64,000 nucleotides of DNA from an uncultured Nitrospiraceae bacterium. GTDB taxonomy: Bacteria > Nitrospirota > Nitrospiria > Nitrospirales > Nitrospiraceae. The notes beneath the pieces were generated by a model, which did no database searches, had not been told where the DNA came from, and worked only from the letters and a program-made list of their open reading frames with translations. Positions 1 through 64,000 of this stretch are shown piece after piece. The DNA is taken from the NCBI GenBank assembly GCA_963730935.1, contig CAVSTP010000004.1, positions 1,600,001 to 1,664,000 on the forward strand. The letters are read 5' to 3'. Within the stretch, counting starts at the first letter, position 1. Each line of letters begins with the position of its first letter. A program made the translations under genes and the position numbers.

Positions 1-1
1 C

Positions 2-1189
2 TTGACGCTGTTTCTTATCTTGCGTGCCTTTGCAGCAGGTTGTGCGGCGGTCACCGGAATGGAAGTGATTTCGAACGGCGTCAAAGCCTTTCGTCCACCG
101 GAATCCGGGAATGCCGCCACCACCATGGTGTGGATGTCCGTCATCCTCGGATCGCTGTTCATGGGCATCAGCTTGATGGCCTACCATTACGGCATCATCC
201 CGAAGGAGGATGAGACCGTGGTCTCACAACTGGCCCGCCTGACGTTCGGGAGCGGTCTTGTCTATTACGTGATCCAAGTGGGAACCATGATGCTACTCGT
301 GCTGGCGGCCAACAGCGCCTTCGCCGGCTTCCCTCATTTGGCATCTATTTTGGCGAGGGACGGGTTTATGCCCCATCAGATGGCCACGTTCGGCGATCGC
401 CTGGTCTTCTCCAACGGCATCATTATTTTAGGATTCTTTGCCTGTGTTCTGCTCGTGATCTTCCAAGGCGACACCCACGCCCTCATTCCACTGTATGCCA
501 TCGGCGTCTTCGCGTCGTTCACCTTGTCCCAGGCCGGGATGGTCCGCCGTTGGCTGGCGAAGAAGGGATTGCACTGGCGGAAGAAATTGATCGTCAACGG
601 AATCGGCGCCATCACGACGGGCATCGCCACAACCATCATCGCCTCGACCAAATTCATGCAAGGGGCCTGGATTGTCTTTTTGCTCGTCGCAGCCCTCATT
701 ATGATGTTCCGGGCCATCCGCTCTCACTATAAGGCCGTCGCCGAGCAAGTCCAATTGACCCGGGACGCCCGTCCACCGCGCCCGCGCCGTAACCTCATCC
801 TCATTCCCATTGGCGCGGTCAACAAGGCGGTCGTGCGAGCCGTCGATTATGCGAGAAGCCGGGGAGGCGAAGTGCGTGCGGTGCTCATCGATGTAGACAA
901 AGAAGAAACGGCCGTTGTGGAAATGAAATGGGCGCAATGGGGCTGCGGCGTTCCGTTGATCGTATTGCCCTCTCCCTACCGGTCGATCTTGGGCGCGCTG
1001 ATGGACTATGTTGAAGAGAACCTCGACAAAGATCCGGAATGCTGGATTACTGTGGTCCTGCCGGAGATTCTGCCGGCCCGCTGGTGGCAGAATATTTTGC
1101 ACAATCAACGGGCGTTGCTGCTCAAAGGCGCCCTCTTGTTCAAAGATCGCGTCGTGTTGACCGACGTCCCCTTCCACCTGACGAGGTAA
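2..1189 (+). CDS. APC-family permease, YdaO/KimA-like (5' end outside window)
   Basis: Multiple TM helices with AGCAAVTGMEVISNG, AANSAFAGFP, LIPLYAIGVF and a cytoplasmic C-domain (SPYRS...WWQNILHNQ) typical of the YdaO/KimA family. Confidence 0.85.
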   Translation: MTLFLILRAFAAGCAAVTGMEVISNGVKAFRPPESGNAATTMVWMSVILGSLFMGISLMAYHYGIIPKEDETVVSQLARLTFGSGLVYYVIQVGTMMLLVLAANSAFAGFPHLASILARDGFMPHQMATFGDRLVFSNGIIILGFFACVLLVIFQGDTHALIPLYAIGVFASFTLSQAGMVRRWLAKKGLHWRKKLIVNGIGAITTGIATTIIASTKFMQGAWIVFLLVAALIMMFRAIRSHYKAVAEQVQLTRDARPPRPRRNLILIPIGAVNKAVVRAVDYARSRGGEVRAVLIDVDKEETAVVEMKWAQWGCGVPLIVLPSPYRSILGALMDYVEENLDKDPECWITVVLPEILPARWWQNILHNQRALLLKGALLFKDRVVLTDVPFHLTR

Positions 1190-1191
1190 TC

Positions 1192-2310
1192 ATGAGCCAA
1201 CGGCCATACAGTGTGAGGCATCTAGGGCGTTGGACTTCCTATGTGGTCCTGTGCGGGAGCGTGCTCATGGCTAGTGCGCCGGTGCACGCCTTTACGATCA
1301 CGGAACCTGCGCCAGGTGCGAAGCTGGCAGCCGGACAAACGGTGACCGCTCACGTGGACCTCGGAAACGACATTGGTATCGTCAAGGTCCGGTATTATTG
1401 GTACCGTGAGCAGGACGAGACTCTCGTTCAGCAAGATGAAACCGACTCCGGACCGTCGAAGTCCGGTGCCAAAATCTCAATGGACAAGTTCCTTCAAAAG
1501 GACAGCGTGGTCGGCGGTTCCGTGGTCTCGCTGCCGGTGCTCGTCTCTACCGGAGACATGGACCCGGCCTTCGGCGGTCCTCTCAAGGTTCCCTCGGATG
1601 CCATCGGACCAATGCGGTTGCTCGCCGTGGCCGATATCTCGCGCGGCCGGCTCGGCACCAGAACCGTTTTCGACGAGATCACCGTAAATAGCGAACCCAA
1701 AGCTCAGCTTCAGACCATTGATTTTGAAACGGACAAGCCCTTGCTGCTCGGACGGGAGGGTCAATCCGCCACTTACGGCCAGGTGGATGTCCTCGGCAAG
1801 ATCTTCGAACTTCCGGTCGTCGGCGATTTTGACGACAGCGTGTCGAGACCGCTCACAGCCCCGTCATCGGGAACCAGCTATCACTCGTCCAATGACAAGG
1901 TCATCCAGGTCCTCCCGGACGGCATGCTCAAAATCGTCGGGAATGGGAAAACCGTGTTGACGGTGAAGAACCGGGGGAAAGAAGCATCGTTGGACGTCCA
2001 CGTGGCGGTGGGTGACGAACCTAACGAGCCGCCGGTTGCAGTGGCAGGAGCCGACCGCACGGTGAAATCGGGCGCGAAGGTGGAGTTGAACGGCTTGGGC
2101 AGCCACGACCCTGAAGGCGAAGCGCTATTTTATACCTGGAGCCAGGTCCGGGGAGCGAAAGTGCCGCTCCTGGATCTCAACATGCCGAAGGCTTCCTTCC
2201 TCGCACCCTCGGTCTCAGAGCCGAAACTCTTCCGCTTCAGATTGCGAGTGACGGATAAAAAGGGGGCGGACAGCATGCCGGCGTTTGTGGACGTGACGGT
2301 CGAACCATAG
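1192..2310 (+). CDS. Secreted Ig-like/PKD-domain protein
   Basis: ATG 2 nt after the upstream stop; signal peptide ending APVHA; Big-2-like segment (YHSSNDKVIQVLPDG) and C-terminal PKD-like domain (NEPPVAVAG...SHDPEG...YTWSQ...FRLRVTD). Confidence 0.75.
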   Translation: MSQRPYSVRHLGRWTSYVVLCGSVLMASAPVHAFTITEPAPGAKLAAGQTVTAHVDLGNDIGIVKVRYYWYREQDETLVQQDETDSGPSKSGAKISMDKFLQKDSVVGGSVVSLPVLVSTGDMDPAFGGPLKVPSDAIGPMRLLAVADISRGRLGTRTVFDEITVNSEPKAQLQTIDFETDKPLLLGREGQSATYGQVDVLGKIFELPVVGDFDDSVSRPLTAPSSGTSYHSSNDKVIQVLPDGMLKIVGNGKTVLTVKNRGKEASLDVHVAVGDEPNEPPVAVAGADRTVKSGAKVELNGLGSHDPEGEALFYTWSQVRGAKVPLLDLNMPKASFLAPSVSEPKLFRFRLRVTDKKGADSMPAFVDVTVEP

Positions 2311-2319
2311 ACGCCCCTA

Positions 2320-2447
2320 ATCAGAGAACTTGCGGGTCCTGTCACGGCAAACAGCCCCACCATGCTCGCACCCCCGCCCGGTGGGGGTCCCTCGCTCCGC
2401 GCGGTGGGGCGCCCCGTTTGCCGCGCCACCCGCAGATAGCGGCTGAT
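2320..2447. repeat. Long imperfect palindrome (REP/MITE-like element or structured RNA) between convergent genes
   Basis: Nested complementary arms ATCAG/CTGAT, TGCGGGT/ACCCGCA, CGGCAAAC/GTTTGCCG, GCCCCACC/GGTGGGGC, ACCCCC/GGGGGT. Confidence 0.7.
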
Positions 2448-2588
2448 ATTTCCTGCCACCCTATCTCGAAGTTAATGCGACTGTTAACCCACAAGTCACC
2501 GGCACACATTAACAGAGCAAGAGAGTTGAAGCAGATGGCGAGAGAGAGCTAGATGGTAACGACACCCCCAGAGAACCCGGAGAGGAGC

Positions 2589-4157
2589 TTATTTTGAGCC
2601 GAGCTCTCGCTCGAAGCCCGGCAAGATGGCTTTAAAGAACGCGTTTTGGATGAGGCCGATGACGATCTGGATAATCTCGGTCTGAGGCCGGTTCGTCCGT
2701 CCCGAAACATTCGCTTTGGTCGCGACTTCCTGACGCGGGACGTTTTCCAGGAAGGCCGAGAGGTCTTCGATCGCGCCCTCTTTGACCTTGTCCAACGCCG
2801 GCTTGTCGCGATCCTGTGCCTGATCATAGACCTTGAGTTTCCTGACCAACGGCTTCACATAGCCTCGGATGGAACCGTCATCGAGTCTGATATCCGCGTA
2901 GCAGGAGAAGACTCCTCCCACGACATCAAACTTGCCATAGGCTCGCAACAGATTATTCATTGAGCGGATTTGCGTGTCGGCGATTTTGATTTTGAGCTCA
3001 ATATCCGGAGAGTCCCCTGGCGGACGCATGATGGCGGAGATCTGGGTTTCACCCGTCCCCATGAATTTCCCGCGGATAGCCATCGACGCCGGCCCCTCGC
3101 GCAACTGGTTGCTGTAGTGCTCCAGCGTGACGTCGGCATCCGTGAGGTAGACCCGGTACTCAGGCGTCGCGGCCTGATTGACAAACCCGAGCTCGGCACC
3201 GTCAATGCGGATCTGCTCGACGCGCACGAGGGTGTCTTCGTTCGCATTGATCGATTTCGCGGTGTTGACCGTCGCCTTGGCTCTTGCGGCTTCTGCCCGT
3301 TTCGTCTGTGCGGCATGCACGTAGTCCATATGCAGCCCGTCGATAGTGAGGTGCTTCAAGTTCACCACCTTCACCGACGGACTATATTCGACCGACCCTT
3401 CCGCCGACATCGTGCCGCCGCTGAGCTGCACGTTGTATCGGGCCGTCACCGGAATCAATGTCCCTAACGAGACGCCGTCCATCACGATATCGGCTTTCAC
3501 GGCTACGTGCGGTTCGGCGAGAAAGTCGGCGCGTCCGTCGAGGCGGATTGTTCCGGATTCGAAGAGTGTGCCTTTCAACCAGAACTCCGAGGGATAGTCC
3601 TGACCGGCAGATTGTACGTTGCGGATGTTGGAGGCATAGAGATTCATGTGGCGTATGCGAAGCGGCTGTTCGGGCTTCGCTTCATCGAGGTATATCAGTT
3701 CGGCGTCCGTGATCGTGACCTGATTGATCTTGAACGGGTACACGCTTTCCACCGCATCCTGCCAGCCGCGGTCTTTGACAGCCCTGTCGCTGCCGGTTTC
3801 CTGCCTCGCGAGTGTCCTGGTAAGGTGAAATCTGGGCCGTTCGATCTCATGGTCGTTAACCAAACGTCCGGACAAGAGCGCCCTCCAATGGACGCTCGCC
3901 GACCAGCGTGCAACCGTGGCCACCGGAGGATCCGGCTCACCCGTACGCACGAGTCGGATGTCGTGCAGATCCAGTGAAGCTCCGATAGGATGAAAATCCA
4001 GCGCGCCGATGTGCACCCTGTAGCCCTTGAGGCTCCGGTTCATTTTCTGCTCCACATAGGCGCGCAATGGCTCATCGATCAACAGGGCGGCCGCAAGAAG
4101 CACCACCAAAAGTGCGGCGACTCCCACCAGGAGCTTTGTCACAACACGCGTCACCAT
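2589..4157 (-). CDS. DUF748/AsmA-like protein
   Basis: N-terminal TM anchor, two repeated beta-rich modules, C-terminal LIQNAFFKAILPGF typical of DUF748 proteins. Confidence 0.75.
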   Translation of the reverse strand: MVTRVVTKLLVGVAALLVVLLAAALLIDEPLRAYVEQKMNRSLKGYRVHIGALDFHPIGASLDLHDIRLVRTGEPDPPVATVARWSASVHWRALLSGRLVNDHEIERPRFHLTRTLARQETGSDRAVKDRGWQDAVESVYPFKINQVTITDAELIYLDEAKPEQPLRIRHMNLYASNIRNVQSAGQDYPSEFWLKGTLFESGTIRLDGRADFLAEPHVAVKADIVMDGVSLGTLIPVTARYNVQLSGGTMSAEGSVEYSPSVKVVNLKHLTIDGLHMDYVHAAQTKRAEAARAKATVNTAKSINANEDTLVRVEQIRIDGAELGFVNQAATPEYRVYLTDADVTLEHYSNQLREGPASMAIRGKFMGTGETQISAIMRPPGDSPDIELKIKIADTQIRSMNNLLRAYGKFDVVGGVFSCYADIRLDDGSIRGYVKPLVRKLKVYDQAQDRDKPALDKVKEGAIEDLSAFLENVPRQEVATKANVSGRTNRPQTEIIQIVIGLIQNAFFKAILPGFERELGSK

Positions 4158-4232
4158 AGCCGCCCTCCGCCCCCAGTGTAGCGGCCGGTAGACCTCGGCG
4201 GAGCTAGGGGAACATGCAGGTTGGGTGGCTGC

Positions 4233-5795
4233 TTACGCTTGGTCGAGCCTCATCGGACCGTACGTGTGGCGGGCTTGACGGAGTTCGAAGAGATGCCGAC
4301 GCAAGGAGGGGCCATGCAGCGACGCAAGCACTGTCCGGCGGTGGTGAGACATGTGCTGTTCCGCCTTCGCAATGGCCTCTTCGAGGTGTTTAACCAGACG
4401 GGCCCCCGAGGCTGTCATCCATTTGAGATGCCGCCCGGCATACTCGAGGTCGCCCAGCGAGTAGCGGACTGATTCGATTTCTTCCAGACAGCGGAAGCGT
4501 GCGCGAAGGAGGTGCCGCGCAGTGAGCCCTGCTTTCCGCCATTGCCTTTTGCCCTGCGCAGTCTCGGCCCATGCCGACAGCCTCGCGAAGAGCAGCGCAC
4601 CCATCGTGAAGGTAAACGTGGCATGAAGGATCCCCCGAATGGGCCGCAGGCTCCTCCGCCAGGGCGAGTAAAAGATCTGCTGGTTGCGGTCGCCGTGATA
4701 GAGGACATGCTTCCGCAAGAGCAGATTGAGATGGTGATGACTGTTTTCATGGATCAAATCGTCGATGAGGTCGAGGTTGTCACGGTCGAAGCAGTTGATG
4801 AATGAAAGGCCGGGCCGATGACGGTAACTAAAGCTGACGATGCCGGGAGCCTTGAGCGGTATGACACGTGACGTGAGGAGCCTCAGCAATGCGTGGCCTT
4901 CCGGCCAGGCCAGTTCGATCGTCTGACATGCCCGGCCGAGACGGGCGATCTGCTTGGTCTCGGTGGCTGAAAGCGCCTTCGGCTGACGGGCCTTCCCATA
5001 ACGGAGCGTAGGGCCGACGGTGAGGAATCCCGACGGAACGGCGAGGGCGTCAGTCGCTTCCCGGCGCGACCAGTGCCAGTGCATGGCAGTTCCTCGCCAT
5101 GCGCAGAGAGGAAATGACCGGCCAGCGTGCAGTGCGATCTCATTGTTTCGCAGCACAAAGGTCACACGCCGCGACCGTCGCCCAATGGCCCTTCGGACGG
5201 AAGCGGGTGCAATCAGGGCGCTCCCGTCGATGCCGACCGGAACGGTATACGACTGTTCGGCCCGTTCATACGAGGACTCGAGGCGGCCGGACACGGCCCA
5301 GGAACGCCGACCCTGCCGATTTACCCATTCGAGCGCCCGTCGCGGATCGAAGAAGAGCGATTCCTGGGTGATCTCGAGGGACAGTCGCTTGCACAACCAT
5401 TGCAGCCGTCCCGTCAGTCCATAGGACTGCGCCCGCCCGCGTGGAAATAATTCGTCAAGGTAGCTGTTTTCGAAAAAGTTTTCCTCACATTCCGCATAAA
5501 GCTGCTCGGCAAAGCCTCGCTGATCGCGATCGTGCCGGATCTGCACCAGAAGGTCGAGAAAATAGACCAGGTCGTTCAGCGCTTCAATCCATCCGACCAC
5601 TTTCCAATTCGAATAGAGCGTGCGATCCAAGCTCTGCGCCAGAAACCGAAAATAGTCGACCGGAAGGTCGAGCTGATCCGCCAGATCTCCATAGTGACGC
5701 GCGATGTCTCGGCAGAGTCCAAGCAAGAGACTGCGCATCGATTGGCGGAATTCGACCTGCAAGCGGCTGAGTCCCGCCGCGCCGAGCCACGACAT
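4233..5795 (-). CDS. HEXXH-motif (alphaKG-HExxH type) protein, putative peptide/protein hydroxylase
   Basis: IHENSHHHL followed by FYSPWRRSLRPIRGILHA: HExxH, PWRxxxRP and a downstream His. Confidence 0.8.
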   Translation of the reverse strand: MSWLGAAGLSRLQVEFRQSMRSLLLGLCRDIARHYGDLADQLDLPVDYFRFLAQSLDRTLYSNWKVVGWIEALNDLVYFLDLLVQIRHDRDQRGFAEQLYAECEENFFENSYLDELFPRGRAQSYGLTGRLQWLCKRLSLEITQESLFFDPRRALEWVNRQGRRSWAVSGRLESSYERAEQSYTVPVGIDGSALIAPASVRRAIGRRSRRVTFVLRNNEIALHAGRSFPLCAWRGTAMHWHWSRREATDALAVPSGFLTVGPTLRYGKARQPKALSATETKQIARLGRACQTIELAWPEGHALLRLLTSRVIPLKAPGIVSFSYRHRPGLSFINCFDRDNLDLIDDLIHENSHHHLNLLLRKHVLYHGDRNQQIFYSPWRRSLRPIRGILHATFTFTMGALLFARLSAWAETAQGKRQWRKAGLTARHLLRARFRCLEEIESVRYSLGDLEYAGRHLKWMTASGARLVKHLEEAIAKAEQHMSHHRRTVLASLHGPSLRRHLFELRQARHTYGPMRLDQA

Positions 5796-5857
5796 CGTCT
5801 TCCTCGATGAATGGAACGGCGACTCTACCGGAGCGCGGCGGTGGCCGCAAGGAGAGG

Positions 5858-6499
5858 CTAGAACGATTTCGAGGGAAGATAGCCGGCGTCGTCGAGGCGG
5901 AGCTCGCGAACATGTCCCATGAAGTGGCGTGTGAATGACCGTTGGACCGAGTCTTCAAGCACCGGGCTTGTTCCTGTCACGATGAGAAAGGGTAGTTCAT
6001 CCTTCCACAACAAGTGCCCATCACTGTCGATCATGTAGAGAAACAGACGCCGCCGTTCATCGGTTTTCCACCCCCACTCGCTTGACCGTAACGACGTAGC
6101 GCCGATGACATATCCGTACAGAACCGCATCCACGGCAAGGCCACGTGACAGCTCACGCGCCCACAGTGCTCGCTCCCGATCTGGTGCGGCAACCCTCAAC
6201 GGACGCTGTGGCTCAGTGGGCGTCACGACTCGCAAGGCGGTTTCCCCTCTCAGAAGCTTGGTCAACCTTGCACCCATCTCCTCATCGCCATCGATGGGCA
6301 TCAGCGCCACGCTGTTCAAGGAAAGACCTTCAACAACCGCGGTGAAATGTTCCGTCGAGACCCATGATTCTTCGAAGGCCTGAAACTTGACATCGCTCGC
6401 TCTCATGGAATCGGCACCAACCGCTGCAACCCATGCGGCGGCGAGACAACCCTGTTGTAGGAAGGTCACTGATAGGATCAGGACCCCCAGAATCGTCAT
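5858..6499 (-). CDS. Hypothetical lipoprotein
   Basis: Hydrophobic N-terminus ending LQQGC; alpha/beta body (LAVDAVLYG) loosely like LpoB/CsgG-type folds; start could also be 6532 or 6538. Confidence 0.6.
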   Translation of the reverse strand: MTILGVLILSVTFLQQGCLAAAWVAAVGADSMRASDVKFQAFEESWVSTEHFTAVVEGLSLNSVALMPIDGDEEMGARLTKLLRGETALRVVTPTEPQRPLRVAAPDRERALWARELSRGLAVDAVLYGYVIGATSLRSSEWGWKTDERRRLFLYMIDSDGHLLWKDELPFLIVTGTSPVLEDSVQRSFTRHFMGHVRELRLDDAGYLPSKSF

Positions 6500-6544
6500 G
6501 TTGCACTCTCGAGCAGTACCTAATAGGTTCATGTCCACAATTCA

Positions 6545-6561
6545 CGCAAAAGGCATACCCT
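6545..6561 (-). promoter_or_regulatory. Possible sigma-54 (-24/-12) promoter
   Basis: Minus strand GGGTATGCCTTTTGCG gives GG-N10-GC with TTGC at -12, directly upstream of the lipoprotein gene. Confidence 0.45.
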
Positions 6562-6673
6562 TGGCCGTTGAGACGATGTAGTGGCCTACCTCCTGGTTTT
6601 TTCAGTAGTTCATGAACGCGCCTTCCCCACCTGGGGCAGTATTACCCTCCCGACGTACGCAAAAGGAGGCAGC

Positions 6674-6917
6674 ATGCACGGATTAAAGTAACGTGGCCTC
6701 CGCCTATGGCGCAGCGGGATCCTTGGTTCTTGTGCTGCTGTGGGTCTACTATTCGGCGCAGATCCTCTTATATGGTGCCGAGTTCACCCAGGTGTATGCG
6801 AACCGTATCGGTGATCGGATTGTTCCGGCTCCCGACGCGCGAGTGACGGATCCTCGGAAAGCGGATGCCGATCGGGCTGGACAAAAGCCGGCCCACGCTC
6901 CAGATCGTGCCGCCTAG
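6674..6917 (+). pseudogene. YihY/BrkB-family membrane protein remnant (internal deletion)
   Basis: AGGAGG plus ATG (MHGLK*) joined out of frame to the YihY C-terminal signature SNVASAYGAAGSLVLVLLWVYYSAQILLYGAEFTQVYA. Confidence 0.8.
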
Positions 6918-6977
6918 CTGGCCCGACAATGATTCATCCTGTAGGCCTGACCTCTCCGGACCCATCTTCATTCACGG

Positions 6978-7567
6978 ATGCCAAAGTCTCCCTTGCTTCC
7001 GCGTCTGCTGCAGGCGGGAAAAAACCGGATTTGGTATTGCCGCGAATCGCGCGTCTTCCGGTACCCGCTCGACCACACGCCGCTGCCACTCCCCACCATC
7101 TTTCGAAGAAACTGCCTCGGCCGCCCGATGCCTATCGGACGGTGGCAGTCGAGCGAGGGCAGAGGGCGTTCACCTATCACCTACGTCGAAGGCGGCCGCC
7201 TCCTGCGCTATTGCTGGCTCATCGAGCGCCAGACACGCGGGGAAGATGGTGGGTGGAGCACGTATGCTTTCCTCCTCCCGACACGGCCGTCCTATTTGAT
7301 CACTTTACGCATCCTCTCGCGAGAGGCCGCGGACTGTACCTTCAAGCCATATGCCGGCTCTTACACGACGCACGGGGAAGTGGCAGGCGCCCGCCAGGCC
7401 TATGTCACTTTCGGCTCAAACGGCCCATCGCGGCACGTGATCGAAAAAGTGGGATTCCAGCAGTGAGATTCCAGCACGAAGGTAGCTTGTTCAAGGAGCG
7501 ACGGCTGGTTTGGTCAAGACCCTATGCGGTCAGCGCAGGTGGTCCGTTCCCGACCGCGTTGCTCTGA
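6978..7567 (+). pseudogene. Frameshifted GNAT-family acetyltransferase
   Basis: GNAT-like pieces split across two frames (GRLLRYCW; LFDHFTHPLARGRGLY; SNGPSRHVIEKVGF); small duplications at two frame breaks. Confidence 0.7.
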
Positions 7568-7591
7568 GGGCTGTATATGCCACCGGCAGCT

Positions 7592-7855
7592 TCAAGTTGC
7601 ACGCGTCGAGCGCGCGCGCTGACGCTGACGACGCGTCCGGGCTGGAGCGAGAGACGGGGCAGGGGGACCGGACGCTGCGCTGTTCGGCAATCGCTTGACG
7701 GACAACAAGAGCTGTGCCCGCCGGATTGCGTCCAGCAACGCTTGTCGTTCCACTTCCAGACGCTTAACGCGCGGCGAGCGGTTCACAAAACGCTCGGCGG
7801 CGTTGGTAATCCCTTCAAACGATTCCCATGGATCCTGTGAAGGACGAGGTTTCAT
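7592..7855 (-). CDS. Small hypothetical basic protein
   Basis: Purine-rich RBS (GGAGAAGGGAAG) before ATG; helical-looking core; no family recognised. Confidence 0.35.
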   Translation of the reverse strand: MKPRPSQDPWESFEGITNAAERFVNRSPRVKRLEVERQALLDAIRRAQLLLSVKRLPNSAASGPPAPSLAPARTRRQRQRARSTRAT

Positions 7856-8125
7856 AGGCTTCCCCTTCTCCCTACCTGCCAACCCGCCAACAAGTGAACT
7901 AAAAGGTTCCCTAGTTGAGAGACCGAGTGCTCAAGTCCTTAGGCTAATGGCTTCATACGCCAGGCGGTCGACACCCAAGAATCAGGGGTGTGCCTAGTGG
8001 TTGGGCTCACTCCGAGGCACTAGAGTCAGAGATTGATACGCCCTCGCCGTCTTGGCAGCTGAAGGCTCTCGAGCGTTTTCACGGCAATCCGGGCAGATCA
8101 TTGTCTCATCTAAATGGAGGTTTCT

Positions 8126-9643
8126 ATGAGGTACGCCAACTGTATGAAGACTGCGATCGGCGGTCTTTCTCTTGTTCTACTCTTGTCGGCCTGTTCCTCC
8201 GGATCCAAGTCGAAGACCACGGCGGGTCCTCCGTCGCAGGACACTTCGCGGGGGGGCAGGGCTGCTCTTTCCCCGCCCAGCGATCTGCCGCGAAGCGACG
8301 TGGTCAGCGATCGTGGCACCACTCCAGGCAAAACGCATGATTCGACCAACCGAGCAGGGCTCTCGGATCGTTCGCCGGAAATCGCGGCAGCCTGCCCGTC
8401 GAAAGTCGACGCTGACGGTAAGGTCGTATTCGATGATCCCACCTGTCCGGATCGCTATCGCCGCCAGGCGGGAACCACCGCAGCAGGCGGTGCTGCAGGA
8501 CTGGCGGCAGCCTGTTCTTCGCACAACGATGCCACCGGCAAGATCATCTACGATGATCCGGCTTGTCCGGATCGCTATCGCAGCCAGGTGGGTACCACCT
8601 CCGAAAAAGAACGTGCGGGACTGGCGGCAGCCTGTTCTTCGCACAACGATGCCACCGGCAAGATCATCTACGATGATCCGGCTTGTCCGGATCGCTATCG
8701 CAGCCAGGCGGCTGCGATGTCATCTATCCGTGAAGCCCGTGTCAGACTTTCGCGGGCCGCCGGCATCAAGGTATGGGACACGGCGCCTGGTGCGGGCACG
8801 AAGACGGGAACGCAGGTTTCTCCTTCCTCGGCACAGGGCGTGGATCCTCAGTGTATCGATGAGCTTGAGAGACAATGCGGAGAGGTTCAGCCTGGCAGCG
8901 GGCGTATCCAACAGTGTTTTGACGACAAGATCAACAACTTTTCACCGATGTGTCAGGAGAAGCTGAAGGAGGGAAAGGCCGCGATCGCTGCCGCTATATT
9001 GACGAACAGGCATGACAAGGAAGTATCAGGGAATGCCAGTGATAGCCGCCAGACGGGAACTAAGGCTGATTACGCGGGAGTGGACCCACGCTGTCCTTCG
9101 ACACTCGATGCGAAAGGCAATGTGATCTATGCTGACTCAGGCTGCGCACACCGGTACTACTATCAGACAAAGGAAAATGCCTATTACGATCGCTATGCGG
9201 ATAAAGCAGCTAAACACGCCCGGGCGGCAGAGATCGCTGCCATCCAGGGTAACGTGCCGGACATGATCCAAAACGCCGAACAGTCATTGGACCATGCGAA
9301 GGAGGCGCGGCGCTCCGGCAATAATCCTGATCTGGCTGCAGGCATCGCGGCCCTGAGGCAGTCGATCGCACTGGGACAAAGCAACGAAGTGGCTCGTTCG
9401 ACGTCATCCCCAACGAGTACTGCCGCCGCCGCGACGCCGCGCACCGTCAAGGGCGAGTTGTCCCAAAAGAAGGACGTGACGAGAGCCGATGGCGGCGAGT
9501 CCTACGTCTTACGGGACCCGGAAAACCGCGAAATTCCAATCTCGTTGTCCCCCGAAATGAGCCGTCAGGTTCAGGTGGGAGATGTCGTGGAAGCGCAGGT
9601 TGACTCGAACGGGCAAGTGACGTCGATTACCAAGGCCCAGTAG
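8126..9643 (+). CDS. Mosaic lipoprotein with Cys-pair repeats, a Cys-rich (GLG1-like) repeat and an SmbP-like domain
   Basis: GGAGG RBS; lipobox LLSAC; four C-x15-C units; CIDELERQC...C...C module; helical segment alignable to SmbP by eye. Confidence 0.75.
   Translation: MRYANCMKTAIGGLSLVLLLSACSSGSKSKTTAGPPSQDTSRGGRAALSPPSDLPRSDVVSDRGTTPGKTHDSTNRAGLSDRSPEIAAACPSKVDADGKVVFDDPTCPDRYRRQAGTTAAGGAAGLAAACSSHNDATGKIIYDDPACPDRYRSQVGTTSEKERAGLAAACSSHNDATGKIIYDDPACPDRYRSQAAAMSSIREARVRLSRAAGIKVWDTAPGAGTKTGTQVSPSSAQGVDPQCIDELERQCGEVQPGSGRIQQCFDDKINNFSPMCQEKLKEGKAAIAAAILTNRHDKEVSGNASDSRQTGTKADYAGVDPRCPSTLDAKGNVIYADSGCAHRYYYQTKENAYYDRYADKAAKHARAAEIAAIQGNVPDMIQNAEQSLDHAKEARRSGNNPDLAAGIAALRQSIALGQSNEVARSTSSPTSTAAAATPRTVKGELSQKKDVTRADGGESYVLRDPENREIPISLSPEMSRQVQVGDVVEAQVDSNGQVTSITKAQ
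8384..8708 (+). repeat. Intragenic tandem repeat, period 120 bp, 3 copies
   Basis: 8498-8588 is identical to 8618-8708 (91 bp); a diverged copy lies at about 8384-8468. Confidence 0.95.
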
Positions 9644-9647
9644 GACG

Positions 9648-9680
9648 AGGGGCGGAGCCGGTATCACGGCTCCGCCCCCC
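9648..9680. terminator. GC-rich hairpin between convergent genes
   Basis: GGGGCGGAGCCG-gtatca-CGGCTCCGCCCC; no strong U-tract. Confidence 0.6.
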
Positions 9681-9695
9681 TCTCGCGATGGTGAC

Positions 9696-10529
9696 CTATT
9701 TGTCTGCCCCAATGGGAGGCAGATTGATGCCGAACCGTTCGAGTCCCATGATCACGGTCAGGGCTGACGGTGAGTGCTGAACAATTTCCTTCTGCACTTC
9801 GATGCGGCGCAGGTCTACAAATTCCGGGGCAGTCAGGCCGAGCGATTCTCGATAGGCCCGGTCGGCAATACCCCGCTGCTTTTCGGCCTTTTCGCGGGCC
9901 TCTTCCGCCTTCTGGAACTCCACCATCGTGATTTTGCGCTGTTCCTGCACAATCGTTTGTGTGGTCTGCTCCACGACGCCCTTGGGCGGTAGGATGCTGC
10001 CGACGACGACGCGATTCAACCGCACCGGGATGTTCTGTTTTTCGATTAATTTGGTCTGCACTTCTCTTGCAATGGCTTCCTGTAATTTTGTGCGCGTGGT
10101 CGGATCGGTGGTCAATTGGAAGAGCGGATATTTCTGCACCTCTTCCCGGACAAACGTCCGGAAGGCTTCCTTCATGTTATTGTGATACCAATTCGGGCCA
10201 TAGCGCGCGATCAATTCCGGTGAACGACCTTCCACGACGTTCGCGATCATGAAGGCGTCAAAGGAGACCGGGGCGTTTTCGGCGGAGATGATGTCGAAAT
10301 GTTCAGAGTACTGGACCGGCCGGACGTCTACATCCACCACGTGCGTAGTCGGCGCCAGCCAGACACGTCCTGTCTTTGATGGAACCGGATCCACGCCGCC
10401 ATGCCCGAAGAAGAACGGCTGCTCCACGAGCACGCCTTCGTGTCCCGCATCGATCGCCGCACAGCCTGACAGCCCCAGCAGCCCAACTCCTCCTACGATT
10501 GCCAGAATGCGTCCCATTGGTCCTTTCAT
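9696..10529 (-). CDS. SPFH/Band 7 domain lipoprotein
   Basis: Lipobox LSGC, then IDAGHEGVLV, SPFH core and a C-terminal coiled coil. Confidence 0.85.
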   Translation of the reverse strand: MKGPMGRILAIVGGVGLLGLSGCAAIDAGHEGVLVEQPFFFGHGGVDPVPSKTGRVWLAPTTHVVDVDVRPVQYSEHFDIISAENAPVSFDAFMIANVVEGRSPELIARYGPNWYHNNMKEAFRTFVREEVQKYPLFQLTTDPTTRTKLQEAIAREVQTKLIEKQNIPVRLNRVVVGSILPPKGVVEQTTQTIVQEQRKITMVEFQKAEEAREKAEKQRGIADRAYRESLGLTAPEFVDLRRIEVQKEIVQHSPSALTVIMGLERFGINLPPIGADK

Positions 10530-10694
10530 AGCCCCCCTCCTCTGCGTGTGTTCCGATCGATGGTTCGGACGGCGTTGTGGAATGGTTACAGTCTAGGCTC
10601 CGGTCATCTGGTAGGTTTACCTTACGAAGCGCTCACGATCAAAGTCAAACCGAAGCGGGTCCGGAAAACGAGGAGAGACAAGGGTTGCAGAAGA

Positions 10695-11105
10695 TTATGA
10701 GATTCCGGCTTGCCGTTGGAGCCAACGCACGTAGCGGATGATCTGCTCGACGTCTGCAGGGGACACCGCATCGATTTTCGGCATGTTACCGAACTCCCAG
10801 TGATGGGCCTTCACGCCGAACTCCGCAGCGCGCAAGAAAGCCGCGTCGCCATGATGATTCGGCTCATAGATCTTATGGACCAGAGGAGGACCTTGCTGAG
10901 TTCCCGTAGCCTGTGGACCATGGCAGGCGGAGCAATGGGCGTTGAACTTGGCCTCGCCAACCTGCAATTCCGACGGAACCGTGCCCCCACCGACCGCGGA
11001 CTTCGGCTGAGAGGAGTCGCATCCGGCCACCGCAGACAGGCCGAGCGTAAGCCCAAGGATGGACAACGACATGGAAAGCGTCTGTCTGAGGAAGACTTGG
11101 ATCAA
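10695..11105 (-). CDS. Monoheme cytochrome c, probable lipoprotein
   Basis: VAGC lipobox; CSACH; GPPLVHKIYEPNHHGD; GNMP distal Met. Confidence 0.9.
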   Translation of the reverse strand: MIQVFLRQTLSMSLSILGLTLGLSAVAGCDSSQPKSAVGGGTVPSELQVGEAKFNAHCSACHGPQATGTQQGPPLVHKIYEPNHHGDAAFLRAAEFGVKAHHWEFGNMPKIDAVSPADVEQIIRYVRWLQRQAGIS

Positions 11106-11266
11106 CGCTGCTCTCCTTGCCGCCCAGCGTTCGTCTCGAACTGCTCGCGCAGCATTTTCTGGGTCCGCTGGAGCGTCATGCGGCGATAGAGGCGCGCGCC
11201 GATCGGCGCGATGACGATCAGTCCGATCGTCAAATACATGAAGAACTCTTCCGGCGACACGCTCAT
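11102..11266 (-). CDS. 54-aa single-TM small protein (absent from ORF track)
   Basis: MSVSPEEFFMYLTIGLIVIAPIGARLYRRMTLQRTQKMLREQFETNAGRQGEQR; its TGA overlaps the TTG start of the cytochrome c gene. Confidence 0.65.
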   Translation of the reverse strand: MSVSPEEFFMYLTIGLIVIAPIGARLYRRMTLQRTQKMLREQFETNAGRQGEQR

Positions 11267-11329
11267 GCTTCCAACCGCTCCATGCTCAGGAGTCAGGCCG
11301 ATGGTGCACGCCCGACGAACGTAGTCCGC

Positions 11330-12031
11330 TCAGAGTACTGCATACCTGGTAGGATCCTCAACCCCGGCCTTCGCAAATCCTTCTCGTCGGATGACACAAC
11401 TATCACACCGTCCGCATGCGAGGTCGCCAACCGGATCGTAGCAGCTATGGGTGAGGTGCAACGGGGCGCCGAGCCTGACGCCGGTTCGAATGATGTCGGC
11501 CTTGGTCATGTCAAGCAAGGGGGCACAGACCTGCAGCGCGGTTCCCTCCACACCGGACTTCGTTCCTGCAGCGACGGCCCCTTCGAATGCCCGGATGAAT
11601 TCCGGCCGGCAGTCCGGATAGCCGGAATAATCCAACACGTTGGCCCCGAAATAAATCAAGGACGCGCCCTCGGCTTCAGCGTGGGCCGCAGCAAGAGAGA
11701 GAAAAATCAGGTTCCGGCCGGGCACATAGGTAACTGGAATCCCGCGACTCCGTTCCTCGCTGCGACGGTCTTTTGGAACCGGCAACTCGCCCGTCAACGC
11801 GGAGCCGCCCAGCGCCCGCAGATTTACAGTAAGGACGGTGTGCTTGGCCGCGTGCATGGCGGCGGCCACCTGGCGAGCCCGTCCCACCTCGACGGCATGA
11901 CGCTGGCCGTAATCGACGGTCAACCATAAGAGCTCATGCCCGGCCTCCCGCGCCAGGGCGGCGGTCACGGTCGAATCAAGTCCCCCGCTCGCAAGAACGA
12001 CAGCGCGGTTGGAAGTTCCAAGAGGGGCCAT
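11330..12031 (-). CDS. queC: 7-cyano-7-deazaguanine synthase
   Basis: SGGLDS, YGQRH, TYVPGRN, YPDCR, SCY...CGRCDSC. Confidence 0.97.
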   Translation of the reverse strand: MAPLGTSNRAVVLASGGLDSTVTAALAREAGHELLWLTVDYGQRHAVEVGRARQVAAAMHAAKHTVLTVNLRALGGSALTGELPVPKDRRSEERSRGIPVTYVPGRNLIFLSLAAAHAEAEGASLIYFGANVLDYSGYPDCRPEFIRAFEGAVAAGTKSGVEGTALQVCAPLLDMTKADIIRTGVRLGAPLHLTHSCYDPVGDLACGRCDSCVIRREGFAKAGVEDPTRYAVL

Positions 12032-12125
12032 TGACGTGAGCCTCGTGGCGACCGTGCCAACAGGAAGGTGTGCGCGCCGGCGGATTGATGCCAGTGCAGG
12101 CGTCAGGCGGGAGGGGCAGAAGGAC

Positions 12126-12683
12126 CTAGTCGCGCTCTTCTTCTTTTTCGATCTTTTCCAGAAGTTCCTCTTTGGCCTGACACTCGACGCAGAGTTTTGC
12201 AAAGGGCACGGCTTCCAAACGCCGCTCGCTGATTTCGACGCCGCACTCGGCACAGATCCCGTATGTCCCTTCGTTGAGCCGGGTAAGGGCTTCATCGATG
12301 GCCTGCCGCCGTCGATTGCGCATTTCCATGAGCGATATGCCCAACTCACGGTCCAGATCCATGAGGGCCTGATCGCCGACATCTCGGGCCGATTCGAGGC
12401 GGCGCTGCTGATCTTCCGTCAAGGACTGTCCCAGACTGCCTTCGATTTCCTTGAGGATTTCGTGGCGTTTGCGCAGCAGCATGTGCTGCAGCGCTTCGCG
12501 GCGTTGCTCCCGGGCTTCACGCTCCTTTGCGGATTCCTTCGGCTTTGCGGCCAGCGGTGACACGGCCATACTTACCGGCTTCTCAATGACGGCCGCCTCC
12601 GCCGGTCTGACTTTTGGCACAGGCTTGGTTGTGGGTTTCGTCTTATTCATAGTTTTCTTCTTCGGAGGTGTTCTCGTCGCCAT
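12126..12683 (-). CDS. dksA: TraR/DksA C4 zinc-finger protein
   Basis: Coiled coil with DVGDQA; YGICAECG...RLEAVP...LCVECQ. Confidence 0.85.
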   Translation of the reverse strand: MATRTPPKKKTMNKTKPTTKPVPKVRPAEAAVIEKPVSMAVSPLAAKPKESAKEREAREQRREALQHMLLRKRHEILKEIEGSLGQSLTEDQQRRLESARDVGDQALMDLDRELGISLMEMRNRRRQAIDEALTRLNEGTYGICAECGVEISERRLEAVPFAKLCVECQAKEELLEKIEKEEERD

Positions 12684-12792
12684 CGCGTTGTCCTCTCCCC
12701 TGGGTAAACGCCGGACGGCAAAAAAAGTTCGGCATCTATAACACGGCTGCTCCGAGTTTGACAAGGGGTTGTAGGAGGACGACCGGCGCCCC

Positions 12793-13317
12793 CTAGGGAT
12801 AGATGATCGTGGAGTGCACGGGATAACCGATCAGCTTTTGCCGGCCGAGCAGGCTTTTCAGCTCGACCAGAAAATCGAGCCCGACGATTTCGCCGCCCAA
12901 CTGCCTGACGAGCGAGACGGTGGCGGCAGCGGTGCCCCCCGTGGCAAGCAGGTCGTCGACGATCAGCACGCGTTCGCCCATCCCGATTGCGTCGCGATGG
13001 ATGGCGAGGGAGTTGGAGCCGTATTCGAGGCTATATTTGACTTCAAAGCTGTCGGCAGGCAGCTTCCCCGGCTTTCGAACCGGGACGAAGCCCGCATTGA
13101 GCCGTTGCGCCAAGACTCCCCCATAGATGAAGCCGCGAGATTCGATGCCCACCACCTTGGCGACCCGCTGCTCTCCATAATACGCGACCAGCCCGTCGGC
13201 GATCGCCGAGAAGGCCTTGCTATCTTTGAGCAGCGTCGTGATGTCGTAGAAAAGAATGCCGGGTTTGGGGAAATCGGGAACTTCGCGGATAAGCGATCGA
13301 TACTCAGCAGCGGTCAT
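12793..13317 (-). CDS. apt: Adenine phosphoribosyltransferase
   Basis: PDFPKPGILFYDIT, ESRGF, RKPGKLP, VDDLLATGGT. Confidence 0.97.
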   Translation of the reverse strand: MTAAEYRSLIREVPDFPKPGILFYDITTLLKDSKAFSAIADGLVAYYGEQRVAKVVGIESRGFIYGGVLAQRLNAGFVPVRKPGKLPADSFEVKYSLEYGSNSLAIHRDAIGMGERVLIVDDLLATGGTAAATVSLVRQLGGEIVGLDFLVELKSLLGRQKLIGYPVHSTIIYP

Positions 13318-13321
13318 TGGC

Positions 13322-14278
13322 TCAGAGCAAGTCCGATTGTGTCAGCGTTTTGCGCTCGATGGTATGGCGCAGACGGCTCAAGGCGGCCATTTCGATTTGC
13401 CGGACGCGTTCGCGGGTCAAGCCCATGTCACGTCCGATCTCCTCAAGCGTCCGCGCCTCGCTACCGTCGAGGCCAAACCGCGACACAATAACAGTTTGCT
13501 CTTTCTCAGGCAACTCCTTCACCCAGGTCATCATTTCGGCCCGCCGCATCACTCCTTCCGCAGTATCCGCAGGCGAGACGCTCATCGGATCTTCGATCAC
13601 GTCGCGAAGGAAGGTGTCGGCCCGATCGTTGATCGGACTGTCGAGCGAACAGGTGGTGCGGACGACCTGCTTCAGATCGAGCACTTCCTCCTCGGTCGTT
13701 TTCATTTTCTGCGCGACCTCTTCGGCGGACGGCTCCCGCCCCAGTTCCTGGACAAGCGCTTCGACCTTGTTCAGATAGCGGTTCAAGCGCTCGACGACGT
13801 GAACCGGTAGACGCACGAGCTTGCCCTGATTAATGATCGCCCGCTCGATGTATTGCCGGATCCACCAGGAGGCATAGGTGCTGAAACGAAAGCCCCGTTT
13901 GTAGTTGAACTTCTCGACGGCCTTGATCAGCCCCAGATTCCCCTCTTCGACGATATCCGAGAATGGAAACCCCCGATGAATGTAGCGCTTGCCGATGCTG
14001 ATGACGAGGCGCAAATTGGACTCGATCATTTGCTGGCGAGCCTGTTCGTCTCCGGCCATGACCCGTTTGCCCAGCTGTTGTTCTTGCTTGAAGGTCAGCA
14101 GTGTCGAGCGGCGGATCTCGCGGAGATAGCTCTTGAGGGTATCCAGACCTTCCGACCGGCCACGGGATTTCTCGTCGTCGGAAGCCTGGTCGAGGTCGGC
14201 GGCATCCTCCTCATCATGGTCCGAGTGGTGTCTTCGCGCTTCACTCTGGTCTGAGAAATCGTCCTGTCTGCTCGCCAT
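13322..14278 (-). CDS. Sigma-70 family factor, RpoS-like/group 2 (no region 1.1)
   Basis: [37 protein letters not shown]...TRERVRQIE. Confidence 0.92.
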
Positions 14279-14303
14279 TCCGACCTCAGCTCAACACGGC
14301 CCA

Positions 14304-14597
14304 CTAATACCAGACGGCAAAGTCTGCGTGGCGACCTGTCGCCGGTACCCATTCGACGCGGACATCGGTAACCCTCGAAGCCGGCGGACCGACCTTCAGC
14401 GCCGCGATCAGCGACATGATTTGATCCTTCGCACCTTCGGCTTCCAATTCGACTCGTCCATCCTCGCAATTTCTCACACCGCCGACCAGACCGCGGTCGG
14501 TAGCGGCGCGGACGGTGAATGCCCGATAGCCGACGCCTTGGACTCGTCCTGCAACCGAGATCCTGGCCCGAACGGTAGAGTCACTCGCATCAGTCAT
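14304..14597 (-). CDS. acyP: Acylphosphatase
   Basis: GRVQGVGYR, GGVRN..DGRVE, GPPASRV. Confidence 0.95.
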   Translation of the reverse strand: MTDASDSTVRARISVAGRVQGVGYRAFTVRAATDRGLVGGVRNCEDGRVELEAEGAKDQIMSLIAALKVGPPASRVTDVRVEWVPATGRHADFAVWY

Positions 14598-14829
14598 CGT
14601 CCGGCCACTCGCTCGACGTAAGGGATCCTCTCACACCTGGATAAACGCGTCACGTGATTTGCAATTCTATGCGCGGAAACTTTGTATGGATTGTACGTGT
14701 CTTCAATCAGAGGGAGCAATGACGACCGATACTCGGAGTCCGCGACGGGACCTGTGTGCTACAATCGCCGGCCGTTGTCTTCGGACGATCAGCATACTTC
14801 ATCTCTCAATCCTGCGAAGCCCGGGCAAC

Positions 14830-16290
14830 ATGGCACTGAGCGCTACCGAAATTGAGCAGGTGCTTCACGAGATCGCTCCCCACCTTGTTCAGGGACGGAT
14901 TCAAAAGATACACCAACCCGGCGATCGCCTCCTGATCTTCGACATTCGCATGCCAGGCGAAACGCATAGGTTGCTCATTTCCTCCGAACCTGATACCGCA
15001 CGACTACATCTGCTGTCCCGCCCATTGACAAACCCGGCCAGTCCTCCGTCGTTTTGCCAATTCCTTCGCGCACAGGTTCAAGGCGCCCGACTCACGGAGA
15101 TGCAGCAACTCGGACATGACAGGATTGTCACGATGACGGTGGCGACCAGGCACGGGCCCAGAACCATCGTCTGCGAATTCACCGGGCAGCACGCCAATGT
15201 CCTCCTTCTGGATGAACGGCGCGATATTTTGCGAGATCTCAACCGGCAGCGAGAGCTTGTCGGTCGTCTGTACGAAGCGCCTCCGCCGCGCCGGTCCACC
15301 CAGGAGAAGGCCCCTCGCTTCAATCCACAGGGAGCCACCCACCGTTTTCCGGTGTCTCAGGCGATTGAAGCGCATTATCAGGACAAGGAACGAACGCTGG
15401 TGGGAGAACGCGCGCAACAGGAGCGGCTGCGCGTGCTCAAAAAATCGCTCGCAAAAACGCTGCGCCGGATCGATGCATGGCGGCAGGATCTCACCAAGGC
15501 CGCTGCCTACCGCAACTACGCACGGTACGGCGAGCTGCTCAAGGCGAACTTGACGTCCACCACCGCAGGCATGAACCGGATCACGCTCATCGATTATTAC
15601 GATCCGTCGCTTCCTGAAGTCACTCTCCCGCTCGACCCGACAAAGTCAGCCCTTCACAATATGAACGAGTATTTCAGAAAGCATCGCAAGCACCTGTCAG
15701 CCGAACGAGAATTGCCTCCCCGAATCGCCGCCGCCGAACAGGAAATCGAGGCCTTGCAGCGGGAGATCACATCCATCAAGGAAGGCACCTGGGCGGCCTC
15801 TCTGCCCACGAGCCCCGCTCCCTTGACCGGCAAGACCGACTCGAGCCTCCGGCGATCGGCTCACAAGCGAAAAGGTCCGTTTCGGCGGTTCATGTCCGCC
15901 GACGGTCTGCCCATTTTCGTCGGACGCAACGCCCAAGAGAACGAGGAGCTGACATTTCGTCTGGCAAAGAGCGACGACTTGTGGCTCCACGCCAGAGGCG
16001 CTGCAGGGTCTCACGTCGTCGTACGACTGGCCAAGGGCGCTGATCCACCGCCGGAGACCTTACGGGATGCGGCGACGCTCGCCTTGCTCTATAGCGACCT
16101 GAAGAAAAGCGGGAAAGGCGAAGTCATCTACACGAGGCGCAAATGGGTGAAGGCTGCCAAAAGAGAGGCGCCTGGGGCCGTGCTGGTGACCCATGAGCAG
16201 TCGATCCACGTCCAACTGGATCGCAAGCGACTGGACACTCTCAAGGCGCGCAACGAAACTGATCCCCCGCAGAATATGACCTTTCGCTAG
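14830..16290 (+). CDS. rqcH: Ribosome quality control factor RqcH/NFACT (FbpA family)
   Basis: GRIQKIHQP, PPSFCQFLR, VGRNAQENEELT, DLWLHARGAAGSHVV. Confidence 0.9.
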   Translation: MALSATEIEQVLHEIAPHLVQGRIQKIHQPGDRLLIFDIRMPGETHRLLISSEPDTARLHLLSRPLTNPASPPSFCQFLRAQVQGARLTEMQQLGHDRIVTMTVATRHGPRTIVCEFTGQHANVLLLDERRDILRDLNRQRELVGRLYEAPPPRRSTQEKAPRFNPQGATHRFPVSQAIEAHYQDKERTLVGERAQQERLRVLKKSLAKTLRRIDAWRQDLTKAAAYRNYARYGELLKANLTSTTAGMNRITLIDYYDPSLPEVTLPLDPTKSALHNMNEYFRKHRKHLSAERELPPRIAAAEQEIEALQREITSIKEGTWAASLPTSPAPLTGKTDSSLRRSAHKRKGPFRRFMSADGLPIFVGRNAQENEELTFRLAKSDDLWLHARGAAGSHVVVRLAKGADPPPETLRDAATLALLYSDLKKSGKGEVIYTRRKWVKAAKREAPGAVLVTHEQSIHVQLDRKRLDTLKARNETDPPQNMTFR

Positions 16291-16355
16291 GTAAACGGCT
16301 GTTTCTGCGCTAGGCTAAGTCGTCATCGAGTGTTTCACGTAAGAGGGAGGTCTCG

Positions 16356-16871
16356 ATGCCTCACTCCCCAACGTCGCCGGCACACACCCAAAATCCAACC
16401 GTCCTTGTCGTGGACGATGATGCCGCTACGATCGTGCTCTGCAAAAGAATCCTCGAGCAGGCTGGATACTCCGTGCTCTCAGCTTCAGGGAGTTCAGAAG
16501 CGCTCAAACTCTGCAAAGGGCACCAAGGATCGATTGACCTCTTGGTGACCGATCTGGTGTTGCCCCCGCCTGGATTCTCCTTTGCCTCCAGCGATAATGA
16601 ATTCCCGCATGTCCATGGCCACGAGTTAGCGTCCCGCGCACTCCGCATGCGGACGAATCTGCGCGTGATCCTCATGTCCGGGAACATCGACAATGACTTG
16701 GCCGGATACGGCATCCGGAAAGGCACCCTGCCCTTCCTCTCGAAGCCGTTTGATCCTCCCGCCTTCGTGTCGCTCGTGAAGGAGACGCTGAAGGCGTCTC
16801 CACCGACTCCCGAATCGTTACAGAAGGATCACTCGATAGGGACCAAAGGGGCGGACGAGTGGTTCGATTGA
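16356..16871 (+). CDS. Single-domain response regulator
   Basis: VLVVDDD, DLLVTD, ILMSG, FLSKPF. Confidence 0.9.
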   Translation: MPHSPTSPAHTQNPTVLVVDDDAATIVLCKRILEQAGYSVLSASGSSEALKLCKGHQGSIDLLVTDLVLPPPGFSFASSDNEFPHVHGHELASRALRMRTNLRVILMSGNIDNDLAGYGIRKGTLPFLSKPFDPPAFVSLVKETLKASPPTPESLQKDHSIGTKGADEWFD

Positions 16872-16874
16872 GAT

Positions 16875-16910
16875 AAAAAGAGGGTGCCATGGGAACCATG
16901 GCACCCTCTT
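16875..16910. terminator. Intrinsic terminator, probably bidirectional
   Basis: Perfect 15-bp stem AAGAGGGTGCCATGG-gaa-CCATGGCACCCTCTT; U-run on the minus strand. Confidence 0.85.
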
Positions 16911-16935
16911 ACCTGTTTTCAATCAGCGTTACAGC

Positions 16936-17277
16936 TTACCAGCGATCGCGCTTCCCGCCAGGACCACGACCTCCACCGCCACCGCCACCGAACCCGCCGC
17001 GGCCGCCGCCTCCTCCGCCAGTACGCGGCTCCTGGGGACGCGCTTCATTCACCGTCAACGTGCGGCCGCCCATATCTGAGCCGTTCAGCGCCGTAATCGC
17101 AGCCTGCGCCTCGGAATCCGAGGACATCTCCACGAATCCAAATCCTCGGGACTGTCCCGTGAACTTGTCCGTGATGATCCGCGCAGAAGCCACCGCCCCA
17201 TGTGCGCCGAACAAATCGCTCAATTGCTGCTCGGTCGCCGAATAGGGCAACCCACCGACGTAAATCTTCGAACCCAT
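16936..17277 (-). CDS. RRM RNA-binding protein with Gly-rich tail
   Basis: RNP2 IYVGGL, RNP1 RGFGFVEM, LTVNEARP; AAGGAGG RBS. Confidence 0.95.
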   Translation of the reverse strand: MGSKIYVGGLPYSATEQQLSDLFGAHGAVASARIITDKFTGQSRGFGFVEMSSDSEAQAAITALNGSDMGGRTLTVNEARPQEPRTGGGGGGRGGFGGGGGGGRGPGGKRDRW

Positions 17278-17473
17278 GTGGGGTTCCTCCTTTGAATATG
17301 ACATTGTCTTGAACACGAGGAACGGGGGAAGGAGCGGGCCGAAGACGCGAGACATGCGGCGACTTGGGTCTGACTTCCGACGAGATTCCCGGACAAGGCA
17401 ACATCCATGTTGCGGGCCTTACTTTCTTTAGTGAACTCGCTTCCTCGCGAGGCCCGTACGAAGAAGCCCTTCA

Positions 17474-17502
17474 ACCCTAGCACAGGGGGTGGTGGATTAC
17501 AA
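17474..17502 (-). promoter_or_regulatory. Sigma-70 promoter for the RRM gene
   Basis: TTGTAA-N17-TAGGGT with TG extension. Confidence 0.55.
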
Positions 17503-17536
17503 CCGGACACATGGGGAGAAGCCCCGCAAGCCGTTG

Positions 17537-18328
17537 TCATTCCCCGACCCTCACCAACGAGCCCTGTACTTTGCAATAGGCAAACGTCTTGTAAAACAGT
17601 AGGACGGCTCCGATCAACAAGGCGCCGTTGAGTGCGCCTGCCCACGCGAGATGTGCAAGCGGGGCGCCGGTGCCATTGAGCACGGCCCGCATGCCTTCGA
17701 AGACATGCGCCGCGGGGTTGATCCAGGCCACCGCTTGAAGCCACAAGGGCAGAACCTCCAGGGGGTAAAAGACGCAGGAAATGGGCTGGAACAGAAAGAC
17801 CAGGCTCCAAGCAAGAATTTCCGCCTCCTGACCGAACCGCATGATCAGTGAGGTCGTCAGGACCCCGATAATCCACCCGGTAACCACGAGATTCACCACG
17901 AACGGCAGCAACCACAGGCCCATGACCAGCACATTATAGTCGTAGAACAGCCAGGCGCAGATGCCCATCACGAACGACACGCAGGTGACTTTGAAGATGC
18001 TCATCGCGATCGTCGACGCGAGGAATTCGGCGGGTGTCAGTGGACTCGCAAAGAGGTTCATGAGATTTCTCGCCCACAATTCCTCGAGAAACGAGATCGT
18101 GATGCCTTGCTGCGAACGAAACAGCATGTCCCATAGGATCAAGGCGCCCAGAAAGAAGGTCACGAACCCTGGCACCTGAGGCTGGTATTTCACGAGGTAC
18201 ATGGTGATGAATCCCCAGATCACGAGATCCAAAAAAGGCCAATAGAAAATCTCCATGATCCGGGGCAAGCTCCGCCGGTAGAGGTAGAGATGACGGGCCA
18301 CCATGGCGCTCACGCGATGATATTTCAT
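17537..18328 (-). CDS. ABC-2 type exporter permease
   Basis: About six TM segments, EELWARNLMNLFASP, SCVFYPLEVLPLWLQ...INP; ATGA overlap with the upstream gene. Confidence 0.9.
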   Translation of the reverse strand: MKYHRVSAMVARHLYLYRRSLPRIMEIFYWPFLDLVIWGFITMYLVKYQPQVPGFVTFFLGALILWDMLFRSQQGITISFLEELWARNLMNLFASPLTPAEFLASTIAMSIFKVTCVSFVMGICAWLFYDYNVLVMGLWLLPFVVNLVVTGWIIGVLTTSLIMRFGQEAEILAWSLVFLFQPISCVFYPLEVLPLWLQAVAWINPAAHVFEGMRAVLNGTGAPLAHLAWAGALNGALLIGAVLLFYKTFAYCKVQGSLVRVGE

Positions 18329-18744
18329 GGGCACCCTCCGGCTCTGTCAGCACTATGATTATGGTCACAGCCTCCGCACGCGTGATGCGTTCCCAGCAGC
18401 TCGTCCCTCAGGTGACGGATGCCTTCGACCATATGGAGGCCGACCCGGCGTCCGTCTGGTGCCTTTCGGAGGCCGAGACCGGTCAACAGCAGCGGCAGCA
18501 CAAAGAGTCCCGCCACGAAGGCGATATTGGGCGAAAAGGCTTCCGCCCTCAGCCACCATACACCCCACCCAAGCACCAGAGGGCTGATTCCCACAACAAG
18601 ACTATTCATCACCACGCGCAGGCTGCACGCGCCACGCGCCAGTCCGACCGTGCCGATGATGAGCCAGAGCCAGCCCCAGCATGTGCTGAGCGCCAACCCA
18701 CCGATCATTACCCCCATGCCAAAGTCAATGATGCTGTACTGCAT
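18325..18744 (-). CDS. Small 3-TM membrane protein with Cys/His tail
   Basis: Three hydrophobic segments; tail HHACGGCDHNH...GGCP; sits tightly between the ABC genes. Confidence 0.7.
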   Translation of the reverse strand: MQYSIIDFGMGVMIGGLALSTCWGWLWLIIGTVGLARGACSLRVVMNSLVVGISPLVLGWGVWWLRAEAFSPNIAFVAGLFVLPLLLTGLGLRKAPDGRRVGLHMVEGIRHLRDELLGTHHACGGCDHNHSADRAGGCP

Positions 18745-18755
18745 GCGGCTCTCCG

Positions 18756-19496
18756 TCAGGCCGTCTCACGTGACTCCCGGGCGAGTTTAAGAAAGACCTC
18801 TTCAAGATCAGCCTGGCCGAAGCGAGCGACGATTTCCCTCGCCGTGCCTTCGGCCACGATCTTTCCACGTTGGAGAAAGATAATACGATCCGACATCTCT
18901 TCCATTTCACGCATGTTATGGGAGGTATAAAGAATGCTGAGTCCGGCCGAGCGCCGCTCCTCTTTCAGCAGGGCGCGGATTTTGTGAGCGATGTCTGGAT
19001 CGAGGCTGGCCGTGGGCTCATCCAAAAAGAGGATTTTCGGCTCCGTGAGAAAGGCCTTGGCGAGTGTCAATCGCGTCATCTGACCGGAAGACAGCTTTCG
19101 CGTGATCTTCTGCCGAAAATCTTCCATTTCCAGCTTCTTGACGATCTCGTCGACCCGGCGCTTGATGTCGGAGAGGCCATACAGTCGCGCGACCACCCAG
19201 AGATTTTCGTCGACAGTGAGCGCGAGCGGCATGGAAATATAGGTCGAGGAAAAATTCACCGCCTGTAGGATTTGCTCGCGGTGCGTCGCAAGATCCATCC
19301 CGAATACCTCGATGGATCCGGCGGTGGGCGTGATGAGACCAAGCAACATGTGAATTGTCGTCGTCTTTCCCGCGCCATTCGGGCCCAATAACCCAAGGAT
19401 CTCCCCGGGCCGGATGACAAAGGACACGTCATCGACAGCGGTAAAATCGCCGAACTGTTTTCGCAAGTGGCTGACTTGCAATACGGGTGTCGTCAT
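18756..19496 (-). CDS. ABC transporter ATP-binding protein
   Basis: GPNGAGKT, LSSGQ, LFLDEPT, YTSH. Confidence 0.95.
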   Translation of the reverse strand: MTTPVLQVSHLRKQFGDFTAVDDVSFVIRPGEILGLLGPNGAGKTTTIHMLLGLITPTAGSIEVFGMDLATHREQILQAVNFSSTYISMPLALTVDENLWVVARLYGLSDIKRRVDEIVKKLEMEDFRQKITRKLSSGQMTRLTLAKAFLTEPKILFLDEPTASLDPDIAHKIRALLKEERRSAGLSILYTSHNMREMEEMSDRIIFLQRGKIVAEGTAREIVARFGQADLEEVFLKLARESRETA

Positions 19497-19512
19497 AGGG
19501 GATGGGGTACGT

Positions 19513-20220
19513 TCAAAATGACAAGAAGTCTTTGATCTTCTCCGGTAGATGGCAGGTCTCACATTTGCGATCCACGACCTTGCCTCGATGTTCGGTTTTG
19601 CCGTCATGACAGCGGAAGCAGTCGTCGAGGGCCCTGGTGCGAAGATGTGATCCTTCCGGATAGTCCGGGTTCCACGGTTTCGTGTCGGCGGACACGTGTC
19701 CCCGTGGTATGACGATGGGATAGCCCTTGATCGGCCGATCGTGCACCACCCCCGAATGGCAGGTAGTACAACCCTCTCCTTGATTCCGTAGCCCGAACGC
19801 CTCCATGTGCTTTCGATGACTCATGATGAGACCGACGTCCTTCAATGGCGCGGGAAGATCCCTCGGCGCCACTTCCGATGTGCGCAGAATATGCTGGTGA
19901 CAACTGAGACAGACGTTGGAGTCCACCTTGGCTCTCAGGTTATGCGACTCGGTCGGCGTACCGAACAGATAGATGGCGAGGTCTTTCGTTCCCGCCCATG
20001 CCTTGTCATGGATCCAGCCTTCCACCCCTGGTCGCACATGGCAAGCCACACACGTCACCTCTTTATGCGAAGACCTCGCCCAACTGTCGTGCGATGGGGT
20101 GATCGTGTGGCAACTGGCACAGAGTTTCGGATGGTCGGTCAGGGGGACGGCGACTGCACCCAGCACCATGGCTCCGGCGGCTAGAACCAGGACAATGGTG
20201 GTTCTAGACGTCCAGTTCAT
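19513..20220 (-). CDS. Membrane-anchored hexaheme cytochrome c with NapC/NirT-like N-terminus
   Basis: N-terminal TM and six CxxCH motifs: CASCH, CVACH, CLSCH, CTTCH, CFRCH, CETCH. Confidence 0.9.
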   Translation of the reverse strand: MNWTSRTTIVLVLAAGAMVLGAVAVPLTDHPKLCASCHTITPSHDSWARSSHKEVTCVACHVRPGVEGWIHDKAWAGTKDLAIYLFGTPTESHNLRAKVDSNVCLSCHQHILRTSEVAPRDLPAPLKDVGLIMSHRKHMEAFGLRNQGEGCTTCHSGVVHDRPIKGYPIVIPRGHVSADTKPWNPDYPEGSHLRTRALDDCFRCHDGKTEHRGKVVDRKCETCHLPEKIKDFLSF

Positions 20221-20728
20221 GCTCCCCGCGAACACGTCGCAGAGGAAAATGCTTCATGATGAGCGCCGCCACAGCCGGAACGTCATTGAGATCGAAGCGG
20301 GGCACGTGCAAGTCGATTGGTTTGTCGGACACCACCGCCAGCAAGCCCTCTGGGAATATCGGAATCTCCCCGACCTCCTCGCGAATGATCACAATTTTCG
20401 GGTACCCCTGGTGCTTCCAGCCCTCGGCAATGATCAAGTCATAGGAGCCGTCCAAGAAGCGGTCTCGAATGTCTTCCACGTTAAGCTGATCCGATACGTC
20501 CGCAAACATGGCCACGCTGCTCTTCGAGAGGATCACCACGCTGCTCGCACCGGCTTGCTTATGGCGCCAACTGTCTTTGCCTTCCGTATCCAGATCGAAC
20601 CCGTGTCCGGCATGCTTGACAGTGGCGATTTTGTACCCCGCGCGGACGAGTTCCGGAATCACCCGTTCGATGAAGGTCGTCTTGCCGCTGTTCGACTTTC
20701 CCACAAAACAGACGATCGGCACGGCCAT
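20204..20728 (-). CDS. mobB: Molybdopterin-guanine dinucleotide biosynthesis protein B
   Basis: GKSNSGKTT, VKHAGHGFDLDTEGKDSWRH, AEGWK. Confidence 0.95.
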   Translation of the reverse strand: MAVPIVCFVGKSNSGKTTFIERVIPELVRAGYKIATVKHAGHGFDLDTEGKDSWRHKQAGASSVVILSKSSVAMFADVSDQLNVEDIRDRFLDGSYDLIIAEGWKHQGYPKIVIIREEVGEIPIFPEGLLAVVSDKPIDLHVPRFDLNDVPAVAALIMKHFPLRRVRGEHELDV

Positions 20729-20741
20729 CAATACATTCCTC

Positions 20742-22040
20742 TCAGCAGCAGGACAGACGGTGAGGGCCGGTTTGACTCGGTTCGGACTGGTTCGTCCACC
20801 CTTCTCCACTGAGCAATTGGACGGTCACCAGATCGCCCGGGTTGAGACGTTCTACCTCGGCCGCCACATCAATGAGGCAGTTCGCCTTGACCATGGACGT
20901 GAGAATGCCGGAGCCTTGATCCCCAGTCGTGTGTACCTTGAAGGTGCCGGCTTCCTGCGTCAGCACCCCCCGAAGAAAATGCCGGCGATCAGGCCGTTTG
21001 GAAAACTTTTCCTGGAACACGGCCTGCACCACCGGACGGCCGTAGCTTCGATGCCCGCTCATCTTGAGCATCGCCGGACGCACCAGTTGCTCGAACGTCA
21101 CCATGGAAGAGACCGGATTGCCGGGCAATCCAAAGGCTAACTTGCCCTGGATTTTCCCGAAGGCCAGCGGCTGCCCCGGCTTGATGGCCAGTTTCCAGAA
21201 ATTCATCTCAGCGCCGAGATCGCGGAATACCGCCTTCGTGAAATCATAATCGCCCATCGAGACGCCGCCCGAGAGCACCAAGATATCGGCGGTCAGGCCG
21301 TGAGAAATCTTTTCTTTCAACGCCGTGGGCGTATCCTTGGCGATGCCGAGAAGGAACGGAATGCCGCCCGCATCCTGGACAGCGGCGGCAAGGCCGTAGC
21401 TATTCGAGTTGATGATTTTTTCTTCGCTGAACCGCTCGTCGAGATCTGCCAACTCGTCGCCCGTCGACAGAATCGCCACGCGTGGCCGTTGATAGGCAAA
21501 GACAAACGATTTAGCGAGAATCGCCAGCATCCCCGCTTCGCCGGGTCTGATGCGTGTGCCCTTCGCGATAATCCGCTCCCCTTTCTTGACGTCCTCGCCC
21601 TGGGGACGGATGTTGGCGCCTCTCTGTTCCGGCTTGAAGACGCGAACGGAATCCGGCTGATGCTCCGTATCTTCGACTTTCAGCACGGTGTCCGCCCCTT
21701 TGGGAATCGGCGCACCGGTCATGATGCGGATCGCCTGACCTGGGCCGACCGTCTTCGTCGGCATCTTGCCGGCCGGCACGTCCTCGATCACCGTGAGCGT
21801 CACCGGTTTTTGGATCTCGTGTTCCTGCTTGATGTCCTCCCAACGCACAGCAAACCCGTCCATGGCGCTGTTATCCCAGGGCGGATTGTCCCGTTCGACG
21901 ATGATGTCTTCACCGAGCACGCGTCCCAAGGCATCCAGCAAGGGAATCTTTTCCAGCCCGAGCACAGGGGTGGCGTCCAAGACAATCCTTTGAGCCTCCT
22001 CGAGAGGCGTCAAGCCGGCCATGGCATCCTTGGCTTTCAT
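20742..22040 (-). CDS. moeA: Molybdopterin molybdotransferase
   Basis: SAMDGFA, IMTGAPIP, STGDEL, SGGVSMGDYD, GLPGNPVS. Confidence 0.97.
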   Translation of the reverse strand: MKAKDAMAGLTPLEEAQRIVLDATPVLGLEKIPLLDALGRVLGEDIIVERDNPPWDNSAMDGFAVRWEDIKQEHEIQKPVTLTVIEDVPAGKMPTKTVGPGQAIRIMTGAPIPKGADTVLKVEDTEHQPDSVRVFKPEQRGANIRPQGEDVKKGERIIAKGTRIRPGEAGMLAILAKSFVFAYQRPRVAILSTGDELADLDERFSEEKIINSNSYGLAAAVQDAGGIPFLLGIAKDTPTALKEKISHGLTADILVLSGGVSMGDYDFTKAVFRDLGAEMNFWKLAIKPGQPLAFGKIQGKLAFGLPGNPVSSMVTFEQLVRPAMLKMSGHRSYGRPVVQAVFQEKFSKRPDRRHFLRGVLTQEAGTFKVHTTGDQGSGILTSMVKANCLIDVAAEVERLNPGDLVTVQLLSGEGWTNQSEPSQTGPHRLSCC

Positions 22041-22049
22041 CGTTGCGGT

Positions 22050-23003
22050 CTACCGGTGTTGGCGGGGAGCCACGTTCACGAGGGACCCGCTTTTCTTGCA
22101 GAAGGCTTCCACCTTATTGGCGATCTCGTGATACGCCTCGGCCGTTGGTGTATCAGAATTGAACATGGCGAACGGCTCGCCGGCATCCGACTGGGTGACC
22201 ACATCCGGGTCGAGCGGAATCCGCCCGAGGAAGGGCACCCCCATGTCCATCGCCGAGGCTTCTCCGCCGCCCTTCCGAAACACCTCAATTTGCTGGTGAC
22301 AATGAGGACATTCGAGCCCGCTCATGTTCTCCACGATGCCGATGATCGGTACTTCGCTGTCTTTGCAAAACGTCACCGACTTGCGCGAATCCAGCAGCGC
22401 AACCTCTTGCGGGGTCGTGATGATGACGGCACCGCTGACGTTACCCAACAAGTCGATGGTCGTCACCGATTCGTTTCCAGTTCCGGGGGGCAGATCGATC
22501 AAGAGGAAGTTCAGGTCCTGCCATTCGACTCCGCCCAACAGCTGGTTGATGAACTCGTATTTGTAGGCGTCACGCCAGATGATGGGATCATCGGGATTCT
22601 GCAGCAGAAACGACATGGAAGCGATCTTGAGGTTGTAGGCTTGAAACGGAATGATGCCGCCTGAAGTGCTGATCTTGAGCTTTTGTCCTTCGGCACCGAC
22701 CATCTTCGGGATGTTGGGACCGTGAATGTCCATGTCGCAAATACCGACATGCCATCCCTTGAGCGCCAGACTGACGGCGAGATTCGTCGTGCAGGTGCTC
22801 TTTCCCACCCCGCCCTTGTTGCTCATGATGAGGACTTTGTACTCGATCCGCTCCATCCGCTTGGCGACCAGCCATCGGCTGTGCCCTTCCTTATCCTTCT
22901 GACACGATTCGTTCTCGTCGCAAATCGCACAGGCCCACATGTACGTGCAGGCATCGCTGCCGCCGGACGTCGGCGTGGAGATCACATTGAGTTCGCGAGG
23001 CAT
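22050..23003 (-). CDS. mrp: Mrp/ApbC/NBP35 Fe-S cluster carrier ATPase
   Basis: KGGVGKS, DIHGPNIP, DLPPGTG, TTPQ, GIVENMS, CPHC. Confidence 0.95.
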   Translation of the reverse strand: MPRELNVISTPTSGGSDACTYMWACAICDENESCQKDKEGHSRWLVAKRMERIEYKVLIMSNKGGVGKSTCTTNLAVSLALKGWHVGICDMDIHGPNIPKMVGAEGQKLKISTSGGIIPFQAYNLKIASMSFLLQNPDDPIIWRDAYKYEFINQLLGGVEWQDLNFLLIDLPPGTGNESVTTIDLLGNVSGAVIITTPQEVALLDSRKSVTFCKDSEVPIIGIVENMSGLECPHCHQQIEVFRKGGGEASAMDMGVPFLGRIPLDPDVVTQSDAGEPFAMFNSDTPTAEAYHEIANKVEAFCKKSGSLVNVAPRQHR

Positions 23004-23054
23004 CGTAATCGAACCTTTCTAGCGTTCCTGGCGTTGAATCTGAAGCACTTCCTG

Positions 23055-23978
23055 CTATCGCCGCCTGCCGGCTCCGGTGGGGACACCGAGGTATTCCCCG
23101 TCACTCGCACCCGACATGGCCGGCGCCATGACTTTAGGGCCGACCGGCGCCACGGCAGTGGCCGGCTCTGCCGCCGGTTTCCTGTTGAAGAACCCCGCGC
23201 TGATGATGCCGACCTCATAGAAAATGTACATCGGCAGCGCCATAAGACATTGATTGAAGGGATCCGGAGTGGGGGTCAGAATGGCGGCGACGATGAAGGC
23301 GCCCAACAAGGCCCATTTCCGGTAGCGCTTCAGAAACGGCGCATCAACCCAGCCCAGCTTGGCCATGAGGGTAATGGCCAACGGCACTTCGAAAATCAAT
23401 CCAAACACCATCAAAAACCACAGCGCAAACCCCACGTACTGCGCGATCGACAGCTGTGGAATGAAGCCGGCGCTCACTCCGTACGACACGAGAAAATTCA
23501 GCGCAAACGGCAGGACGAAGAAAAAGGAGAATCCGACGCCAGCATAAAACGCGAGCGTGCTCAATATGACAAACGGCCCAACGAACCGGCGCTCCTGCGC
23601 GTGAAGGCCCGGCACCACAAATTGCCAAACCTCCAGCAGGATGTATGGCGTGGCGAGCACAAGGGCAAACAGGCCGGCCACTTTGACGTTCTGCCAAAGC
23701 GCTTCGGCCGGGGCCAGGAAGACGAACGGCACGGTCGGCAGATCCGTGGGCATCCAGGAGAGAGAACCGGGCACGAACATGTTTTGGAGGGGAATACGCA
23801 GCCACTTGACGAGTGTGTCTGCGTAGAAAAACGTCCCGACGAAGACGACGGCCGTCGCGATGACTGCCCGCGTGAGCCGGACTTGGAGCTCGACCAGATG
23901 CTCCATGACCGGCATTTTCTTATCTTCCAGCGGCTTAAAGACGGAATCTTGCAGCCACCGATTAAAATCGTTCAGCAC
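23055..23978 (-). CDS. tatC: Twin-arginine translocase subunit TatC
   Basis: MPVMEHLVEL, WQFVVPGL, FGLIFEVP, AAILTPTPD; start codon uncertain. Confidence 0.95.
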   Translation of the reverse strand: MLNDFNRWLQDSVFKPLEDKKMPVMEHLVELQVRLTRAVIATAVVFVGTFFYADTLVKWLRIPLQNMFVPGSLSWMPTDLPTVPFVFLAPAEALWQNVKVAGLFALVLATPYILLEVWQFVVPGLHAQERRFVGPFVILSTLAFYAGVGFSFFFVLPFALNFLVSYGVSAGFIPQLSIAQYVGFALWFLMVFGLIFEVPLAITLMAKLGWVDAPFLKRYRKWALLGAFIVAAILTPTPDPFNQCLMALPMYIFYEVGIISAGFFNRKPAAEPATAVAPVGPKVMAPAMSGASDGEYLGVPTGAGRRR

Positions 23979-24044
23979 TGCGCCCCCAGCAGAGTCGCAG
24001 CGCGCAGGTATCACCCGCGCGCTGTCCCGTGATGACTTCGGCGA

Positions 24045-25565
24045 TTATTTCGGATTGACCGCCACGAACAGGTTGTTCCCTTGCCGGCTGAGCAGCAGAA
24101 CGGCCAGCTCCTCTTTTTTGATTTTGTACGCCGCCTTTTGATATTCGTCCAGGTTCTTAACCACTTCATGATTGACTTCTTGAATCACGTCACCACGCTG
24201 AATGCCGGCGGCTTCTGCGGGCCCGCCCGGTTCAACTGCTGACACGACGACGCCGGCGGTCTTGGCCGGAATGTTCAACTGGCTCATCGTGGCATTGTCC
24301 AACGACTGCACCTTGAGCGACGCCAGCACATTGTCGGGCGGCTTGATCGTCTCCCCCTGTTCCTTCGGAGGCGCAGACTCCTTTTTCGCGAGCATTTCGT
24401 CGGAGGGCCGTTCGGCCACCCGCACCGAAAGCGTCTGCTCCTTGCCTTCGCGTAGAATCTTGATCTGCGCGTCCTTGCCCACAACCGTGCGCGCCACCAG
24501 ATTGCGCAACTGACTAACGCTTTGTACCTCTTTCCCGTTGAAGGCCACGACGACGTCCCCGCGTTTGACTCCCGCCGCATGAGACGGACCGTTTTCATTC
24601 ACATCGCTGATCAGCACACCCTTCCGCTGTTCGGGCAGCTTGAAGGACTTCGCGAGTGCGGGCGTAATTTCCTGGATCGCGACCCCCATCCAGCCGCGCA
24701 CGACCTTCCCGGTCTTCTGCAGGCTGTCAACGATATCCAACGCGATGCTGCTCGGAATGGCGAACCCAATCCCTTCAGAGCCGCCTGTCCTCGAAAAAAT
24801 CGCCGTATTGATCCCAATCAAGTCACCGTTCATGTTGACGAGCGCTCCGCCTGAATTGCCGGGATTGATCGCCGCGTCGGTCTGAATGAAATCCTCATAA
24901 TCTGCAATTCCGACATTGCCCCGGCCGAGCGCACTGATAATGCCCAACGTGACCGTCGAGCTCAGGCCGAACGGGCTACCGATGGCGAGCACCAAATCCC
25001 CGACCTGCAGTTTTTCATATTCCGCCCACTTGACGGAGGGAAGATCCTTGGCCTCGATTTTCACGACGGCGAGATCTGTCTTGGGATCTGCGCCGACGAT
25101 TTTGGCCGAAAACTCCCGCCGATCGCTGAGCGTCACCGTAATCTGCGTCGCACCTTCCACGACGTGATTGTTGGTGACGATATAGCCGTTGGGATCGAGG
25201 ATGACGCCGGAACCGGCGCTTTGATCAGGACGTCCGTGAGGACCCGGCGGCGGCATCGGAGGAGGAGTCGGCAGTTCACCGCCTGGCTCATCGCCGGGCG
25301 GGCCACCGGGAGGTCCACCGAACGGACCTGGAGGCAACGGTCGCCTGCCCCGTGCGCCCTCGCTTCCACCGGTTACCGCGATGTTGACGACCGCAGGTGT
25401 CACCTTTTTGACGATTTCAGCGAAGCCCTGCGCCATTGTTGGGGGGACGCCGGCGGCTGTTGCCGACGGATCGCCTGCGAGCGGGTTCAGGGTACAAGCA
25501 AGTGCAAACGCACACACACAACTGGCCAATCCGAGTGCACGACCGTTCTCACTCCACGTTGCCAT
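24045..25565 (-). CDS. degP: Do/DegP-family serine endoprotease with two PDZ domains
   Basis: TNNHV, DLAV, GNSGG catalytic triad; signal peptide; two PDZ domains. Confidence 0.93.
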   Translation of the reverse strand: MATWSENGRALGLASCVCAFALACTLNPLAGDPSATAAGVPPTMAQGFAEIVKKVTPAVVNIAVTGGSEGARGRRPLPPGPFGGPPGGPPGDEPGGELPTPPPMPPPGPHGRPDQSAGSGVILDPNGYIVTNNHVVEGATQITVTLSDRREFSAKIVGADPKTDLAVVKIEAKDLPSVKWAEYEKLQVGDLVLAIGSPFGLSSTVTLGIISALGRGNVGIADYEDFIQTDAAINPGNSGGALVNMNGDLIGINTAIFSRTGGSEGIGFAIPSSIALDIVDSLQKTGKVVRGWMGVAIQEITPALAKSFKLPEQRKGVLISDVNENGPSHAAGVKRGDVVVAFNGKEVQSVSQLRNLVARTVVGKDAQIKILREGKEQTLSVRVAERPSDEMLAKKESAPPKEQGETIKPPDNVLASLKVQSLDNATMSQLNIPAKTAGVVVSAVEPGGPAEAAGIQRGDVIQEVNHEVVKNLDEYQKAAYKIKKEELAVLLLSRQGNNLFVAVNPK

Positions 25566-25661
25566 GACCGTATTCCTCCGGAGGGTTTATACAAGTTCCT
25601 TAATATTATTGGGATGAACGACTCATTGTACACTATCCATTCCGAGGCCTTCAAAGAGTAA

Positions 25662-25700
25662 TCGTCCCCTTCGGGTCCGCAAGCCACCCGAAAGGGACGA
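25662..25700. terminator. Hairpin downstream of the lipoprotein gene
   Basis: TCGTCCC.TTCGGGT...ACCCGAA.GGGACGA stem; weak U-tract. Confidence 0.45.
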
Positions 25701-25732
25701 CCACGACGAACTGCTATGATCGACGATCCAGG

Positions 25733-26509
25733 CTACGAGGCGGGTCTCTCCGCCGCCATGGCCTGCAGCTGACCGATATATGAGTTCTGCAGTTTTAGCG
25801 CCAGCCGCTTCTCTGCCTGGTCAAATGACACCACCCGTAGGGTATTCGGGGCACCTTCGTATGTGGGAGGCCAGATTCTGCGCTCCGGATCCTGAGGACG
25901 CAGATAGATAGCCGGGTACCATTGATCGATGCCGGGCGCCGTCGGCCGGTCCAAGGTGGCCCAGCCCCGCCCCTCAGCCTGCATGAGCAACACATTATTC
26001 TTTAAATCCAGCAAGGCGAATTCCAGGAGCGACCAATTGTCACGGCGAAGGCCAGGCTGTGAATGCGTCGTCCATCCGAGAAATAGAGTGAGGGGATACT
26101 CCTGCTCAGTGCTGGAGAGCACTACCACTGCCAAATAATCCAAACCACGTTGGCGCCCTAAATCCGCAAATTGGCTCCAATCTCCATTCGGTTGGGGACG
26201 GATTTGGTCTGCGGGGAGCACGTCCGTAATCATGACGGGAATCGCTCGACTAATGTCCAGCCTCAAGGTTTCACCGAGCCGCACGAACGCCTCATCAGGA
26301 AGGTTCGGCGCTGCATCAGGTGCTGCCGTGTCGGACACGAGGACGAGTCCGGCCTTGAGCGGCCGCTGCTCGATCTGTGTCAGAGCGTCCTCACCCGCCC
26401 GGCGCTCGGAGGACACGTAGTCACCTAGGCGACTAGGAGGAACAGCGCACGAGGTGAGGAACAACACCGCACCTAAGAGCCCGAATGAGATTTTCACGGT
26501 TCCATGCAT
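25733..26509 (-). CDS. Hypothetical lipoprotein
   Basis: GGAGG RBS; lipobox LTSC; alpha/beta body. Confidence 0.7.
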   Translation of the reverse strand: MHGTVKISFGLLGAVLFLTSCAVPPSRLGDYVSSERRAGEDALTQIEQRPLKAGLVLVSDTAAPDAAPNLPDEAFVRLGETLRLDISRAIPVMITDVLPADQIRPQPNGDWSQFADLGRQRGLDYLAVVVLSSTEQEYPLTLFLGWTTHSQPGLRRDNWSLLEFALLDLKNNVLLMQAEGRGWATLDRPTAPGIDQWYPAIYLRPQDPERRIWPPTYEGAPNTLRVVSFDQAEKRLALKLQNSYIGQLQAMAAERPAS

Positions 26510-26700
26510 GGCCCACCTCCCGGTTGAGGACGCCGCTATGGCTTGCACGGTTGCAGATACGTTCGCTCCCCTATGCCAGCGCTGTCAAGTCCACGTTTCC
26601 TCTTGTATTTTCCCCTCCAGCTCAGCTACCGTACGCTCTAAGGGAAACGCTCTAAGGGACGGACTCACAGCGCGCCTCCTTCCGGAATCGCAGGAGTCCT

Positions 26701-27510
26701 ATGGTCGATCCGCACACGCACGGCTCTCCCCAGCTGTCCATCGTGATTCCAGCCCATAATGAGGCTGGTCGCATTCTCCCCTATCTCCGACAGATCATCG
26801 ACTACTGTGAAGGGCAACGCCGCTCCTACGAGTTGCTGGTTGTCGATGACGGCAGCACAGACGGCACTTCGTTAGTCGTGGGGAGACTGGCTCAGGTTCA
26901 TTCAACCGTACACTTGCTGCGACTGCCTACTTGCCACGGCAAAGGCGCCGCCGTGCGGTACGGGATGCAATCGGCGGTCGGCTGCCTGCAATTGTTCGTA
27001 GACGCTGACGGCGCCACACCCATACAGGAACTGGCGCGGCTGGAAAAAGCCTTGGCCGGAGGCGCGGATATGGCCATCGGATCACGCGCGTTGGCCGCGC
27101 GGCTTCCGAACTTCGTCGTCCATGCCCGGGTGCATCGGAGCGTTCTTGGATCATTGTTCAATGCAGCCGTGCGGCTGAGCGGTATCAAAGGCATTGCCGA
27201 CACGCAATGCGGCTTCAAGCTCTTCCGCCGGATTGTCGCGCAAGAACTCTTCGCCTATGCCTCAATCGATGGATTCGGCTTCGATCTCGAATTGCTGTAT
27301 CTGGCCCAGCAGCGCGGATACCGCATTGCAGAGGTCCCGGTGAACTGGTCCGACAAGCCGGGATCGAAAGTCCGCGTCCTGCGAGACGGCTTGGTCATGC
27401 TGCGCGAGTTGGCTGTGATCAGGCGCAACGACCAGCGGGGCCGCTACCGTCTCCCTTCCCTCTCTCCCGAATTGATGCACGCAAACCGGTTCAGAATGCC
27501 CGCATCGTAG
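26701..27510 (+). CDS. GT2 glycosyltransferase, dolichyl/polyprenyl-phosphate beta-glucosyltransferase-like
   Basis: SIVIPAHNE, VVDDGSTD, GKGAAV, DADG, DTQCGFKLF, FDLELL. Confidence 0.92.
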   Translation: MVDPHTHGSPQLSIVIPAHNEAGRILPYLRQIIDYCEGQRRSYELLVVDDGSTDGTSLVVGRLAQVHSTVHLLRLPTCHGKGAAVRYGMQSAVGCLQLFVDADGATPIQELARLEKALAGGADMAIGSRALAARLPNFVVHARVHRSVLGSLFNAAVRLSGIKGIADTQCGFKLFRRIVAQELFAYASIDGFGFDLELLYLAQQRGYRIAEVPVNWSDKPGSKVRVLRDGLVMLRELAVIRRNDQRGRYRLPSLSPELMHANRFRMPAS

Positions 27511-29059
27511 CCTTCATCCGATAAATCGCCGCCTTTTGATCGTCGTAGATTCGGCTCCAAGCCGAGTGTCTGGCCAAGCCTTCTTCTAATGGCGTTTGCT
27601 TTCTCACCAGAGCCCAATCGACGGAGTATTTTGTCAGAATGCTCAAGTCAGGATCCGCTCCGGTGAGCGCCATGTAGTCCCGAAGTATCACTCGTTCTCC
27701 GCTCCGCCATGCCGGCATCCGGCCGTCGATAAAAATTCTCGTGCCGGGCATCCACCAGAGTAGGAATCCGCCATAGGCGTAGTCATTATACAAACGTTGC
27801 CCGGTTTGATCCCGGTTGGCCCGCATCCATTCCACCGCTTCGATCGGATAGGAGGTCGTTTTGAAATATTCCGCTGGCCTGGTGCCGGAGAGCACGATCC
27901 GTTGCATGTGCTCAGGGCCCAGCCACATTAATGTGGCTGCCGTGAGAACGGAGGCCGCAAAGCCTGCCCTGTTGGCCGCGACGTCTCCAGACGGCCATCG
28001 GCGGCGGAGTCGCGCAAAGCCGTCAGACAGGAGCTCGGCGCAGAACGGCAGGCTCACGATGAGGAAGAACGGAATATTGCGCATGTGCCGGAATGAGAAC
28101 GCGAGAAACACGATGCCAACGACCCATCGAACCGGCTCGACCCGCCGATACCACAACGCCATCGCGACGATCAGTCCCGCGAGATACATCGCATACCTGC
28201 GTCCCGCGAGGCCGGCCATCGACAAGGGCTGCCATTCCTGGAGCGTCTCGAGCATGAACCGGTTCGAGAGTGAATCGACGATCTCCACATACAGACGCCA
28301 CCCATAGGGATTGAGAAGGGTGAGACAAGCCGAGATGGCCATGATCGCGGTCAGCCACTTCACCTCCATCCAAGAAAAAAGCGGCTCATCAAGGCGGCCG
28401 CTGGAGAGGATCTGCCGGTCCAACAGCCATCTGACGATCGCGGTCGTCCCGATGACGAGGCTCAAGAGCAACAATCCGGCAACGAACCCTCCATGCAAAT
28501 TTGCCCAGACAAGAAAGAACGGCGGAATCCACCATCGGACGGAGGCGCTTCCGTCCCTCCAGCGTTTCAACAACAACGAGAGGACAGCCAATCCCAGCAA
28601 CGTGATGAGCTGGGTTCTTGCACCGAGGTACGGCAGCGCGACCCACAGGGAAAGGGCGCAGGCGAGCCAGCGGAAGACCACGCTCGCAGACGCCACGGCC
28701 GCTCCGAGCAGCCAGGCGCTGATGGTCACGGCTGCAAAGAACAGGATGACGCCCAACGCGCCGAACGCCGAATAGATGCCGGCGACCAGCACGTCGGTCA
28801 TCCATGCATGTTCCACCCAGGGCCAATCCGGCATGGTATGGGAATAGGGGTCTGCCGACGGCAGGGGCAGGCCATTCTGCAGAACATCCAAGCCGGTCCG
28901 GAGATGCCAGCCAAAATCAGGCTCGGTCAGCGGCTGCAAGGCAAAATTGATGATGATCAGCAGGAGGAAGAGACCCAGTGCGGAAATGCCCGCCAACGAA
29001 GAACTGCCCACCCGGCGAACGGTCATTGGCGGACAGACGCTTGATTGAGAGGCGCTCAT
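27491..29059 (-). CDS. Polytopic membrane protein, GT-C fold-like
   Basis: PDFGWHLRTG in the first loop, about 11 TMs, WANLHGGF, EWQP, YGGFL...FIDGR. Confidence 0.65.
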   Translation of the reverse strand: MSASQSSVCPPMTVRRVGSSSLAGISALGLFLLLIIINFALQPLTEPDFGWHLRTGLDVLQNGLPLPSADPYSHTMPDWPWVEHAWMTDVLVAGIYSAFGALGVILFFAAVTISAWLLGAAVASASVVFRWLACALSLWVALPYLGARTQLITLLGLAVLSLLLKRWRDGSASVRWWIPPFFLVWANLHGGFVAGLLLLSLVIGTTAIVRWLLDRQILSSGRLDEPLFSWMEVKWLTAIMAISACLTLLNPYGWRLYVEIVDSLSNRFMLETLQEWQPLSMAGLAGRRYAMYLAGLIVAMALWYRRVEPVRWVVGIVFLAFSFRHMRNIPFFLIVSLPFCAELLSDGFARLRRRWPSGDVAANRAGFAASVLTAATLMWLGPEHMQRIVLSGTRPAEYFKTTSYPIEAVEWMRANRDQTGQRLYNDYAYGGFLLWWMPGTRIFIDGRMPAWRSGERVILRDYMALTGADPDLSILTKYSVDWALVRKQTPLEEGLARHSAWSRIYDDQKAAIYRMKATMRAF

Positions 29060-29073
29060 CGGCGAATTCTCCT

Positions 29074-30804
29074 CTATCCCTCAGGTCCGGATGACGCGGC
29101 ACGGCGTCGTGCGAGCAGATTTTCCATGACCAACCACTCCACCTCCGTTCTGAGAAAACAGGCGACCGCCTCCTGAGGCGTACACACGATCGGTTCATTG
29201 ACGTTGAACGACGTATTCAACAACACCGGAACGCCGGTGCAGCGCGCGAAGGATTCCAGGAGGCGCCGGTACCGTGGATTCGACTCGCTATCGACCGTCT
29301 GCACTCTCGCAGTGCCGTCGACATGGACGACGGCAGGTATGACGCCTTTCATCGACGATTGCACGCCGGCTGTCCGGAGCATGAACGGAGAGGGGCCGAC
29401 GAGCTCAAAGTACTCACTCGCCCGCTCCTCCAACACCGATGGGGCAAATGGTCGAAACGGCTCCCGCAGCTTGACTTTCATGTTGATCAAGGCCCGCATG
29501 TCTTCGCGACGCGGGTCCGCCAACAGGCTCCGGTTGCCCAAGGCGCGAGGTCCCCACTCCATCCGGCCTTGAAACCAGAACACTAGCCGCCCGGCGGCGA
29601 GCTCTCCAGCGACCTTTTCACAGAGCGGTGCATCATCCAGCCGCTCGACAGTCAACCCGGCTGCCTCCAGCGTAGCCCTGCACGCGGCTTCGGAGAATTG
29701 CGGTCCCCAAGATGCTGTCCGCATGACCATTGGAGCCGACAGACCGCCCCTGCGGTGCGTCAGCCAAAGGGCCGCACCAAGCGCCGCTCCGGAGTCGCCG
29801 GCCGCAGGCGGGACGAACACTTCTTCGAATCCCGCGTCGCGCAGGAGCCGGCTGTTGGCGACACAGTTATACGCGACCCCGCCGGCCAGGCAGAGGCGCT
29901 CTTCCTTCGTCACGGTCTTGAGATGTCGTCCAAGGTGAAGGAGCGTCTCCTCGAGCACGGCCTGCGCGCTGGCCGCCATGTCTTGGTGACAGGGCGTAAT
30001 CTCTTCTTCAGGTCGCCGCGCGGGTCCGAAGAGTTGAAGGAACTCGGGTGAAAATATGCGATGCCGAGCCAGATGGAAATCCAAGAGCCTGGTGTTGAGA
30101 TGGAATTGCCCCTCCGGAAACGTGCGCAGCACCTGCTCGCGCAGCGCCGCAGCAAACCGTGGGACGCCGTACGCCGCCAACCCCATCACGATGTATTCGT
30201 CATGATCCGGTCTGAATCCCAGGTAGGCCGTGATCGCTGCATAGAACTGCCCCAGGGAATGGGGAAGGGCAACGCGTGTGAGCACACGGATCTGTTCCCG
30301 GTCGGCGCGAGCGAGCATCGTCGTGTGGGCTTCGGACGCCCCGTCAACGACCATGACCGCCGCCCGCTCGAATGGCGAAACCAGCATCGCGCTCGCGGCA
30401 TGGCAGAGATGATGGTCAAGAAACACGACGGGCGGGCACCTGGTGCCATCGACGCGGTGCGAGAGCAAGGTGCGCAGGAACGCCAACTCCCTCCATTCAT
30501 GGGCCAAACGGTCGGCCGCGCGCGCGCTTTTTACGGTGAATAGCCGGGGGGATTGCAACATTGAGCCGATCGCCAATGCCGCGCGCCGGCCGAGCTGCCA
30601 GTATTTCCATGGCACAGCGATGGCATCCAGGTCTTGAAGGCGAACTCCGGCGCTCTGCAGACAGAATCGAATGGCGTGGAGTGGCAAGGCGGCAACATGC
30701 TTGATCCTGACGAACCGTTCTTCTTCCGCGGCCGCGAGGAGCTGGCCGTTCTCAACCAACGCCGCCGCCGCATCGCGCATGTTTGAAAGGCCGAGGATGC
30801 GCAT
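29074..30804 (-). CDS. NodU/CmcH-family O-carbamoyltransferase
   Basis: AAEEERF, HHLCHAAS, LAGGVAYN, GPRALGNRS, REPFRPFAPS, HVDGTARVQ, LNTSFN. Confidence 0.95.
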   Translation of the reverse strand: MRILGLSNMRDAAAALVENGQLLAAAEEERFVRIKHVAALPLHAIRFCLQSAGVRLQDLDAIAVPWKYWQLGRRAALAIGSMLQSPRLFTVKSARAADRLAHEWRELAFLRTLLSHRVDGTRCPPVVFLDHHLCHAASAMLVSPFERAAVMVVDGASEAHTTMLARADREQIRVLTRVALPHSLGQFYAAITAYLGFRPDHDEYIVMGLAAYGVPRFAAALREQVLRTFPEGQFHLNTRLLDFHLARHRIFSPEFLQLFGPARRPEEEITPCHQDMAASAQAVLEETLLHLGRHLKTVTKEERLCLAGGVAYNCVANSRLLRDAGFEEVFVPPAAGDSGAALGAALWLTHRRGGLSAPMVMRTASWGPQFSEAACRATLEAAGLTVERLDDAPLCEKVAGELAAGRLVFWFQGRMEWGPRALGNRSLLADPRREDMRALINMKVKLREPFRPFAPSVLEERASEYFELVGPSPFMLRTAGVQSSMKGVIPAVVHVDGTARVQTVDSESNPRYRRLLESFARCTGVPVLLNTSFNVNEPIVCTPQEAVACFLRTEVEWLVMENLLARRRAASSGPEG

Positions 30805-30881
30805 GGCGCGGTAGGATAAAGCAGGCGACGGGGCCTGACAAGTTGCTTTCAGCCAGTGATTCCGGTACCGTGAGCTACTCC

Positions 30882-32789
30882 ATGCACACGAGCGTGCGTC
30901 TGTATCCGGACAAGTTCAGCCTGCGTTTCTTCGGCATGAACGCCGGTTTCGCCGGGCTCCTTCTCGCCATCCTCCTGGTCGGCTGCACGAAACAGGAACT
31001 CCCTGAGCTGGGGCCACGCCTGTCGCAGACCGCCGCCTTGGAGTTATCGCCCTCCTTGTTGGAATTCAAAGGGGAGTACACGGATAATTGCGGCCACATG
31101 CAGATCGTCCATATGGGCTCCACCCTGCAAGACACGCTTTTCGAAGCTGCGAACCGGACGTTTGCGTCCGTAGTACGGCCCGGCTCCAACGTCAAACCGG
31201 ACGTCATCGTGCGCGTCAAGCTGGTGCAATCGAATTTCACTCTCAACTGGGACGGCGTCTACGATCGCGCACAAACTGACCTGCAGCTCGGCGGTCTCGT
31301 GTCCTTCGTGGACCAAGCGGGCTCCGCCTTGGGCGAACAGGAGGTGCAGGTCGTCCAGAAGGGGCGGGTCCGCATTGAGCCGCTTCAAAAGAACTGCGAC
31401 TACCTCTTGGATGACTTCATTCAGGGAGCGGCCCGCGAGTTTGCTCAAAAAGTGTCCGACGCCTCCCGGCGCAAGCTCGCGCCCACCAGCGCGTCAGCGA
31501 CTCCGGCCGGAGCACCGGTGGCGGCGGTCGGAACGTCGGCCACGGCGGCAGCCGCACCAGCGGCCATCCCAGTCCCCGTTCCCGCGCCGGGTCGCTCTGT
31601 CGGACCAGGAGGAACGGCGCTTTCATTTAAAGCCACCGTGTTAGACGACAACGGCAATCTGGTCTTCGAAGGCGGCGAGCGGATTCGCGTCCGCGTCGAC
31701 GTCGTGAACACCGGCTCTCAAGAACTGCAAAACGTCACGGCCAGCCTGTCCGGCACACCGCTGGTGCTTGCGCAATTTCCTGCCACCACGCTTTCCGCAG
31801 GTCGTCTGCAGCCGGGACAGTCGCGGTCCGTTGAGTTTGTTGCGACGCTGCCACAGGGGATGCAGCCGCAGAAAGCCGATTTACAAGTAAGCGTGGCCGA
31901 TCCGGCAACCGCGGCGCCATCCGCACAAACGCTCTCGCTCTCGATCCACCCGACCGGCCTGAAGACCGACGATGTCGATCAGGTCCCGGCCATGGCCGTC
32001 GGATACAAGCAGCCTCATACCTATCTGGTCTCCATCGGCATCGGCTCGTATCGCGATCAACAACTTTCCGTCCGAAAATACGCGGCATCTGATGCGGAGT
32101 TGCTGACCAACTACTTTCAATCGCTCGGCGGCCTGCCGGCATCGAACGTCCGGCTGCTTCAAGATTGGAAAGCCCTGCGCCCGGACATCGACGAAGCGCT
32201 GTTGGACTGGCTGCCAGGACACATGAACAAGGAAGCGGTAGTGATCGTCTACTTTGCCGGGCTCGCGACCGTCTCGCCGAACGGAGAGGTATTTCTCGTT
32301 CCCTATGACGGCAGCATCGCGACCTCGTCTCGGTCCTACCCGCTCAAGGACTTGGAGGCGGCGCTCAACCGTTTGAAGGCCAAGCAGACCCTGTTTGTCT
32401 TTGATGGGATGGTCGCAAAGCTTGGCGCCGGGACGGATGGCCGCTCGAAGCCGGTGCTTCCCCAATGGAACCCTTCCGGCAGCTCGACCGTTCATCTCAT
32501 CGCCACGAATGGAGTGGGACGGGTCGTCGAGGACGAAGACCACCGGCACGGCCTGTTCACGTACTATCTGTTGCGTGCGCTGAGGGGAGAATCAGACGTG
32601 AACCGGGACGGTGAAGTCACCCTTGGGGAAGCGGTGGCCTATCTCAATCAAAAGGTTCTTTGGGCCTCGAAAACGCAGTACGGTCAAGAACAACGCCCCG
32701 CCGTGGTGCCGCCGTTGAAACCGACTGATCCGGCCAATGGACTCGCCCTGACCAAACTTGCCGCCGTCCGGGCCTCCGAACATCCCTGA
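30882..32789 (+). CDS. Lipoprotein with CARDB-like domain and degenerate caspase (C14)-like domain
   Basis: Lipobox LVGC; VVNTG Ig-like domain; SIGIGSY, YAASDA, VYFAG, HGLFTYYLLRALRG, DVNRDGEVT; start could be 30936. Confidence 0.8.
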   Translation: MHTSVRLYPDKFSLRFFGMNAGFAGLLLAILLVGCTKQELPELGPRLSQTAALELSPSLLEFKGEYTDNCGHMQIVHMGSTLQDTLFEAANRTFASVVRPGSNVKPDVIVRVKLVQSNFTLNWDGVYDRAQTDLQLGGLVSFVDQAGSALGEQEVQVVQKGRVRIEPLQKNCDYLLDDFIQGAAREFAQKVSDASRRKLAPTSASATPAGAPVAAVGTSATAAAAPAAIPVPVPAPGRSVGPGGTALSFKATVLDDNGNLVFEGGERIRVRVDVVNTGSQELQNVTASLSGTPLVLAQFPATTLSAGRLQPGQSRSVEFVATLPQGMQPQKADLQVSVADPATAAPSAQTLSLSIHPTGLKTDDVDQVPAMAVGYKQPHTYLVSIGIGSYRDQQLSVRKYAASDAELLTNYFQSLGGLPASNVRLLQDWKALRPDIDEALLDWLPGHMNKEAVVIVYFAGLATVSPNGEVFLVPYDGSIATSSRSYPLKDLEAALNRLKAKQTLFVFDGMVAKLGAGTDGRSKPVLPQWNPSGSSTVHLIATNGVGRVVEDEDHRHGLFTYYLLRALRGESDVNRDGEVTLGEAVAYLNQKVLWASKTQYGQEQRPAVVPPLKPTDPANGLALTKLAAVRASEHP

Positions 32790-32809
32790 TTCGCCGGGAT
32801 AGTGAGCAC

Positions 32810-32843
32810 AAAAAAAAGGGTGGAGGACATCGTCCCCCACCCC
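32810..32843 (-). terminator. Intrinsic terminator for the cytochrome c gene
   Basis: GGGTGG.GGAC stem followed on the minus strand by T8. Confidence 0.8.
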
Positions 32844-32861
32844 TCCTGATCGCGGCTGAAA

Positions 32862-33311
32862 TTATTCTTCGCCTTTGCAGAAACTCCGCTCGTAGTTGAT
32901 GATGGTCCACGCTTCTTCTTCGGTGATCGCGGCGGGGATCAAGGAAACCATGCCGGTGCCGGCGCTGCCGTTCTTGATGACCCAGAAGAACTCGCCGTCT
33001 TTCCGCTTCTTGTGGAACTTGCAATTCGTGAAGTTCCGCGGGCTCGGATTGAGGATCGCGCCGGCAGGACCGTCGCCCTTTCCTTCCTTGCCATGGCAGT
33101 TGAAGCAGGTGCCCTTCCCTTCAAACAGGGCCTTTCCCTTGGCGACGCTCTCGGGAGTATTCGCGATCGGGTTCTTCAAGGCTTTGGCATCCGCAATCTG
33201 ATCCGGCGGAACGCGGGGTTTCAGCGGATCCTTTTCTTCCGCTCCGACCACCGTGGCCGAGAGCAAGGTGACGGCTGCTGCGACTCCTAAAAACTTAGAA
33301 AAATACCCCAT
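32862..33311 (-). CDS. Periplasmic monoheme cytochrome c
   Basis: AGGAGG RBS, signal peptide, CFNCH, GTGM distal Met. Confidence 0.92.
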   Translation of the reverse strand: MGYFSKFLGVAAAVTLLSATVVGAEEKDPLKPRVPPDQIADAKALKNPIANTPESVAKGKALFEGKGTCFNCHGKEGKGDGPAGAILNPSPRNFTNCKFHKKRKDGEFFWVIKNGSAGTGMVSLIPAAITEEEAWTIINYERSFCKGEE

Positions 33312-33397
33312 CAGACTCCTCCTTGTTGTTAAACAACCGCACATCTACAGTGGCCTGAAACCACTGGTTAATTGCATGACCAAAATAAAGCGTCCGG

Positions 33398-33427
33398 ACT
33401 ATAGCAACGGCGTTTTGAGGTTGTCAA
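33398..33427 (-). promoter_or_regulatory. Sigma-70 promoter for cytochrome c
   Basis: TTGACA-N18-TATAGT with TG extension. Confidence 0.65.
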
Positions 33428-33672
33428 GCAAACTGCTCAGGATACAACACCTCCCGTGCAGCCAAACTCACTGTCAATTTACCCTTGCTGTATATCAATC
33501 AAACGTCATGCCACAACGTGCCTCTGATCGCTTTTGCAATTCCGCCTAGTTACGGAGTGGACGACCGGCGCGGCGAGACACTCACCTAATTCTTGCGACC
33601 ATTACGCCACAGGCGCATTGCCGCACCGCCACAGAGGGAGGATGGTTCAGAAGATCCGAGAAAAGAGAGAGG

Positions 33673-34611
33673 CTATCGTTTGAGCAGAATGTCGCGGGCA
33701 ACCTTTCCGCTGGGCCCGAACGCCTTTTGGGGCTTGCCATTCAACTCCGCCTTGACGCCCCCGGCATTTCCAAGCGTCAACATGAACTGATCCTGTCCTT
33801 TCCACTTGGCTTTTTCACCCGGCCGCAGCAACGCTTCCTGTGGGCTCCCGCCGTCGACCTGAATCACAACCCAGCTCAACTCGGTCGCTTCAAGATCAAG
33901 CACCAACGGTTCATCGGCATTCGCCGCTCCCTCAAGCGACGGCGGCCCGAGCGGCCCTTGAGTGCTGATCGGCGGAGGGATAGGGACTGCTGTCTGCGGC
34001 GCAACCGGCGCCGCGGCGGTACCAGAGACCGCGCTGCGTCCGGCAGTCGCGTCATGGCGAGTTGCTGTCTGCGGCGGAGAAGACGCTTCCGTCGGCTTGG
34101 TCTTTGCGGCGGTCGGGCTTTCCGCCTCAGGACGAACCGGCACATCGACTTTCCCGGGTTCAAGCGGCGTGACGCGCTTCGCCGTCGTCGAAGGCGGTTC
34201 GGGCTGCGAGGTCCTCCGGACGAGCAGCGACGATTGTTCACGGCTCAATAAGATTACCAACGTCAGGATCGCAATTCCGATGGCGATGGCCACGGCCTTT
34301 CGGTTGGCTTGGCGCTTCCGTTCTTCCTCGGCCTGCCTAACTTTAAGCCGTTCACGTTCGTCTTGTTTCTCATAAAACGCTCCGGCCGATTGGATAAATC
34401 GATGAATCGCGTCTTCTTCATCCAATCCCAGAGAGCGGGCATAGGATCGTACGAACCCGCGGGCGAACACCTGATCGGGCAGCTTGGCGAAATTGCCCTC
34501 TTCGAGCGCCTTCACGAAATCCGTCCGGATCCTCGTCTTGGAGGCTACCTCGTCCACGGTCAGACCCTTGGTTTCTCTGACCTGCTTGAAAAAATCTCCG
34601 ATCGAATCCAT
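33673..34611 (-). CDS. rodZ: RodZ-like protein (HTH, TM, DUF4115)
   Basis: FARGFVRSYARSLGL; single TM; LGNAGGV. Confidence 0.85.
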   Translation of the reverse strand: MDSIGDFFKQVRETKGLTVDEVASKTRIRTDFVKALEEGNFAKLPDQVFARGFVRSYARSLGLDEEDAIHRFIQSAGAFYEKQDERERLKVRQAEEERKRQANRKAVAIAIGIAILTLVILLSREQSSLLVRRTSQPEPPSTTAKRVTPLEPGKVDVPVRPEAESPTAAKTKPTEASSPPQTATRHDATAGRSAVSGTAAAPVAPQTAVPIPPPISTQGPLGPPSLEGAANADEPLVLDLEATELSWVVIQVDGGSPQEALLRPGEKAKWKGQDQFMLTLGNAGGVKAELNGKPQKAFGPSGKVARDILLKR

Positions 34612-34621
34612 GCGTCTCTCT

Positions 34622-35302
34622 TTACGGCTTCAGCCGTGCCAGAATTTCCTTGGCCGCAGCGGCGTGAGGGCCGGTCTTGTCCAAGGTCGTCACTTTTGTG
34701 AGCGCCTCTTTCGCCCGGCGTTCAAATCCCAGCTTGTAATACACCTTGCCGAGCTCCAGCTGCAGCATCGCCGGCGGCACATTGGGTGGATTGACGGCAA
34801 GGGCGTCTTCCAGCGCCTCCATCGCGCCCTGATAATCGCCCTCGTGAGCCAAGGCCTTGCCGAGATGGAAGCGGGCGAGGTCGGGCGTGCTGTAGAGCGG
34901 ATTGCTCAGCGCACGCCGGAACTCGACAATCGCCTCCGGCCAGCGGTCTTGGTACGCCAAGACCTGGCCGAGATAGGTATGCGCTTCTGAATAGTTCTCA
35001 TCGATCTTGACGGCTGCTCGAAACTCGGACTCGGCCTGTGGAAGTTTTCCCTGGTAGACCAGAAGGTGGCCGAGCCCGTATCGGGCTTCCTTGTTTCCAG
35101 GATCGAGCTGCACTGCCTTCTGAAAGGACACGTACGCTTTCTGCCGATCGTGTTCCAGGCTCGCCATGCCCTCCTGATAATAGCCCTTCGATTGCTGCTT
35201 GGTTTCTTCAGAGGTGGCACAGCCCACGAGCCACAAACCCGTCAGCAGGCTGAATGCGACGAGAACACCGTCCATGCGTGGATATGCCTCTGAGCGTTTC
35301 AC
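34622..35302 (-). CDS. TPR lipoprotein, PilF/PilW-like
   Basis: Lipobox LVGC, TPR repeats, ALSNPLYSTP; adjacent to rodZ. Confidence 0.75.
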   Translation of the reverse strand: MKRSEAYPRMDGVLVAFSLLTGLWLVGCATSEETKQQSKGYYQEGMASLEHDRQKAYVSFQKAVQLDPGNKEARYGLGHLLVYQGKLPQAESEFRAAVKIDENYSEAHTYLGQVLAYQDRWPEAIVEFRRALSNPLYSTPDLARFHLGKALAHEGDYQGAMEALEDALAVNPPNVPPAMLQLELGKVYYKLGFERRAKEALTKVTTLDKTGPHAAAAKEILARLKP

Positions 35303-36213
35303 GGAAGATCCTCGAAATGGGTGAGGCGTTTGAACGCCCGGAACCGATCCTGGATCTCTTTGTAATCCAGGACTCGCAAACGGTCAAGACTAAAGGATTC
35401 TACGGTAAAGGAGGCCATTACGCTTCCGAAGATGATGGCTTGTTTGAACGAGTCGACCGACCGGTTTCCGGTCGCTGCAAGATACCCGAGGAAGCCGCCC
35501 GCGAACGTGTCGCCGGCGCCAGTCGGGTCGCGGACGTCCTCCAGCGGAAATGCTGGTGCCCCGAACACCTGACTTCCGCTGAACATCAGCACGCCGTATT
35601 CACCCCGCTTGATGATGAGGTGCTTGGGCCCGCGCGCCAGCACCGTACTGGCCACTTTCACCAAGTTGGAATCTCCTCCGAGGGCCCGCGCCTCCCCATC
35701 ATTAATGATGAGAATGTCTACCTTTTCGAGCACCCGCCAGAGGGCGTCCCGCTTGCCGTTGATCCAGAAATTCATCGTGTCGCAGGCCACCAAGGGAGGC
35801 CGGGGAAGCTTGGTGAGCACGTCGAGCTGCAATTCCGGATCGATGTTGCCCAGAAACAGCACCTCCGGCGACCGATAGGACTCGGGAATCTTGGGGCGGA
35901 ACGTTTCAAACACATTCAGCTTCGTATCGAGGGTGTGGGCTTCGTTGAGCTGGTGACTATACTCGCCCTTCCAGCGGAACGTCGCCCCGGAGCGGCGCTC
36001 CAGTCCGGCCAAGTCAATATTCCGGCTTTTCAGAAACGCCAGGTGCTGTGACGGGAAATCCTCTCCGACGACGGCGATGAGATCGACGCTCGTGAAATAA
36101 CTTGCCGACGCCGAGAAATACGTCGCAGATCCGCCGAGCACCTCGCTCGCTTCCCCGAACGGCGTCTTCACCGTATCCAATGCGACCGACCCGACGACCA
36201 ACAGTTTACCCAT
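35299..36213 (-). CDS. PfkB-family carbohydrate/nucleoside kinase
   Basis: LGGSATY, DPTGAGDTFAGG. Confidence 0.92.
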   Translation of the reverse strand: MGKLLVVGSVALDTVKTPFGEASEVLGGSATYFSASASYFTSVDLIAVVGEDFPSQHLAFLKSRNIDLAGLERRSGATFRWKGEYSHQLNEAHTLDTKLNVFETFRPKIPESYRSPEVLFLGNIDPELQLDVLTKLPRPPLVACDTMNFWINGKRDALWRVLEKVDILIINDGEARALGGDSNLVKVASTVLARGPKHLIIKRGEYGVLMFSGSQVFGAPAFPLEDVRDPTGAGDTFAGGFLGYLAATGNRSVDSFKQAIIFGSVMASFTVESFSLDRLRVLDYKEIQDRFRAFKRLTHFEDLP

Positions 36214-36216
36214 GAT

Positions 36217-37116
36217 TCACCGCTTTCCTTTCACAGGGAGAAGCACTCGTTCGGTCAAGAGTGCCAACTTTCGGCGAAGCCCAGCCGGGATGGCATCCGG
36301 GGCCGTGACGATCGCGTGCTGGAGCGCCTGCTGGCATGGACAGGCTGTCACGGATGCGGCGGACTTGACGGCGGCTCGCAGCAGCCGCTTCGCCAGCGCC
36401 ACATTCTGACAGAGCGTCGCAAGAATTGCTTCGACCGTGACGGGCTCTTCGGTCTGATGCCAGCAATCATAATCGGTCACCAACGCGACCGTGGCATAGC
36501 AGAGTTCGGCTTCGCGGGCAAGTTTCGCCTCAGGCAGATTCGTCATCCCGATGATGCTCACACCCCATTGGCGGTACAAATTCGACTCCGCCTTCGTGGA
36601 AAATTGCGGACCTTCCATGCAGAGGTAGGTGCCGCCCTGATGAACGGTGGCCCCCACCGACCGGCCGGCTCCCAACAATGACGTGCCGAGCGACGCGCAG
36701 ACTGGATCGGCAAATGCCACGTGGGCCACCATCCCACCCTCAAAGAAGGTGGAGATCCGTCGCTTGGTCAGATCGATGAACTGGTGCGGCAGCACCACAT
36801 CGCCCGGTGTTATCGATTCTTTCATGCTGCCCACCGCGCTCACCGAAATGACCCGACGCACGCCAATCGCTTTCAAGGCATAGATATTCGCGCGATAGTT
36901 GATTTCGGATGGACTGAAGCGGTGCCCGTGGCCGTGCCGCGAGAGAAATGCCACCCGAACGCCGTCCAATTCACCGAGCACGACAGGACTGGAAGGTGAT
37001 CCAAACGGCGTCGGGACCGTCACGCGTTTGACCTTGTGGAGCCCGTCGATGTCATATAACCCGCTTCCGCCGATAATGCCGATCTCCGCACGGGCCGTCC
37101 GCGTCCGCCTGGCCAT
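36217..37116 (-). CDS. mtnP: S-methyl-5'-thioadenosine phosphorylase
   Basis: GIIGGSG, RHG, EGPQFST, GMTNLPEAKLAREA, TDYDCW. Confidence 0.95.
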   Translation of the reverse strand: MARRTRTARAEIGIIGGSGLYDIDGLHKVKRVTVPTPFGSPSSPVVLGELDGVRVAFLSRHGHGHRFSPSEINYRANIYALKAIGVRRVISVSAVGSMKESITPGDVVLPHQFIDLTKRRISTFFEGGMVAHVAFADPVCASLGTSLLGAGRSVGATVHQGGTYLCMEGPQFSTKAESNLYRQWGVSIIGMTNLPEAKLAREAELCYATVALVTDYDCWHQTEEPVTVEAILATLCQNVALAKRLLRAAVKSAASVTACPCQQALQHAIVTAPDAIPAGLRRKLALLTERVLLPVKGKR

Positions 37117-37143
37117 GATGTCTGCCGTCTCCTTGTTGTGCCT

Positions 37144-38139
37144 CTATGACGTTGGGGTTTCCTCGACCGCATCAAGCGCTGAAAGAAACGAATCGATGAG
37201 CCGGATGGCGCGAGCCACCGTTTCTTCGAGCGGTTCGGATTCAGGGATCATCAGCCAGGCTGTCTCCGCTTCGCGCCTGAACCATGTCATCTGCCGCTTG
37301 GCGAACCGTCTGGTATCGCGTTTGAAGAGCCTGACCATTTCCTTCTGATCGCATTCACCGGACAAATAGGCGGCCGCATGCCGGTAGCCCAATCCCGTGA
37401 GGCCTGGATCATCCTGCCGGTAGCCTCGAGCGAGCAGATGACGGGTCTCTTCCAGAAGCCCGTTGGACAACTGCCAGTCGATGCGCTCTTCAATGCGACG
37501 ATACAGATGCTCCCGTTCCCGATTCAGGCCGATCACCAGCGCGGAAAAAGGCCGTTCGGAAAAGCCGTGCTCGGCTTGGAACGAGGACATCGGGACGCCG
37601 GAGAGAAGATGGACCTCCAGGGCTCGGATGATTTTCGAGGTATCACGAGGGTGCAGTCTTGCCGCGGTGAGCGGATCAGTCGATGCCAGACGCGCATACA
37701 AATGATCGTGTCCTTGTTCGCGGGCTTCCTCGCAGAACTGCGACCGAATTCGCGGATCGCTCGGTGGCGCTTCACACAGACCCTGTAAGAGGATCCGGAC
37801 ATAGAGGCCCGTGCCACCCACGACCAACGGCAGCCGTCGCCGTTGATGAAGCGCTTCAATCAGCCGAGTGGCGTGCTGCCGGAAGAGACCGGCATTGAAC
37901 GCTTGATCAGGATCGATCAGGTCAATCAAGTGATGGACGATACCCTGCCGAGCGGCGGCCGACGGCTTGTCGGTCCCAACATCCATCCCCCGATAGACTT
38001 GCCGCGAATCGGCCGTCAGGATTTCGCTGTTGAGCCGTTTCGCGATTTCAATCGCCACGCGGCTCTTGCCGACGGCGGTCGGCCCGAGGATGACCACCAG
38101 TGGTTTGCGGCGGACTTGTCCCTCCGTAAGAGAAGCCAT
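37144..38139 (-). CDS. miaA: tRNA dimethylallyltransferase
   Basis: GPTAVGKS, DSRQVYRGMDVGTDKP, VGGTGLY, FAKRQMTWFR. Confidence 0.97.
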   Translation of the reverse strand: MASLTEGQVRRKPLVVILGPTAVGKSRVAIEIAKRLNSEILTADSRQVYRGMDVGTDKPSAAARQGIVHHLIDLIDPDQAFNAGLFRQHATRLIEALHQRRRLPLVVGGTGLYVRILLQGLCEAPPSDPRIRSQFCEEAREQGHDHLYARLASTDPLTAARLHPRDTSKIIRALEVHLLSGVPMSSFQAEHGFSERPFSALVIGLNREREHLYRRIEERIDWQLSNGLLEETRHLLARGYRQDDPGLTGLGYRHAAAYLSGECDQKEMVRLFKRDTRRFAKRQMTWFRREAETAWLMIPESEPLEETVARAIRLIDSFLSALDAVEETPTS

Positions 38140-38159
38140 CGCGTGCAGAGGACAGGTCG

Positions 38160-39956
38160 TCACGACCATCCGGTCCGGCCGAAAAGTTTATCGAGTTCTT
38201 CGCAAGAAAGGCGGAACGCGGTGCGCCTTCCATGCGGGCAGGTCGTCATCAATCCTTCATCCACCCAGTCACGGACCAGATGCTCAATCTCGGGAAGCGT
38301 CATCGTTCGTCCAGCTTGAACCGCGCTCTTGCAAGCCACCGTCGCAAGAATCGGCTGGGCCCGCGCATCCACTGACGAGGCCGTCGCCCATTCGGCCAGA
38401 TCTTCCAGCAGCTCGCGGACGAGCGAGGCCCCGTCGACCGGGCCAAGCCCAGCCGGTACGCCTCTCAAGAGCACGGCGGACGGACCGAACGGTTCGAGCA
38501 CCAGTCCGAGTTGCTCCAACTCGTCGATGTATTTCTGCATGAGTGTCGTCTGTGCGACGGTGAGTTCGATCGATTCCGGGATCAGCAGCGGTTGTATGAC
38601 GAGTTCTCGTTGCATCCACATACGCCAGAGGCGTTGAAACAAGACACGTTCATGGGCGGTATGTTGGTCGATTACATGTAATTCACGCCCCACCTGGGCG
38701 ACCAGATAGGTTTGAAGCATTTGCCCGAACGGAATGATCGCCACGCCCTGCGAAGCTGAATATGATGCCGCCGCTTCGCTGATGAACAGCGACTGGGGGC
38801 CGGCGGCGGCGAACGAATCAGAACTCTCGCCCGCGGTCACCTGCCCAGGGCCTGAATGCACGACCGGACGTTCCTGCGCAGACACGGACCCGAGAAACCC
38901 TGTGGCGGCCACAGGCTCGTCCGAACCCATCCCAAGCACCAGCTTGCGTTCCACGCCGCTGAACGCATGACGCACCGTCTGACGTACGAAGCGGTGGACC
39001 GTCTCCTGATCCGCGAACCGGATCTCACGTTTCGCCGGATGCACGTTCACATCGATGCGATCAGGATCGATGTCCAAAAACAGCACATAGGTGGGATGAT
39101 GGCCTTTGGGAAGCAACGACCCGTATCCCTCCATCACCGCATGGAATACGGCGGCGTTCCGGACCGGACGACGATTCACGAACAGATCTTGAGGCGTTTT
39201 GGACGCGCGCGCGTGGACGGGATCCACCATCACGCCGGCGAGCGTGCAGCCGGCCATGCGGCCGCGGACCTCTACCGTCTTGTCCAGAAAATCGGGTTGG
39301 TACACTTGCAGGACCCTCTCCCGGTCGGACGTAACCGCTGAATGGTTCAGAATCTCGTGACCATTGTGCGTCAGGCGGAAATGGACGGAAGGCCAGGCCA
39401 GGGCCACCTGCTGGACGACCGCGCTGATGTGCGAAAATTCAGTCGAGATCGACTTCAAAAACTTTTTTCGCGCCGGCTGGTTGTAGAAGAGGTCTGCAAC
39501 CTCGATTTTCGTACCCGCCACGGGCGGCGCGTCGGCGAGTCCCTGCTGCACGCCCCCGACCAAGGACAACTGTGCCCCGATCGCATCCTCCCTCGTGGCG
39601 GTTGCGACCTGGACATGCGACACGGCGGCGATGCTTGGAAGCGCTTCACCGCGGAATCCCATGGTCGTGATAGAAGTGAGATCCTCCTCCGAACGGAGCT
39701 TGCTGGTGGCGTGACGCTCGAAGGCGAGAGAAAGGTCGGCGCGCCGGATGCCTTCGCCGTCGTCGGTGACACGGATGAGAGCGCGGCCCCCATCCTTGAT
39801 GTCGATCACGATGTGTCGGCTGCCAGCATCAAGGCTGTTTTCAACAAGTTCTTTGACGACAGCGGCCGGCCGTTCGATCACCTCGCCGGCGGCGATGCGG
39901 CTCACCACCTCGCCAGGAAGCACCTGAATCGTCGGCGAACAGCGCGCAGCGGGCAC
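38160..39956 (-). CDS. mutL: DNA mismatch repair endonuclease MutL
   Basis: IAAGEVIERP, GFRGEAL, DVNVHP, DQHTAHER, ACK, CPHGR. Confidence 0.97.
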   Translation of the reverse strand: MPAARCSPTIQVLPGEVVSRIAAGEVIERPAAVVKELVENSLDAGSRHIVIDIKDGGRALIRVTDDGEGIRRADLSLAFERHATSKLRSEEDLTSITTMGFRGEALPSIAAVSHVQVATATREDAIGAQLSLVGGVQQGLADAPPVAGTKIEVADLFYNQPARKKFLKSISTEFSHISAVVQQVALAWPSVHFRLTHNGHEILNHSAVTSDRERVLQVYQPDFLDKTVEVRGRMAGCTLAGVMVDPVHARASKTPQDLFVNRRPVRNAAVFHAVMEGYGSLLPKGHHPTYVLFLDIDPDRIDVNVHPAKREIRFADQETVHRFVRQTVRHAFSGVERKLVLGMGSDEPVAATGFLGSVSAQERPVVHSGPGQVTAGESSDSFAAAGPQSLFISEAAASYSASQGVAIIPFGQMLQTYLVAQVGRELHVIDQHTAHERVLFQRLWRMWMQRELVIQPLLIPESIELTVAQTTLMQKYIDELEQLGLVLEPFGPSAVLLRGVPAGLGPVDGASLVRELLEDLAEWATASSVDARAQPILATVACKSAVQAGRTMTLPEIEHLVRDWVDEGLMTTCPHGRRTAFRLSCEELDKLFGRTGWS

Positions 39957-39983
39957 CGGCTTACGCTCCCAAGACCCTGCCCA

Positions 39984-40757
39984 TCATCGGATTTCGGCCA
40001 GTTTGTTTTTGGCGAGCTTGGCTTCATCCGAGGTGGGAAACTCTTCAAGAACCCGTTTCAAATTCTTTTTCGACTTCACGAGATCCCCGGTCTCCGCCGC
40101 GGCCAAGCCCAGCTTGTACAGCGCGGCCGGGACCTTCTCGTTTCCGGGGAATTCCGTCGAGACATACTCAAACGACTGCATGGCCCGCGCGTAATCTTTC
40201 TGCTGATAATAGGATTCGCCGAGCCAGTAATGAGCGTTCGGCGTCAGGGACGTGCCGGGAAAGTCTTTGACGAAACGCTGAAAGCCGGACACGGCCAGGT
40301 CGTACTTGCCGTTCAAGTAATCGTTATAGGACAAGTTGAACGCCGACGTCGGCGTGATCGCAGGAACATTCGGGATGATGGGCTCCGCCCCTCCCGGTTT
40401 TTGCGATTTCGCCGCTTTCGCCGAATCTGCCGCCATCGAGTCAAGCCTGGGCGTCGTGGATGCGACCACCGAGTCATCGAATTTGGACAGTCGGGCCTCG
40501 AGCTTCTGCATACGCGCACTGAGGTCGTCGAGCTTCGCCTTCGACGGCTCGGCATCCTTGACGCGTTCCAAGGAGTCCATGCGTCGCTGCAGCGCGTCCA
40601 GCCGCTTTTGATCCTGATCCTGGGATTTTGCGACAGTCGCCAGATGGTCGCGCAGTTCGACGAAATCCGCATGCTTGGCGCAACCGGCGATGGTGCCGAA
40701 AGCGGCAGCGGTCACCAGTCCCAGCCCAAGTCGCATCATGCCGTGCGTTACAGTCAC
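39984..40757 (-). CDS. cpoB: Tol-Pal protein CpoB/YbgF (short, lipoprotein)
   Basis: IAGC lipobox, coiled coil, NAHYWLGE, KVPAALYKLG. Confidence 0.88.
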   Translation of the reverse strand: MTVTHGMMRLGLGLVTAAAFGTIAGCAKHADFVELRDHLATVAKSQDQDQKRLDALQRRMDSLERVKDAEPSKAKLDDLSARMQKLEARLSKFDDSVVASTTPRLDSMAADSAKAAKSQKPGGAEPIIPNVPAITPTSAFNLSYNDYLNGKYDLAVSGFQRFVKDFPGTSLTPNAHYWLGESYYQQKDYARAMQSFEYVSTEFPGNEKVPAALYKLGLAAAETGDLVKSKKNLKRVLEEFPTSDEAKLAKNKLAEIR

Positions 40758-42289
40758 CGAACTTCCTTCAGCTGATTCAATTTATCGTAGGCCTTTCCGG
40801 CCTCCGGACTCTTGGGGTATAGGGTCACGACCTGCTTGAAGGCCGACGACGCCCGCTTCTTGTCCTTCAGCGCAAGATAGGCAAAGCCTTTTTTCAGAAT
40901 CGCGGCCGGCACCTTTTCGCTCTGCGGATAGTCGATCTCCACTCGATCATACGAGTCGATGGCCTGTTTATAGTCCTTTTTACCGTAATGGGATTCCCCA
41001 AGCCAATAGCGGGCGTTCGGTGCAAGATCCGAGTTCGGATATTCCGCCAAAAAGGCCGAGAATCCCTCGCGGGATCCGTCCAGATTGCCTTCTTTGAAGT
41101 AGGCGAGGATCCGCTCGTATTCGGCCCTGTCAGACCGTTCGGACGGACGGATCGCGGCGACCGCAACCGGCTCCGGCGATTCATCCGCGGCGACAGGCAC
41201 GACTGTCCGCTCCACCGCGTGGTTGTTCAATTCCGGCTCCTGGTGGGCCGCTGCGACAGACTCCTGAGCGGCCGCCTCAGCCGGTGCCGTCATGGAGGAC
41301 CGGTGTACGGACTTCGTTGTCTGAGACTGCCGTTGGCCCGCCTTGGGAACGGCCCCTTTGACGTGAACTTCCTGCGCCACTTGATCCACATTTTTGGCGA
41401 GGCCGTCGACCCGACGCTCCTGCTCGGTCATGCGTGCATCCAGACGCCCGACCTGCTCATCGATCCGGGCCGCGAGCTTCTGCGCCACGGAAGAAACGCT
41501 CTTGTTCACCTCACCCAAGTGTCCCGACATTGTCTTCGTCGTCTCGTTGATGTGTAAGGTGGAGGCTTTGGTGTCGGCTTCGATCTTCGTCGCCAGAGCC
41601 TTGTTGGCCTGCTCCTCCTGCCCGACGCGTTCACTCATAGAGGTCAAAGAGTCGCGGAAACCGGTCAAGGCCTGGTTGAATTGTGTAAATTTCGCCGACA
41701 ATTGTTCGGTGCGGACTTGGGTATCCGTCAAGGCCTTGCGCTGTTCGTCGAGCTTGACGTCCATGCTCTTGCCAAACGCGGTGTTGGTTTTCTGCACCAC
41801 GTCGATGATCTCCTTCCGAAGCACCTCCATCTGGCGGTTGACGTCATCAAGGCGCGTATTCACATCGACCCGCAGCTGATCGCGGTCCGATTTGTTCTTC
41901 AAGTCCTGGGCGTTGAGGCTCTCGCGCACCTGGGCATAGCGATTGGCGTTTTCTGCATCCAGCTTTGCGGACAACTGCTCCATCTTCTTCGTCTGCTGCT
42001 CGAGCACCGCCGACCGTTGCCGCAGATCGTCCTGCGCTCGTTGAATCTCCTGCGCCTGATGCTGCGCCTTTTCGAGCTCTCCGCGCAGCTTAGGAAGCTC
42101 CTGACTTTTCAGCTCTTCGAGTTCTTGCCGCTGCTGAGCCCCCCGCTGGGCCAGGGCCTCGTTCGATTGATTGAACCGGCGCTCAGCGCTCTTCAAATCA
42201 GCCTGCTGGGCCACGCAGCCGTTCAAGAGGCTGATCGACAGCAGGCAAACCAGCGTTCCAACGCTTCGCACATGCCACGCGATATTCAT
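40754..42289 (-). CDS. Long coiled-coil CpoB/YbgF-like lipoprotein
   Basis: LNGC lipobox, about 290-aa coiled coil, NARYWLGE...KVPAAILKKG TPR domain. Confidence 0.85.
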   Translation of the reverse strand: MNIAWHVRSVGTLVCLLSISLLNGCVAQQADLKSAERRFNQSNEALAQRGAQQRQELEELKSQELPKLRGELEKAQHQAQEIQRAQDDLRQRSAVLEQQTKKMEQLSAKLDAENANRYAQVRESLNAQDLKNKSDRDQLRVDVNTRLDDVNRQMEVLRKEIIDVVQKTNTAFGKSMDVKLDEQRKALTDTQVRTEQLSAKFTQFNQALTGFRDSLTSMSERVGQEEQANKALATKIEADTKASTLHINETTKTMSGHLGEVNKSVSSVAQKLAARIDEQVGRLDARMTEQERRVDGLAKNVDQVAQEVHVKGAVPKAGQRQSQTTKSVHRSSMTAPAEAAAQESVAAAHQEPELNNHAVERTVVPVAADESPEPVAVAAIRPSERSDRAEYERILAYFKEGNLDGSREGFSAFLAEYPNSDLAPNARYWLGESHYGKKDYKQAIDSYDRVEIDYPQSEKVPAAILKKGFAYLALKDKKRASSAFKQVVTLYPKSPEAGKAYDKLNQLKEVR

Positions 42290-42314
42290 GGTGCCACCTT
42301 CGCTTGACACAGTG

Positions 42315-43025
42315 TTATTTGCCCGTCTTCACAGCCAAATGTCCCCGACGGTTCTGCTGATAGCAGGATTCAGCGTGCTCGAGACAAGACGGACGCTCTT
42401 TTCCATAGGAGACGACGGACAGCCGATTGGCGCTGATGCCTAGTTCCACAAGGTAGTTGCGCACAGCCTTGGCGCGCTTTTCACCAAGGACCAGATTGTA
42501 ATCCGAGGTTCCGCGCTCGTCGCAATGGCCTTCGACCTTGACGATCGCGCCGGGATTGGACTTCATCCAATCGGCGTCGCGGGTGAGCGCCTGTCGCTGA
42601 TCATCGGAAATCGTCCAGCTGTCGTATCCGAAAAAGACATCACGGAGCCCGGCGGCAGTCGAGGCCGCCTGCTCCGCCCGGATTTCATCCAACTGGCGGC
42701 CTGCCGTGTCGGAGGTATCGGCCTTGGCTAACAATGAGCCGGCGCCGGCGCCGGCGCCCGCCCCTGCACCGTTTCCAATACGTTCTTCGGACGGATTCTT
42801 ATCCAAACCCCGAAGACCGGAGCCGCCGCCTGACTGCATGCTGGTGTCGGGGAAATTACCGACGCCCGTTCGGCTGCTCTCCGTACTTTCACTTTTCGCC
42901 GCCTTGCTTTGGGACGATTGGGTGTCGCCGCCGGATTGCACCGACTTCTTGGAGCATCCCGAAACGCCCAGAAGGGCGACGCTGGCCACGAGTGCCAACG
43001 CGATCCTGAAAGGTGTAGTGCCCAT
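42315..43025 (-). CDS. pal: Peptidoglycan-associated lipoprotein
   Basis: VSGC lipobox; EGHCDERGT, YNLVLGEKRA, SYGKERP, NRR. Confidence 0.95.
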   Translation of the reverse strand: MGTTPFRIALALVASVALLGVSGCSKKSVQSGGDTQSSQSKAAKSESTESSRTGVGNFPDTSMQSGGGSGLRGLDKNPSEERIGNGAGAGAGAGAGSLLAKADTSDTAGRQLDEIRAEQAASTAAGLRDVFFGYDSWTISDDQRQALTRDADWMKSNPGAIVKVEGHCDERGTSDYNLVLGEKRAKAVRNYLVELGISANRLSVVSYGKERPSCLEHAESCYQQNRRGHLAVKTGK

Positions 43026-43078
43026 ACGCGTATCTCCTCTCTCTAAAAGGTGTGTCAGAATCTGCCTATGTGGTGTGG

Positions 43079-44407
43079 TCATGACGCCGGGGACCAGGAT
43101 GGCGCACTATTGTGGGTCCCCTCAAACGTCAGTCGTTCAAGGTCCTTTCCGTCCGCATCAATCATATAAATGTGACTCTTGCCATCCGCCGTCGAGCTGA
43201 AGGCCAAATGGCGTCCGTCCGGAGACCAGGAAGGTGAGTCATCGATACCACCCCCTGTAGTCAATTGCATACGCTTTTGTCCGTCGGGGCTAATGAGGCA
43301 CAACTTATACTCTTTACGAGGTGTGCGGCAGACGTAGGCGATCCAGTTCCCTCTGGGAGACCAGGCAGGCGCGGCGTTGTAGTCGCCTTCGAACGTCAAA
43401 CGGCGCACGTTCGAGCCGTCGGAACTCATCAGAAAGACCTGGGGCCCGCCACCGCGGTCGGATACAAAAGCAAGTTCTCTACCAGTCGGAGACCAGCTGG
43501 GGGACAGTTCACCGGCCGGATTGGTGGTGAGCCGCTGGACGGTTTTCGTCCTGGTATCGAGGCGGTAGAGCTCGGAATTGCCCTCATGGCTCGAAGCAAA
43601 GGCCAGGAAATTGCCGTCGGGCGACAAGGCGGGGGTAATGTTCAACCCACCGTACGAGACCAGCGTCCAACGCTTGCCCGTCGCGAGTTCGATCATATCG
43701 ATGTCCTGCGTATTCCGGTCGCGGTAGGCGGTAAATACCAGAAACCGGCGGTCGGGGGACCAGCGCGGCATCAGATTTAAGAACCCGTCCGCCGTCAATT
43801 GGCGCGAGTCATAGCCGTCATAGTCCATCACGAACAACTCGCGGGCTGCTCCATGGGAGGACACATAGGCGATTTTGGTTCTGGCAATCCCCGGTTCGCC
43901 GGTGTAGCGGAAGACCAATTCATCGGCAAATCGGTGGGCCATGAGCCGGACAACGGAAGGCGTTCCGGCATATCGCTTCCCGCCGACCACCTCGTCGCTG
44001 CCGCTGTCGTAGACGAAGCCTTCCATGTTGACGTCGTCTTCTCTTTCTCCTTTTTTAAGCCCTGCCTTTCCCCACACCAACACGGACACGCCATTTTCCG
44101 CTGCCTGCTTGAAGATGGCCTTCGACCCGTTTCCAACGCCGTTACCGACGTCTCGGACCTTGATCCCGAGGCTTGGGAGGTCCATGAGCTCGAAGACCAG
44201 CGAACGCTTGACGTCCTTCTTGAGGACTTCTTCAAGACGGCCGCCCAGCCAGTCCGGCCCTCCGTTGTTCTCTATGCTCACGACGCCGAGCGAGATTTTT
44301 TGAAAGTCCGGCCTCGTCGCCTCCAGGAAAACGTCTGCCGCACCGACCACGCCGGCCAACGCGCAGACGCCACAGAGGACCAGAACCACCAACGTTCGTT
44401 GATTCAT
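43079..44407 (-). CDS. tolB: Tol-Pal beta-propeller protein TolB
   Basis: AHRFADE, MDYDG, repeated PxWSPDG. Confidence 0.95.
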   Translation of the reverse strand: MNQRTLVVLVLCGVCALAGVVGAADVFLEATRPDFQKISLGVVSIENNGGPDWLGGRLEEVLKKDVKRSLVFELMDLPSLGIKVRDVGNGVGNGSKAIFKQAAENGVSVLVWGKAGLKKGEREDDVNMEGFVYDSGSDEVVGGKRYAGTPSVVRLMAHRFADELVFRYTGEPGIARTKIAYVSSHGAARELFVMDYDGYDSRQLTADGFLNLMPRWSPDRRFLVFTAYRDRNTQDIDMIELATGKRWTLVSYGGLNITPALSPDGNFLAFASSHEGNSELYRLDTRTKTVQRLTTNPAGELSPSWSPTGRELAFVSDRGGGPQVFLMSSDGSNVRRLTFEGDYNAAPAWSPRGNWIAYVCRTPRKEYKLCLISPDGQKRMQLTTGGGIDDSPSWSPDGRHLAFSSTADGKSHIYMIDADGKDLERLTFEGTHNSAPSWSPAS

Positions 44408-45405
44408 CCTGTGCTCTCCCCGACTCTAAATACCATTTCCACGTCCTGATACCCTTCTGTCATGTCCGAAGGAAACATCGGAAATTGACGCGGCTTGAGG
44501 ATCGCCCGCTTACCCGCGTCGTCGAAATAGCTGTTGCCGGACGTTTGTTGCACCGTCACGTCCTTCACCGTCCCGTTCCGGTAGTATCGAAATCGAACAA
44601 CTGTACTGTACGTTTGTCCGCTGACGTCGATCGGAGGCGGTTCCCACTGGCTTTTGATGATCGCCTCCACTCGTCCCCAGAACGGATTCGTCCCGGAGGA
44701 TCCGGAGGTTTTGAGTTGTGTTTGAGGCGCCTGGACTTGAGGAATGGCGGCTTCTTGCTGAGGGGCCGGTTTGACCGGCGCCTCTTTGGGAATGTCCAGT
44801 TTGGCCGCCGGCTTGAATTCCTTGACCTTCTTGAGTTCTTCCTCCAACTCGCGGTCAAGCTCTTCGCTGATGGAGGTCCGCTGGGGCGCCTGAGGCGTCT
44901 TGATCGCGCGCTCGGGTACCTCGGGGATACGAGGCAGGTCGGGAACCTGGATCTTCGCCGGCGCCTGAGCCCGCGGCTGCGCGATACTTTTGGCGGGGGT
45001 CAACTCTCCGAACCTCGGCGCATCGGGCGGAAGCTCCAGGTCTTTCAGAATATCCTTCGCCACGCTGGGGCGAGCCGGCACCGACACCGGTGTCGGCGAG
45101 GGAGCGACCGTCTTGACCGGTGGAGGAGGAGCAGGAGACGGTTTGGTTTCCGTCCGCTTGACCGATTCCACCGGCCGAGGCTGTTCGACTGTTTTGACGG
45201 GCGTGGGCAAATTGACGAGATTCACTTCGACCGCCGCCAGCGGCCGTTCGCCGTGGGGCGCCAGCCGAAGGCCCATCACCACCAGCAGCGCCACGACATG
45301 GAGGGCCAGAGACACCGTGAGCGTCCGCCCCAGGCGACGGAAAAACCGGTCCTGGTCATCCCGGTCGAACCAGAACGACGCATACAGCTGTGCGGGAGCG
45401 ACCAT
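44404..45405 (-). CDS. tolA: TolA/TonB-family protein
   Basis: SLALH TM motif, Pro-rich linker, TSGNSYFDD C-domain; lies between tolR and tolB. Confidence 0.8.
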   Translation of the reverse strand: MVAPAQLYASFWFDRDDQDRFFRRLGRTLTVSLALHVVALLVVMGLRLAPHGERPLAAVEVNLVNLPTPVKTVEQPRPVESVKRTETKPSPAPPPPVKTVAPSPTPVSVPARPSVAKDILKDLELPPDAPRFGELTPAKSIAQPRAQAPAKIQVPDLPRIPEVPERAIKTPQAPQRTSISEELDRELEEELKKVKEFKPAAKLDIPKEAPVKPAPQQEAAIPQVQAPQTQLKTSGSSGTNPFWGRVEAIIKSQWEPPPIDVSGQTYSTVVRFRYYRNGTVKDVTVQQTSGNSYFDDAGKRAILKPRQFPMFPSDMTEGYQDVEMVFRVGESTG

Positions 45406-45432
45406 CCCAAACCCCTCTCACGATCGACGGTG

Positions 45433-45894
45433 TTAACTCTTACGAGAGGGTGCGCGCGGATTCTGCGGAATCGGTGCCCCTCCGACCCGCTCCGGTCCCA
45501 CCGGTTCCGTCACCATGCCAATCTTCTCGATTCCGGCCTTCTTTACCCCGTCCATGACCTGCACCACAATGCCATACGGAACATCCCGATCGGCCCGGAG
45601 GTAGAGCGACACATCCGCATGCTCATGTTTCAGGATTTTCAACTTCTGCTCCAGCTGCGCGACGCCGACCGGATCCTTGTCCAAATACAGCCGTTGGTCC
45701 TTCTCGATGGTCAGCACAGTCCGCATTTCCGGCCGGATGGTATTGGTCGCAGACTTGGGCAGGTTGATGTCCATGCCGCGGTACAGCATGGGAGCAGTGA
45801 CCATGAAAATCACGAGGAGCACCAACACCACGTCGACCAGCGGGATCACATTGATCTCCGCCATGAAACGGCGTTGCCGCGATTCGAACATCAT
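45433..45894 (-). CDS. tolR: TolR/ExbD
   Basis: EINVIPLVDVVLVLLVIFMVTAP, LRAD..VPYG. Confidence 0.93.
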   Translation of the reverse strand: MMFESRQRRFMAEINVIPLVDVVLVLLVIFMVTAPMLYRGMDINLPKSATNTIRPEMRTVLTIEKDQRLYLDKDPVGVAQLEQKLKILKHEHADVSLYLRADRDVPYGIVVQVMDGVKKAGIEKIGMVTEPVGPERVGGAPIPQNPRAPSRKS

Positions 45895-46586
45895 CGCTGT
45901 GCTCCGACCGGAATCGGCTTCGCCTTTACCACAGGAACGGAGAGCGATGTCATTAACTCAATCGTGACCGTGTCCAATCGAAACGCCGTTCGCCGGATTC
46001 GGCTCAAGTAATAGTTGTAGGCGATGACCGCAGGGATCGCGGTAAACAATCCTGCTGCGGTGGCGATCAGTGCTTCGGCCACGCCGGGAGCGACCGCGGC
46101 TATACTCGCCGTGCCCTGGGTTCCAATTTCACGGAATGCATCGATGATGCCCATGACCGTGCCCAACAAGCCGACAAATGGGGTGATGTTGCCGGTGGTG
46201 GCCAAAAAAGGAAGGTAGGATTCGAGTCTCGCCAACTGACTGTGGGAGAGGTGCGCGGCAGTGCGCTCGACGAGCTGGCGGTCCGCCGCCGACCCACCAC
46301 CGTCCTGGCCACGCAATCCTGCTACGCGGTCCATCACGCCTTCGAAAAGCACGGCCGCGGGACTCGATTCCATGCGCCGTACCTGGCGGCAGAGATCGTC
46401 CAAATCCTTTGCTTTCGCGAGGAGCCCCATGAACTGGTGGTCCATGCGGTCGGCCGTTGAAAACGCACGCCACTTCATAAAAATGATCGCCCACGAGACG
46501 ACGGAAAAGACGAAGAGTAGTAGCAGGACGATTTTGGAGACTGCGCCCAACGATCCCAGCAGGCCTGTCATACCGAGTTGGAACAT
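45891..46586 (-). CDS. tolQ: TolQ/ExbB
   Basis: PFVGLLGTVMGI, VAPGVAEALIATAAGL. Confidence 0.93.
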   Translation of the reverse strand: MFQLGMTGLLGSLGAVSKIVLLLLFVFSVVSWAIIFMKWRAFSTADRMDHQFMGLLAKAKDLDDLCRQVRRMESSPAAVLFEGVMDRVAGLRGQDGGGSAADRQLVERTAAHLSHSQLARLESYLPFLATTGNITPFVGLLGTVMGIIDAFREIGTQGTASIAAVAPGVAEALIATAAGLFTAIPAVIAYNYYLSRIRRTAFRLDTVTIELMTSLSVPVVKAKPIPVGAQR

Positions 46587-46786
46587 TGGTCTATACCCTT
46601 TCCTGCTCGCATGAGCACTCCGCGAGGCTGCCTTGGAGTCTAACAAATGTCGCGGAAACTGGCAGGCTCGATAGTACCGCCCTGGCTTTTAGGCTACTTG
46701 TGGCGACACTTGTATGCAGTGGCGTCCTGTGGGAGCTGCCTGCCGCAGGTCTCTTCTCACGGTCGGTCAATGCGGGACGAAAAACA

Positions 46787-46865
46787 TGGCGGGGCCGACG
46801 GGATTTGAACCCGCGACCTCCAGATTGACAATCTGGCGTCCTAAACCAGGCTGAACGACGGCCCC
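46787..46865 (-). tRNA. tRNA-Asp(GTC)
   Basis: Cloverleaf GGGGCCG...CCAGA TTGTCAA TCTGG...TTCAAAT...CGGCCCCGCCA. Confidence 0.97.
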
Positions 46866-46978
46866 TCGTGTCTCTACCTATAGAGGAAGATTCTATCGAC
46901 AAGACTATATATAGCGGATGGTCCGGTCTTCAATATTTGTGATCCCTGCTCTCACCGCCTGAATCCACATTCCTTCCG

Positions 46979-47054
46979 TGGTAGGCGGAACAGGGATCGA
47001 ACCTGTGACCTCTGCCTTGTAAGGGCAGCGCTCTACCAACTGAGCTATCCGCCC
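46979..47054 (-). tRNA. tRNA-Val(TAC)
   Basis: Cloverleaf GGGCGGA...CTGCC CTTACAA GGCAG...TTCGATC...TCCGCCTACCA. Confidence 0.97.
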
Positions 47055-47076
47055 GATTTTCTTAGCAAGCTGGCGG

Positions 47077-47105
47077 ATGCTACCAAGTCCATCTCCCCTT
47101 GTCAA
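47077..47105 (-). promoter_or_regulatory. Sigma-70 promoter for the tRNA pair
   Basis: TTGACA-N17-TAGCAT followed by a GC-rich discriminator. Confidence 0.7.
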
Positions 47106-47138
47106 CCGAATCTCGCACTGTTCTTGCAGATTCTGCGG

Positions 47139-48074
47139 CTATTTTTCCCTTCGCTGCTGAAGGAATTTCGCCTTGCGACGTGGCTGCCGGGGGAAGAACG
47201 TCGCATGCACCTCTTTCAGTCGTTCTCGTTCGACATGCGTGTAGATTTGTGTCGTCGCAATGTCGGCATGTCCGAGCATCGTTTGGACTGACCGAAGATC
47301 GGCGCCGCCTCCCAACAGATGCGTGGCAAAGGAATGCCGCAACATGTGCGGGGAAACGGCTTTCGTCAACCCCGCGCGCTGCGCCCGTTGGCGAAGCGAC
47401 TTCCAAAACGCCTGCCTGGTCAGCGAACCCCCGCGTCGAGATACGAACAGCACGCGCGAAGCCCGTTGTTTGAGCAATTGCGGTCTGATGGCTTGGACAT
47501 ATTCGGCGAGAAGACGTTGCGCCGGCTCCCCCATCGGCACGATGCGCTGCTTGGATCCCTTGCCCATCACGCGCAAATACCCGACCTCCATGTTCACTTG
47601 CGCAAGTTCCAAAGACACCAACTCCGAGACGCGCAGCCCTGTCGCGTATAGCAGTTCCAACATCACGCGATCGCGCCGGTCCTCCGTGGTCCCGTGTACT
47701 GGGACGTCCAGCAAGGCGGCCACTTCCTGCTCCGATAACGTTTTGGGCAGACGTGTCCCACGACGGGCGGGCGCGATATCCAGCGCTGGATGACCTTCGA
47801 TCACGCGTTCCTCTTGCAGAAAACGCAGCCAACCCCGAACGGCGGACAGACAACGGGCCGACGAGACCGAGGACAGCTGCAGCGCGTGCAGAGATCCTAG
47901 AAAAGATCGAACCGTGTCCTGCGTCACCTGCCGAAGCTGTTCGATCTTCCGGTGCCGGAGGTAGCGTTGAAATTTTGCGAGGTCGCGCCGGTAGGCGTCA
48001 ATCGTATTGCGGGATAGGCCGCCTTCGACGCGGACATGGTTGAGATAGCGTTCGACCAGAGCGTCCGTGTCCAT
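47139..48074 (-). CDS. xerD: Site-specific tyrosine recombinase XerD
   Basis: LYATGLRVSEL, GKGSKQR, SPHMLRHSFATHLL, LGHADIATTQIYTH. Confidence 0.93.
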   Translation of the reverse strand: MDTDALVERYLNHVRVEGGLSRNTIDAYRRDLAKFQRYLRHRKIEQLRQVTQDTVRSFLGSLHALQLSSVSSARCLSAVRGWLRFLQEERVIEGHPALDIAPARRGTRLPKTLSEQEVAALLDVPVHGTTEDRRDRVMLELLYATGLRVSELVSLELAQVNMEVGYLRVMGKGSKQRIVPMGEPAQRLLAEYVQAIRPQLLKQRASRVLFVSRRGGSLTRQAFWKSLRQRAQRAGLTKAVSPHMLRHSFATHLLGGGADLRSVQTMLGHADIATTQIYTHVERERLKEVHATFFPRQPRRKAKFLQQRREK

Positions 48075-48170
48075 TTCGCGCGATGATAGCCAATGCGTTC
48101 GGGGAACACAACGCGGCAGAATCTTGACACCCTTCGGGGATTCCGATACTAGTCACGCTTGACGATTTTC

Positions 48171-50168
48171 ATGCGTACGAGCCACAAGCGCTACCTTGCC
48201 GACGGGTGCCTGCCGCCGTGCGGCCCTTCTCCTCGAGCGAGGTCACTCGCCGCGGCCTCTGCCGTCCTCGCCGTTGCACTGACGCTGATGGCGAATTCCG
48301 CCTGGCAGCCTGCTGTCGCGGCTGCACCCGCCAAGCAGGCCCCGGCGAATCATCCGTCGCTCAATCAAGCGAAGCGGTTGATCGATGCGGGGCAGGCCGA
48401 AGAGGCCATCACAATCCTGCGAAGATTTCTGGGCACCAATCCCAAGCCGGACCTCCTTGACGACACCTACCTTTTGCTCGGAGCCGCATTGTACCGGGCG
48501 CAACAGTATGGAGAGGCGCTGAAATATCTCCAGCAACTCCAGAACGAGTTTCCCTCATCCGAAGTGGCCGACCGTGGAAAGTTGATGCTCGCGCGCACGC
48601 ATGCGGCCATGGGCAATCCGGATCTAGCGCTGCCGATTCTGACCGGCCTTCGGACGATGTCGCAAGACGATGTGACCCAGCGCGAGGCTGTGCATCTGAG
48701 CGGCGAACTGTACTTTCAGAAGAAAGAGCCTGCCCGCGCCATTGCTGCGTGGCTCGACGAAATCGCGTTGAGTTCGGACGACCAAGCGGAGGAGATCCGC
48801 ACGAACATCACGGCACTCATCAACGAATCCTTTGACAAGAAAATGCTCGAGCGGATCAAGGAAGCGTATCCGAAAAGCTTCCCGGGAGATCTGGCCGCGC
48901 TGCGCTTGATCGACTTGTATATGGGGCGGGGTGAAGAACATCAGGCCTCTCGACAGATCCAGCAGTTCCTGGCTCATTTTCCATCGCATGCCCAGAGCAG
49001 CCGCCTATCGGAAATGCTCGATACACTCCACACGAAGCTGAAGTCCAGCCAGTTCTTGCTTGCAGCCGTGCTGCCGCTGTCAGGCAAACTCTCGTCATTC
49101 GCCAACGACGTCTTGAGCGGCGTGCAGCTCGCGGTGGAAACCGTCGATAGAGGCGGAGGGCCTTCGATCGGGCTGTTGGTGAAGGACGCGGAATCATCGC
49201 AGGCCTCGTTCCTCGACGACTTCTCCAGTCTCTTGGCCACAGACCGTCCCGTCGCTGTCATCGGTCCGCTGCTGTCAAAAAACCTGCCCGTCATGTCGGA
49301 GCTGGCTGAGCGTTCGCATACTCCGCTGCTCACGCCCACCGCGATGTTGCCCAACGTCAGACGTCTCGGTAGCTATACGTTTAGTACCGCACTCACCTAC
49401 CAACTGCAGGCGCGCAGGATCGCCGCATACGCCACGGGCGAGTTGGGATTCCGCCGCTTTTGCATTCTCCACCCGGATACTGCCTACGGGCGCGAAATGG
49501 CCCGCCTGTTCGCCAACGAAGCCAAGCAGCGGGATGGCGAGATCATCGCTATCGAGTCCTACAAGGAAGGCGATTCCGACGTGGGCGCGCAGTTGAAGCG
49601 CATGAAGGCCGAGGATCTGAAGAAGTACGGCCTGGCCGTTCCGGTCGATCCGACGAAAATCGGAGGCAGGCTCACCAAGCTCGACAAGAAAGTGCTCTAT
49701 ACTCCTGGGTTCGACGCCGTCTTCATTCCCGGCCGAGCGTCGGATGTCGGCCTAATTGCCGCTCAACTAAACTTTCACGACATGAAAGTCCCTTTCCTGG
49801 GCACCAATGGCTGGAATGCCCCGGACTTCGCCCGCACCGCGGATCAATCCATCGACGGCGCGGTCTTCGTCGACGGATTTTTTGTCGATAGTCCAAATCC
49901 CAACGTGCAGGAGTTCGTCGAGCGCTACAAAAAGCGGTTTCAAAATCCGCCGACGCTGTTTGCCATGCAGGGATATGACGCGGCAAAAGTCGTGATCGAA
50001 GCCATTAAGAAAGGCGCGACGTCGGGTGAGGCGATCCGCGACTATCTCACTGCCCAGCAGGACCTCCCGGCACTGACGGGGCCGGCCGCCTTCGCGCAAG
50101 ACGGCACGTTGGATCGGCCTCTCTTCTTGATTCAGGTCAAGCGCGGGCGCTTCACGCAGCTCGATTGA
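48171..50168 (+). CDS. TPR plus periplasmic-binding-fold protein, LpoA-like PBP activator
   Basis: Signal peptide, N-terminal TPRs, LPLSG, VIGPL, GYDAA. Confidence 0.75.
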   Translation: MRTSHKRYLADGCLPPCGPSPRARSLAAASAVLAVALTLMANSAWQPAVAAAPAKQAPANHPSLNQAKRLIDAGQAEEAITILRRFLGTNPKPDLLDDTYLLLGAALYRAQQYGEALKYLQQLQNEFPSSEVADRGKLMLARTHAAMGNPDLALPILTGLRTMSQDDVTQREAVHLSGELYFQKKEPARAIAAWLDEIALSSDDQAEEIRTNITALINESFDKKMLERIKEAYPKSFPGDLAALRLIDLYMGRGEEHQASRQIQQFLAHFPSHAQSSRLSEMLDTLHTKLKSSQFLLAAVLPLSGKLSSFANDVLSGVQLAVETVDRGGGPSIGLLVKDAESSQASFLDDFSSLLATDRPVAVIGPLLSKNLPVMSELAERSHTPLLTPTAMLPNVRRLGSYTFSTALTYQLQARRIAAYATGELGFRRFCILHPDTAYGREMARLFANEAKQRDGEIIAIESYKEGDSDVGAQLKRMKAEDLKKYGLAVPVDPTKIGGRLTKLDKKVLYTPGFDAVFIPGRASDVGLIAAQLNFHDMKVPFLGTNGWNAPDFARTADQSIDGAVFVDGFFVDSPNPNVQEFVERYKKRFQNPPTLFAMQGYDAAKVVIEAIKKGATSGEAIRDYLTAQQDLPALTGPAAFAQDGTLDRPLFLIQVKRGRFTQLD

Positions 50169-50173
50169 CGTCC

Positions 50174-50917
50174 ATGAACGATTTTTCCCAGCTGCTGTTC
50201 GCCCTCTCGTACAAAGCGCTGCCCCTGCTCTTTGCCATGGTCCTGCATGAGTATGCCCATGGGTGGGTCGCCGATAAATGCGGCGATTCGACCGCGAAGA
50301 CCCAGGGGCGTCTCACCATGAATCCCCTGGCGCATATCGATCTGTTCGGCACCATCATCGTCCCGCTGATCTGTTTGATGCTGCCGGGCAGCTTTCTTCT
50401 GGGATGGGCCAAGCCGGTACCCGTCGACCCGCGGAACATGAGACAACCCCGGCGCGACATGGCGCTCGTCGCCGCGGCCGGACCCGGCATGAATTTCCTC
50501 CTCGCGGTCTGTAGTGCGGCGTTGTTGTCGCTGGTGCTATCAATGGATCCCTCGCTGCTCGCATCGAAAACGCGCAACGTCGCAGCAGAACCGGATGCCT
50601 CGTCGGCCGCGATCGTGCTGTTGCCCGTCGCCGTGATGGCGCTCTATTCCGTCCTGGTCAACGTCTTCCTAGGCATCTTCAACCTGATACCGATTCCACC
50701 TCTCGACGGCGGCCGAATTTTATTAAGCCTGCTGCCTCCACGCCCCGCGCTGGCGCTCGCACGCTTGGAACCATATGGGATGATGATTCTCGTCGGACTC
50801 CTCGTGTTCGACCGCGAACTCCGGATCATCCACACCATTACCAATACATTCGCTTCCGGCCTTTCAGGTACAATCCTCTCGACGGCGGTGGGTTTGATTT
50901 CAAGAGTGTCGCCATGA
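50174..50917 (+). CDS. Site-2 protease (M50)
   Basis: HEYAHG, NPLAHID, GWAKPVP, FNLIPIPPLDGG. Confidence 0.95.
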   Translation: MNDFSQLLFALSYKALPLLFAMVLHEYAHGWVADKCGDSTAKTQGRLTMNPLAHIDLFGTIIVPLICLMLPGSFLLGWAKPVPVDPRNMRQPRRDMALVAAAGPGMNFLLAVCSAALLSLVLSMDPSLLASKTRNVAAEPDASSAAIVLLPVAVMALYSVLVNVFLGIFNLIPIPPLDGGRILLSLLPPRPALALARLEPYGMMILVGLLVFDRELRIIHTITNTFASGLSGTILSTAVGLISRVSP

Positions 50918-51909
50918 CGAACCAACCAAAGAAGCGGGTGTTGAGCGGCATGCAGCCCAGCGGCCTCATGCATCTGGGCAATTACCTTGGCGCGCTCCAG
51001 AATTGGAAGCAGCTTCAGGCCGAGCATGAATGTTACTTCTTTGTCGCCGATTGGCATGCGCTCTCGACGAACTATGCCGACACGAGCCGCATCCGAGAAT
51101 ACGTGCGTGAGCTGCTGATCGACTGGTTGGCCGCAGGCATCGATCCGAATCGCTCGGTGGTGTTCATTCAATCACGCGTCCCGGAACATGCCGTCCTGCA
51201 CCTGTTGTTTTCCATGATGATTCCCGTGTCCTGGTTGGAGCGCAACCCGACCTACAAGGAAAAACAGGAGGAGATCAAGGAAAGGGATCTCAGCACCTAT
51301 GGATTCTTGGGCTATCCGGTCCTCCAAGCCGCCGACATCCTCCTGTACAAACCGCATTTCGTTCCGGTAGGGAAAGATCAGCTCCCGCACCTCGAGTTGA
51401 CCCGGGAAGTGGCGAGACGATTTAACGACCTCTATAAGCAGCCGGTATTTCCCGAGCCCAAGGAACATCTCACGAAGTTTCCGAAAGTCCCTGGCACTGA
51501 CGGTCGGAAAATGAGCAAGAGCTACGGCAATACGATCAACCTCTCGGACAGCGAGCCGGTGGTTCGCCAAAAATTGAAGACGATGGTCACGGACCCGGCA
51601 CGGGTGAGACGGATGGATCCCGGCAATCCAGAGCTCTGCCCGGTATTCGACTTCCACAAAATGTTTTCGCCGCTTCCCATCATCGAGCAGATCAACCGCG
51701 AATGCCGTACCGCCGAAATCGGCTGCATCGACTGTAAGAAGCTGGTGGCCGATCGAGTGGTCGACACACTGGCGCCGATCTGGGAGGCGCGGGCGGCCCT
51801 GGTCAGCAACCCTTCGCACATCGAGGAGATCGTGGAGGAAGGCAGCCGGAAGGCCGGCGCCGTGGCAAAGGCCACGCTCCACGAAGCGACCGAGGCCATG
51901 AAGATCTAG
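50914..51909 (+). CDS. trpS: Tryptophan--tRNA ligase
   Basis: HLGN, YPVLQAADIL, VPVGKDQ, KMSKS. Confidence 0.97.
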   Translation: MTNQPKKRVLSGMQPSGLMHLGNYLGALQNWKQLQAEHECYFFVADWHALSTNYADTSRIREYVRELLIDWLAAGIDPNRSVVFIQSRVPEHAVLHLLFSMMIPVSWLERNPTYKEKQEEIKERDLSTYGFLGYPVLQAADILLYKPHFVPVGKDQLPHLELTREVARRFNDLYKQPVFPEPKEHLTKFPKVPGTDGRKMSKSYGNTINLSDSEPVVRQKLKTMVTDPARVRRMDPGNPELCPVFDFHKMFSPLPIIEQINRECRTAEIGCIDCKKLVADRVVDTLAPIWEARAALVSNPSHIEEIVEEGSRKAGAVAKATLHEATEAMKI

Positions 51910-51935
51910 CCGGTAGGGGAGATCGTTCTTGGGGT

Positions 51936-52232
51936 ATGAAACGGCTGGCCATCATCGTCGTGTTGGGAGGACTTTCAGTAGGGCCGGTGTGGGCCGTCGA
52001 TCCTCCCTGCGATGTGTATCCCCCTGGCAAGCAGGCGCGCTGCATGGAAATCTGGAAGGATCTCTACAGGGAAGACGGTCCGGTCATCGCGCAGTTCGGG
52101 TTAGATCAATTGAAGCGTCGTGAAGAGGGCCAGATTACGGCTGAGCAGCACCTTGCGCAAAATATGGACTTCATCAAGCAGTCGACCCAGAAGCGCCTCA
52201 CCCGGCTGAACGAGCTCATGGCCAAGGAGTAG
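51936..52232 (+). CDS. Small secreted hypothetical protein
   Basis: Signal peptide ending PVWA; one Cys pair. Confidence 0.7.
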   Translation: MKRLAIIVVLGGLSVGPVWAVDPPCDVYPPGKQARCMEIWKDLYREDGPVIAQFGLDQLKRREEGQITAEQHLAQNMDFIKQSTQKRLTRLNELMAKE

Positions 52233-52239
52233 CACTGGC

Positions 52240-52743
52240 TCACAAGTCTTGCGGCTTGGACTTTTCCTCAACCACCCCCGCCGAATTCAGCAGATCCCGC
52301 CCGACGATAATCGGCGCCTTGAAATGAATCGCTAACGCAATGGAATCCGACGAGCGGCTGTCGAAGACTTTGACGTCGCCGCCGTACGCGACGCTCAGCG
52401 CTCCATAATAGGTTCCGCCCTTCAGCGTAATGACCGATTGCGTCACTTTGGCGCCGAGCGTTTCCATAATCGTGTGCATGAGATCATGAGACAAAGGCCT
52501 GTGCAGCTGTTCACCATTCAATGCGCCCTGGATGGACACGGCGACCGTCAGATCGACGAAGATCGGGATCGTCTTGCCTTCCGCCTGCAGGAGCACTACC
52601 GGTCCATGATCGGAGATCCGCACTTTGACGTCGGTGATCGTGACTTGCTCGGGCTGCGATGAGCCCGTTTCCGCGTGCACGACGGGGGAGCCGCAGGCAA
52701 AGGACAGCAGAAACAACATCAACCATCGAGCGCTGGTCCTCAT
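52240..52743 (-). CDS. Bifunctional nuclease (DUF151) family protein with signal peptide
   Basis: PVVLL, IPIFV, RPLSHDL, DSRSSDSIALA. Confidence 0.85.
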   Translation of the reverse strand: MRTSARWLMLFLLSFACGSPVVHAETGSSQPEQVTITDVKVRISDHGPVVLLQAEGKTIPIFVDLTVAVSIQGALNGEQLHRPLSHDLMHTIMETLGAKVTQSVITLKGGTYYGALSVAYGGDVKVFDSRSSDSIALAIHFKAPIIVGRDLLNSAGVVEEKSKPQDL

Positions 52744-52764
52744 AGTAGTGACCTCCTGATCCGT

Positions 52765-53403
52765 TCATGCACGGACGAATTGATTCCTCTCCTTTTCCCA
52801 CCCGATTTCCGTCTCGGGGCCATGTCCCGTCACGACGAGCGTCGAATCATCGAGGGTGTACAAACGGTCACGGATGGAGCGCTCGATCGCGTCGAAATCC
52901 CCTCCCCAGAGATCGGTTCGGCCGATGCTGCCGCGGAACAGGGTATCGCCGGCCAAGACGACACCGCCTTCCGGGACATGAAAACTCATGGAACCCGGCG
53001 TATGGCCAGGCGTATGCAGAGCGATCGCTGTCACCTGGCCGACCGGCACCTTCTCTTCGTCCGTGAGCCAGTAGTCCGGCGGTGGAACGGGCGCGTACGG
53101 GACTCCAAACGCCCGGCACTGCATCTCGAGCATGTCCCAGAGCTCACGATCGTCCTCGTGCAGGCATAAGGCGGCGCCGGTGGCATTTTTCATTTCGCCC
53201 GAGGCGAGAAAGTGATCAAAATGGGCATGAGTGTGAAGAAGCTTCGTCACGGTCAACCCGAGCTCTCGCACCTCACGGAGGATCCGTTCGGCTGCGCCTC
53301 CAGGGTCCACGACGATGGCCTGTTTGCTCACGAGATCGCCGATGATCGAGCAATTGCAGCCGAGCGGCGGCACCGAAAACGTTTTGCGGATCAGTCCTCG
53401 CAT
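52765..53403 (-). CDS. MBL-fold metallohydrolase
   Basis: THAHFDH, TPGHTPG, GDTLF, GHG. Confidence 0.93.
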   Translation of the reverse strand: MRGLIRKTFSVPPLGCNCSIIGDLVSKQAIVVDPGGAAERILREVRELGLTVTKLLHTHAHFDHFLASGEMKNATGAALCLHEDDRELWDMLEMQCRAFGVPYAPVPPPDYWLTDEEKVPVGQVTAIALHTPGHTPGSMSFHVPEGGVVLAGDTLFRGSIGRTDLWGGDFDAIERSIRDRLYTLDDSTLVVTGHGPETEIGWEKERNQFVRA

Positions 53404-53476
53404 TGGGAAACATGCTAACGCTAGTTCGTCCCGTCTGCAACCGATCAGAGGTCGGGATCAAGGAAGGAAGCCGCGC

Positions 53477-54142
53477 TTATTGTGTCCGAGCCGCCCACAC
53501 CAGCTCGCTGTCAAAAATGCCCCAGCGCGACCCAGATGAGCGAAGCCAGACGGCGAAGCCGGCACCGCTCCCGTCGGGCCGGTTGTATTCGACATAGATG
53601 AAGGCATGTTCGCGCCCAAAGCTATAGGCGACACGCGAAAAGCTCAATCGATCAAGAACGGCCGGCGGTTCATCGAGCGGCCCCTCCTGCAACTGCTGCG
53701 GCATCCCCACCGACACCGGCAGAGGCGCCAGCGAGGTCTCCTGTTGCTCGGCCCCATTGCCCGACACGAAGCGATAGCGCACGCCGAAGCCGAAATGCCC
53801 TTCAAGTTGCGAGGGCGTCAGGTTTTTGAAAAGAAAATCCCGCACCAGGTCGATCGGAAGGCGGCCATCGAAGATTTCATATTCCTGAAACGTCTCGAGA
53901 CGAAGTGGCCCCTGCTGCTCGGGATGCAGCCGTGTCAGCGTGGTACGCTCGAGCACGACCAGTTTGGATTCGGGAGTGAGAAATTTTTCGTCGACGACAA
54001 GATCGTAGAGAGGATAGTCCTCCAGCGGCACAGGCGGAGGGCTGTCGGGCGGCGGCTCAGCTGGCGCGGCGGGAGGAGGGCCAGTCAAGGATGCGCTGAT
54101 GAACGTGAACGTGAGGGCCCATGCGCAGAGAGTGCGCCGCAT
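53477..54142 (-). CDS. Secreted hypothetical protein
   Basis: Signal-like N-terminus and Pro-rich linker; no family recognised. Confidence 0.6.
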   Translation of the reverse strand: MRRTLCAWALTFTFISASLTGPPPAAPAEPPPDSPPPVPLEDYPLYDLVVDEKFLTPESKLVVLERTTLTRLHPEQQGPLRLETFQEYEIFDGRLPIDLVRDFLFKNLTPSQLEGHFGFGVRYRFVSGNGAEQQETSLAPLPVSVGMPQQLQEGPLDEPPAVLDRLSFSRVAYSFGREHAFIYVEYNRPDGSGAGFAVWLRSSGSRWGIFDSELVWAARTQ

Positions 54143-54240
54143 GTGCGAAGGATAGCCCGCCCGTTACGAGGCGGTCAATGACGCGGACAGCCAATTTACG
54201 ATGGACAAGAGGTCTGGAAGCATGGATAATCCGTCAACCC

Positions 54241-54969
54241 ATGTGGCAGCGTCCGGGTAGTTCCATCGTTCTTCTCTTCCTGTTGCCGGCGCTTCTTGCC
54301 CTCTCCGCCTGCAAACCGGATGATACACCCTTCAGAGCTGAGAACGACGCGCTCAAAAAGCAGCTCGCCAGACAAGAGTCCCTCGTCACGTCGCTGCAGG
54401 ACGGCAACAAGGTCATGCAGCAACAGATCGATCTGCTGAATCAGGAAATCCGCGACGCCAAGAAGGCGGCCGACAGCGCAAAGGCCGAAGCCAAATCCGC
54501 GGCAGAGCAGCTCGATCATCAGTTGGTCCAGGCGCGCAAATTGACGGCGGACATCAAGAAAACAGCCCTCGAAGAGGCGGCTCAGAACATCCACATCGAA
54601 CAGAAGGGCGCGCAGTTCGAAGACCTCCCGCGGCCCTTGAACGCGGTGACGAAAACCGTCGAAGAGGCGTTGGCCCGCAACGGATACCAAGTCAGAGTCA
54701 GCATCAAAGCCGATCACAAGGCCGTCATCGTGACGGACCGCAAGATCTCGAATCCTGTCTCGCTGGAGGTCGCCGGATTTCGGAACCAGTATGTGATCGC
54801 CGTTCAAGCCCAACCCTTGAATGTCACACGCCTAAGCGTGAAGGCTGAATTCGAAAAGTTGGCGCAGGGCGGACGGGTTCTGAGCGTCAGTGCGGAAGAA
54901 ACCGCGGAAATCGAGCGCCGTCTAATCGGCGAAGTCAGCAAAGCCCTCGCCGCTCCCAGTAAAACCTAA
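54241..54969 (+). CDS. Coiled-coil lipoprotein
   Basis: LSAC lipobox, coiled coil, alpha/beta C-domain. Confidence 0.7.
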   Translation: MWQRPGSSIVLLFLLPALLALSACKPDDTPFRAENDALKKQLARQESLVTSLQDGNKVMQQQIDLLNQEIRDAKKAADSAKAEAKSAAEQLDHQLVQARKLTADIKKTALEEAAQNIHIEQKGAQFEDLPRPLNAVTKTVEEALARNGYQVRVSIKADHKAVIVTDRKISNPVSLEVAGFRNQYVIAVQAQPLNVTRLSVKAEFEKLAQGGRVLSVSAEETAEIERRLIGEVSKALAAPSKT

Positions 54970-55878
54970 ATGTTCCGCGCCCTCATCTGGGTCGCGGTGT
55001 TTGCCATGCTGATCATCGGCGCAAGCCGAACCGAAGGCGCAAACAGCCCCAAGCCGTCGCCAGAACTGTCGAGGCACCTCTCGCGCATCGCCGCGCTGGC
55101 GCAGCCTGTTCCCACCGTCACGATTCCCGCCGGCGAGTTTATCCTCGGCAGCAAGCGAATCGACGATGATCCCTACGGCCTGTGGACGCAGTTCGACGAT
55201 ACCGAACTCCCGCAGCAACGCGTCTGGCTCGATGAGTTTGCGATGGATCGCGACGAAGTGAGCCTGGGTGAGTATCTGGCCTACCTCGTCCGAAAAAAGC
55301 AGTATCCCCCCGAAGCATTGCAAAAACTGATCTGGCACGTGATCACCGTGCATGCGATGTCGGATCAGACACTGACGCGCTGGCCGTCCCTCTATGTGAC
55401 CTGGCACGAGGCGGTGGGATTTTGCACGTCACAGGGAAAGCGCTTGCCGACCGAAGCGGAGTGGGAAAAAGCCGCGCGGGGGCCGAACGGTCTGCTGTTC
55501 CCATGGGGCGATACCGCCCCAGACAGTGAGCGGGCGATGTTCGGCCAGCATCACGTCCACGAGATCCCGATCCTAGCCGCCGTGGATGCTCTTGCTCCTG
55601 GCCGAAGTCCCTATGGCCTCCACCACATGGCCGGCAACGTGGCGGAGTGGGTGCAGGATTGGTTTGGACTCGACTATTACGCCTACATGCCGGGCAGAAA
55701 TCCCGCCGGACCGACGAGCGGCCGTTACAAGGGCGTGCGCGGCGGATCCTGGAAGAGCAAAATCATCATGCTTCGCACCGCGACCCGCAGCGGCTTCAGT
55801 GCGGATCAGCGCTCGGCCACCATCGGCTTTCGCTGCGCGCAATCATCCGTCACAAACGGAGGACCGGGACGACCCTGA
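54970..55878 (+). CDS. FGE-sulfatase/SUMF1-fold protein, secreted
   Basis: KRLPTEAEWEKAARG, SPYGLHHMAGNVAEWV, RGGSW, GFRCA. Confidence 0.92.
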   Translation: MFRALIWVAVFAMLIIGASRTEGANSPKPSPELSRHLSRIAALAQPVPTVTIPAGEFILGSKRIDDDPYGLWTQFDDTELPQQRVWLDEFAMDRDEVSLGEYLAYLVRKKQYPPEALQKLIWHVITVHAMSDQTLTRWPSLYVTWHEAVGFCTSQGKRLPTEAEWEKAARGPNGLLFPWGDTAPDSERAMFGQHHVHEIPILAAVDALAPGRSPYGLHHMAGNVAEWVQDWFGLDYYAYMPGRNPAGPTSGRYKGVRGGSWKSKIIMLRTATRSGFSADQRSATIGFRCAQSSVTNGGPGRP

Positions 55879-55977
55879 GGGAGTCCAGTTCTCAAATTGC
55901 CGGATTGCTTGGTCGCTGGCCTGTGCCGTGATACGTTGGCGTGGGATCTTCACCGCATGCATCCGCCTGACGTCTCC

Positions 55978-56646
55978 ATGAGCCGAATGGTGCTGATCGG
56001 ATTCATCGTCGCTCTCGCGACGTTGGTCGGCTGCGCCACACCCACCGAAGATCGCCTGCACCGAACCGGCGTCGGTCCCTCCTGCTGTAAGTCGGTTGAG
56101 GCGTCGTCTCGCCGGGCCGCCATTGTCCGGACGGCTTCCAAGCTGGTCGGAGCGACCACCATCCAAGCCAACGGCAAACGCATTAGCTATGATTGCGCCG
56201 GGGTGACCCGCGCCATCTACCTCGAGCATGGCATCGATCTCTACGACAGCGGTACGCCAGACGCGAAGGCGAACGGAGTCAGGCTCATCCACCATCACAT
56301 CAGCCGGCATGGCAAATTGCACCAGGGTCCAGTTGTCCGTCCGGGAGATCTGGTGTTCTTCGACAACACCTGGGATTACAACAACGATGGCCTCGTCAAC
56401 GACCCCCTGACCCATGTCGGGATCGTCGAGCGCCAGGAGCAGGATGGCACCGTCATTTTTATCAGCCGTGTCGCTGGCGCCATAGAGCGGTACCGGATGA
56501 ACCTCGCCCTTCCCCACGTCCATCGCACCGCAGAGGGGCGGATCCTCAACGACTATATCCGCCGGAAAGACCTCGGCGATTCCGCTCATACCGCCTATCT
56601 GACGGGTCAGTTATTTGCCGGTTTCGGCAGCCAAAACGGCCTTTAG
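55978..56646 (+). CDS. NlpC/P60-family lipoprotein
   Basis: LVGC lipobox, YDCAG, PGDLVFF, THVGI. Confidence 0.88.
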   Translation: MSRMVLIGFIVALATLVGCATPTEDRLHRTGVGPSCCKSVEASSRRAAIVRTASKLVGATTIQANGKRISYDCAGVTRAIYLEHGIDLYDSGTPDAKANGVRLIHHHISRHGKLHQGPVVRPGDLVFFDNTWDYNNDGLVNDPLTHVGIVERQEQDGTVIFISRVAGAIERYRMNLALPHVHRTAEGRILNDYIRRKDLGDSAHTAYLTGQLFAGFGSQNGL

Positions 56647-56750
56647 CGTCCTGCCCTCCAGCCACGGTCAAGCAGTTTTGCGTATCCGCGCTATACTTGA
56701 ATCGTCTCTTTATTGGCCATCGTGTATCGAGATTTACCCGAGGAGGTTGT

Positions 56751-56915
56751 ATGGCGAAGACAGCGACCTATTGCAGCGAGTGCTATAACAAGGTCGGACG
56801 AGTGGAGGATGCGCAGGTCAAAGCGGCGGAAGCGTCTGGACAAACGCCCATGACTGGTCAAGGCACCTGCTGCAAGTGCAACAAGGCGACCGTCGTCGTC
56901 TATTACGAAAGCTGA
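56751..56915 (+). CDS. 54-aa Cys-rich microprotein, putative Zn-binding
   Basis: AGGAGG RBS; MAKTATYCSECYNK...GTCCKCNKATVVVYYES. Confidence 0.8.
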   Translation: MAKTATYCSECYNKVGRVEDAQVKAAEASGQTPMTGQGTCCKCNKATVVVYYES

Positions 56916-56954
56916 GCGCCATCCACCGGAGCGGAAGCGGGACACTCATTCGCT

Positions 56955-57290
56955 TCAAGCGTGGCCCCCCTCCTCCGTTTCCTCAAACTCGTTGATCAGT
57001 TCTTCCAGTTCATCGAGTTCATCCGGCCGGACATTTTCGAATTCAACGCCAAAGGTCTGTTCTTCCACCCACCGCACCTTTGCCTCGGGGATCGACACCG
57101 GCGACTCCGCCCCAGGGACAACCAGACGAACCATGATCGTCTTGCCGGGGAACACCGCCAAATCGCTTTCAAATCTAGCCCCGCCGAGGGAGAGATCAAG
57201 CGTCTGCCCTTCGATCTCATGCGAGTTTCCCAATAAGAATCCCTGAATATGAAGAGGCACGCGCCGATGTCTCCGTCGCTCCATTGGCAT
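56955..57290 (-). CDS. PilZ domain protein
   Basis: RRRHRR (RxxxR) and DLSLGG (DxSxxG). Confidence 0.9.
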   Translation of the reverse strand: MPMERRRHRRVPLHIQGFLLGNSHEIEGQTLDLSLGGARFESDLAVFPGKTIMVRLVVPGAESPVSIPEAKVRWVEEQTFGVEFENVRPDELDELEELINEFEETEEGGHA

Positions 57291-57419
57291 CCCTCCATGC
57301 GATTACGGTCCTAGAGAATACCGCGGTTGAACCCTGAAATCATCTCCGGACTTCGGTCGGAAGCCTCTCGTTACATTCCGGCACTGGCCGATTCACACAG
57401 GCCTGCTACACTTGAAGAT

Positions 57420-57851
57420 ATGAGAGCCTCACCAGAGTCGACCGCCCTCGTTCCCGTGGATCCCCGCAGGCGCATCGTGTGCTCAGTTCGAGAGAGTCTC
57501 GTCACACTTCACGGCGCCCTGATTATTGCCGAGCAACACACTTATGAACGCATCAGCGGTCCGGTTCCATCCATAGATGTCCTGATTGACCTTCTGCAAA
57601 AAGATCCCTGGTTCACCTGGCTACACCCGATCGCGGATCTGCTCGTACGCATGGACCACCTGCTCGAGGATGATACCTGTGACATCACCGATGAGAACGT
57701 CGCCCATCTCATGCATGAGGTTGATGCGTTGCTTCATCCGTCGGTGGAAGGGGAAGGCTTTGAACGAGCCTATTATGAAGCGTTGGATCGAGCCCCCGAC
57801 GTTGTGCTCGCACACTTTCGCGTGAGAAAGCTGTTGCCGAAAGCTGCATAG
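57420..57851 (+). CDS. Hypothetical helical protein (paralog A)
   Basis: Aligns by eye along its whole length with 58333-58752. Confidence 0.8.
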   Translation: MRASPESTALVPVDPRRRIVCSVRESLVTLHGALIIAEQHTYERISGPVPSIDVLIDLLQKDPWFTWLHPIADLLVRMDHLLEDDTCDITDENVAHLMHEVDALLHPSVEGEGFERAYYEALDRAPDVVLAHFRVRKLLPKAA

Positions 57852-57899
57852 CCGGCCGGCGCTTGTTATGATGACAGGCAACTTCGCAAGGAGGTTGCC

Positions 57900-58262
57900 A
57901 TGGGCGCCCGAAAGTTCGCAGGAATCGTTGGTGCGGCCGTGCTGCTGACTGCCGGCTTCTCGCAGGCTGGCAACGCAGGTCGCGTCGAACCGCTCGACGG
58001 CACGCAAGGCGTCACACGTTCGGCGAACGACCAGGGGACTTCTTCTGAACACGGTCCGCTTTCTCATGGCGGCTCTCAGCTCCCGGCTCTTGGCGTGCCT
58101 CCCGGCGATCCGTCACCTCGGACGACGACACCGTTCGGAGGACCCTTGCCGCCGAACCAGTTGACACCGGCTCCCGTGCTTCCCTTCAATCCCAACCGGT
58201 CGCTCATGCCCTCTCCCTCCACGTCTCCTCCATATTCCGGCAGCGGACGTCTTGGCCGCTGA
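57900..58262 (+). CDS. Secreted Pro-rich low-complexity protein
   Basis: AAGGAGG RBS, signal peptide, Pro/Ser/Gly-rich mature part. Confidence 0.65.
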   Translation: MGARKFAGIVGAAVLLTAGFSQAGNAGRVEPLDGTQGVTRSANDQGTSSEHGPLSHGGSQLPALGVPPGDPSPRTTTPFGGPLPPNQLTPAPVLPFNPNRSLMPSPSTSPPYSGSGRLGR

Positions 58263-58332
58263 TCGCGCTGGTTCGATGAGCCTTTTCACAGAGAGAGATC
58301 ACATTTTCCGTTCCACCTGATACAATAAAGTC

Positions 58333-58752
58333 ATGACGGGACCATCAACTGAAGCCCGGGAAGGCCTAAGGCGCATGCTGATGGAGGTGCGGCGGGGCCT
58401 GCTGGGCTTGCACAAAGCACTCATCATTGCGGAGCAGCTCACCTACGAACGCATTAATGGCCGCGTCGGCTCGACCGGCCAGCTGCTCCAGTTAGTGCTG
58501 AACGATCCCTGGTTTACTTGGCTGCACCCGTTGTCGCAGCTCGTCATTCGCGTGGATGAGTTGCTGGATGAAGGCGAGGAACTGACGACCGTCGAAGTGG
58601 AACATTTTCTTGCCGACGTGCGCGCCTTGATTCGGCCTTCCGAGGAAGGTGATGGATTCGAACGCAGCTATTATGAGGCTCTGCAGCGGGAACCCGACGT
58701 CATTTTCGCACACGTGGAGGTGAAGAAACTCGTCACCAAGGCAGCGGCCTGA
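58333..58752 (+). CDS. Hypothetical helical protein (paralog B)
   Basis: LHKALIIAEQ.TYERI, DPWFTWLHP, YYEALQR.PDV. Confidence 0.85.
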   Translation: MTGPSTEAREGLRRMLMEVRRGLLGLHKALIIAEQLTYERINGRVGSTGQLLQLVLNDPWFTWLHPLSQLVIRVDELLDEGEELTTVEVEHFLADVRALIRPSEEGDGFERSYYEALQREPDVIFAHVEVKKLVTKAAA

Positions 58753-58773
58753 ACAAACGCTGGCTCCTAGGAG

Positions 58774-58808
58774 ACAGGCGGCCGGTTCCCTGTGAACCGG
58801 CCGCCTGT
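58774..58808. terminator. Perfect hairpin between convergent genes
   Basis: ACAGGCGGCCGGTTC-cctgt-GAACCGGCCGCCTGT. Confidence 0.75.
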
Positions 58809-58822
58809 GCTGTGTTCACGAC

Positions 58823-59095
58823 CTACCGATTTCCATGTTTCTTGCTGGTCTTCTTCGCGTGTCCCTTGGCTTTTCCCTTTCCTTTGCCCTGGCTTACCTT
58901 CCCTGCCTTGTCGGCCTTCTTTTCCTCACTCATACTCGGCGCCTGAGCCGGTGCTTGTGCAGGCGGCGGCGTCATCTCCTGAGTGGGCGCAGGCATCTGG
59001 GCAGGAGCTTCTTCACTCAAGGGAGCCTGCGCGAACGCCGTGGCGAATACAGTAAAGACTGCAGCAGCGGTCAGAGCGGAAATGGTCTTCTTCAT
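58823..59095 (-). CDS. Small secreted Ala/Pro- then Lys-rich protein
   Basis: GAGGAGG RBS; MKKTISALTAAAVFTVFATAFA signal peptide; basic tail. Confidence 0.75.
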   Translation of the reverse strand: MKKTISALTAAAVFTVFATAFAQAPLSEEAPAQMPAPTQEMTPPPAQAPAQAPSMSEEKKADKAGKVSQGKGKGKAKGHAKKTSKKHGNR

Positions 59096-59342
59096 CCTAT
59101 CCTCCTCGTGATTTTCCAGAGCGGGGGCCAATCCCTCGCGATGGGGCGCCACACGGGAGAGCAAGAGAGCAAACCAGGTGCCAGTTCCACTGTAATGACC
59201 AACCCTTGGTTCTATAGGCACTTCTCCCCTCTCTGTGGTCAAAGGACGCCCGCAACTGTACCCCCCGCGCAGCAACAGGGATACACTCGCGGCCATTTTC
59301 AATTCCCCATGGTGTTTCCCCGCGGCCGGAGGAATGAGGCCA

Positions 59343-60083
59343 TTACTCATCGCCACCGGAAGACGCGTCATCGTAATACTTTTCCCGAAAAATCGGACAG
59401 AGGCCCTTCGCTTGGATGATACGCGTGACTTCTGTGATCATTCCGCTGTTTCCGCAGAGATAGACGGCCAACCGCTTCACGTCGTGTAAGTCTCGTTCCA
59501 CCAGCGTCGTCACTCTTCCGGAGGGTCCATCCCATCCAGGTTCGGGCCGTGAAAGCGTGATGATGTGCGAGTTTCCCGGCAGGTCACGGCTCAAGCGTGT
59601 CAGTTCATCCTGATAATACAGATCGCGCTGGCCGCGAAGTCCCCAAAACAATGTCGTCCGACTTGGCACTGATCGTTCCGCGTTGGCGAAGAGCATTGAA
59701 CGAAACGGGGCAATGCCGGTTCCGGTGGCGACGAACAATAAGTCGCGGGTAGGATCCTCCCGCAAATAAAAGTTCCCTGCCGGCCCGGCAAGCCTGGTGT
59801 CGTCCCCTTCTCGCAGTCCGAAGAGGTAGGTCGATCCAGGTCCATGAGGAACCAGGTTGAGAAGCAACGAAATCGTCTGAGTGGAGCTTGGTGGGGACAC
59901 GATCGAGTAAGGTCTGGTGACCGTTCGGCCGGTTCTGGGATCGGGGACGTCGAACGAAACGAACTGACCGGCCTTGAACCGGATCTCAGGCGGCTCGATC
60001 AGCCGCAAGTCGATCTGCCGGACATCGTGCGTGAGCTGACGGACGGCGGCGACTTTTGCACTGAAGCGATGGATGGACGCCAC
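59343..60083 (-). CDS. FAD/NAD(P)-binding oxidoreductase (ferredoxin reductase-like)
   Basis: RPYS, GPGS, ATGTGIAP, YLCG; start GTG 60083 or 60104. Confidence 0.9.
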   Translation of the reverse strand: MASIHRFSAKVAAVRQLTHDVRQIDLRLIEPPEIRFKAGQFVSFDVPDPRTGRTVTRPYSIVSPPSSTQTISLLLNLVPHGPGSTYLFGLREGDDTRLAGPAGNFYLREDPTRDLLFVATGTGIAPFRSMLFANAERSVPSRTTLFWGLRGQRDLYYQDELTRLSRDLPGNSHIITLSRPEPGWDGPSGRVTTLVERDLHDVKRLAVYLCGNSGMITEVTRIIQAKGLCPIFREKYYDDASSGGDE

Positions 60084-60143
60084 AGGTCGTGTCCCTAAAA
60101 ACAACCCATTCTACCAAGAGCGGTGTGAGGCAGGGAGGGAATG

Positions 60144-61859
60144 TCACCAACGGCGGGCCGAGGCCAGCAATGTACTGACCTCCTCCGGAGCAAGAGGTTT
60201 GGCGAAGAAATACCCTTGGCCGTATTCGCAGCCCAGCGACCGCAAAATGACCAGATGCTCAGCGGTCTCGACACCTTCGGCGATGACCTGCCGCCCCAGT
60301 TGATGGGCCAGCGCGATGATGGTTTTCACGATGGCGAGCGCGTCGTCCTCCGTGCCCAGACGGCGGACAAACGACTGGTCGATCTTGAGAAACCGGATGG
60401 CCAGCTGCTGTAGATGGCTCAATGAAGAATACCCGGTCCCGAAATCGTCCAAGCAGGTGTCGACCTGTTGCGCCTTGATCTCGGCAAGCACCTGACTGAC
60501 GGCTTCGGGGCTTTTCATCATCTCCGACTCGGTGATTTCAATCTTCAGGTTCGAGGCCTCGAGACCGGTACGGTCAATCACCTGTCGGATCAGGTGGGCC
60601 AGATGGTTCTGAGCGAAGTGTTCGATCGAAAAATTCACGCTGACGGACAGCGGACGGATCTTCGGGAACTGCTCTTGCCACAGCTTGAGTTGACGGCAGG
60701 CTTCGCCGAGACTCCATTCGCCGATATTCTTCATCAGTCCCAATTCCGCGGCGACGTGTAAGAACGCATCGGGCCTGGTCAACCCATGTTCTGGGTGCTG
60801 CCATCGAAGCAACGATTCGAAGCCCGCCACCCGACCCTCCTTCAGGTCGATGATGGGCTGATACGCTAGCCTGAACTCTTTACGGTCCAACGCCTGGCGC
60901 AAATCCCCTTCGATCTTCAGACGGGCCATGGCCTGTTGATGCATGGCCTTATCGAAAATGACGAAGCCGGAGCGGCCTGCCTCCTTGGCCTGCAGCATGG
61001 CCGCCGTTGCATCTCTCAGCAGATGTTCCCCGCTTTCATATCCGGCATGACTGCAGGCGATGCCGATACAAGGCGTCAGAAAGACTTCACCCTGTTCCAG
61101 CACAAACGGCGCTGCAAATTCCTGTTGCACACGATCGGCCACACGCGTGGCATTGCTCACGGCTTTCAGATTATCGATGAGCAGCGTGAAGGCGTCCCCT
61201 TCCATTCGGGCCACCGTATCGGCGGAGCGCACCCGGCGCAGAATCCGTTGGCTCACCTCGATCAGCAGCCGGTCGGCGGGAGAAGGGCCCAGTCCGCTGT
61301 GGACCATCTTGAAGCCGTCCAGGTTCAGGTGCAGGAGCGCAAACAAATGACCGGGCTGGCGGCGGCTCTGCAGAAATACACGTTCCAGCCGGTCCATGAA
61401 CAAAGCACGATTCGGCAAGCCGGTCACCGAATCGTGGAATGTTTCCAGAAACAGCCGCTGCTCGGCCTGGCGCTTCTCCTCGAGGAGCCGTTTGCGCTCA
61501 AGTGCTTGGGTGACGGCATGGCCAAGCCGCCCGAGCCGGTCCTTCAGGAGATAATCGGCGGCGCCTGCTTTCATGCATTCCACGGCCATTTCTTCGCCGA
61601 TACAGCCGGAGACGATAATGAACGGGAGGTCCAATCCCCGCTCTTTCATCAGCCGGAGCGCATCCCGGGCGGTAAACTGCGGCATCGAATAATCGGACAG
61701 AATAAAATCAGGAGGCTGGTCGAGTTCTCGAAGATATGCGTCTTTGCTCTCGACGCGGCGGAAGCTGAGGTCAAACCCCGACTCGCGAAGCGCTTCGATC
61801 ATCAGCTCCGCGTCGGCCGGGGAATCTTCCAGCAGCAGGAGATTGAGGCTCGTGGACAT
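60144..61859 (-). CDS. REC-GGDEF(degenerate)-EAL protein, likely c-di-GMP phosphodiesterase
   Basis: REC domain (LLEDS, ILSD); EGDAF at the GGDEF site; ESL, DDFGTGYSSL, KID, AEGVE. Confidence 0.92.
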   Translation of the reverse strand: MSTSLNLLLLEDSPADAELMIEALRESGFDLSFRRVESKDAYLRELDQPPDFILSDYSMPQFTARDALRLMKERGLDLPFIIVSGCIGEEMAVECMKAGAADYLLKDRLGRLGHAVTQALERKRLLEEKRQAEQRLFLETFHDSVTGLPNRALFMDRLERVFLQSRRQPGHLFALLHLNLDGFKMVHSGLGPSPADRLLIEVSQRILRRVRSADTVARMEGDAFTLLIDNLKAVSNATRVADRVQQEFAAPFVLEQGEVFLTPCIGIACSHAGYESGEHLLRDATAAMLQAKEAGRSGFVIFDKAMHQQAMARLKIEGDLRQALDRKEFRLAYQPIIDLKEGRVAGFESLLRWQHPEHGLTRPDAFLHVAAELGLMKNIGEWSLGEACRQLKLWQEQFPKIRPLSVSVNFSIEHFAQNHLAHLIRQVIDRTGLEASNLKIEITESEMMKSPEAVSQVLAEIKAQQVDTCLDDFGTGYSSLSHLQQLAIRFLKIDQSFVRRLGTEDDALAIVKTIIALAHQLGRQVIAEGVETAEHLVILRSLGCEYGQGYFFAKPLAPEEVSTLLASARRW

Positions 61860-62064
61860 GCCTTTCCTAGAATGAATGACGTGACACACCTTTTCTCGGG
61901 AAGCGGCCCTGACCCGTGGATCTGCAGCAGTACGCAGTATAGTGCGGGATGAGCCCCCGGCAAACGAAATCCTCTAAATCACAACCACTTAGGTGAGAAC
62001 CCTGGTGGGACAATCGACGACAATCTTCGGAAAGGATTCCAAATATACAGCCAGCAAGACGTGG

Positions 62065-62370
62065 CTACACGATTTGTTCGGCGGCCCATGAGAACACTCG
62101 CAGTGCTGGCTTCTCCCAACCGGGATGTTTGGCCGCTTCTTCATACCACTGCTTGACCGCCTTGCTCACACGCCCCGCACGTTCAGGATCCAAGGAGACC
62201 CAGATGATCGAATTGGTCCCCGGATAGAAGGCCAATCCTTCGGCTGGGCCGGTCTGGCCATACCCGACCGTTTCATTCACCTCGGTGAATGCCTTGATGT
62301 CGCATCGGTGCAGTAAGTCATGCACCCGTTCTTTGAGCGACGTCCGGAAGACGACCATGAGCATGTGCAT
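62065..62370 (-). CDS. PII-like (GlnB-fold) protein
   Basis: AFTEVNETVGYGQTG...YPGTNS pattern and 101-aa size fit non-canonical PII-like proteins. Confidence 0.65.
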   Translation of the reverse strand: MHMLMVVFRTSLKERVHDLLHRCDIKAFTEVNETVGYGQTGPAEGLAFYPGTNSIIWVSLDPERAGRVSKAVKQWYEEAAKHPGWEKPALRVFSWAAEQIV

Positions 62371-62437
62371 ACGTCATTCCCTCCTTGGTCATTTGGATAG
62401 GCAGATGACCCACCGGCCGTCGAGAGAGGAATGGCCT

Positions 62438-62875
62438 TCACAAGCGGTCTTCATCTAATTCGATCACTTCGGCCCACGTCGAAACTGACGGCAGCGCACC
62501 GACCGGCACCCCGCGCTTGGCGGCAATTTCGCGAAGTCGTCCCTGGAACCGTTGGCGAGCCGCATCGTCCTTCGGCCGTGAGGACAATAGAATATGATTC
62601 CATTGCGCAATCTCTTCCGGCGTCCGCGGCTCACCTTGCGCTTGGATCCAATCCAGTAACTCCTGGTCGGATCCGCCCGCCAGCACGCGCGATTCCAATG
62701 CCTTCGCATCGATGCGGAGAAAATCGATCAGATGCTTATCGAATCCGACGGTGATGTAATTGTAATCCTGGATCAAGCCCCTGTTTCGAAGACGAATCTT
62801 GTCGATGAACCTGGCGAGGTGCGCGATTCCGCCGAGGAGCATTTTAGGACTGCGCGGATATCCCTGCATATTCAT
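62438..62875 (-). CDS. DUF5069-like protein
   Basis: PRSP..LGGIAHLARFIDKIR...DYNY...SDQELLDW...ELDE. Confidence 0.75.
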   Translation of the reverse strand: MNMQGYPRSPKMLLGGIAHLARFIDKIRLRNRGLIQDYNYITVGFDKHLIDFLRIDAKALESRVLAGGSDQELLDWIQAQGEPRTPEEIAQWNHILLSSRPKDDAARQRFQGRLREIAAKRGVPVGALPSVSTWAEVIELDEDRL

Positions 62876-62930
62876 ACCTACATTTCATCACTTGATATGT
62901 AAATTAGCTATCTATATATTCTGACACAGG

Positions 62931-63605
62931 ATGCTGTGGAATTATGTGAATTTGATCCTAGGAATTCTCCTCCTCATCTTTCCAGGGTGCGTGAAGTATA
63001 AGGGGCCTGGGTACACTCCTAACATTAATCTCACAAAGACTTCGCCGTCCATCCCACTTAAAATCGATTCACGTCCCTTCGTCGATAGTTCACCCCCTGC
63101 AGGCAAAGAAAGCGGATACATGACAGGAAGTGGGTCTTCCGCAACATCTAAAGAAACCCTGAAAGGTGATCTGGCAACGCTCATCACGACTTTGCTTCGA
63201 GGCGAATTCCAGCGGAGCAACTTGTTTGAGGCCATTGATTCCGATCTTCCCACGCCTGACCTGGTCCTATCAGGTACGATTCACCGCTTCTACGAACGCA
63301 CCACGGAGCCGCTCATTGGCCTTTGTTGTGGACTCCTTACGGGTTTCATTGGCCTGCCATTTTTCATTGAAGAAGGAGCAGTCGATCTTGAACCTACGCT
63401 TTCATCTCCAGACGGAACAATTGTGAAGACCTATCGCAAGCAAGCGGACTACGACAAATGGATGAATGCGTATGACGGACGAGCTTGGCATCCGTATAGG
63501 CATGGGTTGTATTTGAACAAACCCATGGCCGAGGTGATGACTCTATTGCGAGATATGATCCTCGCTGATAGAACATTGCTCACGAATTCTAAACCTTCCC
63601 CCTAG
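62931..63605 (+). CDS. Hypothetical lipoprotein, visibly AT-richer than flanks
   Basis: FPGC lipobox; DLVLSGTI; internal hydrophobic hairpin. Confidence 0.7.
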   Translation: MLWNYVNLILGILLLIFPGCVKYKGPGYTPNINLTKTSPSIPLKIDSRPFVDSSPPAGKESGYMTGSGSSATSKETLKGDLATLITTLLRGEFQRSNLFEAIDSDLPTPDLVLSGTIHRFYERTTEPLIGLCCGLLTGFIGLPFFIEEGAVDLEPTLSSPDGTIVKTYRKQADYDKWMNAYDGRAWHPYRHGLYLNKPMAEVMTLLRDMILADRTLLTNSKPSP

Positions 63606-63704
63606 CCTCTGCTCTCGAACGCGACGCTGCCTCAATCTGTTCAGCGGCGAGAAACGGGAACAGGCTACTTTTCAATTAGAATGTTGTCAATGATGTGCCC
63701 TCTA

Positions 63705-63828
63705 CAGGCCGCTCAAAACGGCTTTCCAACAAGGCCGCAGCGAGCGAGAGCCCGAGGCGTACGGTTCGAGGTCCGTTGAGGGTTTGAGCGGAGCGAGAAC
63801 GCAGTTGGAGGCCGTTTTCAGCGGCCTG
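63705..63828. mobile_element. 124-bp MITE/REP-like palindromic element
   Basis: Imperfect ~25-bp terminal inverted repeats CAGGCCGCTCAAAACGGCTTTCCAAC and GTTGGAGGCCGTTTTCAGCGGCCTG; no transposase. Confidence 0.75.
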
Positions 63829-64000
63829 ACTTGGCGGATTTGCCGGCGAGCAGATACTTATCAATCCCGGCTGCCATTTTTCGGCCTTCCGCGATCGCCC
63901 ACACGATGAGGGAGGCACCACGTTTCGTGTCGCCGCCGGCAAAGACGCCGTCAAGGCTGGTCATGAAGTTGTCGTCGACCTCGACGGTGCCGCGCGCGTC
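63818..64000 (-). CDS. gltD: Glutamate synthase small subunit, C-terminal end (partial)
   Basis: Manual translation ...[43 protein letters not shown]. Confidence 0.88.

Follow-up and report, generated by a model that had tools for sequence, protein, structure and literature searches.

A stand-alone alphaKG-HExxH protein retained as a single-copy core gene in the Nitrospiraceae

Introduction

Each of the alphaKG-HExxH proteins characterised in the literature cited here acts, as far as the available parts of those papers describe, on the precursor of a neighbouring RiPP gene cluster. What a member of this family may do outside such a cluster is the question raised by P0001, a 520-aa protein encoded at positions 4233..5795 on the minus strand of a 64-kb window, the whole stretch of DNA that was analysed, by a stand-alone gene with a single copy in the genome. 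It is considered below from its motifs and predicted fold, its neighbourhood, its distribution and the other genes of the genome with which it might cooperate.

Results and Discussion

Motifs and family assignment

The gene starts with an ATG, with a GAGGA ribosome-binding-like site (5801..5805, minus strand) five nucleotides upstream. In profile searches, residues 288-427 of its product score 70.9 bits with the family model TIGR04267, whose cut-off is 40; this is the sole match of the model in the genome, and Pfam gives no match to the protein. The three motifs from which the initial annotation had proposed membership of the alphaKG-HExxH family are all intact (HENSH at residues 349-353, SPWRRSLRP at 377-385 and ILHA with His391), and the family profile bears the proposal out. 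H349 and H353 of the first motif (4737..4751, minus strand) are putative iron ligands accompanied by an invariant Glu, while H391 (4623..4625, minus strand), located in the sequence GILHA where ChlH has GLLHA, is the putative third. The arginines R380 and R384 of the second motif (S377 to P385; 4641..4667, minus strand) are candidates for binding alphaKG, since the co-substrate is described as being bound by positively charged residues in the HExxH family in the available part of PMC12614342, and the VSFS strand at residues 320-323 (4827..4838, minus strand), which equals that of ChlH, may belong to the co-substrate pocket. H349, E350, H353, S377, P378, W379, R380, R384 and H391 are invariant in 38/38 close homologues, and likewise in 38/38 cross-phylum homologues. 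By profile, motifs and fold, P0001 is an intact member of the alphaKG-HExxH family.

Contigs from four RNA runs span parts of the gene and of the adjoining genes, with low depth and word shares below 0.2, and do not demonstrate its expression. A search for a sigma-70 site of the gene found none, and Rfam gave no matches within positions 1-20,000 of the window.

Predicted fold and the N-terminal half

A whole-chain AlphaFold2 model of P0001, built from 38 homologues (pLDDT 87.6), has only two Foldseek matches at E<=0.001, namely ChlH (8S5F) and SjiH (22OB). The model aligns with ChlH at Z 22.1 (rmsd 3.7, 294/320 residues, model residues 1-479) and with SjiH at Z 20.4 (rmsd 4.5, 377/409 residues, model residues 1-503), and the next row of the structural ranking falls to Z 9.0. 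Resemblance to zincin proteases, which the initial annotation had named as the observation that would speak against an oxygenase, is at a far lower level, the zinc aminopeptidases (M1) reaching Z 5.4 at most and the Foldseek values lying above E 0.5 (aureolysin, E 0.6).

The N-terminal half (residues 1-280; 4956..5795, minus strand) is composed of a helical bundle (6-160) and a beta region (166-276), and carries the conserved residues G68-W69-x-E71-x-x-N74-D75 and E109-x-x-Y112. It had been described as some 300 residues of unrecognised sequence, which holds at the level of sequence, where nothing in the PDB falls below E 0.07, but not at the level of the model, in which the first 290 or so residues can be aligned to the N-terminal regions of ChlH and SjiH. 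An N-terminal stretch of 160-260 residues ahead of the core is usual among relatives. On the strength of the whole-chain alignment, the N-half is probably an enlarged and diverged counterpart of the N-module of ChlH and SjiH rather than a new domain, and the latter possibility was set aside. Modelled separately (pLDDT 90.7), the N-half gives no structural matches at E<=0.001 and no usable matches in the Atlas; its best score, Z 8.8, is to a designed helical protein, and the sole row covering residues 1-282 is SjiH at the background level of Z 5.9 (rmsd 5.1, 191 residues aligned). The beta region may still represent a new fold.

Gene neighbourhood

As originally described, the gene is flanked by a DUF748 gene (2589..4157, minus strand) and a gene encoding a 226-aa lipoprotein-like protein (5858..6538, minus strand), which has a lipobox-like Cys and is not matched by Pfam. 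The gaps on its two sides measure 62 and 75 bp, and neither holds a precursor peptide. Across the loci of the family the DUF748 gene is a lineage-specific downstream neighbour (12/81 loci) and the lipoprotein-like gene an optional upstream one (36/81 loci). The conserved landmarks are a convergent pair downstream, encoding an APC-family permease and a PKD-domain protein (2..2310, plus strand; 53/81 loci), and a divergent NFACT/RqcH-like gene upstream (14830..16290, plus strand; 54/81 loci), located about 9 kb from the HExxH gene in the window genome.

No ORF of at least 150 aa with a CxxxCxxC motif is found within the 64-kb window, and the 25 PF04055 matches of the genome all lie outside it, in agreement with the initial annotation. 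The same holds for the family as a whole: a long ORF with CxxxCx[FYWM]C is found beside the gene in 0/160 family loci (median length 8.8 kb; 71 are at least 10 kb), while the same test is positive in 5/5 control loci with canonical HExxH genes. The gene is thereby confirmed as stand-alone, and it lacks the fused or adjoining radical SAM/SPASM enzyme of RiPP tailoring clusters of the triceptide, FxsB or His-Xaa-Ser type.

A rival reading is that P0001 could cut the peptide backbone, either oxidatively as PflC/PosC do or hydrolytically by means of its Glu, in a processing or quality control role possibly linked to the RqcH-like gene. Cleavage is a real possibility since PflC and PosC are described as cutting oxidatively, and PflC as hydrolysing truncated substrates, in the available part of PMC12636437. 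Moreover, E350 is invariant, and the shared ancestry of the alphaKG-HExxH and zincin folds is already published, which leaves room for hydrolysis by P0001. Nevertheless, ChlH also retains the Glu, the similarity to zinc metallopeptidases is slight next to that to ChlH and SjiH, and the NFACT gene is read from the other strand and was not seen near the Leptospiraceae-type copies described below, so that we regard cleavage as decidedly unlikely.

Two further features of these loci may be mentioned. A 509-aa lipoprotein-like ORF at 8114-9643 of the window contains three Cys-pair repeats (C-x-S...DDP-x-CPDRYR) and an SMBP domain. In other loci, a degenerate second copy of the 3' end of the HExxH gene (27-78 nt, 75-92% identity) is located 620-1500 bp downstream of its stop codon and brackets small cassettes (Fic/Doc, RHH, PIN, Lcl_C). 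Such copies are found in 16/71 loci, one 19-nt match being doubtful, against 1/71 for a mid-gene control; they are listed for L054, L056, L057, L066, L079, L081, L083, L084, L087, L088, L093, L101, L102, L104 and L112, are doubled in L057 and L084, and are absent from the window. The pattern suggests that the 3' end of the gene may be an integration site that is restored by arriving cassettes.

Distribution and evolution

The gene is present in 23/24 genomes of the same genus and in 94/100 genomes of the same family, with 87/90 in a separate draw, these draws overlapping and being made up of kin that are not independent. TIGR04267 gives a single match per genome in 63/66 genomes, and the named relatives are Nitrospira or Nitrospiraceae. 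A cross-phylum profile finds the gene in 54/55 genomes of the family and in 0/195 other genomes of the phylum, while a search of 110 genomes from the three other families of the order gave no full-length copy and four weak matches limited to the core. Neither the plasmids nor the viral contigs searched hold a copy. The dN/dS values are 0.10-0.18 in 7/8 pairs, one being saturated, and both halves of the protein are constrained. Pairwise identities of the HExxH gene follow those of the NFACT gene (r=0.95 for 120 pairs from 48 loci; means of 71% and 69%), and the trees of the two genes have 18/45 splits in common against 0.25 in shuffles, with conflicts at 1/14 strongly supported splits and at 7/21 with lower support. 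The trees thus agree far beyond chance, but only partially. The HExxH gene is a single-copy core gene, vertically kept and under purifying selection.

Six genomes are without the gene, five of which were checked (G168, G228, G240, G179 and G109; G238 was left out). The absences in G168, G228 and G240 resemble assembly gaps, while those in G179 and G109 look real: in the former the gene is missing in the middle of a contig at the syntenic place, and in the latter it was not found and the site is rearranged. These two cases indicate that the gene is dispensable. In four further genomes (G158, G226, G230 and G242) the matches are fragmented or limited to residues 7-193 and 235-517, which may mean that the beta region has diverged, that the gene is split or that only a fragment is present.

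Relatives in other phyla

A library-wide profile search recovered relatives of 390-500 aa that share the pattern VSxS..PG.S.IN...R...DDL.HEN.HH.LN. Source names place some of them in the Leptospiraceae and one in the Oligoflexia, the other clade labels being our own; no named classical Leptospira species occurs among 78 matches. In a core-domain tree of 38 rows the Nitrospira-type proteins are sister to the Leptospiraceae-type ones (support 98/91), the pair joins an Oligoflexia-like group (100/99), and four cluster-encoded controls, a thin outgroup, fall outside the clade. The Leptospiraceae-type homologues are also stand-alone, with a radical SAM gene in 0/9 metagenome loci. Eight of these loci reach upstream, all with the same order of a ~335-aa unknown protein, a UbiA-family protein and a thioredoxin-like protein, and STAS and QueG genes are located downstream in five, annotation being of representatives only. 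The stand-alone evidence covers the Nitrospira-type and Leptospiraceae-type loci and leaves out the Oligoflexia-like and GC-rich neighbourhoods. The ~335-aa protein, encoded three genes upstream of the HExxH gene (L125:3555-4565 and equivalents in L122-L130), has no Pfam match.

The residues lining the active site (D345-D346-L, N334, R338, N351 and N357) are kept across phyla, which would fit a common substrate and counts in favour of the preferred reading given below. A rival reading is that P0001 oxidises something other than protein, such as a tRNA or rRNA base, a lipid or a small metabolite. P0001 is strikingly basic, its pI of 10.2 lying among the highest 3.4% of the genome's 964 long ORFs, QueG and UbiA-family genes adjoin the Leptospiraceae-type copies, and PolE, of a related HExxH-like family, is described in the available part of PMC12614342 as acting on a free amino acid. 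Against this, the Oligoflexia-like sister clade is acidic (median pI 5.0), the neighbours vary between phyla, and the cited literature, as far as available, gives no non-peptide substrate for the ChlH/SjiH fold; a non-protein substrate is accordingly held to be very unlikely.

Radical SAM enzymes and precursors elsewhere in the genome

A cognate radical SAM/precursor cluster located elsewhere, the second observation that the initial annotation had set against its reading, was not found. The genome has two matches to TIGR04085 (SPASM), one being PqqE, over the cut-off and within a pqqB/C cluster, and the other a NirJ2/AhbD-like heme-type enzyme below the cut-off; no cognate SPASM maturase for P0001 is found elsewhere in this 99.89% complete genome. 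Nor was a precursor of known type found: NHLP (TIGR03793), Nif11 (PF07862) and Os1348 (NF038399) models gave no match in the genome, the TIGR03793 control also giving none, and the sole RRE over the cut-off lies within the pqq cluster. A regular-expression scan of 59,301 small ORFs for 12 precursor motifs returned only chance-looking matches and is uninformative, as it failed to recover PqqA. The cluster of pqqB, pqqC, pqqD and pqqE itself is located at G000:C4:1502572-1505600 (L023), about 100 kb from the window, and pqqA was not located.

Among the PF04055 matches, 23 were scanned against NCBIfam, 4/23 being without a match at E<=1e-30, and the other two appear MiaB/MtaB-like from their N-termini as judged by eye. 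A single radical SAM protein passes a RiPP-type cut-off, namely that of TIGR03975 (593 bits against 281.85; G000:C2:671902-673815). This methyltransferase is over the cut-off in 91/101 genomes of the family and has no evident adjoining precursor, so P0001 might act in trans with it on a common substrate, both being RiPP-type, near-universal in the family and without an adjacent precursor. However, losses of the two are uncoupled, with six of the HExxH gene and ten of the methyltransferase gene among 101 genomes and one joint loss where about 0.6 would be expected. The methyltransferase is also kept in two families without an HExxH orthologue (40/41 and 12/14 genomes, 52/55 together). It was therefore rejected as the partner, and such cooperation is the least probable of the readings considered here. 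The enzyme itself, a B12 radical SAM methyltransferase (also L219, L222), adjoins a pterin carbinolamine dehydratase gene, is nearly always present once per genome, with identities across the order of mostly 61-81% (92/101 genomes), and constitutes a second RiPP-type enzyme with housekeeping-like behaviour.

A small CxxC protein as candidate substrate

In 46/63 loci the 2.5 kb upstream of the HExxH gene include a conserved same-strand ORF of about 75 aa with a CxxC...CxxC pattern, in many cases at 100-400 bp, and the product of this ORF is a candidate substrate. The family to which it belongs is unnamed, comprises proteins of about 50-75 aa (for example L052:4780-5004 and G000:C3:450855-451037) and has a weak Zn-ribbon Pfam match below the cut-off. 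It is represented by 3-16 copies per genome in 22/22 genomes of the Nitrospiraceae, and by seven in the window genome, where a deeper profile gives ten matches at E<0.001. P0001 might hence act on dispersed small ribosomal peptides or proteins, with the CxxC protein as the prime candidate, or on an unrecognised remote precursor, as would be in keeping with the small peptides targeted by all characterised alphaKG-HExxH members in the available literature. Yet the upstream copy is absent from the window locus, the family also occurs in 31/38 genomes from families without the enzyme, and the ORF is still in place in G179, where the HExxH gene is missing. None was noticed, in ORF listings inspected by eye, beside the Leptospiraceae-type copies, and the protein resembles a folded Zn-binder more than a leader and core. 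Given also the lack of matches to the three known precursor models and the placement of the only RRE in the pqq cluster, a small-protein substrate is considered unlikely.

Proposed function

As a near-universal single-copy gene with no natural-product peptide alongside, the HExxH gene probably encodes an enzyme that modifies an ordinary cell protein. The preferred reading, to which we assign about an even chance, is that P0001, as an Fe(II)/alphaKG oxygenase, hydroxylates a residue in a conserved cell protein whose gene is unlinked. Against it weigh the RiPP precursors on which all characterised members in the cited literature act, the small ORF upstream in most relatives and the dispensability of the gene. 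It would then be a cytoplasmic mononuclear enzyme of the ChlH/SjiH fold that has departed from RiPP gene clusters and taken on a housekeeping-style modifying role. If the family alignment is a guide, the iron would be held by H349, H353 and H391, and alphaKG by R380 and R384 together with the VSFS strand; O2 would give rise to an Fe(IV)=O species, followed by hydroxylation of a side-chain C-H bond (+16 Da). The genomic context would point to a substrate that is a conserved protein encoded at a distance in the chromosome, and that may be recognised by the enlarged N-module.

A broader and more tentative proposal, somewhat less probable than even, is that the whole 'DDL-HEN' clade (Nitrospiraceae, deep Leptospiraceae, Oligoflexia-like and others) has left natural-product biosynthesis and installs an undescribed oxidation on a conserved cell protein shared across phyla, for example a component of the translation or ribosome-rescue machinery. 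If a housekeeping branch does exist, the recently described alphaKG-HExxH class would extend to ordinary cell physiology, the main nitrite-oxidising and comammox bacteria would carry an unknown protein modification, and a core gene would be mislabelled by RiPP-mining tools.

Comparison with known systems

The closest structural counterparts of P0001 are ChlH and SjiH. ChlH, the HExxH domain of ChlBH (8S5F), is reportedly the subject of a 2024 study by Morishita et al. It has the VSFS, HExxH, SPWR..LRP and GxLHA motifs in common with P0001 (phmmer E 1.8e-9; profile E 8.5e-16). The two differ in that P0001 exceeds the 368-residue ChlH construct by about 150 residues and, going by what is available on ChlH, in that ChlH forms part of a fusion with a radical SAM enzyme and requires a cyclophane-bearing precursor, whereas P0001 is unfused and encoded by a core gene without a cluster. 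SjiH (22OB/22NU) resembles P0001 over the whole chain (Foldseek E 1.9e-8; 14% identity), but the molecule name of its entry links it to a radical SAM protein, a link that P0001 does not have; a literature search for SjiH and ChlH found no SjiH paper.

A genomic contrast is provided by the control clusters, whose HExxH proteins belong to the domain family of P0001 (in G067 and G108 by TIGR04267) and are about 30% identical to it over the core only. Their genes are patchy, encode 300-450 aa and adjoin a CxxxCxxC enzyme in 5/5 cases, in contrast to the stand-alone core gene described here. Four of them, in sister-family genomes G067, G108, G157 and G165 (L264, L266, L267, L268), are clusters of radical SAM, precursor peptide, 2OG-like and HExxH genes next to an ATPase-like/HNH-like gene pair, and in three of these four a short peptide ending in ...YxRHNR lies by the HExxH gene. 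In the fifth (L265:4233-9609, G191), the CxxxCxxC radical SAM enzyme and the HExxH protein are encoded beside type IV secretion-like genes.

In terms of role, P0001 may be likened to RoxA, EpmC and the EF-Tu prolyl hydroxylase, stand-alone bacterial protein hydroxylases that each have one unlinked protein target; the analogy is one of role only, the folds being unrelated.

A search of the literature outside most subscription journals and all supplements found no account of this gene or of a stand-alone core HExxH clade, although the similarity network of PMC12636437 could include the clade. The anaerobic vent Nitrospirae genome of PMC5012046 offers, in the part available, no lead for the HExxH gene. 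Unfused alphaKG-HExxH enzymes as such are not confined to the Nitrospiraceae, since PflC/PosC (PMC12636437), PesO (PMC13060819) and BipH/BpmH (PMC12707348, PMC12257519) are, like P0001, unfused; as the available parts describe them, and by description rather than by sequence, they differ from P0001 in being clustered with a precursor, tailoring enzymes and transporters. The pfl and pes gene lists, as given in the available parts of PMC12636437 and PMC13060819, contain no radical SAM gene, which makes its absence not unusual in itself. Hence, of the initial description of P0001 as an orphan, the stand-alone position stands, while the absence of a radical SAM enzyme is neither unusual nor new. 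The published members without a radical SAM enzyme adjoin precursors, none of which was found in the gaps beside P0001, and what goes beyond that absence is a core gene passed on vertically, with sister genes outside the phylum that stand alone too in the Leptospiraceae-type loci.
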